Positions 1 through 64,000 of a DNA stretch of 64,000 bases are shown here, one piece after another. The stretch is taken from positions 1,002,330 to 1,066,329 of the forward strand of contig NC_057753.1 in assembly GCF_004010195.1 (NCBI RefSeq), given 5' to 3'. The notes under the pieces are model-generated. The model ran no database searches. It saw only the letters and a program-made list of their open reading frames with translations, and was not told where the DNA came from. Made by a program: the position numbers and the translations under genes. Numbering within the stretch: position 1 is the first letter of the stretch; each line of letters starts with the position of its first letter. The stretch comes from Chiloscyllium plagiosum. Taxonomy: Eukaryota.

Positions 1-417
1 AATAGCTTACGAGGGAGGCGTGCAAAGGAGTGTTCTGAAATTTCTACATGACCATGAACGCCTACACCAGTGGTCAGGTGTGAGTTAGCACACCCAGGTA
101 ACCTGTTTTGGTGAAAATATGCATCTGACCCACTGTTCGTAAATGTGATGAAATTTTGAACATTGAGCATTTGTCGCTGTTTTATGATGTGAGATACTTA
201 TTCTCAGTAAATAGCATCTCCGACTGCGACACTCTGCTTTGCTCTCCGATGTGACATTTTTCCATGCTGTTGAGCATATCTGTGCGTGGATTGATCTGTT
301 CAATGTGGTGTGATATCTGTTCGTGCTGCATTGGTAACTGGACGGCTGATCTTCAATTGTCTGTTCTGTGTATCCGTACATTAGGCTCTCACTGAGTGGG
401 AATATATCTATAATATG

Positions 418-1530
418 GTACATTTATATCAGTAAGGCTTTTCAAAATGTTCCTTACGGCAGGCTATTAAACAAAATACATGGCATGGGATTGAGGGTAA
501 TTTAGCGGTTTTGATCTGGAATTGAAAAAAACAGAGAGTGGTGGTTGATGGGAAATATTCACTATTTACTAGTGGTGTTCGCAAGGATCTGTTTTAGGTC
601 CACCGCTGTTTGTCATGTTTATAAATTACCTGGATGAGGACATAGAAGGATTGGTTCACAAATTTTCAGATAGACCAAGGTTGGTAGAGTTGTGGATAGT
701 GAGGAATGATGTTGGAGTTTCCAGAGGGACATGGATAAGCTGCACAGCTGTATTGAGAGGTGGCAAATGGAGTTTAATGCAGCAAAGTGTGAGGTGATTC
801 ACTTTGGAAAGAGTAACAGGAATATAGAGTACTAGGCTAATTGTAAGATTCTTGGTAGTGTAGAAAAGCTGAAAGCTCTTGGTGTGCATGTACATAGATC
901 GTTGAAAGTTGCCACACAGTTTGATAGGTTTGATAAGAAGGCATACGGTGTATTAGCTTTTATTGGAAGAGGGACTGAGTTTCAGAACAATTAGGTCGTG
1001 CAGCAGCTGTGCAAAACTCTTGTGCAGCCACACTTGGATTGCGTACAGTTCTTTTCTTCGAATTATGAGAAGGATGTAGAAGCTTTGGAAAGGGTTCAGA
1101 GGAGATTTACAAGGATGTGTCCTGGTCTGGAGGGAAGGTCTTAATCGGAAAGGTTCAGGGATGGGATTTGAGGCTGTTTTTGTTGTAGAGAAGAAGTTTG
1201 AGAGGTGTCTTAATTGAGACATATAAAATAAAGAGGGTTACGTAGGGTGGACAATGAGATGGCGATGGCTAGCACTAGGAGACGTAGATTTAAATTGAGG
1301 AGTGCAATACAAAGAAAAGATATCAGAGGTAGTTACTTTACTCAGAGAGTAGTAGGGGCGCGGAACAAAATGTCTTCAACAGTAGTAAACTCTCCAAATT
1401 TAAGGGTATTTAAATGGTCATTGGATAGGCACTTCGAAGAGACTGGAACAGGATAGTTTAGATGGGCTCCAGATGGCTTTCATCAGGTCGGCTGAAGGGC
1501 CTGTGATACACTGTAATGTTCTATGTTCTC
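418..1530 (+). mobile_element. CR1-type LINE, 5'-truncated and degenerate (RT C-terminus plus 3' UTR)
   Basis: Fragments FINYLDEDIEGLVHKFSD and FTQRVVGARN; ends in a tgttctatgttct tail. Confidence 0.9.
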
Positions 1531-2769
1531 CGTTCTCTGCAGTATTTGGTTGTGCATTGGCTGTTTCGTTAAACGGGAGAAACACAGTGCTGTATAATAT
1601 CCTGCTCGTGCATACTGATAGTGGTTTCAGTAACTCGAGTGGATTCCTCAGGTCATGTTACGGGGTGTCTACCCATGTTTGGCATTACCTGTGAATTGAA
1701 GAATGATGCTGCGACTGAAATGGACTCTGTACATGCATAATCTTGTATGATTCGATGACAATACAAATTGCTAAGCATTTGTATGTGGCGTCTGTTCTCG
1801 TTTATTGAGGTATTTGTGACATTACGTGCTGGTTCATTTGTGAACTGTGTAAGCGGCCATGCTATGTCAGCGATTTGAAGCGTTAGTTTTGAATCAGATA
1901 GTACCACAATTGCAGTTCTATCTACCTTTCAAGTTCTCAATCGAGTTCAACAGTGCCGAAATATCTGCTTGCCTTCTTAATCCATCATTTTCCATCTTCT
2001 GCTCCTCGGTAACTCGATGCCAACTCACTCAAATCACTGAAGTTCTGTTATCAATTGCACATGAGTAAATTAAAATGATTTTTTTTAGTTGAGATGGATT
2101 ACAGTTTCATCTGAGAATACAGAGCAGATCTGTTCAAACTGAAATGGCAGTGATAGACTAAACCCTGGATGTGAGCTTCGAATTCATTCTGTGAAACGGT
2201 TTATTCTGTGACATGATCATGATTGTTTTGGATAAAAAATCCAACTGCCTGAATGCATTATCATTACTGATTTCTCCGCATTAACTATACTCGTGTGAAT
2301 TCAAGATTTATTGATGACGGATATTATACTAGCATTGACTAAGATTTAATTAATTTGAAGAAAACACAGAGTGAGTCTAAATGGAATACATAAACTATCA
2401 TTCTATTATTGGACGATTATTAAAGGCAAGGTATTATAAGGAACAACATTTGTGCAGTCGTTATTCATAAGCTGTGTCAATGATTATGAGGACACAATGC
2501 AAGATATCCAGCATTGTGAGTGGCACGTAACTATGTGGGTTCTGATGAGAATGCCAGGAGGCGCCAAGCTGATACAGACTGACCGATCCCTGGGCAAAAA
2601 GAGCGCAGACGTTTTTTTTTGGAGATGAAGTACGAGGTTATCCACTTTGTCATGACGATCTTCGATGAGGATTATCTCTGTCAAGCCAAGAGAATGGGAA
2701 ATGTTGGTGCTGAATGGGATTTGTACACTAGATTAGATTAATTATTGAAATCTAACAAATGCAAGAAAG

Positions 2770-3020
2770 AGATGGAGTGCTTAGAGGGATGGTGTAAAGA
2801 CAGCCCAGTCCATAACGTAAACCAGCCATCCATCCACTGAATCCATGTATACTTCTCCTTGCCTTGGGAAAGCAAACAGTATAATCAAAGAACGCTCTCA
2901 CCCCTGCTACTTTTTCTTGCACCCTTTTCCATAAGACTGAATATATGAAAGTTTTCATACATGTGCGAATAGATTCAAGAACAGCTTCTTCCCTGCTCCT
3001 ATTAAATTCCTGAATGCAAT
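2770..3020 (+). mobile_element. Rex1/Babar-like LINE 3' fragment
   Basis: Degenerate KANSIIK..SHP… and NRFKNSFFPA (tagattcaagaacagcttcttccctgct), typical of the Rex1/Babar ORF C-terminus. Confidence 0.6.
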
Positions 3021-3049
3021 TCTCAAATTACACGATAATTTGTCTTTAC

Positions 3050-4660
3050 AGTGGACGGAGTTAATGCAGACAAGGTAACTTAAAAGGATCCAGTATATAT
3101 TAGATGAAATAATAATGGCATTGAAAGTAATGGACAGACAAATCTCCTTGGAAGTTCAAAAACAATTCGTGGGAACAGGAAGCCAGTGATGAAATAATAG
3201 ATGCTCAGAGGATCATTTGCGAAATCTCACGAGATGCATGTGAGTTACCAGAGAAGTGTAACAAAGAGTACAATTATTCCAGCTTCGAAAATATTTTAAT
3301 AGTGGACCAGAAAGCTGGAGGCCAGTTAGTCTGCACTCCATGAAGGGCAATTTACGGGAAACCATAATTAGATATTAGATGAAATGTTCCTCAGAAGGGG
3401 ATGGACTAATCAGTGAAAGTCAGTGTGAATTCGTGAAGTGAACATCGTGTATTACGAAGTTCATTGATTTTTATTGGTGTGAAAGAATCAAGTGGATTCA
3501 TGGGGATAGTACTGTGGCTAACGTCTAAATGGATATAATGAGGAATTTGACGAGGTCAAACGTGGAAGACAGGTCAGAAAAATAAAGCCTATAGAATGCT
3601 AGGGAATGTGGCAAGTTTGGATACAAACAATGTCACCAACAGCAAGCAATGTTTAATACTAGGAAATGTTTTGTTTCTTTGTTTTGGCTATCTCCAATGT
3701 TGCTGAAAATGTGTTGCTGGAAAAGCGCAGCAGGTCAGGCAGCATCCAAGGAACAGGAGAATCGACGTTTCGGGCATAAGCCCTTCCTGAAGATCTCCAG
3801 CATCTACAGTCCTCACTTTCTCCTATCTCCAATGTTGCATGGCTTCGTATTGTATCTTTCGCATTTTGAGGTGTACATTAATGAATTAGAGTTTAATGCA
3901 AACGTTTTGAACTGGTTTGCACTGATGACATAAAGGTGGTGGTGTCCTTTATACTAATGATATCGGCTATCGAAGGCAGCTTTATATTAATATTTCAATT
4001 CTGTCGTTGAAATATGATAATTTGATTACAGTCTGTAAGTGGGAATTTATAAAGCGTAGAAAATGTTAAAAACTTTGGATTTTACGTTCACAGGTCCGTG
4101 ATTGTTGGATAATAGGAAATGAACTGTTTTAAAAAAAGATATGAGTGAACCATTGAGATGTTTACTTTTTATTATTGAAAAGTTGAATACAAAACAGGTG
4201 CAACGCTTTAACTATGTGGGGTTTTTTTTGTTAAATCATTGCAGCGGTTTTGTGTCGAGTTCAGTTCACCATATTTTTGGAAAGCCAAAATTGTTCAAAA
4301 TTGAGCATAATAAGTTCAATAAAAATGTTGTCAGTACTAGTATGGGCAACGAAGTCGTGTTATTATTGTGGTGAGCTAGTGGTAATTACGTTAACATAAT
4401 AGAGATTAGTGAAGTAAATTTCTTATAGTTGCATTGTATAATTAGTAAAAGATAACTGACTGTGATTTAATCAAATAGTCCCTCGCAGGGCGACATGGGA
4501 ACCAAGGGAAAGAAAAAGCATGCCCACCCAATGGTAGGGGCTGTCTGGAACTTGCTTCCTGGTTTAATGTTTGAGACAGAAATCCTCTACTTATATGTAT
4601 CCAGTTTGGATGTGCACCTGAAGTGTTGTAACCTGCATTGATTTTGTATGGTTCTGTAGT
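3050..4660 (+). mobile_element. Old, highly decayed CR1-type LINE RT region
   Basis: Decayed versions of the RPVSL, SQHGFVKG.SC.T.LIEF, YINEL and 3'-end motifs seen in the younger CR1 copies in this window. Confidence 0.7.
3704..3823 (-). mobile_element. Short Penelope-derived insertion with target-site duplication
   Basis: Same sequence family as 15780-15980 and 49752-49956; flanked by the direct repeat ctatctccaatgttgc. Confidence 0.8.
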
Positions 4661-5579
4661 TCTACAAGGTTTTATTCATATACTTGACCACAACATGATC
4701 GTGATGTCGGTCTCTTCAAACCTTTCAAGGGAACTTCGTCTGTGGGAACTGTTTCGGCATTGAAATGAATTATTTTGGATAAAATTATCAGTCAGTTGAA
4801 GAAATGTGTATTAATTACAGAAATGAAGTCATGATTCAAAATGGTGGGGGGTGGGGGAGTGGGGAAGACATTGAGATAACTTGATTGTTATTTTGATGAG
4901 GTAACAAAGTGAGTCCATGAATATTGACTTGTTGCCATGAAATTACAAGAGGAAGAGAAACAATATTTCTCTACGATTGTAAAGTCACAGAATACAAAGA
5001 AAATTGTAAAGCATGGTAGGACATTATATAAATGACAGAGAATGACAGAGAATATCTGTGCACTTCTGACCCTAGTGATGCTCCGTTGCACATAAGCCTT
5101 CAATGACACAAACAGCCTTCTACATTGTCCATTGTGTCCTATTAGTGAGCCAGTTTCTGATCTAACAAGTTTCTACCAAGTCCATGTGTTTTAACCTTCT
5201 CAAAGAATCTCCAGTATGTGTTTTTTTCAAAAACTTTGCTACAATCCATATATATATGCCATCAACTAAACTCACGTTGTCCACACACTTTATAACTTTT
5301 TCAAAAAATTGTAACCGTTATGTGAGGCATAACGTCTCTCTGACAAAGCCATGCTTACTATTCTCTGACTTCTATTGCCTGTTCTTACAGCCATGTAATC
5401 TACTCTGTCGTGAGCAGCCCATGATAAATCATCAAATCCATTATTTAAATTCACTCAGTTTCACGACGAATGTATCACATATCTCACGATTGCCAATGCC
5501 ATGATATTACAAGACATTGATCCAGACCTTTTTTTTCAACGTGATTAATTTTAGAAAAATATTCATTCATTAATTGCAG

Positions 5580-5737
5580 ATACCCCTGACATAATTGAAT
5601 ACCCAGAAGACAATGGCATCGAAGAAAAGGAACGAGAAAATATCAATGGACATGTCAACGGTTCATTATCGATTATGACATTCATCATCCTGTTTATTCT
5701 CAGTACGCTGTACAGCACATTTGTAACTGTGCTTAAG
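5580..5737 (+). CDS. IgNAR: Immunoglobulin heavy-chain transmembrane exon TM1, probably IgNAR (V/C exons would lie upstream of the window)
   Basis: Acceptor taattgcag|AT (phase 1) and donor AAG|gtaata. The 158-nt open exon reads (D)TPDIIEYPEDNGIEEKERENINGHVNGSLSIMTFIILFILSTLYSTFVTVLK: an acidic membrane-proximal spacer plus the antigen-receptor TM motif TF..LF.LS..YS..VT..K. The IgNAR class is inferred from the adjacent IgNAR C4/C5 pseudo-exons; IgW is not strictly excluded. Confidence 0.9.
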
Positions 5738-6439
5738 GTAATAACAGATTTTAATAGCAATATGCCATTCTGCATGTCCACGGCATGCACAGCTGAGATG
5801 CTGCCAAGCTGCACAGAGTAATGCATATATATTACTGAAAAATAGTAAATCCGATACAAAAGAACGACATTGAATGTGTATGTTTAAAGTGCGTCTTTAA
5901 TAAACGTCCTCAACTGGTTGCTTGTACAGAGGAATGCAAGCACATATGAAAAGATGTGTAATGAAGGATCTAAAATATGAAATAGTGCTTAATTGGCAGC
6001 GTCGACTCATAAAAGGACAGAAAATGGTTTAATAGAAAAGTCTTACTTCATACTGATTGGTCATAAGCTAGATGGGGGCTATATATTAAGACCTGAGATT
6101 ATTAAGATAAAAGAATAATTCGGAAGAAGTTGAAAGCTAATTGTTTCAAATAATTCGGCATCTCCATGAAGGAATGAGGAAAACATCAGTTAATGAAGGA
6201 TCAGTGACAGATCACTATGAAAAGATGGGAAAAAACATGGGTATGAGTGGCGACTTGACTTGTGACGCGCACGTTTCTTCCAAGATTTTGCAGGATAGAT
6301 GCAAACAGATATAAAACTCACACAACACCATAATATAATCTAAAAAATTTAGTTGGAAGCAGTCGATTTCAGAGTGCTATAACCTCATCAGGACCTTCAT
6401 AGGAACAGCAGAAAGAGAGTTTTTCCTGGTGGTAGAGTT

Positions 6440-7070
6440 ATACAGTCACAGAACACATAAGAGGAACTTGGAGCTGTTGAGTTTGCGCCGACCTAACTAC
6501 TCTAATCCCACATTCCAACATTTGTGTTGAATGTTATGATACTTGAAGTTCTCACCCAAGTTCACTATTAAATATTATAAAGGTTCTCACTTTTACTAAC
6601 CGCCGAGGCAGTTCACTCCATAGGCCTACTAACTACTGTCTGGCTGAAGAAATATTTTATAAAATTCATTCTAATATTTCATAAAATTCATTCTAACACA
6701 CCTGCCCTTCATTTTCAATTATGTCCCTTCCTTACTGAACCTTTAACTAGAGGAAAAAACAGTTTCCCATGTACCCTGTCCATGCCGCTTGTAGTCACAG
6801 ACATCTCAATCATACCCCGCATCTGTTTTCACTGTTAGAAAGAAAACCACCAGGATGCACGTAGTATCGGTTCAACTCTTCAGCTCTGCCTAATTTTCTT
6901 CAAACTGCCTCCACTTCAAAAATGTCATTCCTCCAATATTGCAAACAGGACGACACAAGTAATCCAGCTGTGGCCTAAACAAAGTTGTGTATAGCTCCAA
7001 CATAACCGCCCTGGTCTTACATCTATACAATACGTACTGAAAAAGGCAAGTTTCCGGAATGCCTGCTTAA
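6440..7070 (-). mobile_element. CR1-type LINE 3' fragment, antisense, in the TM1-TM2 intron
   Basis: The reverse complement matches the LY..LVRP.L.YCV and FFSQ.VV 3'-end region of the other CR1 copies. Confidence 0.7.
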
Positions 7071-7199
7071 AGAAAGAAATGACCCTCGATATCCACATAA
7101 TTTTGACGAGGCAACTGCAATATCTCCAGCAACATTTATGTAAGGAAATGGTTCATCACATCACTCCCTAATATGTTAACACTAATTAACGCTATTATA

Positions 7200-8938
7200 T
7201 CTCATACGAAAACGAGGGTAGGTCCGATCAAGGATAGTAGTGGGAAACTGTGCATTGAGTCGGAAGAGATAGGAGAGGTCTTGAATGAGTACTTTTCTTC
7301 GGTATTTACGAACGAGAGGGACCGTATTGTTGAAGAGGAGAGTGTGAAACGGACTGGTAAGCTAGAGGAGATACTTGTAAGGAAGGAAGATGTGTTGGAC
7401 ATTTTGAACAACTTGAGGATAGACAATTCCCCCGGGCCTGACGAGATATATCCTAGGATTATGTGGGAAGCAAGAGAGGAAATTGCAGTACCATTGGCAA
7501 TGATCGTTTCGTCTTCACTGTCAACGGGTGTCGTACCAGGGGACTGGAGAGTGGCGAATGTTGTGCCCCTGTTCAAAAAAGGGAATAGGGATAACCCCGG
7601 GAATTACAGGCCAGTTAGTCTTACTTCTGTGGTAGGCAAAGTAATGGAAAGGGTACTGAGGGATAGGATTTATGAGTATCTGGAAAGACACTGCTTGATT
7701 AGGGACAGCCAGCACGGATTTGCGAAGGGTAGGTCTTGCCTTACAAATCTTATTGAATTCTTTGAGGAGGTGACCAATCATGTGGATGAGGGTCGAGCAG
7801 TGGATGTCTTGTACATGGATTTAGTAAGGCATTTGATATGGTTCCCCATGGTAGGCTTATGTGGAAAGTCAGGAGGCATGGGATAGAGGGAAATTTGGCC
7901 AATTGGATAGAAAAACGGCTAACCGGTCGAAGTCAGAGAGTTGTAGTAGATGGTAAATATTAAGCCTGGAGCCCAGTTACAAGTGGAGTTCCACAGGGAT
8001 CAGTTCTGGGTCCTCTGCTGTTTGTAATTTTTATTAATGACTTGGATGAGGGAGTCGAAGGGTGGGTCAGTAAATTTGCAGATGATACGACGATTGGTGG
8101 AGTTGTGGATAGTGAGGAGGGCTGTTGTCGGCTGCAAAGAGACTTAGATATGATGCAGAGCTGGGCTGAGGAGTGGCAGATAGAGTTCAACCCTGCCAAG
8201 TGTGAGGTTGTCCATTTTGGAAAGACAAATAAGAATGCGGAATACAGGGTTAATGGTAGGGTTCTTAGTGAGGTGGAGGGAGAGGGATCTTGGGGTCTAT
8301 GTTCATAGGTCTTTGAAAGTTGCCACTCAGGTGGATAGAGCTTGTAAGGAGGCCTATGGTGTATTAGCGTTCATTAGCAGAGGGATTTAATTCAAGAGTC
8401 GTGAAGTGATGTTGCAACTGTACAGGACTTTGGTTAGGCCACATTTGGAGTACTGTGTGCAGTTCTGGTCGCCTCACTTTAGGAAAAATGTGGAAGCTTT
8501 GGAGAGGGTGCAGAGAAGATTTACCAGGATGTTGCCTGGAATGGAGAATAGGTCGTACGAGGATAGGTCTTTTCTGGTTGGAACGGCGAAGGATGAGGGG
8601 TGACTTGATAGAGGTTTATAAGATGATCAGAGGAATAGATAGAGTAGACAGTCAGAAACTGTTTCCCCGGGTAGAACAGAGTGTTACAAGGGGACATAAA
8701 TTTAAGGTGAATGGTGGAAGGTATAGGGGAGATGTTAGTGGTGGGTTCTTTACCCAGAGAGTGGTTGTGGCATGGAATGCGCTGCCTGTGGGAGTGGTAG
8801 TCAGAATCATTGGTGACCTTTAAGCGGCAATTGGATAGGTACATGGATGGGTGCTTAAGCTAGGACAAATGTTCGGCACAACATCGTGGGCCGAAGGGCC
8901 TGTTCTGTGCTGTATTGTTCTATGTTCTATGTTCTATG
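7200..8938 (+). mobile_element. Young 5'-truncated CR1-type LINE (reverse transcriptase) in the TM1-TM2 intron
   Basis: ORFs 7173-7886, 8042-8308 and 8406-8823 contain PGNYRPVSLTSVVGK, SQHGFAKGRSCLTNLIEF, KFADDT and LVRPHLEYCVQFWSP. Few frameshifts; (ttctatg)n tail. Confidence 0.97.
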
Positions 8939-10416
8939 TCTGTACTCTGTGACCATCGTCATCATTATCACCATTAGATAATGATGATAGAGTTACCAGT
9001 TCAACAAATCTGTTTCATATATCTCAAGAATTATCTTGTTTCACTGCATTTCTCTCAGAGCTAATTTTAGCCAACTTGAGTAATTCACCTTTAAGAGAAA
9101 TTCACCATGATCACTGCAACCAATTAGCATCTATTTGATGTTATGACGTCATTCTGGTGACTCTGTGATATGCAGACTCTATGAGCAATAAATTCTTCTT
9201 GCTCTGTATGGCCTCTGCAACTGAACACAAAGTCAATTATTCAACGTAACTATAATAGGATATCAAGCTCTTTGTGCCCCACACACGGGCTTGACTTAGA
9301 AATCTGCAATCTATCAATCAAAAATAAACAAATACAGAAGTTCTGCAGAAAGGTCACTGCAGCTACAACGTTCAATCTGCTTTCTCTTCACAGATGCTGC
9401 CACATCCACTGTGTTTTTCCATAAATTTCTATTTTTGTTTACGATTTGCTGTACCCACCGACCTTTAGATTTTCTGATTGATGAAAATGTTTTGTCTGAG
9501 AAAAAAATGAGTTCCTGTATTACAGCTGACAAAAAGGTGAAGATCTCATTTCATAGGCCCCCCAATAAAATAGAGAAGAGTTTTCATAGACTTTTTTTTT
9601 AATTTTCAAAGTGTATTTAACAGCCTTATTACGCATATTTAATTAAATTTTTATCTCTTGTGTTTTAAGTAACACACAGTGACCTAGGTGTCGTCATTCC
9701 ATTTATTCAGCTTTGCTCTAATATTGAAAACGGGTTCTCCTGGAATTTCCCACTCGAATTTGCGAAATGTGATTCTCAACATTCTGTCGTTAAACGCAAT
9801 TGGGGTGCTTTAACATCTTTTTTCAATTAGCTGGTCTTGAAACATATTATTGCTCCAGCATTACTGCACCAGTGGTCACGTTGTCAACTGCAATCTCTGT
9901 TTTCAGTTCGGCCATTTCAAGTTGCAGGCAAGATGATGATGTCGAGTGAAAACTAATTAAATTAATTTGATAACAAGAAATCATAATTTGCTAATGTTTT
10001 CAAATCAAATTTGATCTGTCTTCATTAGCTGTAAACAACTTTATATTTGCCTACACGGGCCTTAATCTACCTTTATTTCTTTGTACTCGGTTCATTTACT
10101 AAATTGCTAGAGCATTTTTCTGTGTAGCATTTGATATGTTACTGAAAGTAACATTCTCTGAAAACATTAATCTATGCTCCAATTGTTTCTTTCTCTTCCA
10201 AGTCCAAATTGCTGTTATCGTTTGCATTCTTCAAGAAATGCCGAGCCACATTTCAGGTTGCCTGTGCATGGGCTATTGTCGATCGTTTCCTGATCATAAA
10301 CTTGACCTCCCAATTTCATAACTGTAGTGTGCTATTTGGGTTTGTGTCTGCTTCAGAATGTTAAATGCTTTAATACTTTTCAAATTTCGTTATTATCATG
10401 CTTTTGCTCGCTGCAG

Positions 10417-10425
10417 GTGAACTGA
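10417..10425 (+). CDS. IgNAR: Ig heavy-chain TM2 exon coding part (VN*), followed by 3' UTR
   Basis: cttttgctcgctgcag|GTG AAC TGA. A phase-0 join to TM1 gives the cytoplasmic tail KVN, analogous to the IgM KVK tail. Candidate polyA signals: ATTAAA 10708-10713, AATAAA 11033-11038 and 11199-11204. Confidence 0.8.
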   Translation: MN

Positions 10426-13400
10426 CCATCACTGCTGAAAACAATTACATTTGATTTCATTGAAAGCATGTGAATGAAGCTCCATCAGATGCTCACTGCA
10501 AATTGCATTGAATTGACGTCTTGCTCTCAACCGTATTAGCTGCTCCACGCAAAACTTCAACGTGTATTCCCATGTCGTCTCAACTAAGGAGTGAGAACTG
10601 TTGCACGTTTTCAGTCATTAACGTTTGGCTTCACGCTTTCTTTTTTAAGTGTTGTTGTTAGAGCAATTCCATGTAACTTCTACACATTGAAGAAATCACA
10701 CTTTCCAATTAAATAAGCTGAAGACAAGTCTTTGAAAGTTGCCAATTGCCGGTAACATTTTGAAACAGTGAAAGTGTACTTTACGTAACTCAGTTGTTAG
10801 AGATAAGTTCAATACATCTTCGAGATGAGTAACCAGAGAAGCTGTCCAAGCAGACACACGGGCAAGCATAGAATGCTTACCCAAGAGCATTAGATAGATG
10901 ACGGTCCATTGATTTAACAGAATGTCGAGTCATTACGACAGATACAAAAAGATCATTATCCAAAAATTATGTTGGAAAAGACTTGGAAACAAACGTACAA
11001 ACATGAATATTTATATCCTGACTATTGCCATTAATAAATTGAAAGCACAAGCCGGGATCTCCTCTGTTCAGCATTTCTATGTGTACAATACTCAGGCTGT
11101 CAGTGCTGAATGTGAGTTATCGCCTCGTTTGCTAGAACTAAGGAAATGTTTGAGAAAATCTTCAGCATGTTTCGAGATACGGAACCCAGAGAACACTTAA
11201 TAAAACGTCGTGAGTGTAGCATCCAATTTGATGCAACCTTGACTCAGTCCCATCATTTTAACTTCTCGTAGAAATCTCATGACTACTGTGCACTCACATT
11301 ACTATCCTTAACAACACATATGTGGAAATATGTTGCAAATATGATTCCTTCTTTCAAATCGTGGTTACGAATTCCCAGAAAGATTATTGTTAGGAGATAA
11401 TAGCCGTTCTACATCAATTTCACGAACTGCTAATTTCTAACATGTTATAATATGATTCGTTCTTTCTCTCGACTAACAAAGGCAAAACAAGTCAAACCGA
11501 CACCAGATACCTTGTAACATCACAGTTAACATTCAATTTACTTACATTTCTGCTGTTTATTTTGCTGAAAACCTTCTGATTGGTAATGAAAGTGTTTATG
11601 TATAAGACAATAATTGTCGTTTTGAGTGGGTAAGGGATTCATTCTTGAAATGTATGAGTCATTCAAACTCTTGTAACATCTCCAGTACCTTCACTTTATT
11701 CCCATATGTGTTTCTGGGCTTCTGAATTAACTGTTTTTATGAAACTGTAATTCTTGCGATTTTCAAAAAAAATTAATAGGGTGTCAGAAACAGTAGAAAC
11801 TTGCACGCAGTTCCATAAACTGTGAAAATGTAACACTGCCAGCAATAGATGTGACTGTTGCATTCCCATTTAGGTATTGCCTTTATATTCTGTCAAAGCA
11901 GAGATGTGAAATATACTTGCTACTATCTGCTCTATATTGCCTTTCATTTATGTTTTGCTGAAATGCTGGCCTTAAATCTAACACATGTTTTCAAAACGCA
12001 ATTTAATTAAGTTCATTCCAATGACTATGTCAGTATTCACTTCATGAATGATTTTACTTTTGCAAATAAAATCAAATCGATCAATTTTTCAATAAGCAAC
12101 CGGCGTTCAGAGTTCTATTCATTACTTTCAATGTTTCCTGGCCGTTATAGACGTCAGATTGAATCGAAACTTATTCCTGTGACGTTGGCAGCATTGGCAC
12201 AACCAGATCTTATTGCCCATCTACAATTCCTCTTCACGAGATTTGTTTTTTTTTTTGGCTGCTGCAATCTCTGTTACATCGGTGACTGCACAAAGCATAT
12301 CAGGATGATAAGTGAATTGAAGGGGAATTGACAAGCGCTTGTTGATTGCATGCAACGCATGACCTTATACTTCCAGAGAGTGGAGGAACGTGGTTCGAAA
12401 TTTATCATACAACAAAGAAGAGGGATAAGAAGTTATTGAATTATTGTCAGCCATCAATGATATCTAGTCTTCATTTCTTCATTCTTCATGGAAGACAGAC
12501 ATTATCACAACTACCTGTATTAAATTGGAAGCTCTATGCACTAAGGAATGTATCAATTATTGAAAAATGATGAGCAGATCTTGATACCTTGGCACTGCAT
12601 ATTGCTGATCGTGCTAATTATTTATTAGACTTTTTATGAATGCAATTGCGCTTATCATTGAGAGAGGGCTGGGGTTTTAAATTCTGCAGTGGGTAATTCC
12701 TGACATCCCAAAGTTGAAGGGTCAGATCAATGAATTTGGCCGCAGCTGAGATACCACTATTACCTGGACAGTATTTAAAATTATTTTTTACAATGTCTCT
12801 CAAACCGTCTTATAAGATGTCACCACAAAATGTTACTGTAATTAGCCACATTGTCAATTTTCAGTGGCCTTAGACAAATCATCAATTTTCAGCTGTGCAT
12901 CTTACAATAACACGAAAGGCTGAGAGTCTAAGGATTTCTTGGCATCATTAAGTAGCTCATTCTTCATGCAATCCCTTGCTCCATTATGTCTGTAGTTTAA
13001 AGGCAAGCGTCACGTTAGCTGCTTTCATCGTCCTAAAGTTTGCAACAATATCTTCATTTCATGCATTTCCAGTACATTGCAAAACCGTTAGGGTTGAAGC
13101 ATTTACAGATGGAAAATGGTATCAGCCTAAAAACTCAAATCTGTGTCAATAATTTACAATAGTGATTGGCTATGCATTCATTCACATATCATCAATGTTG
13201 CAGGAACAGTTCAAAGTGAACTGTATATTTCATTCATTATATTTCATGTGAACAAAATTGTCAGCGTTACACATGAAATGCTTTCACTACCTATAACATT
13301 CTAGAGGAATATAGGCTCAACTGACATAACATTGGGATTCGGAGATGTTAGGTTAATACCTTACGCAGTCCAAGAACATATGTGCAAAACAACTGAATGG

Positions 13401-13429
13401 ATAACATTAATTTTAATAGTGTGAAAACA

Positions 13430-13437
13430 ATGCAAAT
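13430..13437 (+). promoter_or_regulatory. Octamer motif ATGCAAAT in unique sequence 3 kb downstream of TM2
   Basis: Exact consensus match; function is only inferred from position. Confidence 0.3.
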
Positions 13438-14559
13438 GTATTCAAGGAACAGAGAGGTTGAAACGACAATAATATGACCCTTATTTTGCTAATCTTTGTC
13501 CGGCTTCACTAATCTGCTTCTTACAAATTATACAAGACAAACGAAAACCTGCCAGGAAATTTGCCATGGACAATTTCTTCCCTTACTTATTTCAGTCAAA
13601 CTGTTGTAATCAATTGAATAATACAGAAGCGAAAATCCATTGAAAATTTCAGCTTTTTATCATAGGAGATAACTTAATGGCATGCCCTTTCTATATTTCA
13701 AAACTACGCCATATTTCATATATCCTACAAATAAACTGAAACATCGAAGTCAAATCTGCTGCTGCAAACATTCAAAAATCTAATATGTGTAGGAGATCAC
13801 TACAAATCCATCTAATCTTCAGAGAATACACACACATCGGTCTTTCAAACCTTTTATCAAAATGTAAGTATTTGAATATTGTTATCATTGTTCTACATTG
13901 AAACAACAAGGTTCCAGACGGCCCTTTTGGAGAGGCCTACATGTGGACGGCTCGTTTATTTTTCTATAAACTTATATGCAAAGAAGTTATTTTTTATGTA
14001 AAGGTCGCTAAATATATTTGTTTTAAATTGTGGAGGCGAACCTTTTTTACATGGTGTTGCGTTTACAGAGTTTTTGGAGAGGCCTACACCTGGACGACTC
14101 TGCAATGAGGTTTTCTGTCAGACATTTGAAAGCTGCCTCCTAAACCATTTGAGCAGGAGTCGTTTCTACATAATCGTTTAATGAAGAGGTTGATTTTATT
14201 TAAGGTTCTAACGTTTGATTTTTTAAAGTTCTTATTGTCTGCATGCTGAATATTAAATCTTTGGTGCAGACAAGTCGTTTACTTTGTGTTTAAGATGTCA
14301 TTGCAAACTGCTTCTCTTTCGACTTAATGACTTTGAGCACATGCAAGAGACACAGAGAAGACAGGCTAATTGATTTCGAGAAGTGATTAAGCAGCAGGAT
14401 CTCTCAGAGAAATGAGTCACTGTCACGAAAGATAAGAAGTCAATTCAGAAATGCCTTGTTGTTGTTCCCATCTTAACCAGATTCTCAGGCTTGGGGACTG
14501 TTGAAAAGAATGGCCTCTGTGATGAAAATTGATGTGACAGTCAAATGTTGGACACGAAG

Positions 14560-17500
14560 AATGAGTCTTATGTTAGGCAGTGTTTGAGAAACATTAAAAT
14601 AATCAGAATTATAGGGGACTGTTCTGTCAATTGCACAGACATGTAACTCTGCAACGGCGAGCGCGAATGTAGGATAGAAGAATGCTTTCCTAATGCCAGG
14701 AATACAGAGATCTCAAAATTTTTGAAGCATATTGTTAAAGGGGAGATGAGAAATCAGAAGTTTTTAGCACACACTTGTAAGAATAACAGAAGCAAGGCTT
14801 TACAGAGTGAATATGACAAGTACGGTAGAAGTTTAAAAAACAAAACGTCACATGTAATATCTCTGGTTTACACAAACGAAGGAAAGAATCAAAGGATAAA
14901 GGAGTGAAGTTAATGGGTGAAGAGGGTGTCATGTTCAGGCATTTAGGTTTTTGGATCCTTGGCATCTTTTGGGGGCAGGAACGACCTGCTCAAGTAGAAT
15001 GGTTGTATCTATACTGGAAATGAACGAATATACTTGCGGGAAGATCATCTAATTATACTGAGGAATGCTGTAAACTATGAGTGGTGGGGGGAGGTGAAGG
15101 GACCCGATGTAGCAGATTAAATAGAAACATAGATGAGGATGGTTTTGAATCTGGAAAGAAAGAAATTTATAACAGACAATTGCAAGTCTAAGAATCAAAT
15201 AACTCTGACTAATTAATTTGAATTTATGTCAATGGAAGGTGTCTTGCATGGAAGGTTGATGATTTGTGAACACGGAATTAGGACGTCATACCTATGTCAG
15301 AATCCTGGGTCAAGTGTGAACAGGTATGGCAGCTCAATGTTTTGGTTTTCTTATGCTGTAGGAAGCACCGAAAGAGAGGCAAAATAGTTGGGGGAGACGA
15401 GTTTTGATTAGTGGAATCATTGCTATGTACCTCCAAAAGATATTTCTGAAAAACCTTCCGTTTAAAATACAGGGGCATTAGAAATAAAAGAAGGATTGAC
15501 CACCTTGATGGGATTTTACTGTAGGTATTTCAACAGCCAGAGGGAAATTTAGGAACAAATATATAGAAAGCTCTTCGATATATTTAAGAATACTGAAGTC
15601 ATAAGAGCAGGTGATTTTAACTTACCCAAACATTGTTTAGGACTACTAGCGTTCTAAAGTTGTGGATGGTGAAGGGTTGTTAAATTTTGTCAAGAATTTT
15701 TTTCTGATCATCTTGTGAATGTTCCTACTACACAAGATGAAGGAACAAACCGTGACCTTCCCTTGTGTAAAGTCAAACAGGAGAAAGTGAAGACTGCAGA
15801 TGCTGGAGATCTGAGCTGAAAATGTGTTGCTGGAAAAGTGCAGCAGGTCAGGCAGCATCCAAGGAACAGGAGAATCGACGTTTCGGTTCCTGAAGAAGGG
15901 CTCATGCCCGAAACGCCGATTCCCCTGCTCCTTGGATGCTGCCTGACCTGCTGCGCTTTTCCAGCAACACATTTTCAGCTAAAGCTATACAGGGCAAGTA
16001 TCTAAAGTAATAGTAGGAGAACACTCGGGGTCTAGTGATCATAATTCTATAAATTTAAAGTATTTTTCGAAAGAATAAGTCTTCTATAAAATAATTACGT
16101 TTTTATTTTGAATAAAGCAAATACTCATGCTATGAGTCAAGAGTTTTCAAAAATTGATTGGAGTAGACTGTTCATTTGTAAAGGGGCAGTCTTATAAGCG
16201 GGAAGCATTCACAAACGTGATGAGGAGAGTTCAGAGCCGTTATGTTCCAATTAGAGTGAAAGATAAGGCTCATAGGATGAGAGAACAATGGATGTAAAAA
16301 CATATTGAATCAAGAATAATAAGACCATATGTTTAACATCAACAACTCGGTTCAAATAAATTTTTTGAACACTGTAAAGAGTGACGGGGTATTCTTAGAT
16401 GGGAGCTCAGAAAGGTAAATAGAAGGTTTGAAATATCCATTGCAAGTAAGGTTACGGAAAATCCAAAGGTATTTTCCAAGTACATTAAGAACACAAGAAC
16501 AACTAGACTGAAAATACAGCTCCTTAAACATTGACGAGGTCTTTCTTGTGTTTTACCTCAGGAGATGGGGCAGATTTGAAATGAATATTATCCATCAGTT
16601 TACATGTGAACATAAACAATGAAGATCAGAAAACTCAATAAAATACTTATTGATGTTTTCAAAAGATTTAACATAACAGAAGAGGAACTCTTGGACGTCT
16701 TTGAATATATACAATTGGATAAATCTCAGAGACCTAACCTAATGTATCCAAGGACTTTGTGGGAAGTTAGGGAGGAAACGTGGGCACACTTACAGAAATA
16801 TTTTTATTGGGTATAAATACAGTTGACCTACTTATTGATTGGAGAGTTAATAATGCTTTGTTTTTTTTTGTTGAAGAAGGGTGTTGAGGCGAAACATGGG
16901 AAGTATAGATATCTACTTCTTACAGTTAGAGTTCAGGTACATAATTATTTGAAGTTTTCATCACATATACATAAGGTTGCGAAGAAGACGTTTGTCATGT
17001 TTGACTTCATTGCTGAGACCTTTGTGTACATGAGTCAGGGCATTTCGTTAAAGTTGTTTTGGACGTTGGTGAGATTTCCTCTGCCCATTTCTGATCTTCC
17101 TGCAGAAGGAATGATATCATTATTCTGGAAAGGATTCCAAAGAGATTAACCAAGGTTGGCCGGGGCTAAAATGTTTGCCTTAGAAGGAGAGGCTGGATAC
17201 GCTGAGACTTCTTTTTCCCTGGACCTTTGGAGATTGAAAGGTTCCCTAATAGAAGTTTATAAAAGCATAAGGGGTGTGGATAAGATTAACAAAAGATGGC
17301 TTTTCTCTTGGCTGGTGGATTTCAGACTGTAAAGTATTTTTAAAGCTGAGAAGTAAAATATTCTGAAAAGACATGAGAAGAAACGCATTCACACAGACTT
17401 TTTCGTGTGTGCAATGAACCTCCAGGGAAAGTGATGAATGACGGTTATAAAACATTTCTATCCGTGTACGAATAAGAAACCTTGCAGGGATATGAGCCAC

Positions 17501-17620
17501 GCACAGATACGTCGGTGGTTTACTTTGGGATTATGTTTAGTTTGGACTGGTTGGAATCAAAAGTGTGTTTCCATGACTCTATGACTCTCCCATTCTACGA
17601 CTCTATGAATCTATAAATAA
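14560..17620 (+). mobile_element. Decayed CR1-type LINE (ORF1 esterase, endonuclease, partial RT, 3' tail)
   Basis: Remnants such as IIGD, GDFNLP, SDHNSI and MYPRTLWEVREE; (ctatgact)-like tail at 17570-17610. Confidence 0.85.
15780..15980. mobile_element. Penelope-derived inverted-repeat insertion with hammerhead-like core
   Basis: Arms ~15814-15886 and ~15908-15980 are near-perfect reverse complements; CTGAAGA-A-GGGC(tcat)GCCC-GAAAC at 15890-15914. Confidence 0.8.
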
Positions 17621-17899
17621 AAATGTCCTGAGATGCTACAAATGCAAGATTTCAATCTGAGCAATATTCTTTAAATTTAGATATCTCAGTCTATTCCTTA
17701 TATGTCAGCATAACTGACCCTAAAACAATTATTTAGTAGGTTATCAATTATTTAGTAGGTCTGCCAACCGGGTGCTATTAGATTGTATACAAATTCATCT
17801 TTGTCTTTTTTGATGTTTACACTTTCTCGTCCATTCTTTGAACAGGAATATTCTACCTGTATTTTTTCTAATCTGCAGGGAGTTCTTTTATACTTTCTG

Positions 17900-18800
17900 C
17901 TTTAGAACTACATCTGCCAAGTTTTAGAAACTGCCAGTCTTTCTCTACGCTTTGTTTGAAAGCACCCGTTTTCTTCTGTAAACTTGCTGTACCACCCAAG
18001 AAGGGGATAAGTTATTTCATTCTGCCTACACAGTAAATATCCTTTATGTAGAGTCTGACCCCATTAACCATAGACTGCCCACTTACGGGTGCGAAAAATG
18101 TGCTAATTCTTGGACATTCAAAATCATTGAACGATGCTTTGTCATTCAGAAAACAACGGCTGCTATACTCTTGTCATATTCTTGGGTAATCACCGAAGAC
18201 ATAGGGGGCAGGACATCCTCCTTTGTTTGCAGGAAGTCTATCCTTGTATATTAATATATTGCACCTCACGCAAGTCCGAAATGATTCACGTTCATAGCTC
18301 AATCTATTGTGAAGAAACGTTAATGAACTCCTGATACATTAGAGGTTCTGCAAATTTGTAAACATTAGTTGCTAAGTTTGAACTGTATCTCAAACATCTA
18401 AAAAATCAAAAGTCAAAGTCATTTGTCTCTGTTCCATTTTTATGCAATCACTTGAATTGTCATGTTTCTGCGTTTGACCTGTTCAGTGCATAATAAAATG
18501 CATCAGAACAAGCTTTTCTTTTCAGCTAGACTCGAGTTCTTATTTATTACAAATTTAACTTTTGTGTACACCTTGAAGCGCAACACTTCGACCAATCTGA
18601 AAAATTGTCATTTCTCCTTTTCTATGATCAGGGCATTATTTTCCCACGGGGAACGTTTATTTGTATTCCAAAAATCTTAAGTTTTATTTTTAAAATACAT
18701 CTTTCTCTAGTTAGAAAACCATTTCGCAAAACCAATTCAGAGAATACAACCGCCTCTTCCCTTCATTAGCTTCTCGCACTACTTCATCAAAAAGAAATCA
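17900..18800 (-). mobile_element. Very old antisense CR1-like fragments
   Basis: Scattered decayed RT/endonuclease-region similarity on the minus strand; boundaries uncertain. Confidence 0.4.
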
Positions 18801-19369
18801 AGATTAGTTTCTCAAGCGTTGTCTCCCTTTTGCAAATCTGAATTGCAATGTGAATGTACCACTACTCTATTGTCTGTTTATTTCATTTTCTGCAATTATT
18901 GTTTTTTTTTTTTTTTGTTTTTACTAACTGCTGATATTACTTACTCGCCTGGAGTTGTGACGACTGACATGTTTCCCTTTCATTTGTCAACCTACCAGGT
19001 TTGTTTCCATTCTTAATTCTCCGTTCCACAGTTTACTTAATTTTACACCAACTAATTTTCACTGCTAGTTATATTTTTGCACATACGTTGTTAGAGCGTC
19101 CATTTCCCTTGTAGATCTCTGTCCAATACACATTAAATGCATGACTGTGCATCTGGAAACATATGCCATCTTCTCAGTTTCTGACTGGACTCACACCTGC
19201 ATTATTTATATGCCTATAGAATGCTTTTGGGTTTTATTTTCACACGTTATCTTTTATGTTGACCTACAGTCTACATAGATTTGTTTCGACGCAACAAGGT
19301 CATCTTGAAAAATTCACCTGCCATGCAGTATAAAATCGCATTTCCTTTTCCACTTTAACCTGACAATAC

Positions 19370-22170
19370 TGTGCCTTTAACAGATATATTTTGTCCAGTT
19401 TTGTTTTATGAAGAAACGTTGAGATCAGAGGTGCCTTTCTTCTGAAACCTTGGTGTTTCATTTTCTAAAGTTTGGAACAATAAAAGCAGCTTGAATATTT
19501 CGGGTCAAGTGTCCATTGAACCAGGATTTTCTTGTTTGAGATTTTCAGGAGCAATTGTTGCTGGCCTCTTGAAGCTGGATTTGAAGCTGCAGTACTTCTC
19601 ATCCTGCTTCTCTTACGTTCAGATTTTTGTTTTGTTAATGCTTATCTTCCTGGAATGGAGAATTGCCTGCGAGATATTCGATTTCTTTGAACTTGACTGT
19701 ATCAAGGTTTGGTTATGGGATGCTACAATGTTGGAACAATAAGTAAGTAACAGTTAACATATCTGTTACTTTGTTAAACGCTTCGATAGAGTTACAGTTG
19801 AGCCAAGTGTTTTATTTTACTTTTATTTTATTTGCATGTTAATGGTACTGTAAAACTGAATGTCTTTTGGCTAGACCAATCGAATTTTACTTGGAATGTA
19901 GAGTTTGAAACTGACCTTTAAGATGAGAACATGTCCACGATCTTCTCTCACATATTTGAAGGGGTTTAGTGTGGTCTGTAACAAACAGGAGGCTACTTTC
20001 GGGATCAAAATCTCAAATACCACATTGGATTTATGATTGTGGGACTGAAAGGCCATGAGTCGTGCGTATAGGCATCTTTCATTTTGGGCGTTGCTTTCGG
20101 TTGGTTTAAATAGACCTTGTATAATAATTCCTAGTTCAGTCGTTAAATGTCTCCCAGGTGTGGAAGAGATCACTTGCGATGGTTTACATAAATTGAGAAA
20201 GGCACAGATTTCGGAATTGGCAAGCGACTTGGAGTTGGGTTTTCAGTGTCTGTGGGGAAAGTGAAGATAATTGTGACAACCATGCAGCATTTACAATTGC
20301 CAGGAAAATGACTAGTTTCTTTGAAAATAGCTACAAATCAATTGTAAGTGTCGCAAAATGAAGTAGAAGCAAAGGGAAAGGAAGAGTAAATCTGGCAAAA
20401 GAAAAATAAAAATGAAATGAAATGAAAACAACTCAATTGCAATTTAAAGCAGGTGAAAAATAACCGAAAGGGAGGCTCTAACATGCTACACATCAATTGT
20501 AAGTGTCGCAAAATGAAGTAGAAGCAAAGGGAAAGGAAGACTAAATCTGGCAAAAGAAAAAGAAAAAGAAAAATGAAATGAAATGAAAACAACTCAATTG
20601 CAATTTAAAGCAGGTGAAAAATAACCGAAAGGGAGGCTCTAACATAAGAAAGGCAGGTAGAGAGAGAGAGAATAAATGGAGAATGAGAGAGAAGAAAGAA
20701 AGAAAGAAAGAGAAGGTTTTTTTTTAACTTCAGTGTTTCGAACTCTAATCTCGAAGTGGTTTAAAATGGTGAACATAGATCGGAAAAGGAAAAGTAATGA
20801 AGGCAAGGTTATTTAGGAGTTTCCTCTGCCATCGTTGAAGAAGGCAAACTACGATTTCTGGGTTTGAGTGATGGTTTTTTTATCGCATGGTCGTGCCAGA
20901 TTTTGGGAGTGTGTTTGCACACTGATTTATTTATTGAGTAAGTGCAGAACATTTGAAAACAATGGAAGACTTTCAGAAGGCATTGACAGCTTGAAAGCAG
21001 TGTTAAAGTCTGCTCCAGTGTTAGTGAAACCATTCAAAGTGTGTATCCACACAAATGATGTGGCTATCGGTGCTGTCCTTGCAAGGAGACAATGAGGAGA
21101 TAAAAACGATGCATTGTGTATTTTTTCCAGAGAATTGAAAAATAGTTAACTGAAATATGCCATGATTAAGAAGGGAGACCTTCAGATTAGTGTTGGCTTT
21201 GTAATTCTTGTCGAAATTTATATTGGCATTAATATTTCTGAGACAATCTTATGTACTGATTACAACCTCTTAATGTTTATGGAGACATCTAAACACAAAA
21301 ATTGCAGACTGTTTCGATGGAGCTTATTATTGCAGCCATTCATTTTCAAAACTATACACGTGGCAGGAAGAGAGATCATAATTGCTGACACATTGTTGCG
21401 ACTTTGATTACTAAAGATGGAGACGGGAATAAAAACGATTAAAATACACCGTAGCAATGAATGTTTAGTGATTGTAGGCTTAGAGTTAATGCAATATATA
21501 TGGATTTAAGTGAACTAATAATGAAATTCTAAGCATTTCCAAAAAAACGAAGTCATCATTTCACGTTCATGCTTCATTTTCTAAAGGAGGAAAGTATGAC
21601 GATACTATGACAAAGAGTTGTGTTTTGTTGTGCTTTCTTTTAGATGGTGATCTGTGAATAGGCGATGAACGCTGTATGCGAGATAAACAACCTGTAAAAG
21701 TTTGAGCCTTTTGAAACAATAGAAGCAACCGGCAATGGCATGATCATTTCTAGCAAACCAGCGTTTTTAACTTCCAGTTTAGAGATTTCAACAGCTGATG
21801 CTGGTGTCTCAGTGGGGTTGGAAGCTGGAGTATATCTCTCCCAGTCACTCTAAACGTTGTAAGTTTTCTGTTAATGACACTTGGCTACAGAAGATGCATG
21901 TGAAACAATTTGTGTTCTGAATTTGCATTTTGCCAGGGGTACGTTTGTGGAAAAGTCAATCAGTAATATTTAATATATCTATTATTCTGTTAAGTTTTTT
22001 TATTTAGCAATTATATTGCAATTCCACCTTTATTTTTGTGGCATTTTAACGACAGTGGATGAATTAAAGTGTGTGTTGTGTTTTAATTTCGTTAGTTCTA
22101 ACAATCGAATTACCTCTGGAATGCAATGCGCTACATTTATCTATAAAATTAAATAAACGTTATGCCTTGT
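19370..22170 (+). mobile_element. Decayed, internally deleted Ty3/Gypsy LTR retrotransposon
   Basis: Two diverged LTR-like blocks (~19370-19983 and ~21598-22170) share motifs (tt.gaacaata.aagca, gaagctg.agta, caatcgaatt…ggaatg). Also a gag-like remnant LHKLRKAQISELA, RNase H remnants PFKVCIHTNDVAIGAVL and RLFRWSLLLQPFIFKTIHVAGREIIIADTLLRL*, and a purine tract aaaggaggaaag near 21583-21594. Confidence 0.8.
20330..20645 (+). repeat. Two-copy tandem duplication (155 and 161 bp) inside the Gypsy gag region
   Basis: Units 20330-20484 and 20485-20645 both run gctaca…ggctctaacat and are nearly identical. Confidence 0.95.
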
Positions 22171-22199
22171 ACTAGGCAAACATCAAACTGCACTTTTCT

Positions 22200-23090
22200 T
22201 TTTGAATTGTAACTGTTGCATAGCGTCCAGTGCACTGGCATGTTTATTACTCAACTAGATGCTTCTTAAATGTTATGAGACTGCACCCACCACTCTCACT
22301 GGTAGTTTATTCCATATTCCTCCACCGTCTGTATAGAAGAAACTTTCCTCAGACCAACTTCAAGCCACTTACTCCTCACTGTACATTTATGCCGTATGCT
22401 GTTATGGACGTGAACTGAAGGGAAATGCAATCTCATAATCTTCTATTCTTATGCCTCTTATAATTTTGTGCACCTCAATCACATCTATTCTCTTCCCATC
22501 AGCATTCTCTGCTGCAGTGAAAATGCACTCTACCTGTCCAGACTCTCCACATTATTTTCTTCCCAGATAACATCCTGGCGAATCTCGTCGACCTTCTCTC
22601 AATTCTCATCTCGTCCTCCTTCTCGTGTGGCAACCAGAACTGTGCATAATATTCTATCTGTGATCTAAACAATTTCTTTTCTAAAGTTGCAACAAAATTT
22701 ACTTTCTTCCACATTCGATACCTTGGCTTTTGAGGGCAAACATCCCATACGCCTTGTTTACCATTTCACCTGTGCAAACAACGTCAGGGACCTATAAACA
22801 TATGTACCAAGATTGCTTTGTTCCTCAGTATTACTTGAGGTCGTACGATTCGTCATATATGTATTTACTTTATTGAATCTCCCAAAATTTACCAGATGAT
22901 CAATATGGGATTCTGTTCCGAGAAAAAAAGCTTACTACCAACAATACCACCAATTGTTGACTCAGACGTTAGCATGCTAATTCAAGTTTCTGCATTCGTA
23001 TTCAAATCATGAACGTACATATCAAACAGCAAGGTTCCTAGCATTGATACAGGACCCTCATACAGACTATCATAAATTACAAAAGGCCAT
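22200..23090 (-). mobile_element. Old CR1-type LINE 3' fragment
   Basis: Minus ORF 22499-22714: QIEYYAQFWLPH…RRFARML-like motif. Confidence 0.75.
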
Positions 23091-23239
23091 TGTCAACTCT
23101 CAAGGCAAGTCACTGAGCACTGCAGCCGCAGAGTCATCAGAAACAATACCAGTCGCAACCAAAAGTGCTCTTATAGACAACTGAATAGTTATTTCTCCCA
23201 CAAGCAAATCCTGCTTTCATTGGTTTATCTAATTAGATT

Positions 23240-23795
23240 TAGAGATGACATTATACGCCTGTGGAACATACGGATCTTGAATCCAGGCCTCTACACCCAG
23301 AAAGAGGGCCGCTATCGCTGTGCTGAAAGGGCTCTTTACATCTTTTTTCTATGTATTCTAAACAACCTGTTCAGTTATGTTATTGCACACATCAGGACAG
23401 GTGTGTGTCACACCCGAGCCTACTGGTTGAGAGGTACCTATTCACATTTATTAGTTTAAATTTACAGAGATGTCATGACACACCCAGCAGGTGGGATTTG
23501 AACTGAGGATTTGAGTCGTTTTAAACACACACCTTTTGTACCACCATGGCGCTGCACGTTACATTTTCATTTTAATTTCTCAGCCAAGCTATTCAGAGAT
23601 GTTATTATACACCTCTGGAACTGTTGGGACTTCAATTACGACCTGCTGGTTTAGAAATGCCTCTTATTAAAGGAATGTTCTCATTAAACCGTTCACTGAT
23701 ATTATGACACGCCCCTTGAACAAATCGGACTTGGTTTCAGAGCCTCCTGATTCAAACGTACAGACACTGGTACATCAGCACAAGAGCCCTCACTC
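23240..23795 (-). repeat. Degenerate tandem array of about five ~110-130 bp tRNA-like units
   Basis: Recurring gagatg(t/a)(c/t)at(t/g)a(t/c)ac.cc…ggga(c/t)ttgaa motif; the reverse complement resembles a Pol III B-box (ggttcaagtccc). Confidence 0.55.
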
Positions 23796-25389
23796 TTCAC
23801 ATGTTTTTGACCAATGGACGGAAGGGTCCTGAAGGCCCAGATAATATTACAGAGGAGGCCAGTGAGCTCAATTGCCTCGAACGTGCTTCTTCCAAATTTA
23901 AAGAAGTGGTGAGCTGGTGTGCGTGGTCAGACCCTGTTCCACCTAAAAAGCAAATTATTTTTGTGGAGGCTGAAAGAGGAACCAGCGCTGATATGCAAAA
24001 GAGACTGCGTGAGCAAGCAGGGGGGAGAGAGAGAGAGAGAGAGAGCTTAAAAGCAATAAAGAATACCGAGAGAGAGAACCGTTTACTTCTGTGTCTAACT
24101 TTTAAAAGTTGCAGCAAATTGCGCCGTTCATTCCTGCAAGATAATAGCTTGGCTTTTGGACACAGCCAACAGTGTGGTATTTCCTCTACTATTCCTTCAT
24201 TTTAACAATGTAGCATCGGTTTCTGAAATTGATGTAACTTTCCTTCCCCAAGTTCAAGAACAGTTTATTTGCTTTATAAACTGAGACCATCCATTTCATT
24301 TCATTCACTAACTTCCGTGAATATGTGTTCTCTCGGAAAATAATTTTTAATCTTCAATACTTTTTTTTATTGCTGTCTCCATTCCACCTCAAAATGTTTC
24401 CAAATCATAAACTGCTGTGCATTGAAATCAGCAAGACAATACTCTTTTAGCTAGTCAATTCACCAACCAGTTCCTTAGATGTACTGCAGAATGCAATCTC
24501 CCTATTCGAAGTCATTTTGCAAATCATTTGCTGCTGAAAATTGTTTGCACAGCCGTTACATTTCGTCCTCATTCCTTCATTACCTGATTCACTTGGAGCT
24601 TCTAATGCACAGCATCACCATATTCACTTTCCCCTTCCAACGTAAGTATTCTGGACAGCGGTGTGTGCCGATCCAGACACTTTTAAGTCTCCTATATTCA
24701 CGGCAGTGAATATAGCTGGTGATCAAGTTTGGGAAAAAAATACACCATAATCTCGCTCAACCACTTGTAATCACCAGGGGTGTCTTTAAATCCTTCAGAC
24801 ATATTAAGAAATAAGATCACCGTCATGAAGTGAATATTAACTCGAGTGTGAAGCCAAAAGATATCTTCAGACACATCCATCACCATTTCTGGGACTTCAG
24901 AGACACAACAATCTGAAATTAAAGGAATGGAGAATTGGGATTTTCGAGAAGAGGATGGCGAACGTTTCCATAGAACGACAAGAATGGGGGCAGCAATGAA
25001 CGGGATTAATCACCATAAAAACATTTCAAGGTTGAAGTTTATCTCGGCAAGAATCATGTCGATCACTGGTCAATGGAGGAAATGTTTTGCATCCGACGTG
25101 GGATAAAGAAGGGAGTGTGTGGGCATTCAAATGTGGTTTGTAGATCGGAGACAATTTGAAGAATCTGGTGGAATATTTTTAAACATGGTACGAAGCGTTC
25201 AGACTACAAGCGCCTAGGACAGGGAGGAGAGAAGACAGACGTTGAAATTCAATCTACAGTGAGTCTTGTGAAGACAGGCAGTTGAAATTGATAGAGCTTT
25301 CAATCAGTGATGGAATAAAATAGAAAAAAAGGATAAACAATTACTAAATTGAATTAACAGAGTGAGCAGAATCGATGACCTGAATAGTC

Positions 25390-25757
25390 TACACAACGCC
25401 TGGAGGAAGAGCGCCTCATCTTCCGCCTAGGAACCCTCCAACCACAAGGGATGAATGCAGATTTCTCCAGCTTTCTCATTTCCCCTCCCACCACCTTATC
25501 TTAGTCCCAACCCTCGGACTCAGCACCGCCTTCTTGACCTGCAATCTTCTTCCCAACCTTTCCACTCCCACCCCCTCTCCGGCCTATCACCCTCATCTTA
25601 ACCTCCTTCCATCTATCGCATTCCCAACGCCCCTCCCCCAAGTCCCTCCTCCCTACCATTTATCTTAGGCTGCTTGGCACACCCTCCTCATTCCTGAAGA
25701 AGGGCTTATGCCCGAAACATCGATTCTCCTGCTCCTTGGATGCTACCTGACCTGCTC
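25390..25757 (+). mobile_element. Penelope-like element 3' end (endonuclease C-terminus, 3' UTR, hammerhead-like motif)
   Basis: QRLEEERLIFRLGTLQPQGMNADFSSF, a C-rich UTR, and CTGAAGA-A-GGGC(ttat)GCCC-GAAAC at 25694-25718. Confidence 0.85.
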
Positions 25758-26013
25758 CATTCCATTAAAGAGAATTGTTCAAAACAGACAGCGACCATTG
25801 TGTGTGAAATCATCTGCAGTGAGTTAGAAAGCATCGCTGTGCCCTGGTAAGTGGCTAGGAGCATGAGAACAGAAAGAGTGGCGGCCAGAAATCCTGAGTG
25901 GAATAGAAGCAAATTTATCATGTGAGCAAGCTTTAATTCGGGGAAACAGAGTGGGTAAAACAATGAATGACGAACAGCAAAGAAAACACCAGCGAGGAAC
26001 GAGGAAAGCAGAG
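25752..26013 (+). pseudogene. IgNAR: IgNAR C4-domain pseudo-exon
   Basis: Frame from 25785 reads QTATIVCEIICSELESIAVPW*VARSMRTERVAARNPEWNRSKFI, then a frameshift to VSKL*FGETEW. This matches remembered shark IgNAR C4 (QTATIVCEIVYSDLENIKVFWQVNG…NPEWSGSKSTIVSKLKVMASEW). Lesions: TAA at 25848-25850, frameshift near 25920, apparent deletion of the second-Cys strand, 5' end abutting a Penelope fragment. Likely donor AG|gttaga at 26014. Confidence 0.85.
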
Positions 26014-26039
26014 GTTAGAGTTGAATATACTGGTTCACT

Positions 26040-26600
26040 GAATGACTATAATGGGGAATCAGGGCATTCGGCCCATCAAATGTACATAGACTCTCAAAAG
26101 AGCAGACCGCTCAGAACCACCGCCTGTAACATTTACCTGTAAACCTGTATATCCCATCGTTAATCCACCTTGCCTGCACGGCCCTGGACAGTATGTGTAA
26201 TTTAGCATGACCTATCCACCTAAGTTGCACATCTTTGGAAAACATTAGGAAAGGTGCAAACCAGAGGAAAGCCATGCGGACACAGTGCAATGTATGAACT
26301 CTACACATACGGTCGTGCAAGTCAGGAATTGAACTCGGGTCCCTGGAGCTGTAAAGCATCAGTGCCACTCTTCACGTGTGGAATGGTGACTGTGGCTCAG
26401 TGGTCAGCGCTGCTGCCGCACAGTATTCGGAACCCTGTTTATTGTCACCCTGGGGCAAACTGCATGCAGTTTGCGTATTCTCCATATGTCTCCCTGGATT
26501 TCATTCCACAGTTCTGAGATATGCAAGTTGGGTGGATTGGCCATGCTATTTGCCCTACTTGTCAAGAAATATGCAGGTTAGGTGATGTTCAGGGGCTGAT
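26040..26600. mobile_element. Two decayed tRNA-derived SINEs (HE1/V-SINE-like), head to head
   Basis: Minus copy ~26040-26370 and plus copy ~26385-26600 (gtggctcagtggtcagcgctgctgcc…gtttgc.tattctcc…gtggattggccatgcta). Confidence 0.7.
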
Positions 26601-26953
26601 GAAATGAGCTGTTTTTGTAATGATTTTCCACATAAACTGTCCATGTACGCATGAACATGCAATATTATAATCTACATTTTCATTCTGCAAACACTAATCT
26701 GAAAATAATACAAATGATTGCATTCCAACAGGTTCAGTTTTTCTTTCATTTATAGCTGATCGGCTCAAACTTCTGGCAATTGAACATGAGAGTAAGATCA
26801 AGCCACCAAAATTAAGGACATGAGTTACATCAGCGAACAATTGGAAGAAGAATACAATTTCAGACCTCCACGCCTATACTATTAGTAACAAACAGAAGAA
26901 GGTGTGAAATATTTACAAAGAAGGGACTCAGTGTAGTATTATTCTTTTGACAG

Positions 26954-27333
26954 TTGAGGAAATGCATCCTCTTAAAATTTACATTATGTCCGCATCCATG
27001 CCCGAGATTGACGTTGAGAACACAGCTGCCCTGGTGTGTCCAGTGAACAGCTTTTATTCTGTGGAGATTTACATCGGCTGGATGGCTAACGACACACTTT
27101 GAGATTCAGGGTGCCAGAGCCCAGTGCAGAAGAGTAGGGGAAATGATCCTAATTCCGTGACCAGTAGCTTGAGACTCACTGCAACAGACTGGAACAGGGG
27201 AACCATGTACTCCTGTTTACCAGAACACTCATCCCTCAGCCACAATTTAATTAGAAGTATAAATATGCCCATGAAAAACCAACGTTAGTTAGTTTCACTT
27301 GTCCAAACTTACAGTTTAAAACCCTGTTCATAA
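26954..27333 (+). pseudogene. IgNAR: IgNAR C5-domain plus secretory-tail pseudo-exon
   Basis: Acceptor attcttttgacag|TT (phase 1). Reads (V)EEMHPLKIYIMSASMPEIDVENTAALVCPVNSFYSVEIYIGWMANDTL*DSGCQSPVQKSRGNDPNSVTSSLRLTATDWNRGTMYSCLPEHSSLSHNLIRSIN, with Cys 27037, Trp 27079, Cys 27214 and an in-frame TGA at 27100-27102. The IY(V/I)GWMANDTLLDSG motif is IgNAR C5-like. A frameshifted tail KPTLV/VSLVQTYSLKPCS* ends at TAA 27331-27333, and the internal G|GTAAA donor for TM splicing is absent. Confidence 0.92.
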
Positions 27334-28219
27334 TCTGAGGTGTCTGCATTATAGATTCCTGTAGATGCAATAACGTCTTTTTGCAAAATCTAAGCAACTG
27401 AGTCAAATTTAGATATTCTGAAATTCTCATGGAGTATTCACTGGCATTACTAGACAAAGATGAAATTGCTTAAGTGGCTTTGATAACTGCAACAAATGAA
27501 GAAATACAATCTGAAGCCTTCAATATCAGTATTTTGCAAATATTATTTTACACTTGAACCAAATATTTATACTCTCCAGTCTGATTTGTGAGCAGTGTAA
27601 TACATCCAGTGCCCAAAGGTTTGCGATCTTTAGCGTTGTTTTTAATCACTTACTACTAGGTGATCTACAAGTTCAGGTAGTACACATCTTGAAGATGGCA
27701 ACTCGCTCTTCATGAACAACATTTTCATTGACCCCGCTGCTGGTCTTCAATAGTGGGTGTGTGAACCTACTAGTGAATGAGCAGAAACGCCCAACAAATA
27801 AACGATAAACCACCCAAACCAATGTCTGCTATGCCTGAAAAACGTCAGTTTCACAATTCCCTGATACATCCTTCTCTTTGGCCATTGTCCGAGACGAAAC
27901 CTGGATTCAGAGTCTCAATGTCGCAATTGAAACCAAGTTGTCTCCAAACACTATTGACTCCACCACTATGACTGGCTGCTTGCCACTCTGAAATTTAACT
28001 CTACTCTCAACTTCTCTTCGCTCACGTGTTGCTGAAAGTGTCAGTCATTCCTTTGTTACCTGCCGATTTGACTATTGGAACTGTCTCCTGGAATGACTCC
28101 ATTCTTCTTGCACGTTTAATAGTATGTATTCACTTTGTCGTCATTTCACATCATTGGTATGGCTTCCACAGTTGCAAATGACAAAATGTATATGTAAATG
28201 GTGTAATGAGAATCTGATT

Positions 28220-28336
28220 GGAACATAGAACATAGAACATAGAACAATACAGCACAGAACAGGCCCTTCGGCCCACGATGTTGTGCCGAACTTCTAACCT
28301 AGATTAAGTACCCATCCATGTACCTATCCAAATGCC
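28220..28336 (-). mobile_element. CR1 3'-terminal fragment, same family as 7200-8938
   Basis: Reverse complement of the 8830-8938 tail, including (catagaa)n. Confidence 0.9.
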
Positions 28337-29809
28337 GGGATTATTAATCCAGGGACCCAGGTTGGTGAACACAGTTGATATCTCAACAGCTGCTGCTTGA
28401 ATTGGAGGTCCATTGGCAAGTCTGTAATTACTCTTAGCAATGGGACCTCAGAGACCATACCGTAAAACACCACTAGTTCATTAAAATACCTTTCATAAAA
28501 CAACATCCCCAAAGCCTGATATGGTCTGTGCAGTCATTTTGTAAATTTACTCGAGGATAGCCACATGAGCATTCCGTTCGTGGGCAACTAGATATCGGCA
28601 AAAAGTGCTGATGCCTTCATATTGTGAAACAAGACATAGTAGATGATCTTGTTGTCCTGCATTACTGGCCTTTTCTGTATCCCGCTTTTCTATTTTTTGA
28701 TTGTTGGCAGTCAATGGCAAATAGATTTAGATCAACAGCAAAAAGGACTATGCTGTTCCATGTCAATATTACGTCTGCTGATCCAATATTTATCACAATG
28801 GTTGCGTTACATGCTCATCTCACGAGGGAACAAGATCATTGTGTAATCTCTCCTGTTCATAATTCGTATGCACAATGTCAAGGTAGAACCTATAGCATTG
28901 GTTAAAAAATTGATTGGCATGCTTCTGTCCAGGTCTATCGTTCAGAAAGTCCAACGTTGTGAATGGAGAGGATAACAATATAAAAAGCCAAAGCAGCGAG
29001 CCGTTATTGCATGTGTCAGGTTTTGCATGGTATATTGTTGGTTAAAAGTCTCCAGTACCAGATTTACGGAAAAGAGTGCAAAGAAGGAATGCAAACAGTT
29101 GACATATTACAAATGAATTAATGTGTCATCTCAGGAAAGTGTACACCTATAGTTATGTCAGAGAATACACACTCACTAACCAACTCTGCGCAACATGTGA
29201 TTGACCTGTCGACAGGTGGTGAGGCCTTTTTTAGCCTCAATTAGTGCTCTGTCCAATGGAATGTAAAGCTGTTTATGTTAACGGGGTCACTGTGACTTTG
29301 GCTCTCATGACTGCCTGAATATTATCTATCTGTCCATCTCAGATGGTGTCTCAATACATAGACAAGTCTGCTCGACGAACTGCTGTACCTGGTAATGTTG
29401 GAGCGTCGCTCTGTTATTGGGGGAAAGGCTGTTTGATAAGTGGTGCATACATCTTCGCTGGTGGTTGTTTTAGAATGGGAGAGATTTGGTGGCATAGGAT
29501 GTGTCATCTGTGCACACAGACAGTATTTCTCTTAGTGGAAGAAAAGAAGAACATATATAAAATTTCCACTCTCTCTTACAAGATCCGAACCCTACAGTTC
29601 TAACGCAATAAGTATATTTTTTACATTATTATGGATATTTTGTCAATCAGTATCAGGATGACAAAAGTAACTGTTACATGTTCAAGACAAGTATGTTGAA
29701 ATTCTAATCCATCACCAAACCGGCGATTGCCATTTTCATGTAATCCTGACTGTTTGTATTCTGCTTTCAACGTGAACACATTTATAGCAATAAACAACAA
29801 TTGCTTCTC

Positions 29810-31785
29810 AAAACCGTGAAGAAGTACTTTAAGTATATTAAAGAAAAAAGAATAACTCTGGAGAGAATAGAGTCCTTTAAGGACGATAGTAATCATTTAT
29901 TTGTAGAACTGCAGGATATGAGCGAGGTTCTCAATAAATATTTCTCCTCTGTGTTTACAATGGAGGAAGACATGGAGAATTGGGAGTTTGGGGAAGGTAG
30001 TGGTGATGTCTTTGGGACAGTCCCTCTTACAATAGAGGAGGTTTTGTATGTATTAGAATGCATGAAGATGGATAAATTTCCTGATTCTGACCGGATATAT
30101 CCAAAAACACTGCAAGGAGCTCGAAAAGAATTTGCGGGGGCCTTGACTGATGTTTTTTACGTCAGTGTTAGCCATGTGTGATGTCCCGGAAGACTGGAGG
30201 TTAGCGAGTTTGGGGCCAGTATTCAAGAAGGGATGCAAAGTAAAGCCTGGGAACTGTAAGCTTAACATCTATGGTGGGTAACTTACTTGATAATATTTTG
30301 AAATAACATTTTCATTCCTTTGGAAAATTGAGCTTGAATGGGAGTAGTCAACGTGGTTTTGTGAGTGAGACATCATGGTTCACAAATTTGTTATAGTTCT
30401 TTGATGAAGTGACCAGCAAGGTTAATGAAGGTTAGGCAGGTGACGTAGTCCACATGGAATTCAGCAAGGTATTTGATAAAGTTCTACATGTTCGGTCGCA
30501 TGGGATATAGGGTGAATTGGAAAATTAGACACAAAATTGGCTTGCTGGTAAGAAGCAGAGGGTAATACTGGAAGTATGCTGGTCGGACTGTAGGCCTGTG
30601 ACAAGTGGAGTGTCCGGAATTTGGTGCATGGAATACCACAGCAGGTCAGACTGCATCCGAGGAGCAGGAGAATCTCCTGCTGTGACAATAAAGCTACGTG
30701 CCTGACCTGCTGTGCTTTTCCAGCAACACAATCACGCCTCTGATGTCCAGCATCTGCAGTCCTCACTTTCTTCCAGTAGTGGAGTCTCTCAGATGTCGGT
30801 GCTGGGCCCGTTGCTGTTTTGTTATCTATATCAATGATTTAGATGAGAATGTACAAGGCATGATTAATACATTTGCTGATAACACTAAAATAGGGGTGTA
30901 CAGAAAGGAAGGTTATCAGAACTTGTAGTAGGCCCTTGATCAGCTGGGGAAGTGGGCCACAAAATGGCAAATGGAATTTAATATCGATAATTGTGACGTC
31001 TTGCATTTTGGAAGGTCAAAAGAAGGTAGGAATTTCATGGAGAATGGCAGGGCCTAAAGGAAGGTTGTTGAATAGATGGATCTTGGAGCTCAGGTTCACA
31101 GATCTCTGAAAGTGGAGTTGCAGGTGGACAAGAGAGTGAAGAAGGTTTTTGGCATACTGGCCTTCATCAGTCAGAACATTGAGTGTAGTATTTGGGAAAT
31201 TATGTTACAGTTATACAGGACGTTGGTGATGCCACACTTGGAGTATTGTGTTCAGATTTGGTGACCTTTTTATGGGAAGGATCTTATTAAACTGGAAAGA
31301 GTTCAGAACATTTGTAAGGATGTTGCCAAGACTCGAGGGTCTGAATCGTTGGAAGAGGTTGGACAAGATAAGCCTTTTCTAATTTACAGAATAGGAGACT
31401 CGCGTGCACCTTAGAGAGTTCTATAAGATCATGAGAGGCATAAATAGAGTGAATGTACTAAGTCTTTTCCCCAGGGTTGAGGAATGGGGGACGACAGGAT
31501 ATCAGTTTAATGTTAGAGGGAAGAGAATAAAAGGTAAACGGGGGAACATCCTTTTTAATACAGAGGGTGGAATGTTTATTGAATGAGATGTCCGCTAAAG
31601 TCATTAAGGTTGGTACGTTATCAATATTTAAAAGGAAGTTGCACAAATGCATGGTTAGGAAAGGATTAGAAGGATGTAGGTTGAATACAGGGAAATAGGG
31701 TTATCATGGATGAAAACTTTGCTTGCCATGGGCCGTTTGGACCAAAGGGTCTATCTATGTGTTGTTGGAATCTATGGCTCGATGC
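29810..31785 (+). mobile_element. CR1-type LINE RT region with a nested Penelope-derived piece (~30620-30775)
   Basis: EVLNKYFSSVFT, YINDLDENVQGMINTFADNTK and LVMPHLEYCVQIW. Confidence 0.92.
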
Positions 31786-31795
31786 ATGTAGGCAG

Positions 31796-31938
31796 AGGAT
31801 GACTCAGAAGTCTACGAGTTTGAAGAAGACACGTTGGAATTTTTTACATGAGCATAGCTGGACTGCCTTCATGTTGATCAGTTTGTAATTTTGTTTACTC
31901 TCAGCATGGCGTATAACTTCTTTGTGACTATGAAAAAG
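31796..31938 (+). pseudogene. IgNAR-type TM1 pseudo-exon
   Basis: Reads (E)DDSEVYEFEEDTLEFFT*A*LDCLHVDQFVILFTLSMAYNFFVTMKK. The C-terminal 19 residues align without gaps to the intact TM1 (FIILFILSTLYSTFVTVLK), with an acidic spacer upstream. Two stops (likely compensating frameshifts) and a donor position reading AAG|ataaaa instead of AAG|gtaata. A CR1 3' end lies immediately upstream. Confidence 0.75.
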
Positions 31939-32099
31939 ATAAAAATGTATTTCGTCTATACTATGGCATTGTGCAATTTTACTGGAAATTGGTATCTGTA
32001 CGAGGATTTATTTGAAGTGCAATATGAAAATGTTTCTTAACCCTCACAGTATAAATTGGCCTTCACTTATCGATTACATGTGATTCACTGACGTGTTCA

Positions 32100-32350
32100 A
32101 TAACCTACAGAGAATGATCGAGTATGCTAGAAAAGCACAGCAGGTCAGGCAGAGAGAATCGATGTTCCAGGCATAAACCCTTCATCAGCAATGAGGCTTG
32201 TGGGTCGGGGTCGAAGAGATAAATGAAAGGGGGTCGGGCTGGGAAAGGTAGCTGAGAATGCAATAGGTAGATGAAGGTGAGCGAGAAGGTGATATGTCGG
32301 AGAGAAGAATGGAGTGGATAGGTGCGAAAGCCGATGGACAGGTCAAGAAT
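32100..32350 (-). mobile_element. Penelope-like 3' UTR fragment with CTGATGA hammerhead-like core
   Basis: Reverse complement of the 25500-25757 type sequence; tcatcag at 32182-32188. Confidence 0.75.
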
Positions 32351-32729
32351 CCCTGAATTGGGTTGACAACGAGAGTTTAGAAGTCATGTTTCCTCTTAGT
32401 AATAAGATAAGGGAGTATTCAATGAATGGCAAGGTATGACAAATCTCTGAGGGGCAGAGGGATCTGGGCTATTTGCTCACAGATCCCCGAAAGGAGCAGG
32501 AAAGATTATTTGCGTGGTGAAGAAGGCACATCCGTTACTTTTCAGGGTGAATCATGGTATAGATTATAAAACGTGGGGAGATTATGTTGGAACTATGCAA
32601 AACTGTTTAGGCCAAAGTTAGAGTACTGTGTGCATTTGTCATTGGCGCACTATAGGAAGAATATAATATCAGTGGACTTAAATACAAAAACAATTGAGAA
32701 TGCTGGAAATCTGAAACAAGTATTTTGCA

Positions 32730-34412
32730 TCAGTATTTACTGTGGAAAAGAACATGGAAGATATAGAATGTAGGGAAATAGATGAAGGCATCTAGAAAAA
32801 TGTCCATAGTACAGAGGAGGAAGTACTGGATGTATTGACATGCAAATAAGTGGATATATCCCCAGACCTGATCAGGTGTACCCTAGAACTCTGTGGGAAG
32901 CTAGGGAAGTGATTGCTGGGGCTATTGCTGAGATGATTGTATCATAGATAGTCACAGGTGAGGTGCCAGAATGCTGGAGGTTGGCTAACGTGGTGCCACT
33001 GTTTATGAAAGGTGGTAATGACAAGCCAAGGAACTATAGACCAGTGAGCCTGACGTCAGTGTTTGGTAAGTTGTTGCAGGGAATCCTGAGGGACAGGATG
33101 TACATGTATTTGGAAATGCAAGGACTGATTAGCGATAGTCAACATGGCTTTGTGCATGGGAAATCATGTCTCACAAACTTGATTGAGTTTTATGAACAAG
33201 TAACAAAGTGGATTCATTAGGACAGAGAGGTAGATGTGATCTATATGGACTTCAGTAAGGCGTTCTATAAGGTTCCCATGGGAGACTGGTTAGCAAGAAC
33301 AGATCTCATGAAAAACAGGGAGAACTAGCCATTTGGATACAGAACTGGTTCAAAGATAGAAGACAGAGGGTGGTGGTAGAGGATTGTTTTTAAGACTGGA
33401 GACCTGTGACTAGTGGAGTGCCACAAGAATCGGTGCTGGGTCCTCTACTTTTTGGCATTCACGTAAATGATTTGGATGAGAGGTATAGTCAGTAAGTTTG
33501 CAGATGAGGTGTAGTGGACAGCACAGAATGTTACCTCAGATTACAACAGGATATTTATCAAATGGGCCAACGGGCTGAGAAGTGGCAGATGGAGTTTATT
33601 TTCGATAAATGTGAGGGATGCTGCATTTTGGGAAAGCAAAGCTTAGCATGACATATACACTTAATGATAAGGTTCTAGGGAGTGTTGCTGAACAAAGTGG
33701 CCTTGGGGTGCAGGGGTTCATAGCTCCATGAAAGTAGAATCGCAGGTAGAACGGACCTGAAGAAGGCGTTTGGTATGTTTTCCTTTATTGGTCAGAATAT
33801 TGAGTACAGGCGTTGGGAGGTCATGTTGCAGCTGTACAGGACATTAGTTAGGTTAATGTTGGAATATTGCTTCCATTTCTGGTCTCGCTCCTGTGGGAAA
33901 GAGGTTGTCAAACTTGAAAGGGTTCAGAAACGTTTCAAAAGGCTGTTGTCAGGTTTGGAGGATTTGAGCTATTTACAGAGGTTGAATAAACTAGGACTGA
34001 TTTCCCTGGAGCGTCAGAGGCTAAGGGTAGACCTTACACAGGTTTATAAAATCATGAGGAGCATCGATAGGATAAACAGACAAAGTCATTTCCCTGGAGT
34101 GGGGGAGTCCAGAAGTAGAGGGCACAGGTTTAGAGTGAGAGGGGAAAGATATAAAAGAGACGTAAGGGGCACCTTTTTCAGGCAGGGTAGGTACTTGTAT
34201 GGAATGAGTTACCAGAGGAAGTGGTGGAGTCGGGTACAATTGCAACATTTAAGATGCATCTGATGGATATATGAATATGAAGGGCTTGGAGGGATATGGG
34301 CCGGGTGCTGGCAGTTGGGACTGGATTGTGTTAGGATATCTGGTTGGCTTGGACAAGTTGGACGGAAGGGTTTGTTTCCTGTGCTGTACATCTGTATGAT
34401 TCTATGACTCTA
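32730..34412 (+). mobile_element. CR1-type LINE RT region to 3' tail (a separate small CR1 fragment lies at ~32400-32670)
   Basis: RNYRPVSLTSVFGK, SQHGFVHGKSCLTNLIEF and LQLYRTLVRLMLEYC; tail tgtatgattctatgactcta. Confidence 0.95.
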
Positions 34413-34849
34413 AAAGCAGAAACAATTCGAAAGTCTCAGCAGGTCTAGGAGCATCAGTGAACAAGATCAGAGTGAACCTTTCGGATCCAGTGATCATGAT
34501 TGGGAACAAGGTTTGCTGAGGGTTTTCAGAAATTTATATTTTTATTTGGAGATTCAATGGAGTGAGTGCAAAGGAGAATCACCGATATTTTGCTTGTAAT
34601 GGAGGATTTTACGTGTGAGCGAGGCTCTACATCTTCAGAGGTGTGTCGGCTGAAATGGGAAACTTATTGAGATGGACGAGACTATAATGGCCATATGCAA
34701 AGTGAATAGGAGTTGCTTTTCCCTTCAAATAAAATGTTCAGTATCAAGAAACGGAAACTGTTAAAGTTCAGGACATAACACTAATCGTGTGAATGAATAA
34801 ATGTTTACTATTAGTTGGTGGGTTGAATAATACCATGGAGAAGTACTAG

Positions 34850-37800
34850 AAATTATTTAAGTAATAAATTTGTGTAAATTAATTAAATAAGTAGAGATGA
34901 CTACACAGGTGATGTGATGTAGCTGTATAATGTGGGAGCTGTCTGATCCCATTATGAATGGCAGTGACCACATTTGCAGTGTTGTATACTGGAAGAAGTC
35001 CGGATCAGAATTAATGATCTGGAATCTGATCTCCAAATACTGCGGCACATTCAGGAGGGGGAGTGCTACCTGGACGCTTTGTTTCAGGAAGCAGATTTGG
35101 TAATTCAAATTCAGTTAGTGATCAGGAACAACAAGGTGTGACTGTAAGTGAGGCAAGTAGGGGTATTCTCAGTTCAGGAGTGGAGGAGCCTCAGCACTTA
35201 ACCTTGTCCTACAGGTATGAGATTTTTGCTCCCTGTATGGATGAGGAAAAGGGCTGTGGGCGGGATAAGCCAGCTGACCACGGCACCGTAGTACAAAGGG
35301 CCTTTCAAGAGAGGGGAGCAAAAGACAAGCATTTGCTATTAGGAACTCTATCATTAGGGGGACAGATCATATCCTTTGCGAGCCAGATCAGGAGTCTCGC
35401 ATGGCGTGTTGTCTGCCGTGCCAGGATGCAAGACATCTCCGACCAGCTTTGAAGGATATTGGAGCGGGAGGGAAAAAAAAAATCCAGGTCTTGTGGCCCA
35501 CGCTGGCACAAACAACAGAGGCAAGGCTAGGAATGACGACCTGATTGGAGAGTATTTAAGCACTAGGAAGGAAATTGAGGAAAAGATCCTTGAGGGTCAT
35601 AATCTCTGGATTAATGCTCGAGCCATGTGTCAATTGGCAAAGGGATAAGAATTAGGGAAGTAAACACGTGGCTAAGAGATTGGTATTGGGAAAGAGGGAT
35701 TCCATTTCATGGGATATTGGCATCAGTTTTGGAACCGCGGCAATCTGTACCATTGGTACATTCTCCAACTGAACTGACCTGGAACCAGTGTTATGGCGAA
35801 AAGGATAAATGGGGTGGTCACTGATAATTAAACTTGTGAGTCGTGGGAAAGGGAAAGGGAAAGCAACAGAGAGCATGGAATATAGCAGCAAGATAAGCAG
35901 CAGGTTAGCATGTGTAAAGGCTTTAAGTTCAAGGCAGACTAGGAATGAAGCAAACAGAAATTGCCATTTGTTTGGACATTTAAGAGAGATGTTGGAAATC
36001 ATCAGGATAAGAAGATAAGCGTTAAGGTGCTTTACCTGAATGCTCATAGTATTCGTGATAAAGCAACTGAATTAATGGCATAAATCATCGTGAATAATTA
36101 TGATGTGGTAGGCATCACAGAGACATGGTTGCAGGGGGTCCAGGACTGGCAGTTAAAAATCCAAGGATTTGCAATTTATTGAAAAGATAGGGTGGTGGGC
36201 AGAGGGGGCGGGGTTTCCTTGTTAGTTAAGAATTAAATTAAATCTATGGCACTGAATGGCATGGGGTCAGATGATGTGGAGTCTGTGTGGGAGTTGAGGA
36301 ACCACAACGGCAAAAAAGGTAATGGGAGTTATGTACAGACCTCCCAGCAGTGGTCAGGACCAGTGGCGCAAGATTTACCAGGAAATAAACAGGCCATGTC
36401 AAAAAGGCAAGGTCACGGTGATCATGGGGGTTGTAATATGCAAATGGATTTGGTGAATAATGTTGCCGGTGGATCCAAAGAAAGGGAATTAATGGAATGT
36501 TTATAGAATGGCTTTTTGGAACGGATTATGATGGAGCCCACAAGGGAGCAGGCTATTCTGGACTTCGTGCTATGTAATGAACCAGACTTTATAAAAGATC
36601 TAAAAGTAAGGGAACACTTCTCAGGCAGCGATCATAATATGGTAGAGTTCAGACTGCAGTTTGAAAGTGAGAATGCAAAATCGGATGTAATGGTGTTACA
36701 GCTAAATAAAGTTAATTACAGAGCATAAGAGAGGAACTGACGGAAATCGACTGAAAACAGAGCCTATTGGGGGAAGACAGTCGAGCAACAATTGCAGGAG
36801 TTTCTGGGTGTAATTAACGACACAGTACAGAGCTGCATCCCAAAGAAAATAAATATTATCCGGGGTGGAGGTGGATAATTAGACAGTCATGGCTGACAAA
36901 TGAAGTTAGGAAATGTATCAGTGAAAATGAGAGAGCCTATAAAGTGACCAAGAGCACTGGAAAATCAGAAGTTTGGCAAGACGACAAAAAAGCAAACAGA
37001 GAAATAAGGAAGGAGAGAGTATGAATGTAAGCTAGCCAGTAATATTAGAAATGATAGTAAAAGTTTCTTTCAATGCATAACAAACAAACGAGAGGCAAAA
37101 GTAGAAATTGGGCCTCTCCAAATTATGCAGAAAGGCTAATGCTTGGAGATAAGCAAATAGCTGCGGAACTTAGTAAACATTTTGTGCCAGTCTCCACAGT
37201 GGAAGACATGAGCAATATCCCAATAAGTTAGGAGTCAGGGGGAAGAGTTGAGTATGGTAGCCATTACAAAAGAGGAAGTGGTAGAGAAACTAAAAGTGTC
37301 TAGAGTTCTGAGTGAGGTGGCTGGAGAAATAGTGGAGGCGTTGATTTTCGTCTTTCAAAAATCACTGGAGTCAGGGAAAGTCTCTGATGATTGGAAAATT
37401 GCTGTTGTAACCCTTTTGTTCAAGAAAGGATCAAGACAAAAGATGGAAAAGTATAGACTGACTCGCCTAACCTCAGTTGTAGGTAGAATTCTAGCATCCA
37501 TCGTTAAGGGTGAACTTCCTAATTTCTTTGAAGCACAGAGTCGGATTAGACCAAGGCAGCATGGATTTTGTAAAGGGCGATCGTGCCTGAGAAAACTATA
37601 AGAATTCTTTGAAGAGGTAACAGGTCGGTTAGACCAGGGAGGTACAGTGTATTTAATCTATCTCGACACTCAAAAGGCCTTTGATAAGGTGCCTCACGAG
37701 TGACCGCTGAGTAAGGTGAGGGACCACGGTATTCGAGGTGAGCGACTGGCATGGATTGAGAAATAGCTGTCTGACAGAAGACAGAGAGTTGGGATAAAAG

Positions 37801-38815
37801 GTTCTTTTTCGAAATGGCAGCTAAAGGCAAGTGGTGTTCTGCAGAGTTCAGTGTTGGGGCCGCAGCTGTTCACTTCATATATTAATGATCTGAATGAAGG
37901 GACTAGGGGCATTCTGGTGAAGTTCGCCGATGATACCAAGTTAGGCGGGCAGGCTGAGGAAGTGGAGATGCTGCAGAAATATTTAACAGTTTAGGAGAGT
38001 TGTCCAGGAAATGTCTGATGAAATTTAACGTGAGCAAATGCAAGGTCTTGCACTTTGGACAAAAGAATACAGGCATGGACTATTTCCTAAATGGTGAGAA
38101 AATTCAGAAAGCTAAAGTACAAAGGGATTTGGGTGTGCTCGTCTAGGATTCTCTAAAGGTTGACTTCCAGATTGAATCCCTGATTAGTAAAACAAATGTA
38201 ATTTTGTCAGTTTTCTCAAGAGGGGTGGAATATTAAAGCAGTGCTGTGTTTCTGAGACTTTACAAATCTCTTGTTAGGCCCCATTCAGAATACTGTGTCC
38301 AATTTTGGAGACCACACCTAAAGAAAGACATACTGGCACTGGAGTGCGTCCAGCAGAGATTCACATGGGTAATCCCTGGAATGGTTTGTCTAACATACGA
38401 CGAACGGGTGAGTATCCTGGGATTCTATGCATTAGAGATTAGAAGGTTGAGAGGAGATCTAATAGAAATTTCCAAGATAATGCTTGGAAAGGGTGGACGC
38501 TGGGAACTTGTTTCCATAGGCGGGGAGACTAGGACCCATGGGCACAGCCTTAGAATTAGAGAGGATCAATTTAGAACGGAAATGAAGTGACATGTCTTCA
38601 GCCAAAGAGTAGTGGGCCTGTGGAATTCATTGCAATGGAGGTTATATGTATGCAAGGGAGAGATGGATAAATTTTTGATCTCGCAAGGAATTAAGGGCTA
38701 TGGGCAGAGTGCTGCTAAATGGAGTTGAAATGCCCATCAGCAATGATTAAATGGCAGAGTGGACTCGATAGGCCGAATGGCCTTACTTACACTCCTATGT
38801 CTTATGGTCTTATGG
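34850..38815 (+). mobile_element. Near full-length decayed CR1-type LINE (ORF1 with SGNH-esterase remnant; ORF2 APE endonuclease plus RT)
   Basis: VAHAGTNN, YLNAHSI, ITETWL, ILDFVLCN…SDHNMV, KFADDTK and LVRPHSEYCVQFW; tail cttatggtcttatggt. Confidence 0.95.
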
Positions 38816-38944
38816 TTAGGGGGGTTTCAGAATAGAACATTTCACCAGATGGTGGTAGTTGTCTGGAATACATATTCTGGAAAGGTAGTAGAGGTGAAAA
38901 CATTCGAATCGTTAAAGAGTGTTTGGATGAGCATTAGTGATGTC

Positions 38945-39790
38945 ATAAGACCATAAATCTATGAGATCCTAAGACATAGGAGCAGAATGAGTCCATTCAA
39001 TTCATCGAGGAAGATCTATCATTTCATTGTAGTTCATTTTTAACCTCATCGCCTGCTTCCTTCCTGTAACCCTATATCCCATTTTTAATTTACAAATGAT
39101 CCATTTGTATCGTAATACACTCAATGACTTGATCTTCGCAGCTTATGATGGCAAACAGACCCACAGATTCACCACACTCTGGTCGGTGAAATTCCTCTTT
39201 AACACAGTTCCAAATGATCGTCAGTTCAAGCTGAATCTCTAGCCTGGAATCCGAGACTCTCTGACTACGAGAAACAAATTCGCCATGTCCACTATATCCC
39301 AAACCTCCCTGCATTCTCTAATCATGTCTGACCACTGTCTAATACAACATGAGAAGTACATCGGTACTCTTGCTTTCCACCCCTCCTAAAATGAATGCTA
39401 ACATTGCATTTTCCTTCCTAACTGCCAGCTGAACTTGTATCAAACCATTAGACAATCCGGAACTAGAATTTCTTGTATTTCAGATTTTCTAAGCCTTTCC
39501 CCGTTCAGAAAATAGCCAACGGCTCTATTCTTACTACTGAAATGTACAAATTCACTTTTCCACATTCTACTTCCTCTGCTACTTTTTGTGCACTTTCCTA
39601 GTCTGTTCAAATCGTTCTGAATCCTCTACATTTTTCTCAAATCTACCTCTTCCTCCAACGATCTTTTCATCACTTGCAAACTGAGCAACATTGCCATCAA
39701 TTCCTTCCTCCAGTTCGTTAACATATAACATAAATCGTTGTTGTCCAAATGCTGATACTTACAGGAATCCACGAGTGAACAGCTGCCATC
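38945..39790 (-). mobile_element. Antisense CR1 3' fragment nested in another CR1 tail
   Basis: cataagaccataa tail on the + strand and decayed RT C-terminal sequence on the minus strand. Confidence 0.7.
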
Positions 39791-39984
39791 TGAAAAGGAA
39801 GGGCCAAGTACTAGGAAGTGGGATTCCTGTAGATAGCTAAGTACCAACGCGATGGGCCATAGGGTATCTTCTGTGTTGCGTGACTATTTAACTCTTGGGG
39901 TGAGCCCAGAATGAGAGAACTGTTTTCAGCTTTCTGTTTAAATTTTTAAGTTTGCAATTTTAACATTTATGCATTTTGATACAG

Positions 39985-40070
39985 ACACTGCATTAATTGT
40001 TATCGTTTTCATTATCTTGTTTACTCTTAGCATGTGGCCCAGTGGCTTCAATTTTTCGAGAGCTACTTGA
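39985..40070 (+). other. Ig TM1-like exon, open reading frame with its own stop; function or pseudogene status unknown
   Basis: gcattttgatacag|AC (phase 1) reads (D)TALIVIVFIILFTLSMWPSGFNFSRAT*. FIILFTLSM aligns with FIILFILST (5580 exon) and FVILFTLSM (31796 pseudo-exon). Confidence 0.55.
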
Positions 40071-40659
40071 CCTTACAATCCTTCCTCCAACGACTTCCTT
40101 GACATGCAGTGTAGTCAATCCCAGCTCATCCATGGAATAACGTTGCAATACGGGTGAGAGCTGATTACGACTGGATAAACCGAAACTGACTGTCAATAAG
40201 CAACTTATTCCTAAGCAGATCTTATTTGACAACACTGTTGATGAGTTTTGTTTTCACTTCAGATCATCGAGAGTAGAACGATGAAGCAGTACTTAGAGGA
40301 TTGGATGTGTTCTGCCCATTCTTTACATGTCATAGGTCAGCACTGTTTTGCTTTTTCAAGGAGATAACAGTGTTTCGGATGTACTGGAAAAGCTTGACTC
40401 GAAGCGTAGAATTTCTCGACCTCAACTCTTACATATGAATGACACTATCTTTTCAAAGGCCATAGCCTTTTCAGTGTCCAGTGTTTCCAGTCGCTTTTTT
40501 TTTTCATTCATTGTATATGGTGGTCACTGTCTGAACTAGCATCTATTTCTCGTGACTTGTTGCTGCAATGAATGAAATGGTGAACAGCTTTCTTGAATTG
40601 TTGAAGTTCATTTGCTGAAGATCCACTACAATATCTTTAAGGAACACGTTCCAAGAATT

Positions 40660-43080
40660 TCCCTCAGGGGAAGGCAGCAGTTGTCAAGCAGTTGGCACCG
40701 TGGCAGGCTCTGCTGTTCAGAAGGGCGGGAAAAAGACTCGTAAAGCCATAGTCATATTGTGAGGGGAGTAGATAGGCAGTTCTGTGGCCGAAAACTGGAC
40801 ACCCGGATGGTATGTTGCCTCGGGTCAGGGATGTCATTGATCGGCTGCAGAGCATTCTAAAAGGGAAGAGTGAACAGCCAGTTCTCTTGGTGCATATGGG
40901 CAAAACGACATAAGTAGAAAGCGAGATGAGGTCCTGAAAGAAGAATTCAGGGTGCTAGGAGAGAAGTTAAAGGGAAGGACCTCAAAGGTAGTGATCTCGG
41001 GATTACTCCCAGTGCCACGTGCTAGCCAGCATAGAAATGAAAAAATGGGCAGGATGAACATGCGACTTGAGAGATGGTGTAGGAGGGAGGAGTTCAGATT
41101 TGTTGGACATTGGGACCGGTTCTGGGGAAGGTGGGACTATTACAAAAGGGACGGTATACATCTGAATCTAACCGGAACCCATGTTCTTGAGGGAGTTTTT
41201 GCTACTGCTGTTGGGGAGGTTATAAACTAATGTGGCAGGGGACTGCTAACCAAAAAATAAACAAGTAGGCAGTGAGGTGGAGATTGGAGACTGTAAGAAT
41301 TATGAAGATAACATTAATAAAGGGAAGAATAGGCAGAGAGCAGGTGAGCGCAAAAGAGATGGTGGCCTGAAATGCAGCTACTTTAATGCAAGGGGTATAG
41401 TGTGTAAGGCAGATGAACTTAGGGCTTGGATTGTTGCCTGGGACTGTGACATTATTGCCATCACAGAGACTTGGTTGAAGGAAGAGCGTGATGATTGGCA
41501 ACTAAATGGTACAGAGTACAGACGCTTCAGACAGGACAGGGAGGGAAGTAAAAGGGGGGGGGTGGAGTTGCATTGCTGGTCAGGGAGGATATCACAGCTG
41601 TGCTAAAGGAGGACACTATGGCGGTCTTGGGTAGTGAGGCATTCTGGGTGGAGCTGAGAAATAAGAAGGGTGCGGTTCCATTGTTAGGGCTGTGTTACAG
41701 ACCTCCCAACAGTGAGCATGAGGTGAAAGAACAAATAAGTAAACAGATTATGAATAGATGTAGAGGCAATAGGGTAGTGGTGATGGGATATTTTAATTTT
41801 CCCAACATTAGCTGGGATACACTTAGCGTCAGAGGTCTGGATGGAGTAGAATTTGTACGAAGCGTCCAGGAGAGTTTTCTAGAGCAGTATGTCAATATGG
41901 AGGGGCCATATTGGACCTGGTACTGGCGAATGAGTCAGGACAAATGGTAGAAATTGTGGTGGGAGATTTCTTTGGGAACAGTGACCACAATTCTGTAAGT
42001 TTTAGTATACTCGTAGATAAAGAAGATAGAGGCCCTAAGGGAAGTGTACTAAACTGGGCCAAGGTCAATTATATCAAACTTAGGCAGGAACTGGGAAATG
42101 TTGATTCGACACAGCTATTTGAAGGGAGGTCCACATTTGAGATGTGGGAGGCTTTCAAAGATAAGTTAATGGTAGTGCAGGATTGGCATGTCCCGTTGAA
42201 GGCTAAGGATAGGAAGGGCAGATTAGTGAACCGTGGATGACAGGAGAAGTTGTACGACTAGCCAAGAGGAAAAGGGAAGCGTACATAAGGTCTAGGCAGC
42301 GAAGAACAGAACGGGCCCTGGAGGAATATCAGAAGAGTAGGACAAGTCTTAAACAAGAAATTAAGCGTGCTAAAAGGGGTCATGAAATAGCTTTAGGAAG
42401 CAGAATTAAGGAAAATCCCAAAGTATTTTATTCTTATATATGAAGCAAGCAGGTAATTAGAGAAAGGATTGGTTCACTAAAACATAATGAAGGAATGATT
42501 TGGAGATGCTGGTGTTGGACTGGGATGTACAAAGTTAAAAATCACACAACACCAGGTTATGGTCCAACAGGTTTAGTTGGAAGCACACGAGCCTTCGGAG
42601 CGATGCTCCTTCATCAGGTGAATTAAGATTACTGTGTTCAGTTCTGGTCGCCATATTGCCAAAAGGACGTGGACGGTTTAGAGAGGGTGCAGAGTAGGTT
42701 TACGAGGACGTTGCCTGGTATGGAAGGTGCTAGCTATGAAGAGAGGTTGTGTAGGTTAGGTTTATTTTCACTAGAAAAACAGGAGCTTGGGGGAACCTGA
42801 TTTAGGTTTACAAAATCATGAAGCATATAGACAGGGTGGATAGAGAGAAGCTATTTCTCAGTGTGAAGGATTCATTAACGAGAGGTCGTGCTTTCAAGGT
42901 GAGAGGTGGAAAGTTTAAGGGGGGATGCACGCGGCATGTACTTCACACAGAGGGTGGTGTGCATTTGGAACGCGTTGCCAGCAGATTTGCTAGAGGCAGG
43001 CACGGTAAAGTCATTGAAGATGCGTCTGGACAGATGTATGAGTAGGTGGGGAGCAGATGATGATGAGTGCCTTGGAAGGG
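40660..43080 (+). mobile_element. CR1-type LINE with ORF1 esterase and endonuclease; most of RT missing, Penelope-type fragment at the junction (~42497-42622)
   Basis: KVVISGLLPVP…DGIHLN, YFNARGI…IAITETWL, GYFNFPNI and SDHNSV, then a jump to YCVQFWSP. Confidence 0.92.
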
Positions 43081-43129
43081 GATTTGCTGTTTGTGACGTG
43101 CACGTGCGCTGATGCCATTGTTATTTTCT

Positions 43130-44760
43130 GTACAAACCAAAGTAGATAGGAAGTTACTGTTTAAAGACCCTTGGTGAATTTCTTTCGTGCAGTTTGTACA
43201 TTGCTCTTGTTGAGTGTCATGAAAGAAAGCAGTGAACAGTTGTATATTTGGTGCCAATCAAACGACATGCTTTGTCCTGGATGGTGTCAAAATCCTCGAC
43301 TGCTGTCAGAGGTGACAGATATACCCATATCAAGAATAATCTGGAGGAGGCCGAGATTTGCGAAGCACTCAGCACTTCAAACATTAACACAATCCTGACA
43401 GTTCAGAAAGAGGTAATTCGGCCCATCTAGTCAGCAAACACCAGACATAGGTCCACTATCTACCACAACCTTGTAATGCTGCTATGGGGCTTTTGCCACA
43501 GCTAACCCTCTAAGCATGCAAATCTGTGTACACTATGGGGCAAAGTTTCATCGTGGTTACGCAATGAATCTGCACATCTTTGGACTGTTGAGGGAACCTA
43601 CAGAGAGAGAAGGATAACGTGCGAACTCTACACAGAAAATCACTAAAGGCTGAAAACAAATTTACTAATCCCTGAATTGAATTAAACTATATTGAACTGA
43701 ATCGGTTTTATTGTCACATGCGCTCGAATGGGTGCAATTAAAAGTTTCCAAGTGGCCACATTATGGCCGCATGTGATTTACAAGACACCAAGTACAATTA
43801 TTTAATTATTTGTTATAAAATAGAAAGAAAAGCCTAGCACAAAATATATATAGGAAACATAAAATCACTCTGTATTGTTCTAAGCATTCTTCCCTGCATG
43901 TTTCATTCAACAATTGCCGAATCCCTTCCAAGATGATTCTTGTAGATTGGCTATGCCGAATTATGAGATGGCAAGCTTGTTGGAGTACAATTTTCTGCTG
44001 ATGATTCTACATGCCGCTGCATTGATGCCCCATTTTGATTTGCTTGATCTCTTCCAAGCCCATCTAATTTAGCATGAAGACCATTGTACACAACACAGTG
44101 GCAGTTAAACTGACTATGACAACAGTTTGTGCTATGCTGACATGCTTGTGTATTGGTCACTCTTAGGACACTGTCATGGCGAGGTGCATTTAGAGGAGAT
44201 TGATTAGTGAAGATAAGATCAAGTATGTTTTTGCCTTCACATTGGTCACCTCACCACCTCATCACTCTTACCATAGTCCAGTTTTTCTTTCAAGTCGTCC
44301 TCAACATGGAGGAGTACTGACTTCTTTGGCTGACGAGATTGCCTTGCATACTGTTGACCTGATGCCATGAGGTGTCAATGTTATGTAATGCCAGGTCAAC
44401 TCTCTCCCGACTTATTTTCCACCATTTCACCACTTTGCTGGGTATGTCTTTTAAGTGGTACATAAATAGCTTAGAGATGGTGATGGAGGTGTTTGGGGCA
44501 TTGATTCTGTGCATATGACTCTGTCAGACTTACTTTGACTCGTCTTGTGTGACAATTTCTTCAATGCGTTTCTTGTCGTCAGATGCAAGAGATTAGAGCA
44601 TGCTGGTTCGAAAGGGATGGGTTTGCTGTTGTGGTTTCCTATGCCTTAGTTTGTGCCATTTTGTCTATCTGGTTTTAGCTGAGACCTTTCTACGATTGAG
44701 TGTAACTGAACATTTTGTGAGGCCGTTTCAAATGCAGTTAAAAGCCAATCACATATCTCA
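43130..44760 (-). mobile_element. Decayed antisense LINE (CR1/L2 group, same family as 55260-57030) with nested SINE ~43400-43660
   Basis: Shares ggtgccaatcaaac…gctttgt.ctggatg.tgt with 55786-55830. Confidence 0.6.
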
Positions 44761-46211
44761 GGGAAATCAGAGAGGAACAACAAAAACTATATTTTCTAGT
44801 GCACCCACAGTTCCTAATATAATAGAAGAAAATATATTATCTTCCATCCTAAAATTTCTTATTTCAGATTCAAATTTATAGATCGCCGAAGTAAGTCGAG
44901 GAGAAAGACAGCTTCAACTGATTAAAGTTTTGGTATTGTTTCAAGCAATATATACCAAAGATCATCGAAAACAATTTAGGAAACTACAAATGGAATGCGA
45001 CAGAAAGCCAGGAGATTGCTGTGAATAACTTAAAGTACTCTTAAATTCAAACTATTTGCGTTGGAAACAAGCGTTTTGTTTTCACATAAATCCAGGATCC
45101 ACTCAACATTACTTTTGGGTTTAAATTATTCTGTTCAAAGGTGTTACATAGAGATCTCATTTCAGAAACAACCAGTGTCTTCAAGCGTTCCATAAATCTT
45201 ATGGCTTGGTGCACGCCATTCAATTAGAATGTTATTTACCTTCTTAAAATGCTCCTTTAAAGTTCCATGGAATGCAATGAACGTTGTGTTGTGATAAATT
45301 TACACAAGTCAAGAACAGCTAACCTGAAAACATTTCACGCTTCATGACAAGGCTTAATAATTTTGATTTGTGCTTTTGGTTATTCACCGTGATCACAGAA
45401 AATTTTCCTTGTTTCCACTTGGCTTCTCATTAAACGTTTGTTACTATCAGTGAATTCGACATCACTGTCCGGACGTTTACTTCCGGTTTTTGTTTAAAAC
45501 TTGTGTGGGAACGTTTGTCAGTGAAGACTGTAGAACTGTTGCACGATTATCAGCAACTGAACCTAGTATCTCAAAAACATATGGAAACTATTTCCTTAAC
45601 TCCTCTTAACTTGCACATTCAATTTTAATTATTTAAGTTTATTGTTAAGCATAATTATATATAAATTCAAGAAACCACTGAACTGGCGAAATTCCAGAAC
45701 ATAAATCAAAATGAACCGAGAAAAAATAATTGACTGCTCATATGATTAGGTCGGATGTTGCAAGAGCAACAGCGTTTTTGATCCCGGCCTTTCTTAATGA
45801 TCAATAAATAAACGTGAAAAGTGTTCCTACCACATTCTTGAACTCATGAATTCGAATTTCAGAATGTCAATCCCCAGTAATCTTGATTTCCTTACCGATA
45901 CAAGATTCAAACATTCCCTGTAGAACAAATAAACATAGATGTAAGCCATAAAACAGATAGCAGAAGAGTCGAAAGTTAAGAAAAAAAGCCGGAAGTACAC
46001 ATTTCGCTGCTTTTTAGATCACATCACCATAGATTCCCTCCCCAAGGTATTCCATTGACGGAAGAAATGGCTGATTCCAAAGGTTGCTGACAATTGCATC
46101 AGTGATTCAGAAGGGGAAATCTTCAATAAAGCGCTTGCATATATAATATACATTGACAAGAAAGCTAAATTTGTGCATTTCCCCTTACAAATGTAATGAC
46201 AGTAACATATA

Positions 46212-47044
46212 CAGTACTTTGATTTTATTATTCTCAAGACTTTGTCAAATAGCTAAACCCAGAAAGGGTCTCAAGGTTGGCATAGCTGCCCTGGAGCCAA
46301 ACTGCCAAAATGGGATTAATATTTCGAACACTGCATTTTGCGGGGGATTTTTTTCCTGGTACGTATCACTAATATCAAATCAAAAAATTCTGACCCCTTG
46401 GACAAATATTTTGAAATGAGCCATTCACTTTCCAAGGAACACTGCGCAGCACACAACTTACATTGGCACTTTAAGTAACATTTTTACTTGCAGTTAAATA
46501 TGAATTTTTACCCTTTATGTCAATATGATGCAATCTTTGAACATTGATATCCACAAAGGTTACAATGTGAATTGATTCGTACCGGAATATTAGAAGCAGT
46601 TTTGTTTTAAAAGGGGCAAATTCCAGGGCAGTACTTTGATTTTGTTATTCTCAAGACTTTGTCAAATAGCTAAACCCAGAAAGGGTCTCAAGGTTGCCAT
46701 AGCTGCCTTGGAGCCAAACTGCCAAAATGGGATTAATATTTCGAACCCTGCATTTTGCGGGGGATTTTTTTCCTGGTACGTATCACTAATATCAAATCAA
46801 AAAATTCTGACCCCTTGGACAAATATTTTGAAATGAGCCATTCACTTTCCAAGGAACACTGCGCAGCACACAACTTACATTGGCACTTTAAGTAACATTT
46901 TTACTTGCAGTTAAATATGAATTTTTACCCTTTATGTCAATATGATGCAATCTTTGAACATTGATATCCACAAAGGTTACAATGTGAATTGATTCGTACC
47001 GGAATATTAGAAGCAGTTTTGTTTTAAAAGGGGCAAATTCCAGG
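46212..47044 (+). repeat. Two-copy tandem duplication, ~417-bp unit, in unique sequence
   Basis: Units 46212-46628 and 46629-47044; about four substitutions seen by eye. Confidence 0.97.
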
Positions 47045-47369
47045 AAAGTGAAAAGTCCCTGTGCCATCTCAGGTATGAATGAAATTTATGTTTGCTTTGT
47101 ACCTTAAAAATTTTCCTCTACCTTATTTGCAATATAGTTAAATAAGATTTGCAGATAAGCCTATATTTGGAGTGATTTATTTAAATGAACAGACCGTCTG
47201 TCATTTTGCTTAGTCTGTGCAATTCATAAAAGGATATATTTCATATGCATCTTCATTTTGAACGTCGCTCTTCTTTTATCTTATAAGCAAAATTATTTGT
47301 CTATCAATGCAATGTTAAACTTTGCCAACGTAATGCACTGGTTTATAATATGTAAGTGTACTGAAAAGG

Positions 47370-47750
47370 TGTGCAAGGATGTTTCCAGGTATGGAGGATT
47401 TGAGCGATAGGCAGAGGCCGAAGAGACTGGGAGTGTTACTCCCTGGAGAGTCGGAGGCTGAGGTGTAACCAATCATAACAGGTGTTATTAAATCATGGGG
47501 GAAATGCTTAAGGAAAATACATAATGCCGTTTTCCTGGTGTGGGGAGAAAGGAACTAAGGGGTTTCGCTTTTGGGCGAGAGGGGAGATATTGAAGAAGGA
47601 ACTAAGGGTCTTCATTTTCACGCAGAGGGTAATACTTGTATGCAGAGGAAGTGGTGAAGACTGATACGATTACAACATTTTAAAAAGTTTCTGGATGGAT
47701 AAATGAACAGGAAGGGTTTAGAGGGATATGGGCCAAGTGCTGAAAAATGT
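47370..47750 (+). mobile_element. CR1 3' fragment
   Basis: Similar to 33950-34310 (ttttcacgcagagggt, gagggatatgggcc). Confidence 0.8.
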
Positions 47751-49751
47751 TCAGAATATTTTGACCAACTTTGTATTTCCTTTAATGATTAAGTTTGTAA
47801 AATTTGACCTAAATTTTCATAACCATTGCGCCACACGCGAATAAATGCATTTAGGTGCTAAATTCAATCAAAGAAATTGAAACCCTTTCAATTAGGGAAG
47901 CTTGAAGAGCTGCCAATTGTTTTTGTTGGTGAATTTGCTCTTGGGGTGTGCATGATACTGATATCGTCGAACGTTATACACAGTTAGTTGCCCTTTAGAA
48001 GATGCTAATGAGTTATTTAAACTTCTGAATTCTATGTCTGGTTGTTCCATGTGCAACTGTTTCAGGAAGGAACTTGCAATTTTTTGGATTCACTCACAAT
48101 GAAGATATGTTACATATTATTTTATAACAGTGTGATCAGTGACTTGTATGGGACCATCCATGTGTTTGTGTTCCCTTGCCTATTGATTCCTTTTAGTTTC
48201 AGACTGCACAGTGCATTATTTGGAATTAATGAGCTTAATGGTCCAAATGAACGAAAAATGAAGAGCCACAGAAGAGCACTGAGTTACTGTAGTAGAATTT
48301 CATGCACTGCAAGTTTTTTTTTTAACTTCCAAGTAATTTACTGCAAACTGATTGCCGACAGCTGTATGAATTGAACTGAACGTTCCATTTCGCTGACTCT
48401 TGAGTGCATTTTATGAAATAACAGTCAGGATTCGAAATGAAAACGTGAACGTATGAATAGTTCCATCAAAAAACTGCGATTACCATTGACCACCGATTTA
48501 TCTGGTTTCATATCAAGCAAAAACTGTAGATGCTGCAAATCTGGAAATCGGAGAAAGTCAGAATCTCTGTGGAGAAAAAGCCGAGTTATTGTCGCATGTC
48601 CAGAGATTCATATTCATTCATCAGCTTCTGGCTAAAGTAAGTGGTCAGAGATGAAAACTTCTATGATCGGTAAGTGATTTCCCCTCACTGCAAAAAGGCC
48701 AAGGAATGGGGAGAAACAGATGGTTATATAAGTTATGTTATTGTCCCAACATGGAATTAAGAAACTAACTGTTGAAACAAGTCTCATAGAAAATTATGTT
48801 AAACGTTCATGCAAAACGTTATTTGAAAATTTCGAGAGGCACAGACTTGAAATGACCAGAAGGATTAAGGGTGCAAATAGTATTTTCATTATTTGCTGTT
48901 TAATACATAACATTTTTTTCATTGATGATTTAAGGTACTATAATTTCAAAATAATTATTACACATTTTAACTCATCCGGAGGTATTGTTAATGCAGCATT
49001 GTTTTTAAAATAAAAGCTACCATCAACACAAACAATGAAACATCCGAATGCAATGTCTGGTAATTTCAGTTTACGGTTTTATTTTTAAAACTTACCAAAC
49101 AGGAAACTGATTGAAGCTACTCTAACGTGAAAAAATAATTTCGTTAGGTCCTCTTATATAAAGCGAAATTTACTTTCTGGAAAGTTCTACATAGTTCGGT
49201 AAGCTGTTTCCTGTCAAAAATTAATAGGTGCTCACATTTCTTAAAAGAGGAATCACAAGAACGCTGAACAGTTTGTTGGGCTCAGAGTGAATTCAGTTGA
49301 AAATAAACAATCATGCAAAGTTACGACAAAGTATTCTGAAATTAATGCAAGCAAGTCAAGAAACAGGGGGTTAAATACACTGAAAATATTACGGTTGGAA
49401 GAATCAGAAAGCATCATCTTTAAAAAATTTCAATGACGTGTTTTTTAATATTCACATGAACTGGGAAAATGGCCAGTAAATGCCTAAAGAATAATACTTG
49501 CACGTGTTCTGAGGGCTTAATTTATGGGTCCAAATAAAATAAATCCAGGCACACTGCTTTAAACGTTTACCTCAGAATAATCAGAAATGTTCTGTCGGTA
49601 TTCATTAAAGCCAAGTGACTCGTTATATAGCAGAACGAATGTTAAGTTGTGGTGTCACCTGAGTGCAGTTGGTGTTCTGTGGTTACTTGATGCGTTCAGA
49701 TTTGATCTGAGGAACAGCATCTTGTGCCACCTAGTGACTAATGTTTGTAAG

Positions 49752-49956
49752 GAGAAAGTGAGGTCTGCAGATGCTGGAGATCAAAGTTGAAACTTTATTG
49801 CTGGAACAGCACAGCAGGTCAGGCAGCATCCAGGGAACAGGAGATTCGACGTTTCGGGCACAGGCCTGAAGAAGGGCCTGTGCCCGAAACGTCGAATCTC
49901 CTGTTCCCTGGATGCTGCCTGACCTGCTGTGCTGTTCCAGCAATAAAGTTTCAACT
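49752..49956. mobile_element. Penelope-derived fold-back insertion: perfect 82-bp inverted repeat with 15-bp TSD
   Basis: Arms 49785-49866 and 49875-49956 are exact reverse complements around the loop tgaagaag; TSD actaatgtttgtaag at 49737-49751 and 49954-49968. Confidence 0.92.
49866..49897 (+). ncRNA. Minimal type-I hammerhead ribozyme-like motif (Penelope-associated)
   Basis: CUGAAGA, A, stem II GGGC(CUGU)GCCC, GAAA, palindromic ACGU stem III, putative GUC cleavage triplet. Confidence 0.6.
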
Positions 49957-50539
49957 AATGTTTGTAAGTCAAGTAATATGGGCAATGACAAACTGATGAA
50001 AGCTGTTCAAAATGTTTGGTCCGTTCCTCCATGAATTCAGATCATGATTAAGTTGGGTTTTGCATAAAATCAGCAATTTCGCTGTATATGTTGTAACACT
50101 ACCACACAAATATCAAGCGAACTCAGTTGTTCAAGCGAACTCAAATATCAAGCGAACTCAGCGAACATTCCTGTAATCTACTACATTTTGAGGGAGCTAT
50201 CTCCAGATTTTGAATGCTGTTTGTCATGAAAACACCTTGACTCCTGAAAGTTCTCGACATAATTCTAGACCAAAGCAGCACGATTACATAGTTACACAAA
50301 GTCTATTTTGAAGATGTTACCATTTCGATAGTTTAGATAAATACCTCCTCCACCTTCTATACTTTACAGAAGTTATGTAATGTCTCTAGAACATGGTTGT
50401 CGTAATTTAAGTCGAAGCACAGGAATTATCTTTCCTTGTGTTATTGACTGCACCTCCAAAGGCAATGGACGAGCAGTGAACCGAAATAACGCAACGCTGG
50501 CGAAATCTTCCACAGCAAAAAAACACTTGCGCTGTATGT

Positions 50540-50850
50540 TAGTCCAGTTGACTCATTGCTCTTCCCGCCTGCCATTGATTATACAGCCCCTACCGTGTGG
50601 AAGCAGACCATTCTGCCAATGGAGCCCACAACCGAACGTCTGAAACTATCTCACCTGACCCACAATCTACTGTTTCCCTGCAAGTATGCATTTCTCACTA
50701 CTAGTCGACATACACTTTCTTTGACAGTGGGAAGAACCATAGCTCCCACAGAAGAGGGGAGAATGCACAAACTCCAATCGGGCAGTCCTCCACGGTTGGA
50801 ATCAAACCCTTGTCTTTTGTGTTATTCGGCAAGAGTGCCATCCTCTTAGC
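50540..50850 (-). mobile_element. Decayed V-SINE/HE1-like SINE
   Basis: Reverse complement contains ggagtttgtgcattctccc and a B-box-like ggtttgattcc. Confidence 0.65.
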
Positions 50851-51829
50851 TGCTGTGGTGCCCCACTTATCAATTGAGAAACAAGTATCCTTCATCTCTT
50901 TGCACCATTACTGTATCTGTAATAGTTTCTAACTACTATCTCAATCTATCTCTGTTTCCTTATATCGCTCACTGCAGCACAACATGCTCTGCCTCCTTAC
51001 TGATTCACACATTACTTGATTACAACATTAGTACAGTACAACGTTTGTTATCTCAAGCCCAGACATCAGAGATCATCACAGATCTTCTCAGAAAAATTGC
51101 CGATTCTGCTTGCAAATCACAAAGTCATCAAAGTATGCGCCTCAGTTGGTATGTCCGCGTTATTTCGCATTTCCTACCTTCAGACCCTCTCACAAACCCA
51201 ATCATTATTTCTCTCCTCCTGCTACTCGTTTCTGTCACTATTTGCAATTGGTCTTTCGCATCATTCTTCAGATTCATAACCACAGAAAGCGTTTGATCAA
51301 AAGGCTCGAGAAAAAGTGAATTAGGTTTGGCATGAATATCACACAGTCCCTTCCGACTTGCTGATGAAGTGAACTTACGGATATAAATGCGGAAAATCGT
51401 TCATATATCACGGCACTACCTTGCTCACATATCCCCAGGAAAGTGACAAGGACATTTTCAGCGATAAAACTTTTAAAAATGTGAAAAGAATTACCAATCT
51501 GATGGTTTTTTTTTCTCTAACAATGGAATATTTCTCATGACTCCGTATTGTAAGCTACTCTCAAACAGTCAGTGCACCATCATCATACAAGTAATATCTG
51601 CAAGTTAACTTTTTATTGCACTTGCATCCGTTTCTTAACCATGACGCTTTGCAAAACAGCCAAGTCACCAGGGATATGCATATGCAGTAACTGGCATTTC
51701 CTTAACTATTTCTGTAACTTTGTGCACGAATACACAAACCGTAACTGATCATGCCTCAAGGCAGCCAGCCTAGCTCTTTTTGAATGCATGCAGATTTTTT
51801 CACTCTATTGCCTTGAGGAAGAATGTTAA

Positions 51830-53412
51830 GAATCACACAGAACCAGATATAGTCCCACACGTTAATTTGGAAGCATGAGACTTCGAAGCGCTGCTTCCTC
51901 ATCAGTTGGTTGTGGAGCAGGACGACAAAACACAGAACTTATAGCAAAGGGTGATTGCATCTTGTGGTTGAAATATGTTAAACAAACTTAGATTAAGTCG
52001 GTCATACTTTAGAATGGGGTTCATAGCTTTGGTTCGTTCATATGTAAATCCCAGAACTCCTTTTAAATCATAATCTCAAGGTAACTCTTAGTTTTCTGAC
52101 AAAAAGGTGCCATCTCAGCTCGGACTATGTATTAAATGTGTGAGGTTCGAATCTGTCTTTGTCCCAATATAGAGTCAGACTGGTTCTACTTCTAAAGTGG
52201 GATTTACAGCTTCTTACATGGATAAACTACAGGTTATACATTTTGAGCAAATACAAATACAAATTCACCTCATACATTTGTATGTGTGTACGTGCAGGAG
52301 AGTCAGGTTGAGTGTGTACATGTGGGGGTTTGAGTGCATGTGAGAGAGAGTGTACATGTATGTGTGAAAGCATGGTGATGCATGTGCTTGAGCGTGATGG
52401 GATATAAGCCAGTGAGAGGGTGCGTGTGTGGTTATGAGTGTTGGTGGTGCATTAGTGTGCGTATGAGAGAGAGAGATGTGTATGAGAGAGGGTCTGTAAT
52501 AGTATGTGCGCATATAGGAGTGTGTGTGTATGCGTTTGTACTTTTGTGACAGAGATTGTGCATTGTGCAATGTGGTCACCTGTAGTCTGATATGAATCCA
52601 AGGTCCCAGTCGTGGCCATCATCATGGGAATCGAACTTGGCTGCTCGGCCACTTTGCGTTGTTGCATGTTCTGAAGTCTACCTTGGAGGATGGTGACCCG
52701 AAGGTCCGAGGCTAAATGTCCTGTACCACAGAACTGTTCCGCAACTGGGAGGGAATACTCTTGCCTGTTGATTGTTGTGGGTGTCCATTCGTCCGTTTTT
52801 GTAGCGTCTGCTCTGTCTCGCCAATATATCATGTCTCCTTGCCTGCAGTGTATGAGATAGGCAGCTTTGGCCGAGTCACCGAAGTACCTGCCTTTTAAAT
52901 GATGGGAGTTGTCCCGATTTGTAATGGTGGTATCCGTCTGGACACTCTGACAGGTCTTGCAGAGGCTGCCATGACAGGGTTGTACAGTGTTGTTATCAAT
53001 GATGTCCTGAAGGTTGGGCAGTTTGTTGTGAACAATGATCGGCTTCAGATTTGTTGGTTGATTAAAGACGAGAAGTGAAGGCATTGGGGAAGGCCTTAAC
53101 AAGGTGCTTATCTTCTCGCCTTTAAACAACCATCAAACTTGAAAGAGTTCATTATTGGCAGCAAGCTGCCCAGCCTTCAGGCCAACATCGACAACAACAC
53201 TGTGCAACCCATTACGGTAAACGTCTGGAACATTCCACCTCCGATTTTCAGTGACCATCTTGCAAGGTGGACTTCGGGACAAGCAACAACGCAAAGTGAC
53301 CGAGAAGAGAGTGTGAGCCAAGTTCGGAACCCAAGAGGATGGTCTCAACCGGGATCTTGGGTTCATACTACACTACAGGTGACCCCACTGTACTATACAC
53401 GATATATATATA

Positions 53413-53448
<36 letters not shown>

Positions 53449-54050
53449 CGCTTACACACGCACATACACACACTCTCTCACATGCACTCATACACACACA
53501 CGCACTCACATGCAAAACTCCCTCTGTCTCCCTTGCTGGCACTCACATATAATCTTGAGGTGAATTTGCATTTGCAGAATTGTATTTTAGTTTGCTCAAA
53601 AATGAATAACCTGCTCTCAATCCATGTAAGATTCTATGATCCCACTTGAGAAATAGAACCAGTCTGCCTCAACATTCGGGCACAGACAGACTTTAACCTC
53701 ACACTTAATACATTGATTGAGCGGAGATGACACCTTTTGTTAGAAAATCAGAAGCTATCTTGAGAATGTGACTTAAAAGGATTTCTTGGATTTACATATT
53801 ACAAGCCAAAGCGAGCAAACCAATTCTAAACGATAAAATACATAATATAAGTCTGTTTAATATATTTCAGCCGCATAACACTGCAACGTTTTGCAATGCT
53901 TTCTGTGTCTTATGGTCCTTCTCCACAACCACCTGATGAAGAAGCAGCAGTTCGACAGCTCCAGCTTCCAAACGGACCTGTTGGACAATAACCTGGTGTG
54001 CGATTTTTAATGTTGTTCACCCCTGTCCAACACCAGTCCCACTAAATCTT
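51830..54050. mobile_element. Penelope-like element with inverted structure (minus arm ~51830-53130, plus arm ~53130-54050)
   Basis: Minus ORF 52452-53129 has PCHGSLCKTC…YLIHC (Cys/His linker and start of the GIY-YIG endonuclease). Both arms carry the CA/TG-rich UTR and CTGATGA hammerhead-like cores (51899-51905 minus, 53933-53939 plus). Confidence 0.88.
53414..53500 (+). repeat. (CA)n microsatellite and CA-rich tract within the Penelope UTR
   Basis: Direct observation. Confidence 0.9.
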
Positions 54051-54489
54051 GAAACAATTTTAACGTGTCAATTGAAAATAAAAAATGGATGATTTGTCTC
54101 TTAACAGAAAGTGTCCTCTAGGCACTGAATGCAAAGAAAAAAGAAAATAGACTCCTCAAGTTCATACAATTCTGGACGTGGTTTTTGAACGTGTGCATTT
54201 TACTTAAACGTGCGATATATATATTACCTAATATGGAAACAAACTAAGATCATACGGACATCCCGGAGAGAATTGAAAAACGTAAATGCAAAATCTGGCA
54301 AAATAAATGTCTGCCAGGCGATTTGATCCTTATTTGTAACAGTTGAATGTTGGCGTTTCAAATAAGTCACTCAAAATACCTGCTCCCAAGATCGTGTCTC
54401 ATGAATTATCAATTTTATCGTCGCAGTCAAAAGAAGAAACACTGAAAAGCTTGCATTTTCCCTCTCTCAAAACTATCTCGACATCAGTC

Positions 54490-55175
54490 TGATTCCTGGG
54501 ATGCCTGGGCTGACGTAATTCACTGGAGTTTAGAGGAATGAAGGATGGTCTCATTGAAACCTATGCCTTTATGACAGGTGCGGATAGGGCACATGCAGGA
54601 AGGATGTTCTTAATAACCAGGGAATACCAAACCAGGAGGCAGAGACTTGTGATAAGGTTAGCACGTTGAGGACTGGCATAAGAAGAATTACTTTCTGCAG
54701 ATTATGGCGACCTTTGTGAAAGACTCTGTCACTGACAACGCTTGAGGCCTAGCATTGAATGTTTTCAGGAAGGAGTTTGATATTGTTCTGAGGATTAAAC
54801 GGGTCGGGGGCTACCAGAGAAAGCAGGATTAAGCAATTTATTTTTCTTTTATTTCTACAGTGTGCAAACAGGCCATTCAGACCAGCAACCCTGCACAGAC
54901 GCTCCGAACTGCACCCCGCCCAGACCCACCACCGCAACACTTTCTCTGTAAGCCCACCTTTCCCATGATTAATGCACCACGCCTGCACATCCCTGAACAC
55001 CATGAGTAATTTATTCTAATCAATCCAGTTAAACTGTACCATTTTCAACTGTGGAAGGAAACCAGAGAACACGGTGGAAACCCACGCAGACATGGGAAGA
55101 ATATACAAACTCAACACAGGCACATGCCAAGTGTGGAATTGAAACCGGATCCATGGTGCTGTGAGGTAGCAAGTG
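54490..55175. mobile_element. CR1 3' fragment (+, ~54490-54830) followed by HE1-like SINE (-, ~54850-55175)
   Basis: ctgattcctgggatg…ctcattgaaacctat; gaaacccacgcagacatgggaagaat is the reverse complement of the V-SINE core. Confidence 0.75.
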
Positions 55176-55259
55176 GATGACGAAGAATTATCACATTGAG
55201 TAGTGGAGCAGGTTTAGAAGTCCCAATGACCAACCACTCTACTCCTGTTTTTCTTTTCA

Positions 55260-57030
55260 TTTTTAAAAAATTCATTTGATAAATATAGATATTGCTGGCC
55301 GGCCTGCATTTATTTTCCATCCTTATTGACCTTCAGAAGTCGTTGGTGAGTTGCCGTCTTGAACCACTGCAGTTCACCTACTGTAGGTTCACATATAATG
55401 CCATTAGGGATGGAATTCCAGGATTTTGAACTAAGAATAGTGAAGTAACAGATATATATTTCCAAGGCAGGATGGAGAATGGCTTGGAGGGGAATTTGAA
55501 GATTGTTGTGTTCCCATATCCTTGCCCTTCGAGATCAAAGTAGTGTTGTGTTTGGAGGGTGCTGTCTGAAGATCTTTGGCGAATTTCCATAGTGAATCGT
55601 GGAGATAGTGTACTCTGCTGCTACTGAGCGTCGGCAGTGAAGCGAATGAATACTTCCAATTGTGGTGGTGGGTTTGGGGGATGCTGTTTGAAGATCTTTG
55701 GCAAATTTCCACAGTGCATCTTGGAGATCGTATGCACTGCTGCTCCTGAGCGTCGGGAGTGAAGCGAGTGACTCCTTCCGATTGTGGTGCCAATCAAACA
55801 GGCTGCTTTGTTCTGGATGATGTGTAGTTTCTTGAGTGTCGTTGAGGCTGCACTCGCCAGGCAAGTGTAGAGTCTTCAATCACACTCCTGGCCTGTGTCT
55901 TGTAGATTCAACATAGGCTTTGATGAATCAGAGTTGCGCGTCTTGCCGCAGTATTTTTAGCCTTTGAACTGCTCTTGTAGCAACTATGTCTATGTGGTGA
56001 ATCCAGTTGAGTTTCTGGTCAATAATAACCCATGATATTAATAATGGGAGATACACTGATGGTAACAACATTGAATGTCAAGAGATGATCGGATTGTCTC
56101 TTATTGGTGATGGTCCTACCATTACATTTGTGTAATTCACATGTTACTTCGCAATTGCTAGCCCAGCCAATATATTTTCCAGACCTTGTTATATTGGAAG
56201 ATGGAATTCTTCAGTACCTAACGAGTTACGAATGGTTCTAAACATGTTACAATCCTCACGTAAATCCGCACTTTTAACCGTGTGATGGAGGGAACGTCAT
56301 TAATGAAGCAGCTAAAGATGGTTTAACTGAGGATAGTACCCTGAGGAAATCCTGCAGAATTGTCTTCGAGCTGAGATGACTGATCTTCCACAGCCTCGAG
56401 CATTCTCCTATGTGTTAAGTTGGACTTCAAACAGTAAAGAGTTTGCTCCTAATGATTCCAGTTTTGCCAGGGCTCATTGAAGGCAAAATCGGTCGAATGC
56501 AGCCTTGATTTCAAAGGCTGCTCCTTTCACCTCACTGCTGGAATTCAGATATTTTATCCATGTTTGAATCAAACCTGGAATGTGGTCAGGAGCTGGGTGG
56601 CACTGGCTGATCTCAAAGTGAGTATGATTGAAAAGCTTTTATTTCTGAGCAGGTGGGGCTTGATTGCACTGTTTGTGGCACCTTCCATCACTTTACCGAT
56701 GATCGAGAGTAGGCTGATGGGAGTGAGATTGGCTGCGTTGGATTTGTCCAGCTGATTGTGTACAGGAAGTGCCTAGGCAATTTTCGGCATTGTTGCAACT
56801 GTACTGGAGTAGTTAGGCTACGGTAGTTGCAAGTTCTGGAGCGAAAATCTTCACCACTACTGTTGGAATGTTTTCAGGGCCTGTTGTCATTTCAGTATCC
56901 AGTGTTTGGAACTGTTTCTTGCTATCACGTGACGTGAAGGAATTTGCTGAAGACTGGTTATGTAATACTGGGGAACATGGAGTTGGCCAAGATGAGTCAT
57001 ACACACACCTCTCCTAGCTGAAGATATTGT
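55260..57030 (-). mobile_element. Antisense LINE RT/3' region (CR1/L2 group) with an internal ~110-bp duplication
   Basis: GPENIPTVVVKIFAPELA and IHSLHCRRSVAA…NSPKIFRQH; duplicated block ~55548-55650 and ~55670-55775. Confidence 0.8.
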
Positions 57031-59206
57031 GAAAGCTTTTACATTAAATGTTGTTCTGAAGTGCGAAACGGTTCTATCAAAATAGCTTTTTGCTAATCAA
57101 AGGAAATGGGCACTTTAATTTGTTAAAAATGTGAGCAACAGAATGAAAAGGGAATGACATTGAAAGCCGACGATCATTACCAGGAAAATATTTTGAATCA
57201 CTTGAGTTAATGCGTCTCAATGAAACATCCCTTACCATATCCGTTCAATTTAAAGAACATTTAAATGAAGAAAGTAAAAAGTGGGTTGACTTTGATGTCG
57301 TCAAATAATCCCTATAGGCATTCTGCCTTGAAGTAATTCTCTTCTGTTGAATGTACAGGGAATTCTAATCAGCTATTTCTCGGAGACTTTCAGTTGAACT
57401 GTGAAATAACGACACTCAAAGGGTAAAAAAGCGCTGTATGACATTTCTCTGTTCATTAATGCACGAGATTTTGTCTCAATTAGCCAAATGATTGAAACTA
57501 GAATCCGTTTTCTAATTTCAACAGAACGAGAGGCAATCTTCTGTCTAGTCGAAGCAGAATTGTGCTTAAAAGATCGGATTATAGCATAGGTTATGAATTT
57601 ACGTACTTCTCAAGATTGCGTGATTCTGTGGGGTTCGGCTGTATTTATATGTGGCAATAATGAATTAGATTTTCATTGTGCAATGGTCACTGAGGAAGCA
57701 GCGTCATTGGGCTGGCATTAATGTATGGCAATACAAGGAGAAGTGGACATCGAGATAAATAAAAATGTTTTGATACAGGGTTTCGAGAGAAGATAGACAA
57801 TTTGAGTTAATTCAGCCAGGATACTGGACCATGGGCTGACGACTGAACAATGCAGTTCACAGTCATTTTTCCAGGCAAAGAAGAGTAAGGGAATTGTAAG
57901 ACTACTTGAGACGTTGGCAACATATGACGGGGGATTAGGCAGTGTGGTTAATTTCAGAAGGATTTGGGTAGAGAGGGAGTTAAGCTCTGGTTTATTGCTC
58001 AGGGCTGAAGAAGAGCAGGGAATATGCCATAGGCTTAATTATCATGATTTGCTTCATCGAGGACAAACCTCTATTCAGAAGGTCAGAACTAGCAATGTTT
58101 GCTTATTATTGTAATAAGTTCAGCACTACCTGTGATTCATCATTTCCTGAAATGTCTACAGAGAAATACAGAAAGTCCTTAACAGCATCCAGTTTTGCGA
58201 TCAAGTGTCAAAAAACACAGGAATAAAGCAAAGGCTCATCTCACCATTGTCTCTTTATGTTCATTGTTATTAACCATCCTCAAAACTGCGTTATCAATAT
58301 CTTAGTGTCAAGCAAATAACTGAAATTGACTGCAAGAATCGTATAAACACTATTGCTGCCAGAACACACCTGGAATTTAGCATTGCATAATTGAAGTCCT
58401 GCTTCTAGAATAGTTTGCCTACAAGTACAAACCAGAAGCCCTATTTTTGTGATGAAAGTTTTTTCATTGGCTCGGATGAGTGCAGCTTCACCAGCCTGAT
58501 AGAAGCTGAACCAGCCAAAAACAATGTCCATTTTATTGACACTGCATCAACCATCTTCAACAAGCAAGACAGTCAGCTCCAACGGCATGTGACATGAACA
58601 AAGTTCGCCACTGAAAACTTTTTAAGACATTACATTTCGCGCTGAGATAGTGAAACACCGACAATGGCAAGGAAAGCAGATGCATAGTAACATTGTCACG
58701 CGCAAATTCTCCTCTAAACCGCTAAAAACCCTAACATAGCACTCGATCATTAGTCCTTTCATAGTTGCCTTTTGCAAATCCTGGTGTCACTTCAAACAAT
58801 TTCTGAATATATCTTCTCAGGACCCAGTGCAATTCAACACAGCAGCAATCAGCAACCTCCTCCTGGTAAACAAGGAACCAGCAACATATATTGCCCTGGC
58901 CGATGATGCCTGTACTCGACAAGGACTAAAAAGTACGATAATAATAAAAGTAATGCAGGGTTATGGAAGAAATCAAAAGCTTGTGATCATTCATGTATTA
59001 TTAAAGAATGAACAGAAGCACAGGGGTACATTTGGAAACGCGAGCGGAGCATGGTTACAGAGTGTAATTCTGGAAATAGTGTGAATTGCACTCTGACGAA
59101 GGAGAATGGCAGTGAATTAGATTTGGAGTTAGTGCAAGTCTGTGCAGAGAGAGCAGCGAAGTGCGTTTAATTACAAACCAGAGCATAGAACAATACAGCA
59201 TAGAAC

Positions 59207-59547
59207 ACGGCACAGTGGCACAGTGGGCGGCACGGTGGCACAGTGGTTAGCATTGCTGCCTCACAGCGCCCGGGTTCAATTCCCACCTCAGGCGACTGAC
59301 TGTGTGGAGTTTGCACGTTCTCCCCGTGTCTGCGTGGGTTTCCTCCGGGTGCTCCGGTTTCAGGGTGCAGGGTTAGGTGAATTGGCCATACTAAATTGCC
59401 CGTAGTGTTAGGTAAGGGGTAAAGGTAGGGGTATGGGTGGGTTTCGCTTCAGTGTTAAAGGTAGGGGTATGGGTGGGTTTCGCTTCGGCGGGTCGGTGTG
59501 GACTTGTTGGGCCGAAGGGCCTGTTTCCACACTGTAATCTAATCTAA
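59207..59547 (+). mobile_element. HE1/V-SINE-like tRNA-derived SINE inserted into a CR1 tail
   Basis: A-box-like tggcacagtgg, B-box ggttcaattcc, V-domain core tgtgtggagtttgcacgttctccccgtgtctgcgtgggtttcctccggg, CR1-like 3' end and (taatc)n tail. Confidence 0.92.
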
Positions 59548-60055
59548 ACAGGCCCTTCGGCCATCGATATTGCACCTACCTGTCAACTAATCTATGCCCG
59601 TAACTGTACACTACCCCATTATGTGCTTATCCAAGGATTGTCTAAATCTCCCCAATGTGATTGATTTAACTACATTGGCAGGCAGGTTATTCAACGCACT
59701 TGCCACTCTCTGAGACCTGAGGTCTGTCTTAAATCTATCACCATTCAATTTGTGGCTATGCCCTCTGTAGAAGCTGACATCATATCCGAGGAAAAAGACT
59801 TTAATTGTCTACGCTATCTAATCCTCTGCTCATCTTGTATGTGACTATCAAATCCCCTCTTAGCCTTCGTCTTTCCAATAAGAACAGACCCAAGTCTCTC
59901 ACACTTTTCCCATAAGACATTCCCTCCAGACCAGACAACATCCGGGCAAATCTCCTCTGCACCTTTTCCAATGCTTCCACATCCTTCCTGAAACGATGTG
60001 AACACAACTGGTCACAATATTCCAAGTATGGCCACGCTAGCGCTTTATATAGTTG
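59548..60055 (-). mobile_element. CR1 3' fragment (its tail continues at ~59180-59206)
   Basis: Minus ORF 59801-60076: LYKALAWPYLEYCDQL…RRRLRGDLI. Confidence 0.9.
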
Positions 60056-61849
60056 CAAATTTGCAACTAGTTGCATAAATTTGAAGAGTTCATGGGTGGG
60101 TAGAGTTTAAATAAAATGAATACAGATTTTTTGCTGCAAGGGGTCGTATTATTAACAAGTTTGGGTACCCTTTTGTTTGGTACATGGTGACACTAATGCA
60201 CCTTATCACAATCACTTTCCTGTGTGACCATGGAAAGTTTTCACCATAGAAATAAGGGACAGGCAGCTCTCCTACAAAGGCTCGATGGCTTGCTGAAAGC
60301 TATCAGTGACAAAAGGGAAGTCATTCATCATTGCCTTCAATCTCCTGACATTTAACGGTAAAAATGAACTCTGAATAGTGGGGTCATCTTAAACTTAACT
60401 ACAGATTGCTCGAACGTTTGTTTCGAACATTCATTCCTATCGAGATTACCACCTGCTTTATGTTTACGTGGTATCCTGCATTTTGCCTTTTCCTTTCCTA
60501 AGTCATTCTGTCAGGTTTACCTAGCCTTGGTTGAGATACAAACGGGGAAAATGCATGCACATTAGCAGTGTCTAAAACCACCTTCATAAATCATGTTTTA
60601 TAGACAATACAACTTGTCAATCAACCCACTTGTCATGTTTTGGCACAACATTGGGGAGGGTGAGACCTGACCCTACAATGTCAGTATCATGCTTCTGACG
60701 GTAAATTCAGCGATGGCACAAAGACTGAGCGATCTGTCGTTGGATTCTACTCATAGTATTCGAATAATTTTCCAGCCAATGCCTCGAAATGATTTTTCTC
60801 TTTTCTTTCTTTTCAATAATAGTGGTCCTTTCTCTTTAAGACGTGACTATTTACTCTACAATCTTCGAATTAGTACAATATTAGTAAAAACGAGGATATT
60901 TTTATGTGTCTATCATTAGCAAAAACAATTAGAACACACCAGATCAAATGAAGACACCTGCGTGGAGCTAGAACTGCAAAGCAATGTTGAATTATTCATC
61001 AGGTGACTCTTTCATTGACTACCCTACATCCCAGAGGAAGGTCATTATGTTTTTTAAATTAATTTTCATTCATTTCCAAACTCAGTTTCAAATGAATTTG
61101 AGCATTGCACAATACCACACAGAAACATTCAGGTTAACATAATGTGGCACGAAACAAAGCATTTGAAGAGGAGGTCGATTTACATCTGAAGCCTACACTG
61201 CCATTGAAATTAATTCTGGTCATTCTACACATTGTCCAATGTAACCAGCAGAAAGAATAAGTTTTGACTTGACCTCACTGAAATCGACACAATTTCTCTT
61301 CAAGTCTCCCTCTGTGGACAGATGAGAGACAATTAAAAATGGATAACGCCGGTTTAGCAAAATATGTTTACTGATTTCATTGTTCTGTTTGTTAGTTTTA
61401 ATGTTATGCTTATGTTTGCATGTGAAAAACAAAGAACAATAGAAATATACGCAAATATACCTGTGGCATTATAAGCGCTCCAGCATACCACTTGTTATGG
61501 GTTTATATTCATTAGAACACAGCACATTTTATGCAAGTTGTGATCGCAACAGATTTAACTACAAAGACGTACTGCAGTCTGAGGAACCTGTATTTCACAA
61601 TCTCTTGCGCTGCTCCAAACAGGATTTGAACAATACATGCGATATCTGAAAGGTCGTTGTGTCTGAATATCCGAAACAAACAGTAAAAACCATTAGTATT
61701 CTGATCCTAATTGTACGAAATTTTACAGGCTTCTCTACTCAACATTCAGTTTCACAACTTCTGGCGATGAACAATGTCATTAATTTAAAAACTTATTTTT
61801 CCTCAGAGTTTCATTTTTTATTTTTCTTCAGTGTGATTGGCGTCATTTG

Positions 61850-62430
61850 GAACTGATATCTAAACCTCCATCTTCATCTACTGGACCAATGTTATGCCTC
61901 GTTTGTATAAAAATCCCCACACTTTTAATTTTTGTCTCCTAGCACAATATGATATTCAGCCACCCTGGCCTTGAAACTTTTGGTGGAGCTTCTGTTTTAT
62001 TCATCTCGCTTTCCAGTTTGGCACTTTACAATCTCGGAGGCTCAATACTGAATTCATGCCTGAGAATGCATGATACATGTTATCCTTTTTCCTTACATTC
62101 TCCCCCTGCCCTACCACTTAGACTCTGACTTGTTTGTATTTTCTTTACTTTCCTATCAGTTGAGAGGACTAGTTTTTGTCCCTTCACACGTCAATGAACG
62201 CCCATTCTTCGTCTCTATTTGTCTTTCACCATAATTAACAAATTGTTTTTGCATCGGGGCTCCACATTATCTGTTCTGTTCGCATCTTCTCCACCACTGC
62301 CAGAAGCATTAAAGAAAAACACCTTTCAATACTTTTGAGATCTCAACAATAGTAAAATTGGACTCGAAGCATAAACTTTGTTTCTTTCTCCACAGATGCT
62401 GCCAGGCATACTGAGTTTAATCCAACAAAG
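61850..62430 (+). mobile_element. Old Penelope-like 3' fragment
   Basis: ttggcactttacaatctcggaggctcaatactgaattc (GTLQ..GLN.EF-like) and terminal ttctccacagatgctgccag. Confidence 0.55.
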
Positions 62431-63348
62431 TGCTGCATTTATTTCATAACGCTTCATTATCAGTCTGCTCATCCTTCTAATATGCTTAACGACCGATGGT
62501 AAGTGTGGGAGTACTTCCTTGTCCGGAACCGACACTGGATCAATCCATGTACAACACTGGATCAATCGTTAACTTTACCAAGAAGTTCCACATCTGCCTA
62601 ATAGATAGAAAACAGTCATAGCAATTCCTTAAAAGAATTGCAGGCAGTTGTATGAAAGAAGAAAAATTGAGTAGCGAACAAATATTAATCTCTGCTTGCA
62701 GTTCAATTTTAGACTGCAGCAAAGAATGAAAATATTAGCTTTATTTCAAAATTATACGAGGCCACGTACTGTGCTGCTCTAGCAATATAGAATTGTTGGA
62801 AATACAATTTTATGGTAGGTAGATATGCAACAACACAGGCAAAGCTCATGGTTATTCATGACAAATTGCTAGGCTTACCGCGAAACATTTATTGAATCGC
62901 TAAGTATTAGCTTGTACAAGGTTGTTCGAGAATGGTGAATCTTCTTTGCTATTTATTTGCAGCTATATATATCGATAGTATTAGGAAACATTCCAGTAGA
63001 CATTGAGGTATTGTAATATTGAATTGACTTGCACAAAGTGCATTCAAATGCTCAAAGAAAGTCAGTTGATTAATAGGTCATCTTGTATTCCAATTTATAT
63101 TTCTTAATAATATGGATGATAGATCTTTATATCGAGCACTTATCAACAAAAGTACAAAACCAAATAGTACTGAGAAGACACAAATACGATTTTGAGTAAA
63201 GTTTGCATCTGTTTGCAGATTATTCTGTCGACATGGAAAATGATACAAATCCTCAGCAAAGTATGAAAATCTCGGTGTGCGTGCCTATATAAATATTACT
63301 GTCGATGTCAAGTGAATATGCAAATATTTATGCAAGCATTGAACTCAA

Positions 63349-63848
63349 NNNNNNNNNNNNNNNNNNNNNNNNNNNNNNNNNNNNNNNNNNNNNNNNNNNN
63401 NNNNNNNNNNNNNNNNNNNNNNNNNNNNNNNNNNNNNNNNNNNNNNNNNNNNNNNNNNNNNNNNNNNNNNNNNNNNNNNNNNNNNNNNNNNNNNNNNNNN
63501 NNNNNNNNNNNNNNNNNNNNNNNNNNNNNNNNNNNNNNNNNNNNNNNNNNNNNNNNNNNNNNNNNNNNNNNNNNNNNNNNNNNNNNNNNNNNNNNNNNNN
63601 NNNNNNNNNNNNNNNNNNNNNNNNNNNNNNNNNNNNNNNNNNNNNNNNNNNNNNNNNNNNNNNNNNNNNNNNNNNNNNNNNNNNNNNNNNNNNNNNNNNN
63701 NNNNNNNNNNNNNNNNNNNNNNNNNNNNNNNNNNNNNNNNNNNNNNNNNNNNNNNNNNNNNNNNNNNNNNNNNNNNNNNNNNNNNNNNNNNNNNNNNNNN
63801 NNNNNNNNNNNNNNNNNNNNNNNNNNNNNNNNNNNNNNNNNNNNNNNN
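63349..63848. other. Assembly gap (500 N)
   Basis: Direct observation; the three ORFs spanning it are artefacts. Confidence 1.
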
Positions 63849-64000
63849 TTGATGATGCTTGCTTACTGATGGAAAATGAATGGGCAGCAGAATGGTTTCA
63901 CGTGCAATCAAACTTTAATGAAGGACGAGGGAAGTGAAGGTAGATAAACAGCTATCTAAATATTTTGATCGGTGGACAGATAGATATAAAGGTAAATCGA

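What the first reader, a model, noticed from the sequence alone, without database searches (positions are those of the whole stretch)
25752..31938. Headless IgNAR relic (C4-C5/Sec-TM1) in tandem just downstream of the intact gene
Seen: C4, C5 plus secretory tail and TM1 pseudo-exons in correct order and orientation, each with its own lesions (stops, frameshifts, lost donors, TE insertions). I found no V, D, J or C1-C2 in the ~15 kb between TM2 and C4. Its TM spacer (DDSEVYEFEEDTLEF…) differs strongly from the neighbour's (DTPDIIEYPEDNGIEEKERE…). Inference: an old paralogous cluster or partial 3' duplication, not a recent copy. It may represent a lost IgNAR lineage and informs how shark Ig clusters are born and die. 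V-centred annotation would miss it.
Basis: partly seen in the sequence, partly recalled or inferred. Interest (0 to 1): 0.75.

Follow-up and report, generated by a model that had tools for sequence, protein, structure and literature searches.

The report
Headless old shark nanobody gene relic
This is a broken remnant of a shark heavy-chain-only antibody (IgNAR) gene that keeps only its last exons, likely an old copy whose front half was deleted later; front-less copies of this gene are already described in bamboo sharks, so it is mostly ordinary.

Summary
Confirmed: decayed IgNAR C4 (5'-cut), C5 with secretory tail and TM1 lie in order on +, with stops, frameshifts and two lost donors. No V, RSS or C1-C3 was found in the 64 kb. 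It is IgNAR, not IgW: 51-54% vs 35-41% identity, 9 vs 0 of 14 diagnostic columns. Contigs of other individuals carry the same frameshifts and the C5 stop. C4 starts mid-exon, fused to a young, end-truncated repeat, so the head was likely removed by a later deletion. The relic falls outside the two Chiloscyllium IgNARs sampled (sister, 81/83) and has a basking-shark-like TM, so it is probably an old paralogue, not a recent copy of its neighbour. Two corrections: the 'intact' neighbour cannot be checked (only its TM1 and TM2 are in the window), and V-less IgNAR clusters are already published for the white-spotted bamboo shark (3 of 7), so this may be one of them. Added here: a second TM1-like fragment at about 40.0 kb. 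New member of a known kind; low interest, with a modest upside as a fossil of an early IgNAR branch.

The parts
5580..5737 (+). Neighbouring IgNAR TM1 exon (open frame, AG acceptor and GT donor intact); context, not part of the relic
   Evidence: 64-67% identical to C. punctatum IgNAR TM, E 1.5e-16
10417..11040 (+). Neighbouring IgNAR TM2 exon (Val-Asn-stop) and 3' UTR; 3' end approximate
   Evidence: acceptor and stop seen; a contig of a probable RNA run, 85% alike, begins to match at 10415 after 50 unmatched letters, as a spliced paralogue transcript would
25391..25756 (+). High-copy repeat fused to C4; its 3' end is cut short relative to other copies. Penelope-like by recalled motifs only
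   Evidence: other copies run on past 25756; 87-95% identical to three other copies in the window over 54-56 nt
25757..26013 (+). IgNAR C4 pseudo-exon, about 15 codons and acceptor missing; stops 25848 and 25934, frameshift ~25921, second Cys lost; possible GT donor at 26014 (inferred)
26954..27333 (+). IgNAR C5 plus secretory tail pseudo-exon; stop 27100, frameshifts ~27267 and ~27293, internal donor lost (27274-75), tail keeps its penultimate Cys
31795..31938 (+). TM1 pseudo-exon, 5' end unclear (abuts a LINE-like repeat), compensating frameshifts ~31845 and ~31882, donor lost
   Evidence: TM HMM 24.8 bits vs shuffle maximum 10.3; 107 of 161 aligned bases match neighbour TM1 and run on into its intron
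39972..40049 (+). Probable second TM1 fragment (new here; about 75% confident)
   Evidence: TM HMM built without the relic: 14.6 bits, 0 of 30 block shuffles as high; second-best DNA match to relic TM1 among 275 windows, 54 of 75 aligned bases
45449..45715 (+). Possible decayed TM2/3' UTR of the relic (weak, not clear of chance)
   Evidence: ranked 1st, 2nd and 2nd of 712 windows under three scorings, level with null windows; not in the top six

Best explanation
This is a dead IgNAR pseudogene that keeps part of C4, C5 with its secretory tail and TM1, likely the 3' end of an old paralogous cluster that lost its V, D, J and C1-C3 when a later deletion joined a repeat to the middle of C4. Steps: (1, inferred) a whole-cluster duplication early in the carpet-shark IgNAR lineage; (2, shown) inactivation by stops, frameshifts and donor loss in every exon; (3, junction shown, mechanism inferred) a deletion from inside a young repeat to about codon 16 of C4 removed the head and most of the spacer, leaving it 15 kb behind the neighbour's TM2. 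It is predicted to make no protein.
For: IgNAR not IgW: 50.6-54.3% identity to 5 IgNARs vs 35.0-40.7% to 15 IgW; 9 IgNAR states, 0 IgW states, 5 neither at 14 diagnostic columns; nesting with carpet-shark IgW rejected (p-AU 3e-78); IgW one side at 100/99. Old: sister to both C. punctatum IgNARs (81/83), outside the pair in C4 and C5 trees separately (pair support 83/88, 89/90), grouping with the TM-form one alone rejected (p 0.031); at 18 Chiloscyllium-specific columns the relic codon is nearer the other sharks in 8, nearer Chiloscyllium in 5, tied in 5; the nurse-shark C4 shows the Chiloscyllium state at the three C4 columns where the relic has the older one (read by eye). Relic TM aligns stop-free with the basking-shark TM through two compensating frameshifts (19 of 40 identical). 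Later deletion: repeat and exon are both truncated at the junction, removing the repeat does not restore the C4 start (gain 5; null mean 9, 95th percentile 31), the repeat is 87-95% like its sisters while relic and neighbour TM1 match at about 66%. Not assembly noise: contigs from 4 runs show no indel in any exon; one covers the C5 stop with 0 differences; contigs from 3 of 4 runs start 27-30 bases inside the repeat and run into C4.
Against: Only five shark IgNAR references (two from Chiloscyllium) plus one unnamed C5, and the relic is a long branch (0.6). Trees forcing it outside all shark IgNARs (p 0.21), with basking shark (p 0.22) or between IgNAR and IgW (p 0.105) are not rejected. C4 alone does not resolve its sister (24/0). 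The neighbour's own C4/C5 could not be fetched, so relic versus neighbour rests on TM1 only. The in-frame reading of the relic TM scores about as well against the Chiloscyllium TM (71 vs 65). The junction contigs have 27-30 bases on the repeat side, short of the tool's 31-base bridging rule, and none spans the whole 366-base repeat. The two C4 stops could not be checked one by one (109 differences not shown).
Confidence: 0.68

Rival explanations
1. An ancient partial 3' duplication that never had V-C3 and was dead on arrival, trimmed a little further later.
For: Short 15 kb spacing versus 82 to over 200 kb between nurse-shark Ig clusters (PMC5192425 passage); no trace of a head; a second TM1 fragment shows local partial duplications can occur.
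Against: The visible breakpoint is younger than the divergence; no unique-sequence similarity between 11-25 kb and the region beyond the relic in self-comparison; the relic branch is only about twice that of functional sisters (0.6 vs 0.27-0.29), less than a fully neutral history would usually give (inference).
Confidence: 0.17
2. The relic belongs to the ordinary Chiloscyllium cluster radiation (for example a copy of the neighbour) and looks old only through neutral decay and sparse sampling.
For: Shares 5 derived states with Chiloscyllium IgNARs; long branch warning; neighbour C domains unseen.
Against: 8 columns retain or sit nearer the non-carpet-shark state, several exactly; a probable expressed paralogue matches the neighbour's UTR at about 85% while relic and neighbour TM1 match at about 66%.
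Confidence: 0.1
3. Headlessness is an assembly mis-join across the repeat at 25391-25756; the head lies elsewhere.
For: No short-read contig spans the repeat.
Against: Both repeat junctions occur in other individuals' contigs and the repeat is truncated at the C4 side, which an insertion would not explain; no N gap before 63349.
Confidence: 0.04
4. It is an IgW remnant.
For: IgW C5/C6 are homologous and score 170-217 on C5; a placement between IgNAR and IgW is not rejected.
Against: IgNAR scores 264-295; 0 of 14 IgW states; nesting in shark IgW rejected, p 2e-4 and 3e-78.
Confidence: 0.01

Closest known systems
[quoted passage not shown]
   Same: Tandem IgNAR cluster remnant without V among other IgNAR clusters, probably the same genus; may be one of these very loci
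   Different: I could not see their figure, so cannot match exon content; in the text read they give no lesions, breakpoint, age or phylogeny for the incomplete clusters
Functional IgNAR (C. punctatum AYN64869, GCC21074; Heterodontus UTD43068; Triakis BAJ20185; Cetorhinus XP_078391649; PDB 2mkl)
   Same: C4, C5, Cys-bearing secretory tail, TM1 in the same order; 51-54% identity over C4+C5
   Different: No V, D, J, RSS, C1-C3; every exon disrupted; lacks most Chiloscyllium-specific states
IgW long form (nurse shark IgNARC, Carcharhinus and Triakis IgW)
   Same: Homologous last two C domains and tail
   Different: 35-41% identity, 0 of 14 diagnostic states, nesting rejected

Membership tests
IgNAR gene cluster | C4/C5 domains of IgNAR rather than IgW type | tested here: met
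IgNAR gene cluster | Own V, D and J segments with RSS | tested here: not met
   no V hit above null, no RSS in 64 kb; D and J themselves are too short to test except through their RSS
IgNAR gene cluster | Five C exons C1-C5 | tested here: not met
   only part of C4 and C5
IgNAR gene cluster | Secretory tail with penultimate Cys contiguous with C5 | tested here: met
   present but behind frameshifts and a stop
IgNAR gene cluster | TM1 and TM2 exons downstream | tested here: inconclusive
   TM1 decayed but clear; TM2 candidate not above chance
IgNAR gene cluster | Expressed light-chain-free dimer | not testable with these tools
   frames are closed, so no protein is predicted
Incomplete (V-less) IgNAR cluster / pseudogene | IgNAR C and tail exons without V, in tandem with other IgNAR clusters | tested here: met
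   kind described in PMC8692893
Incomplete (V-less) IgNAR cluster / pseudogene | Identity with one of the three published incomplete loci | not testable with these tools
   figure not held, no coordinates in the supplement text, no genome
IgW | IgW-type terminal C domains | tested here: not met

The most novel reading that the evidence does not exclude
The relic is the fossil of an IgNAR branch that split before nurse and bamboo sharks diverged, with the older type of membrane anchor, and an intact orthologue with its own V type survives at the same position in another carpet shark.
Probability: 0.15. Interest if true: 0.55.

Novelty: new member of a known kind. Interest (0 to 1): 0.22.

Why it matters
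Mostly an annotation detail: V-less IgNAR clusters are known. Its value is as a dated fossil. If the early branching holds, it shows that the active carpet-shark IgNAR clusters expanded or were homogenised from one of at least two older lineages, and it records a death sequence (decay, repeat insertion, head deletion). An intact orthologue elsewhere could offer a divergent VNAR scaffold.

Tried and rejected
No genome held, so no synteny or neighbour C exons. Word-indexed protein searches with the relic C5 and the neighbour TM1 found nothing; references came. RNA: no RNA holder listed; on 10200-30100, X21 and X23 gave no depth in the C5 bin and X22 and X24 laid nothing; this is no evidence on expression, and the relic TM1 was outside the stretch. 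Weak hits examined and left as chance: IgW-V-like 44422-44616 minus (6.9 bits, null maximum 8.1), C2-like ~40523-40741 (7.0 vs 6.7; score 60 vs null 57; contains stops), C1-like ~58 kb (7.2 vs 6.3), C4-like 29011-29097 (scores 56-58). C4 start upstream of the repeat: not significant. Rfam on 25300-25850: only a chance hit. Earlier-findings look-ups near, by 'IgNAR', by sequence and by relatives were empty. Jia et al. 2023 on bamboo-shark IgNAR loci is not held. PMC11767079 passages gave nothing relevant. No structure or complex prediction was run; none bears on a pseudogene.
Full report
Setting. The window is repeat-rich shark DNA with one N gap at 63349-63848. No genome was held. Two earlier notes on this genome call it a bamboo shark (AI notes, leads only). 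My own check agrees as far as it goes: the neighbour TM1 is 67% identical to a Chiloscyllium punctatum IgNAR TM and 39% to the basking-shark one. I did not establish the species.

Observation. References came from a HMMER search with the relic C5 and a follow-up search: five shark IgNARs and a set of IgW chains. tblastn and a frameshift-aware scan with 66 domain queries find Ig-constant homology at two places only, both on +: one ending at 25954 (best IgNAR C4, 97-145; IgW C5 70-84 and IgW C3 up to 100 there) and one ending at 27264 (IgNAR C5 264-295; IgW C6 170-217); null maxima reached 57. TM queries hit 5740, 31941 and 40049. The C4 piece hits PDB 2mkl at E 6e-10; C5 is a Pfam C1-set domain. 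Lesions: C4 has stops at 25848 and 25934, a frameshift near 25921, and loses homology after 25954. C5 has TGA at 27100 and frameshifts near 27267 and 27293; its internal donor position reads AA (the GT there is inferred from the secreted and membrane reference proteins). TM1 has two stops in one frame or two compensating frameshifts, and AT in place of the neighbour's GT donor.

Headless. In 11.2-25.7 kb no query scored above 52. HMMs for IgNAR V, IgW V, C1, C2, C3 and the C4 start stayed at or just above the maxima of 8 block shuffles; the two marginal hits (C1-like ~58 kb, C2-like ~40.6 kb) lie downstream of the relic, and the second, the one inspected, contains stops. No RSS with at most 1+2 mismatches occurs in the window. 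The 'intact gene' shows only TM1 (5580-5737) and TM2 (from 10417); its intactness is untested. A contig from a probable RNA run matches from 10415 at about 85% after 50 unmatched letters, which fits a spliced paralogue and fixes the TM2 position.

Not an assembly error. Contigs of four DNA runs cover the exons; the indel table lists none in C4, C5 or TM1, one contig covers 26724-27142 with no difference, and one 4009-base contig covers 25727-29853 apart from a skipped 118-base repeat. Limits: 109 substitutions were not shown, so the C4 stops are not individually verified; the junction contigs of three runs have 27-30 bases on the repeat side; none spans the repeat.

IgNAR or IgW. Over C4+C5 (164 columns) the relic is 50.6-54.3% identical to 5 IgNARs and 35.0-40.7% to 15 IgW; at 14 diagnostic columns it has 9 IgNAR states, 0 IgW, 5 neither; nesting within shark IgW is rejected. 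In the tree of 22 rows IgW is one side at 100/99. Against: forcing the relic between IgNAR and IgW is not rejected (p 0.105).

Age. The tree puts the relic as sister to both C. punctatum IgNARs (81/83) on a long branch (0.6 vs 0.27-0.29). It stays outside that pair in separate C4 and C5 trees of 11 rows, and pairing with one of them was rejected (p 0.031; the other pairing was not tested). At 18 columns specific to the Chiloscyllium pair its codon is nearer other sharks in 8, nearer Chiloscyllium in 5, tied in 5, the mixture expected of a stem branch. The nurse-shark C4 shown has the Chiloscyllium state at the three C4 columns where the relic has the older state (read by eye), hinting at a split before nurse and bamboo sharks parted. 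Its TM reads without stops against the basking-shark TM through two frameshifts (19 of 40), though the in-frame reading scores similarly against Chiloscyllium. Placements outside all shark IgNARs or with basking shark are not rejected, so 'old' is better supported than any exact position.

How the head was lost. C4 begins near codon 16, directly after a repeat (25391-25756) that stops about 25-30 bases earlier than three other copies. Removing the repeat does not restore the exon start. The repeat end is 87-95% identical to its sisters, whereas relic and neighbour TM1 match at 107 of 161 bases. So the junction postdates the split: a deletion, not the duplication breakpoint (inference). It also explains the 15 kb spacing against 82 to over 200 kb between nurse-shark Ig clusters (PMC5192425, passage) and seven clusters over 800 kb in bamboo shark (PMC8692893). 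Whether the cluster ever functioned is inferred, not shown.

Extra part. A TM profile built without the relic scores 39972-40049 at 14.6 bits; 0 of 30 block shuffles exceeded 10.3, and the stretch is the second-best DNA match to relic TM1. A TM2-like stretch at 45.45 kb is not clear of chance.

What is known. PMC8692893 (passages, section 26, supplement legends): seven IgNAR clusters on Chr44, four complete and with V genes, three incomplete; Figure 1B, which gives their exons, is not held. PMC7677710 (passages and supplement passages): four complete and two incomplete loci, region checked by linked-read re-assembly. PMC11641339 (first quarter and passages): three nurse-shark loci, one not expressed. 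PMC12227049 (abstract, section 6): IgH isotype clusters are linked but do not intermingle. PMC6155905 and PMC11767079: passages only. Jia et al. 2023: citation only, not held; it may describe this locus. Searches listed no paper that, by title, abstract or the passages read, dates or dissects an incomplete IgNAR cluster; subscription papers are mostly not covered.

Verdict. A real, ordinary pseudogene of a published kind, possibly a published locus. The new elements are the deletion junction, the probable early branching and the second TM fragment. Interest 0.22.

Noticed in passing
window 39972-40049 +: Second TM1-like fragment, closer to the relic TM1 than to the neighbour's; either a local duplicate or the last trace of a third cluster.
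   Followed up: partly
window 45449-45715 +: Weak collinear likeness to the neighbour's TM2 and 3' UTR, not clear of chance.
   Followed up: partly
window 28220-28337: A 118-base repeat in the C5-TM1 intron is skipped by contigs of X1 and X2: a presence/absence insertion.
   Followed up: no
window 25391-25756 and copies at ~3700, ~15800, ~30650, ~32150, ~49800: Abundant repeat whose recalled features (endonuclease tail, minimal hammerhead-like core) suggest a Penelope-like element; Rfam gave no hit; PMC6155905 passage says such elements carry minimal hammerheads.
   Followed up: partly
window 46212-47044: Near-identical tandem duplicate of about 417 bases; a shorter one at 20330-20645.
   Followed up: no
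window 26972 and 27220: Other individuals' contigs differ here in C5; at 26972 they give the Pro seen in several functional IgNARs.
   Followed up: no
window 29011-29097 +: Borderline C4-like stretch inside the C5-TM1 intron (scores 56-58, null up to 57).
   Followed up: no
P0160 (Cetorhinus XP_078391649): The gene model fuses a receptor-like region, an upstream IgNAR-type TM exon and a whole IgNAR, hinting at tandem IgNAR clusters there too.
   Followed up: no
window 63349-63848: 500-N assembly gap.
   Followed up: no
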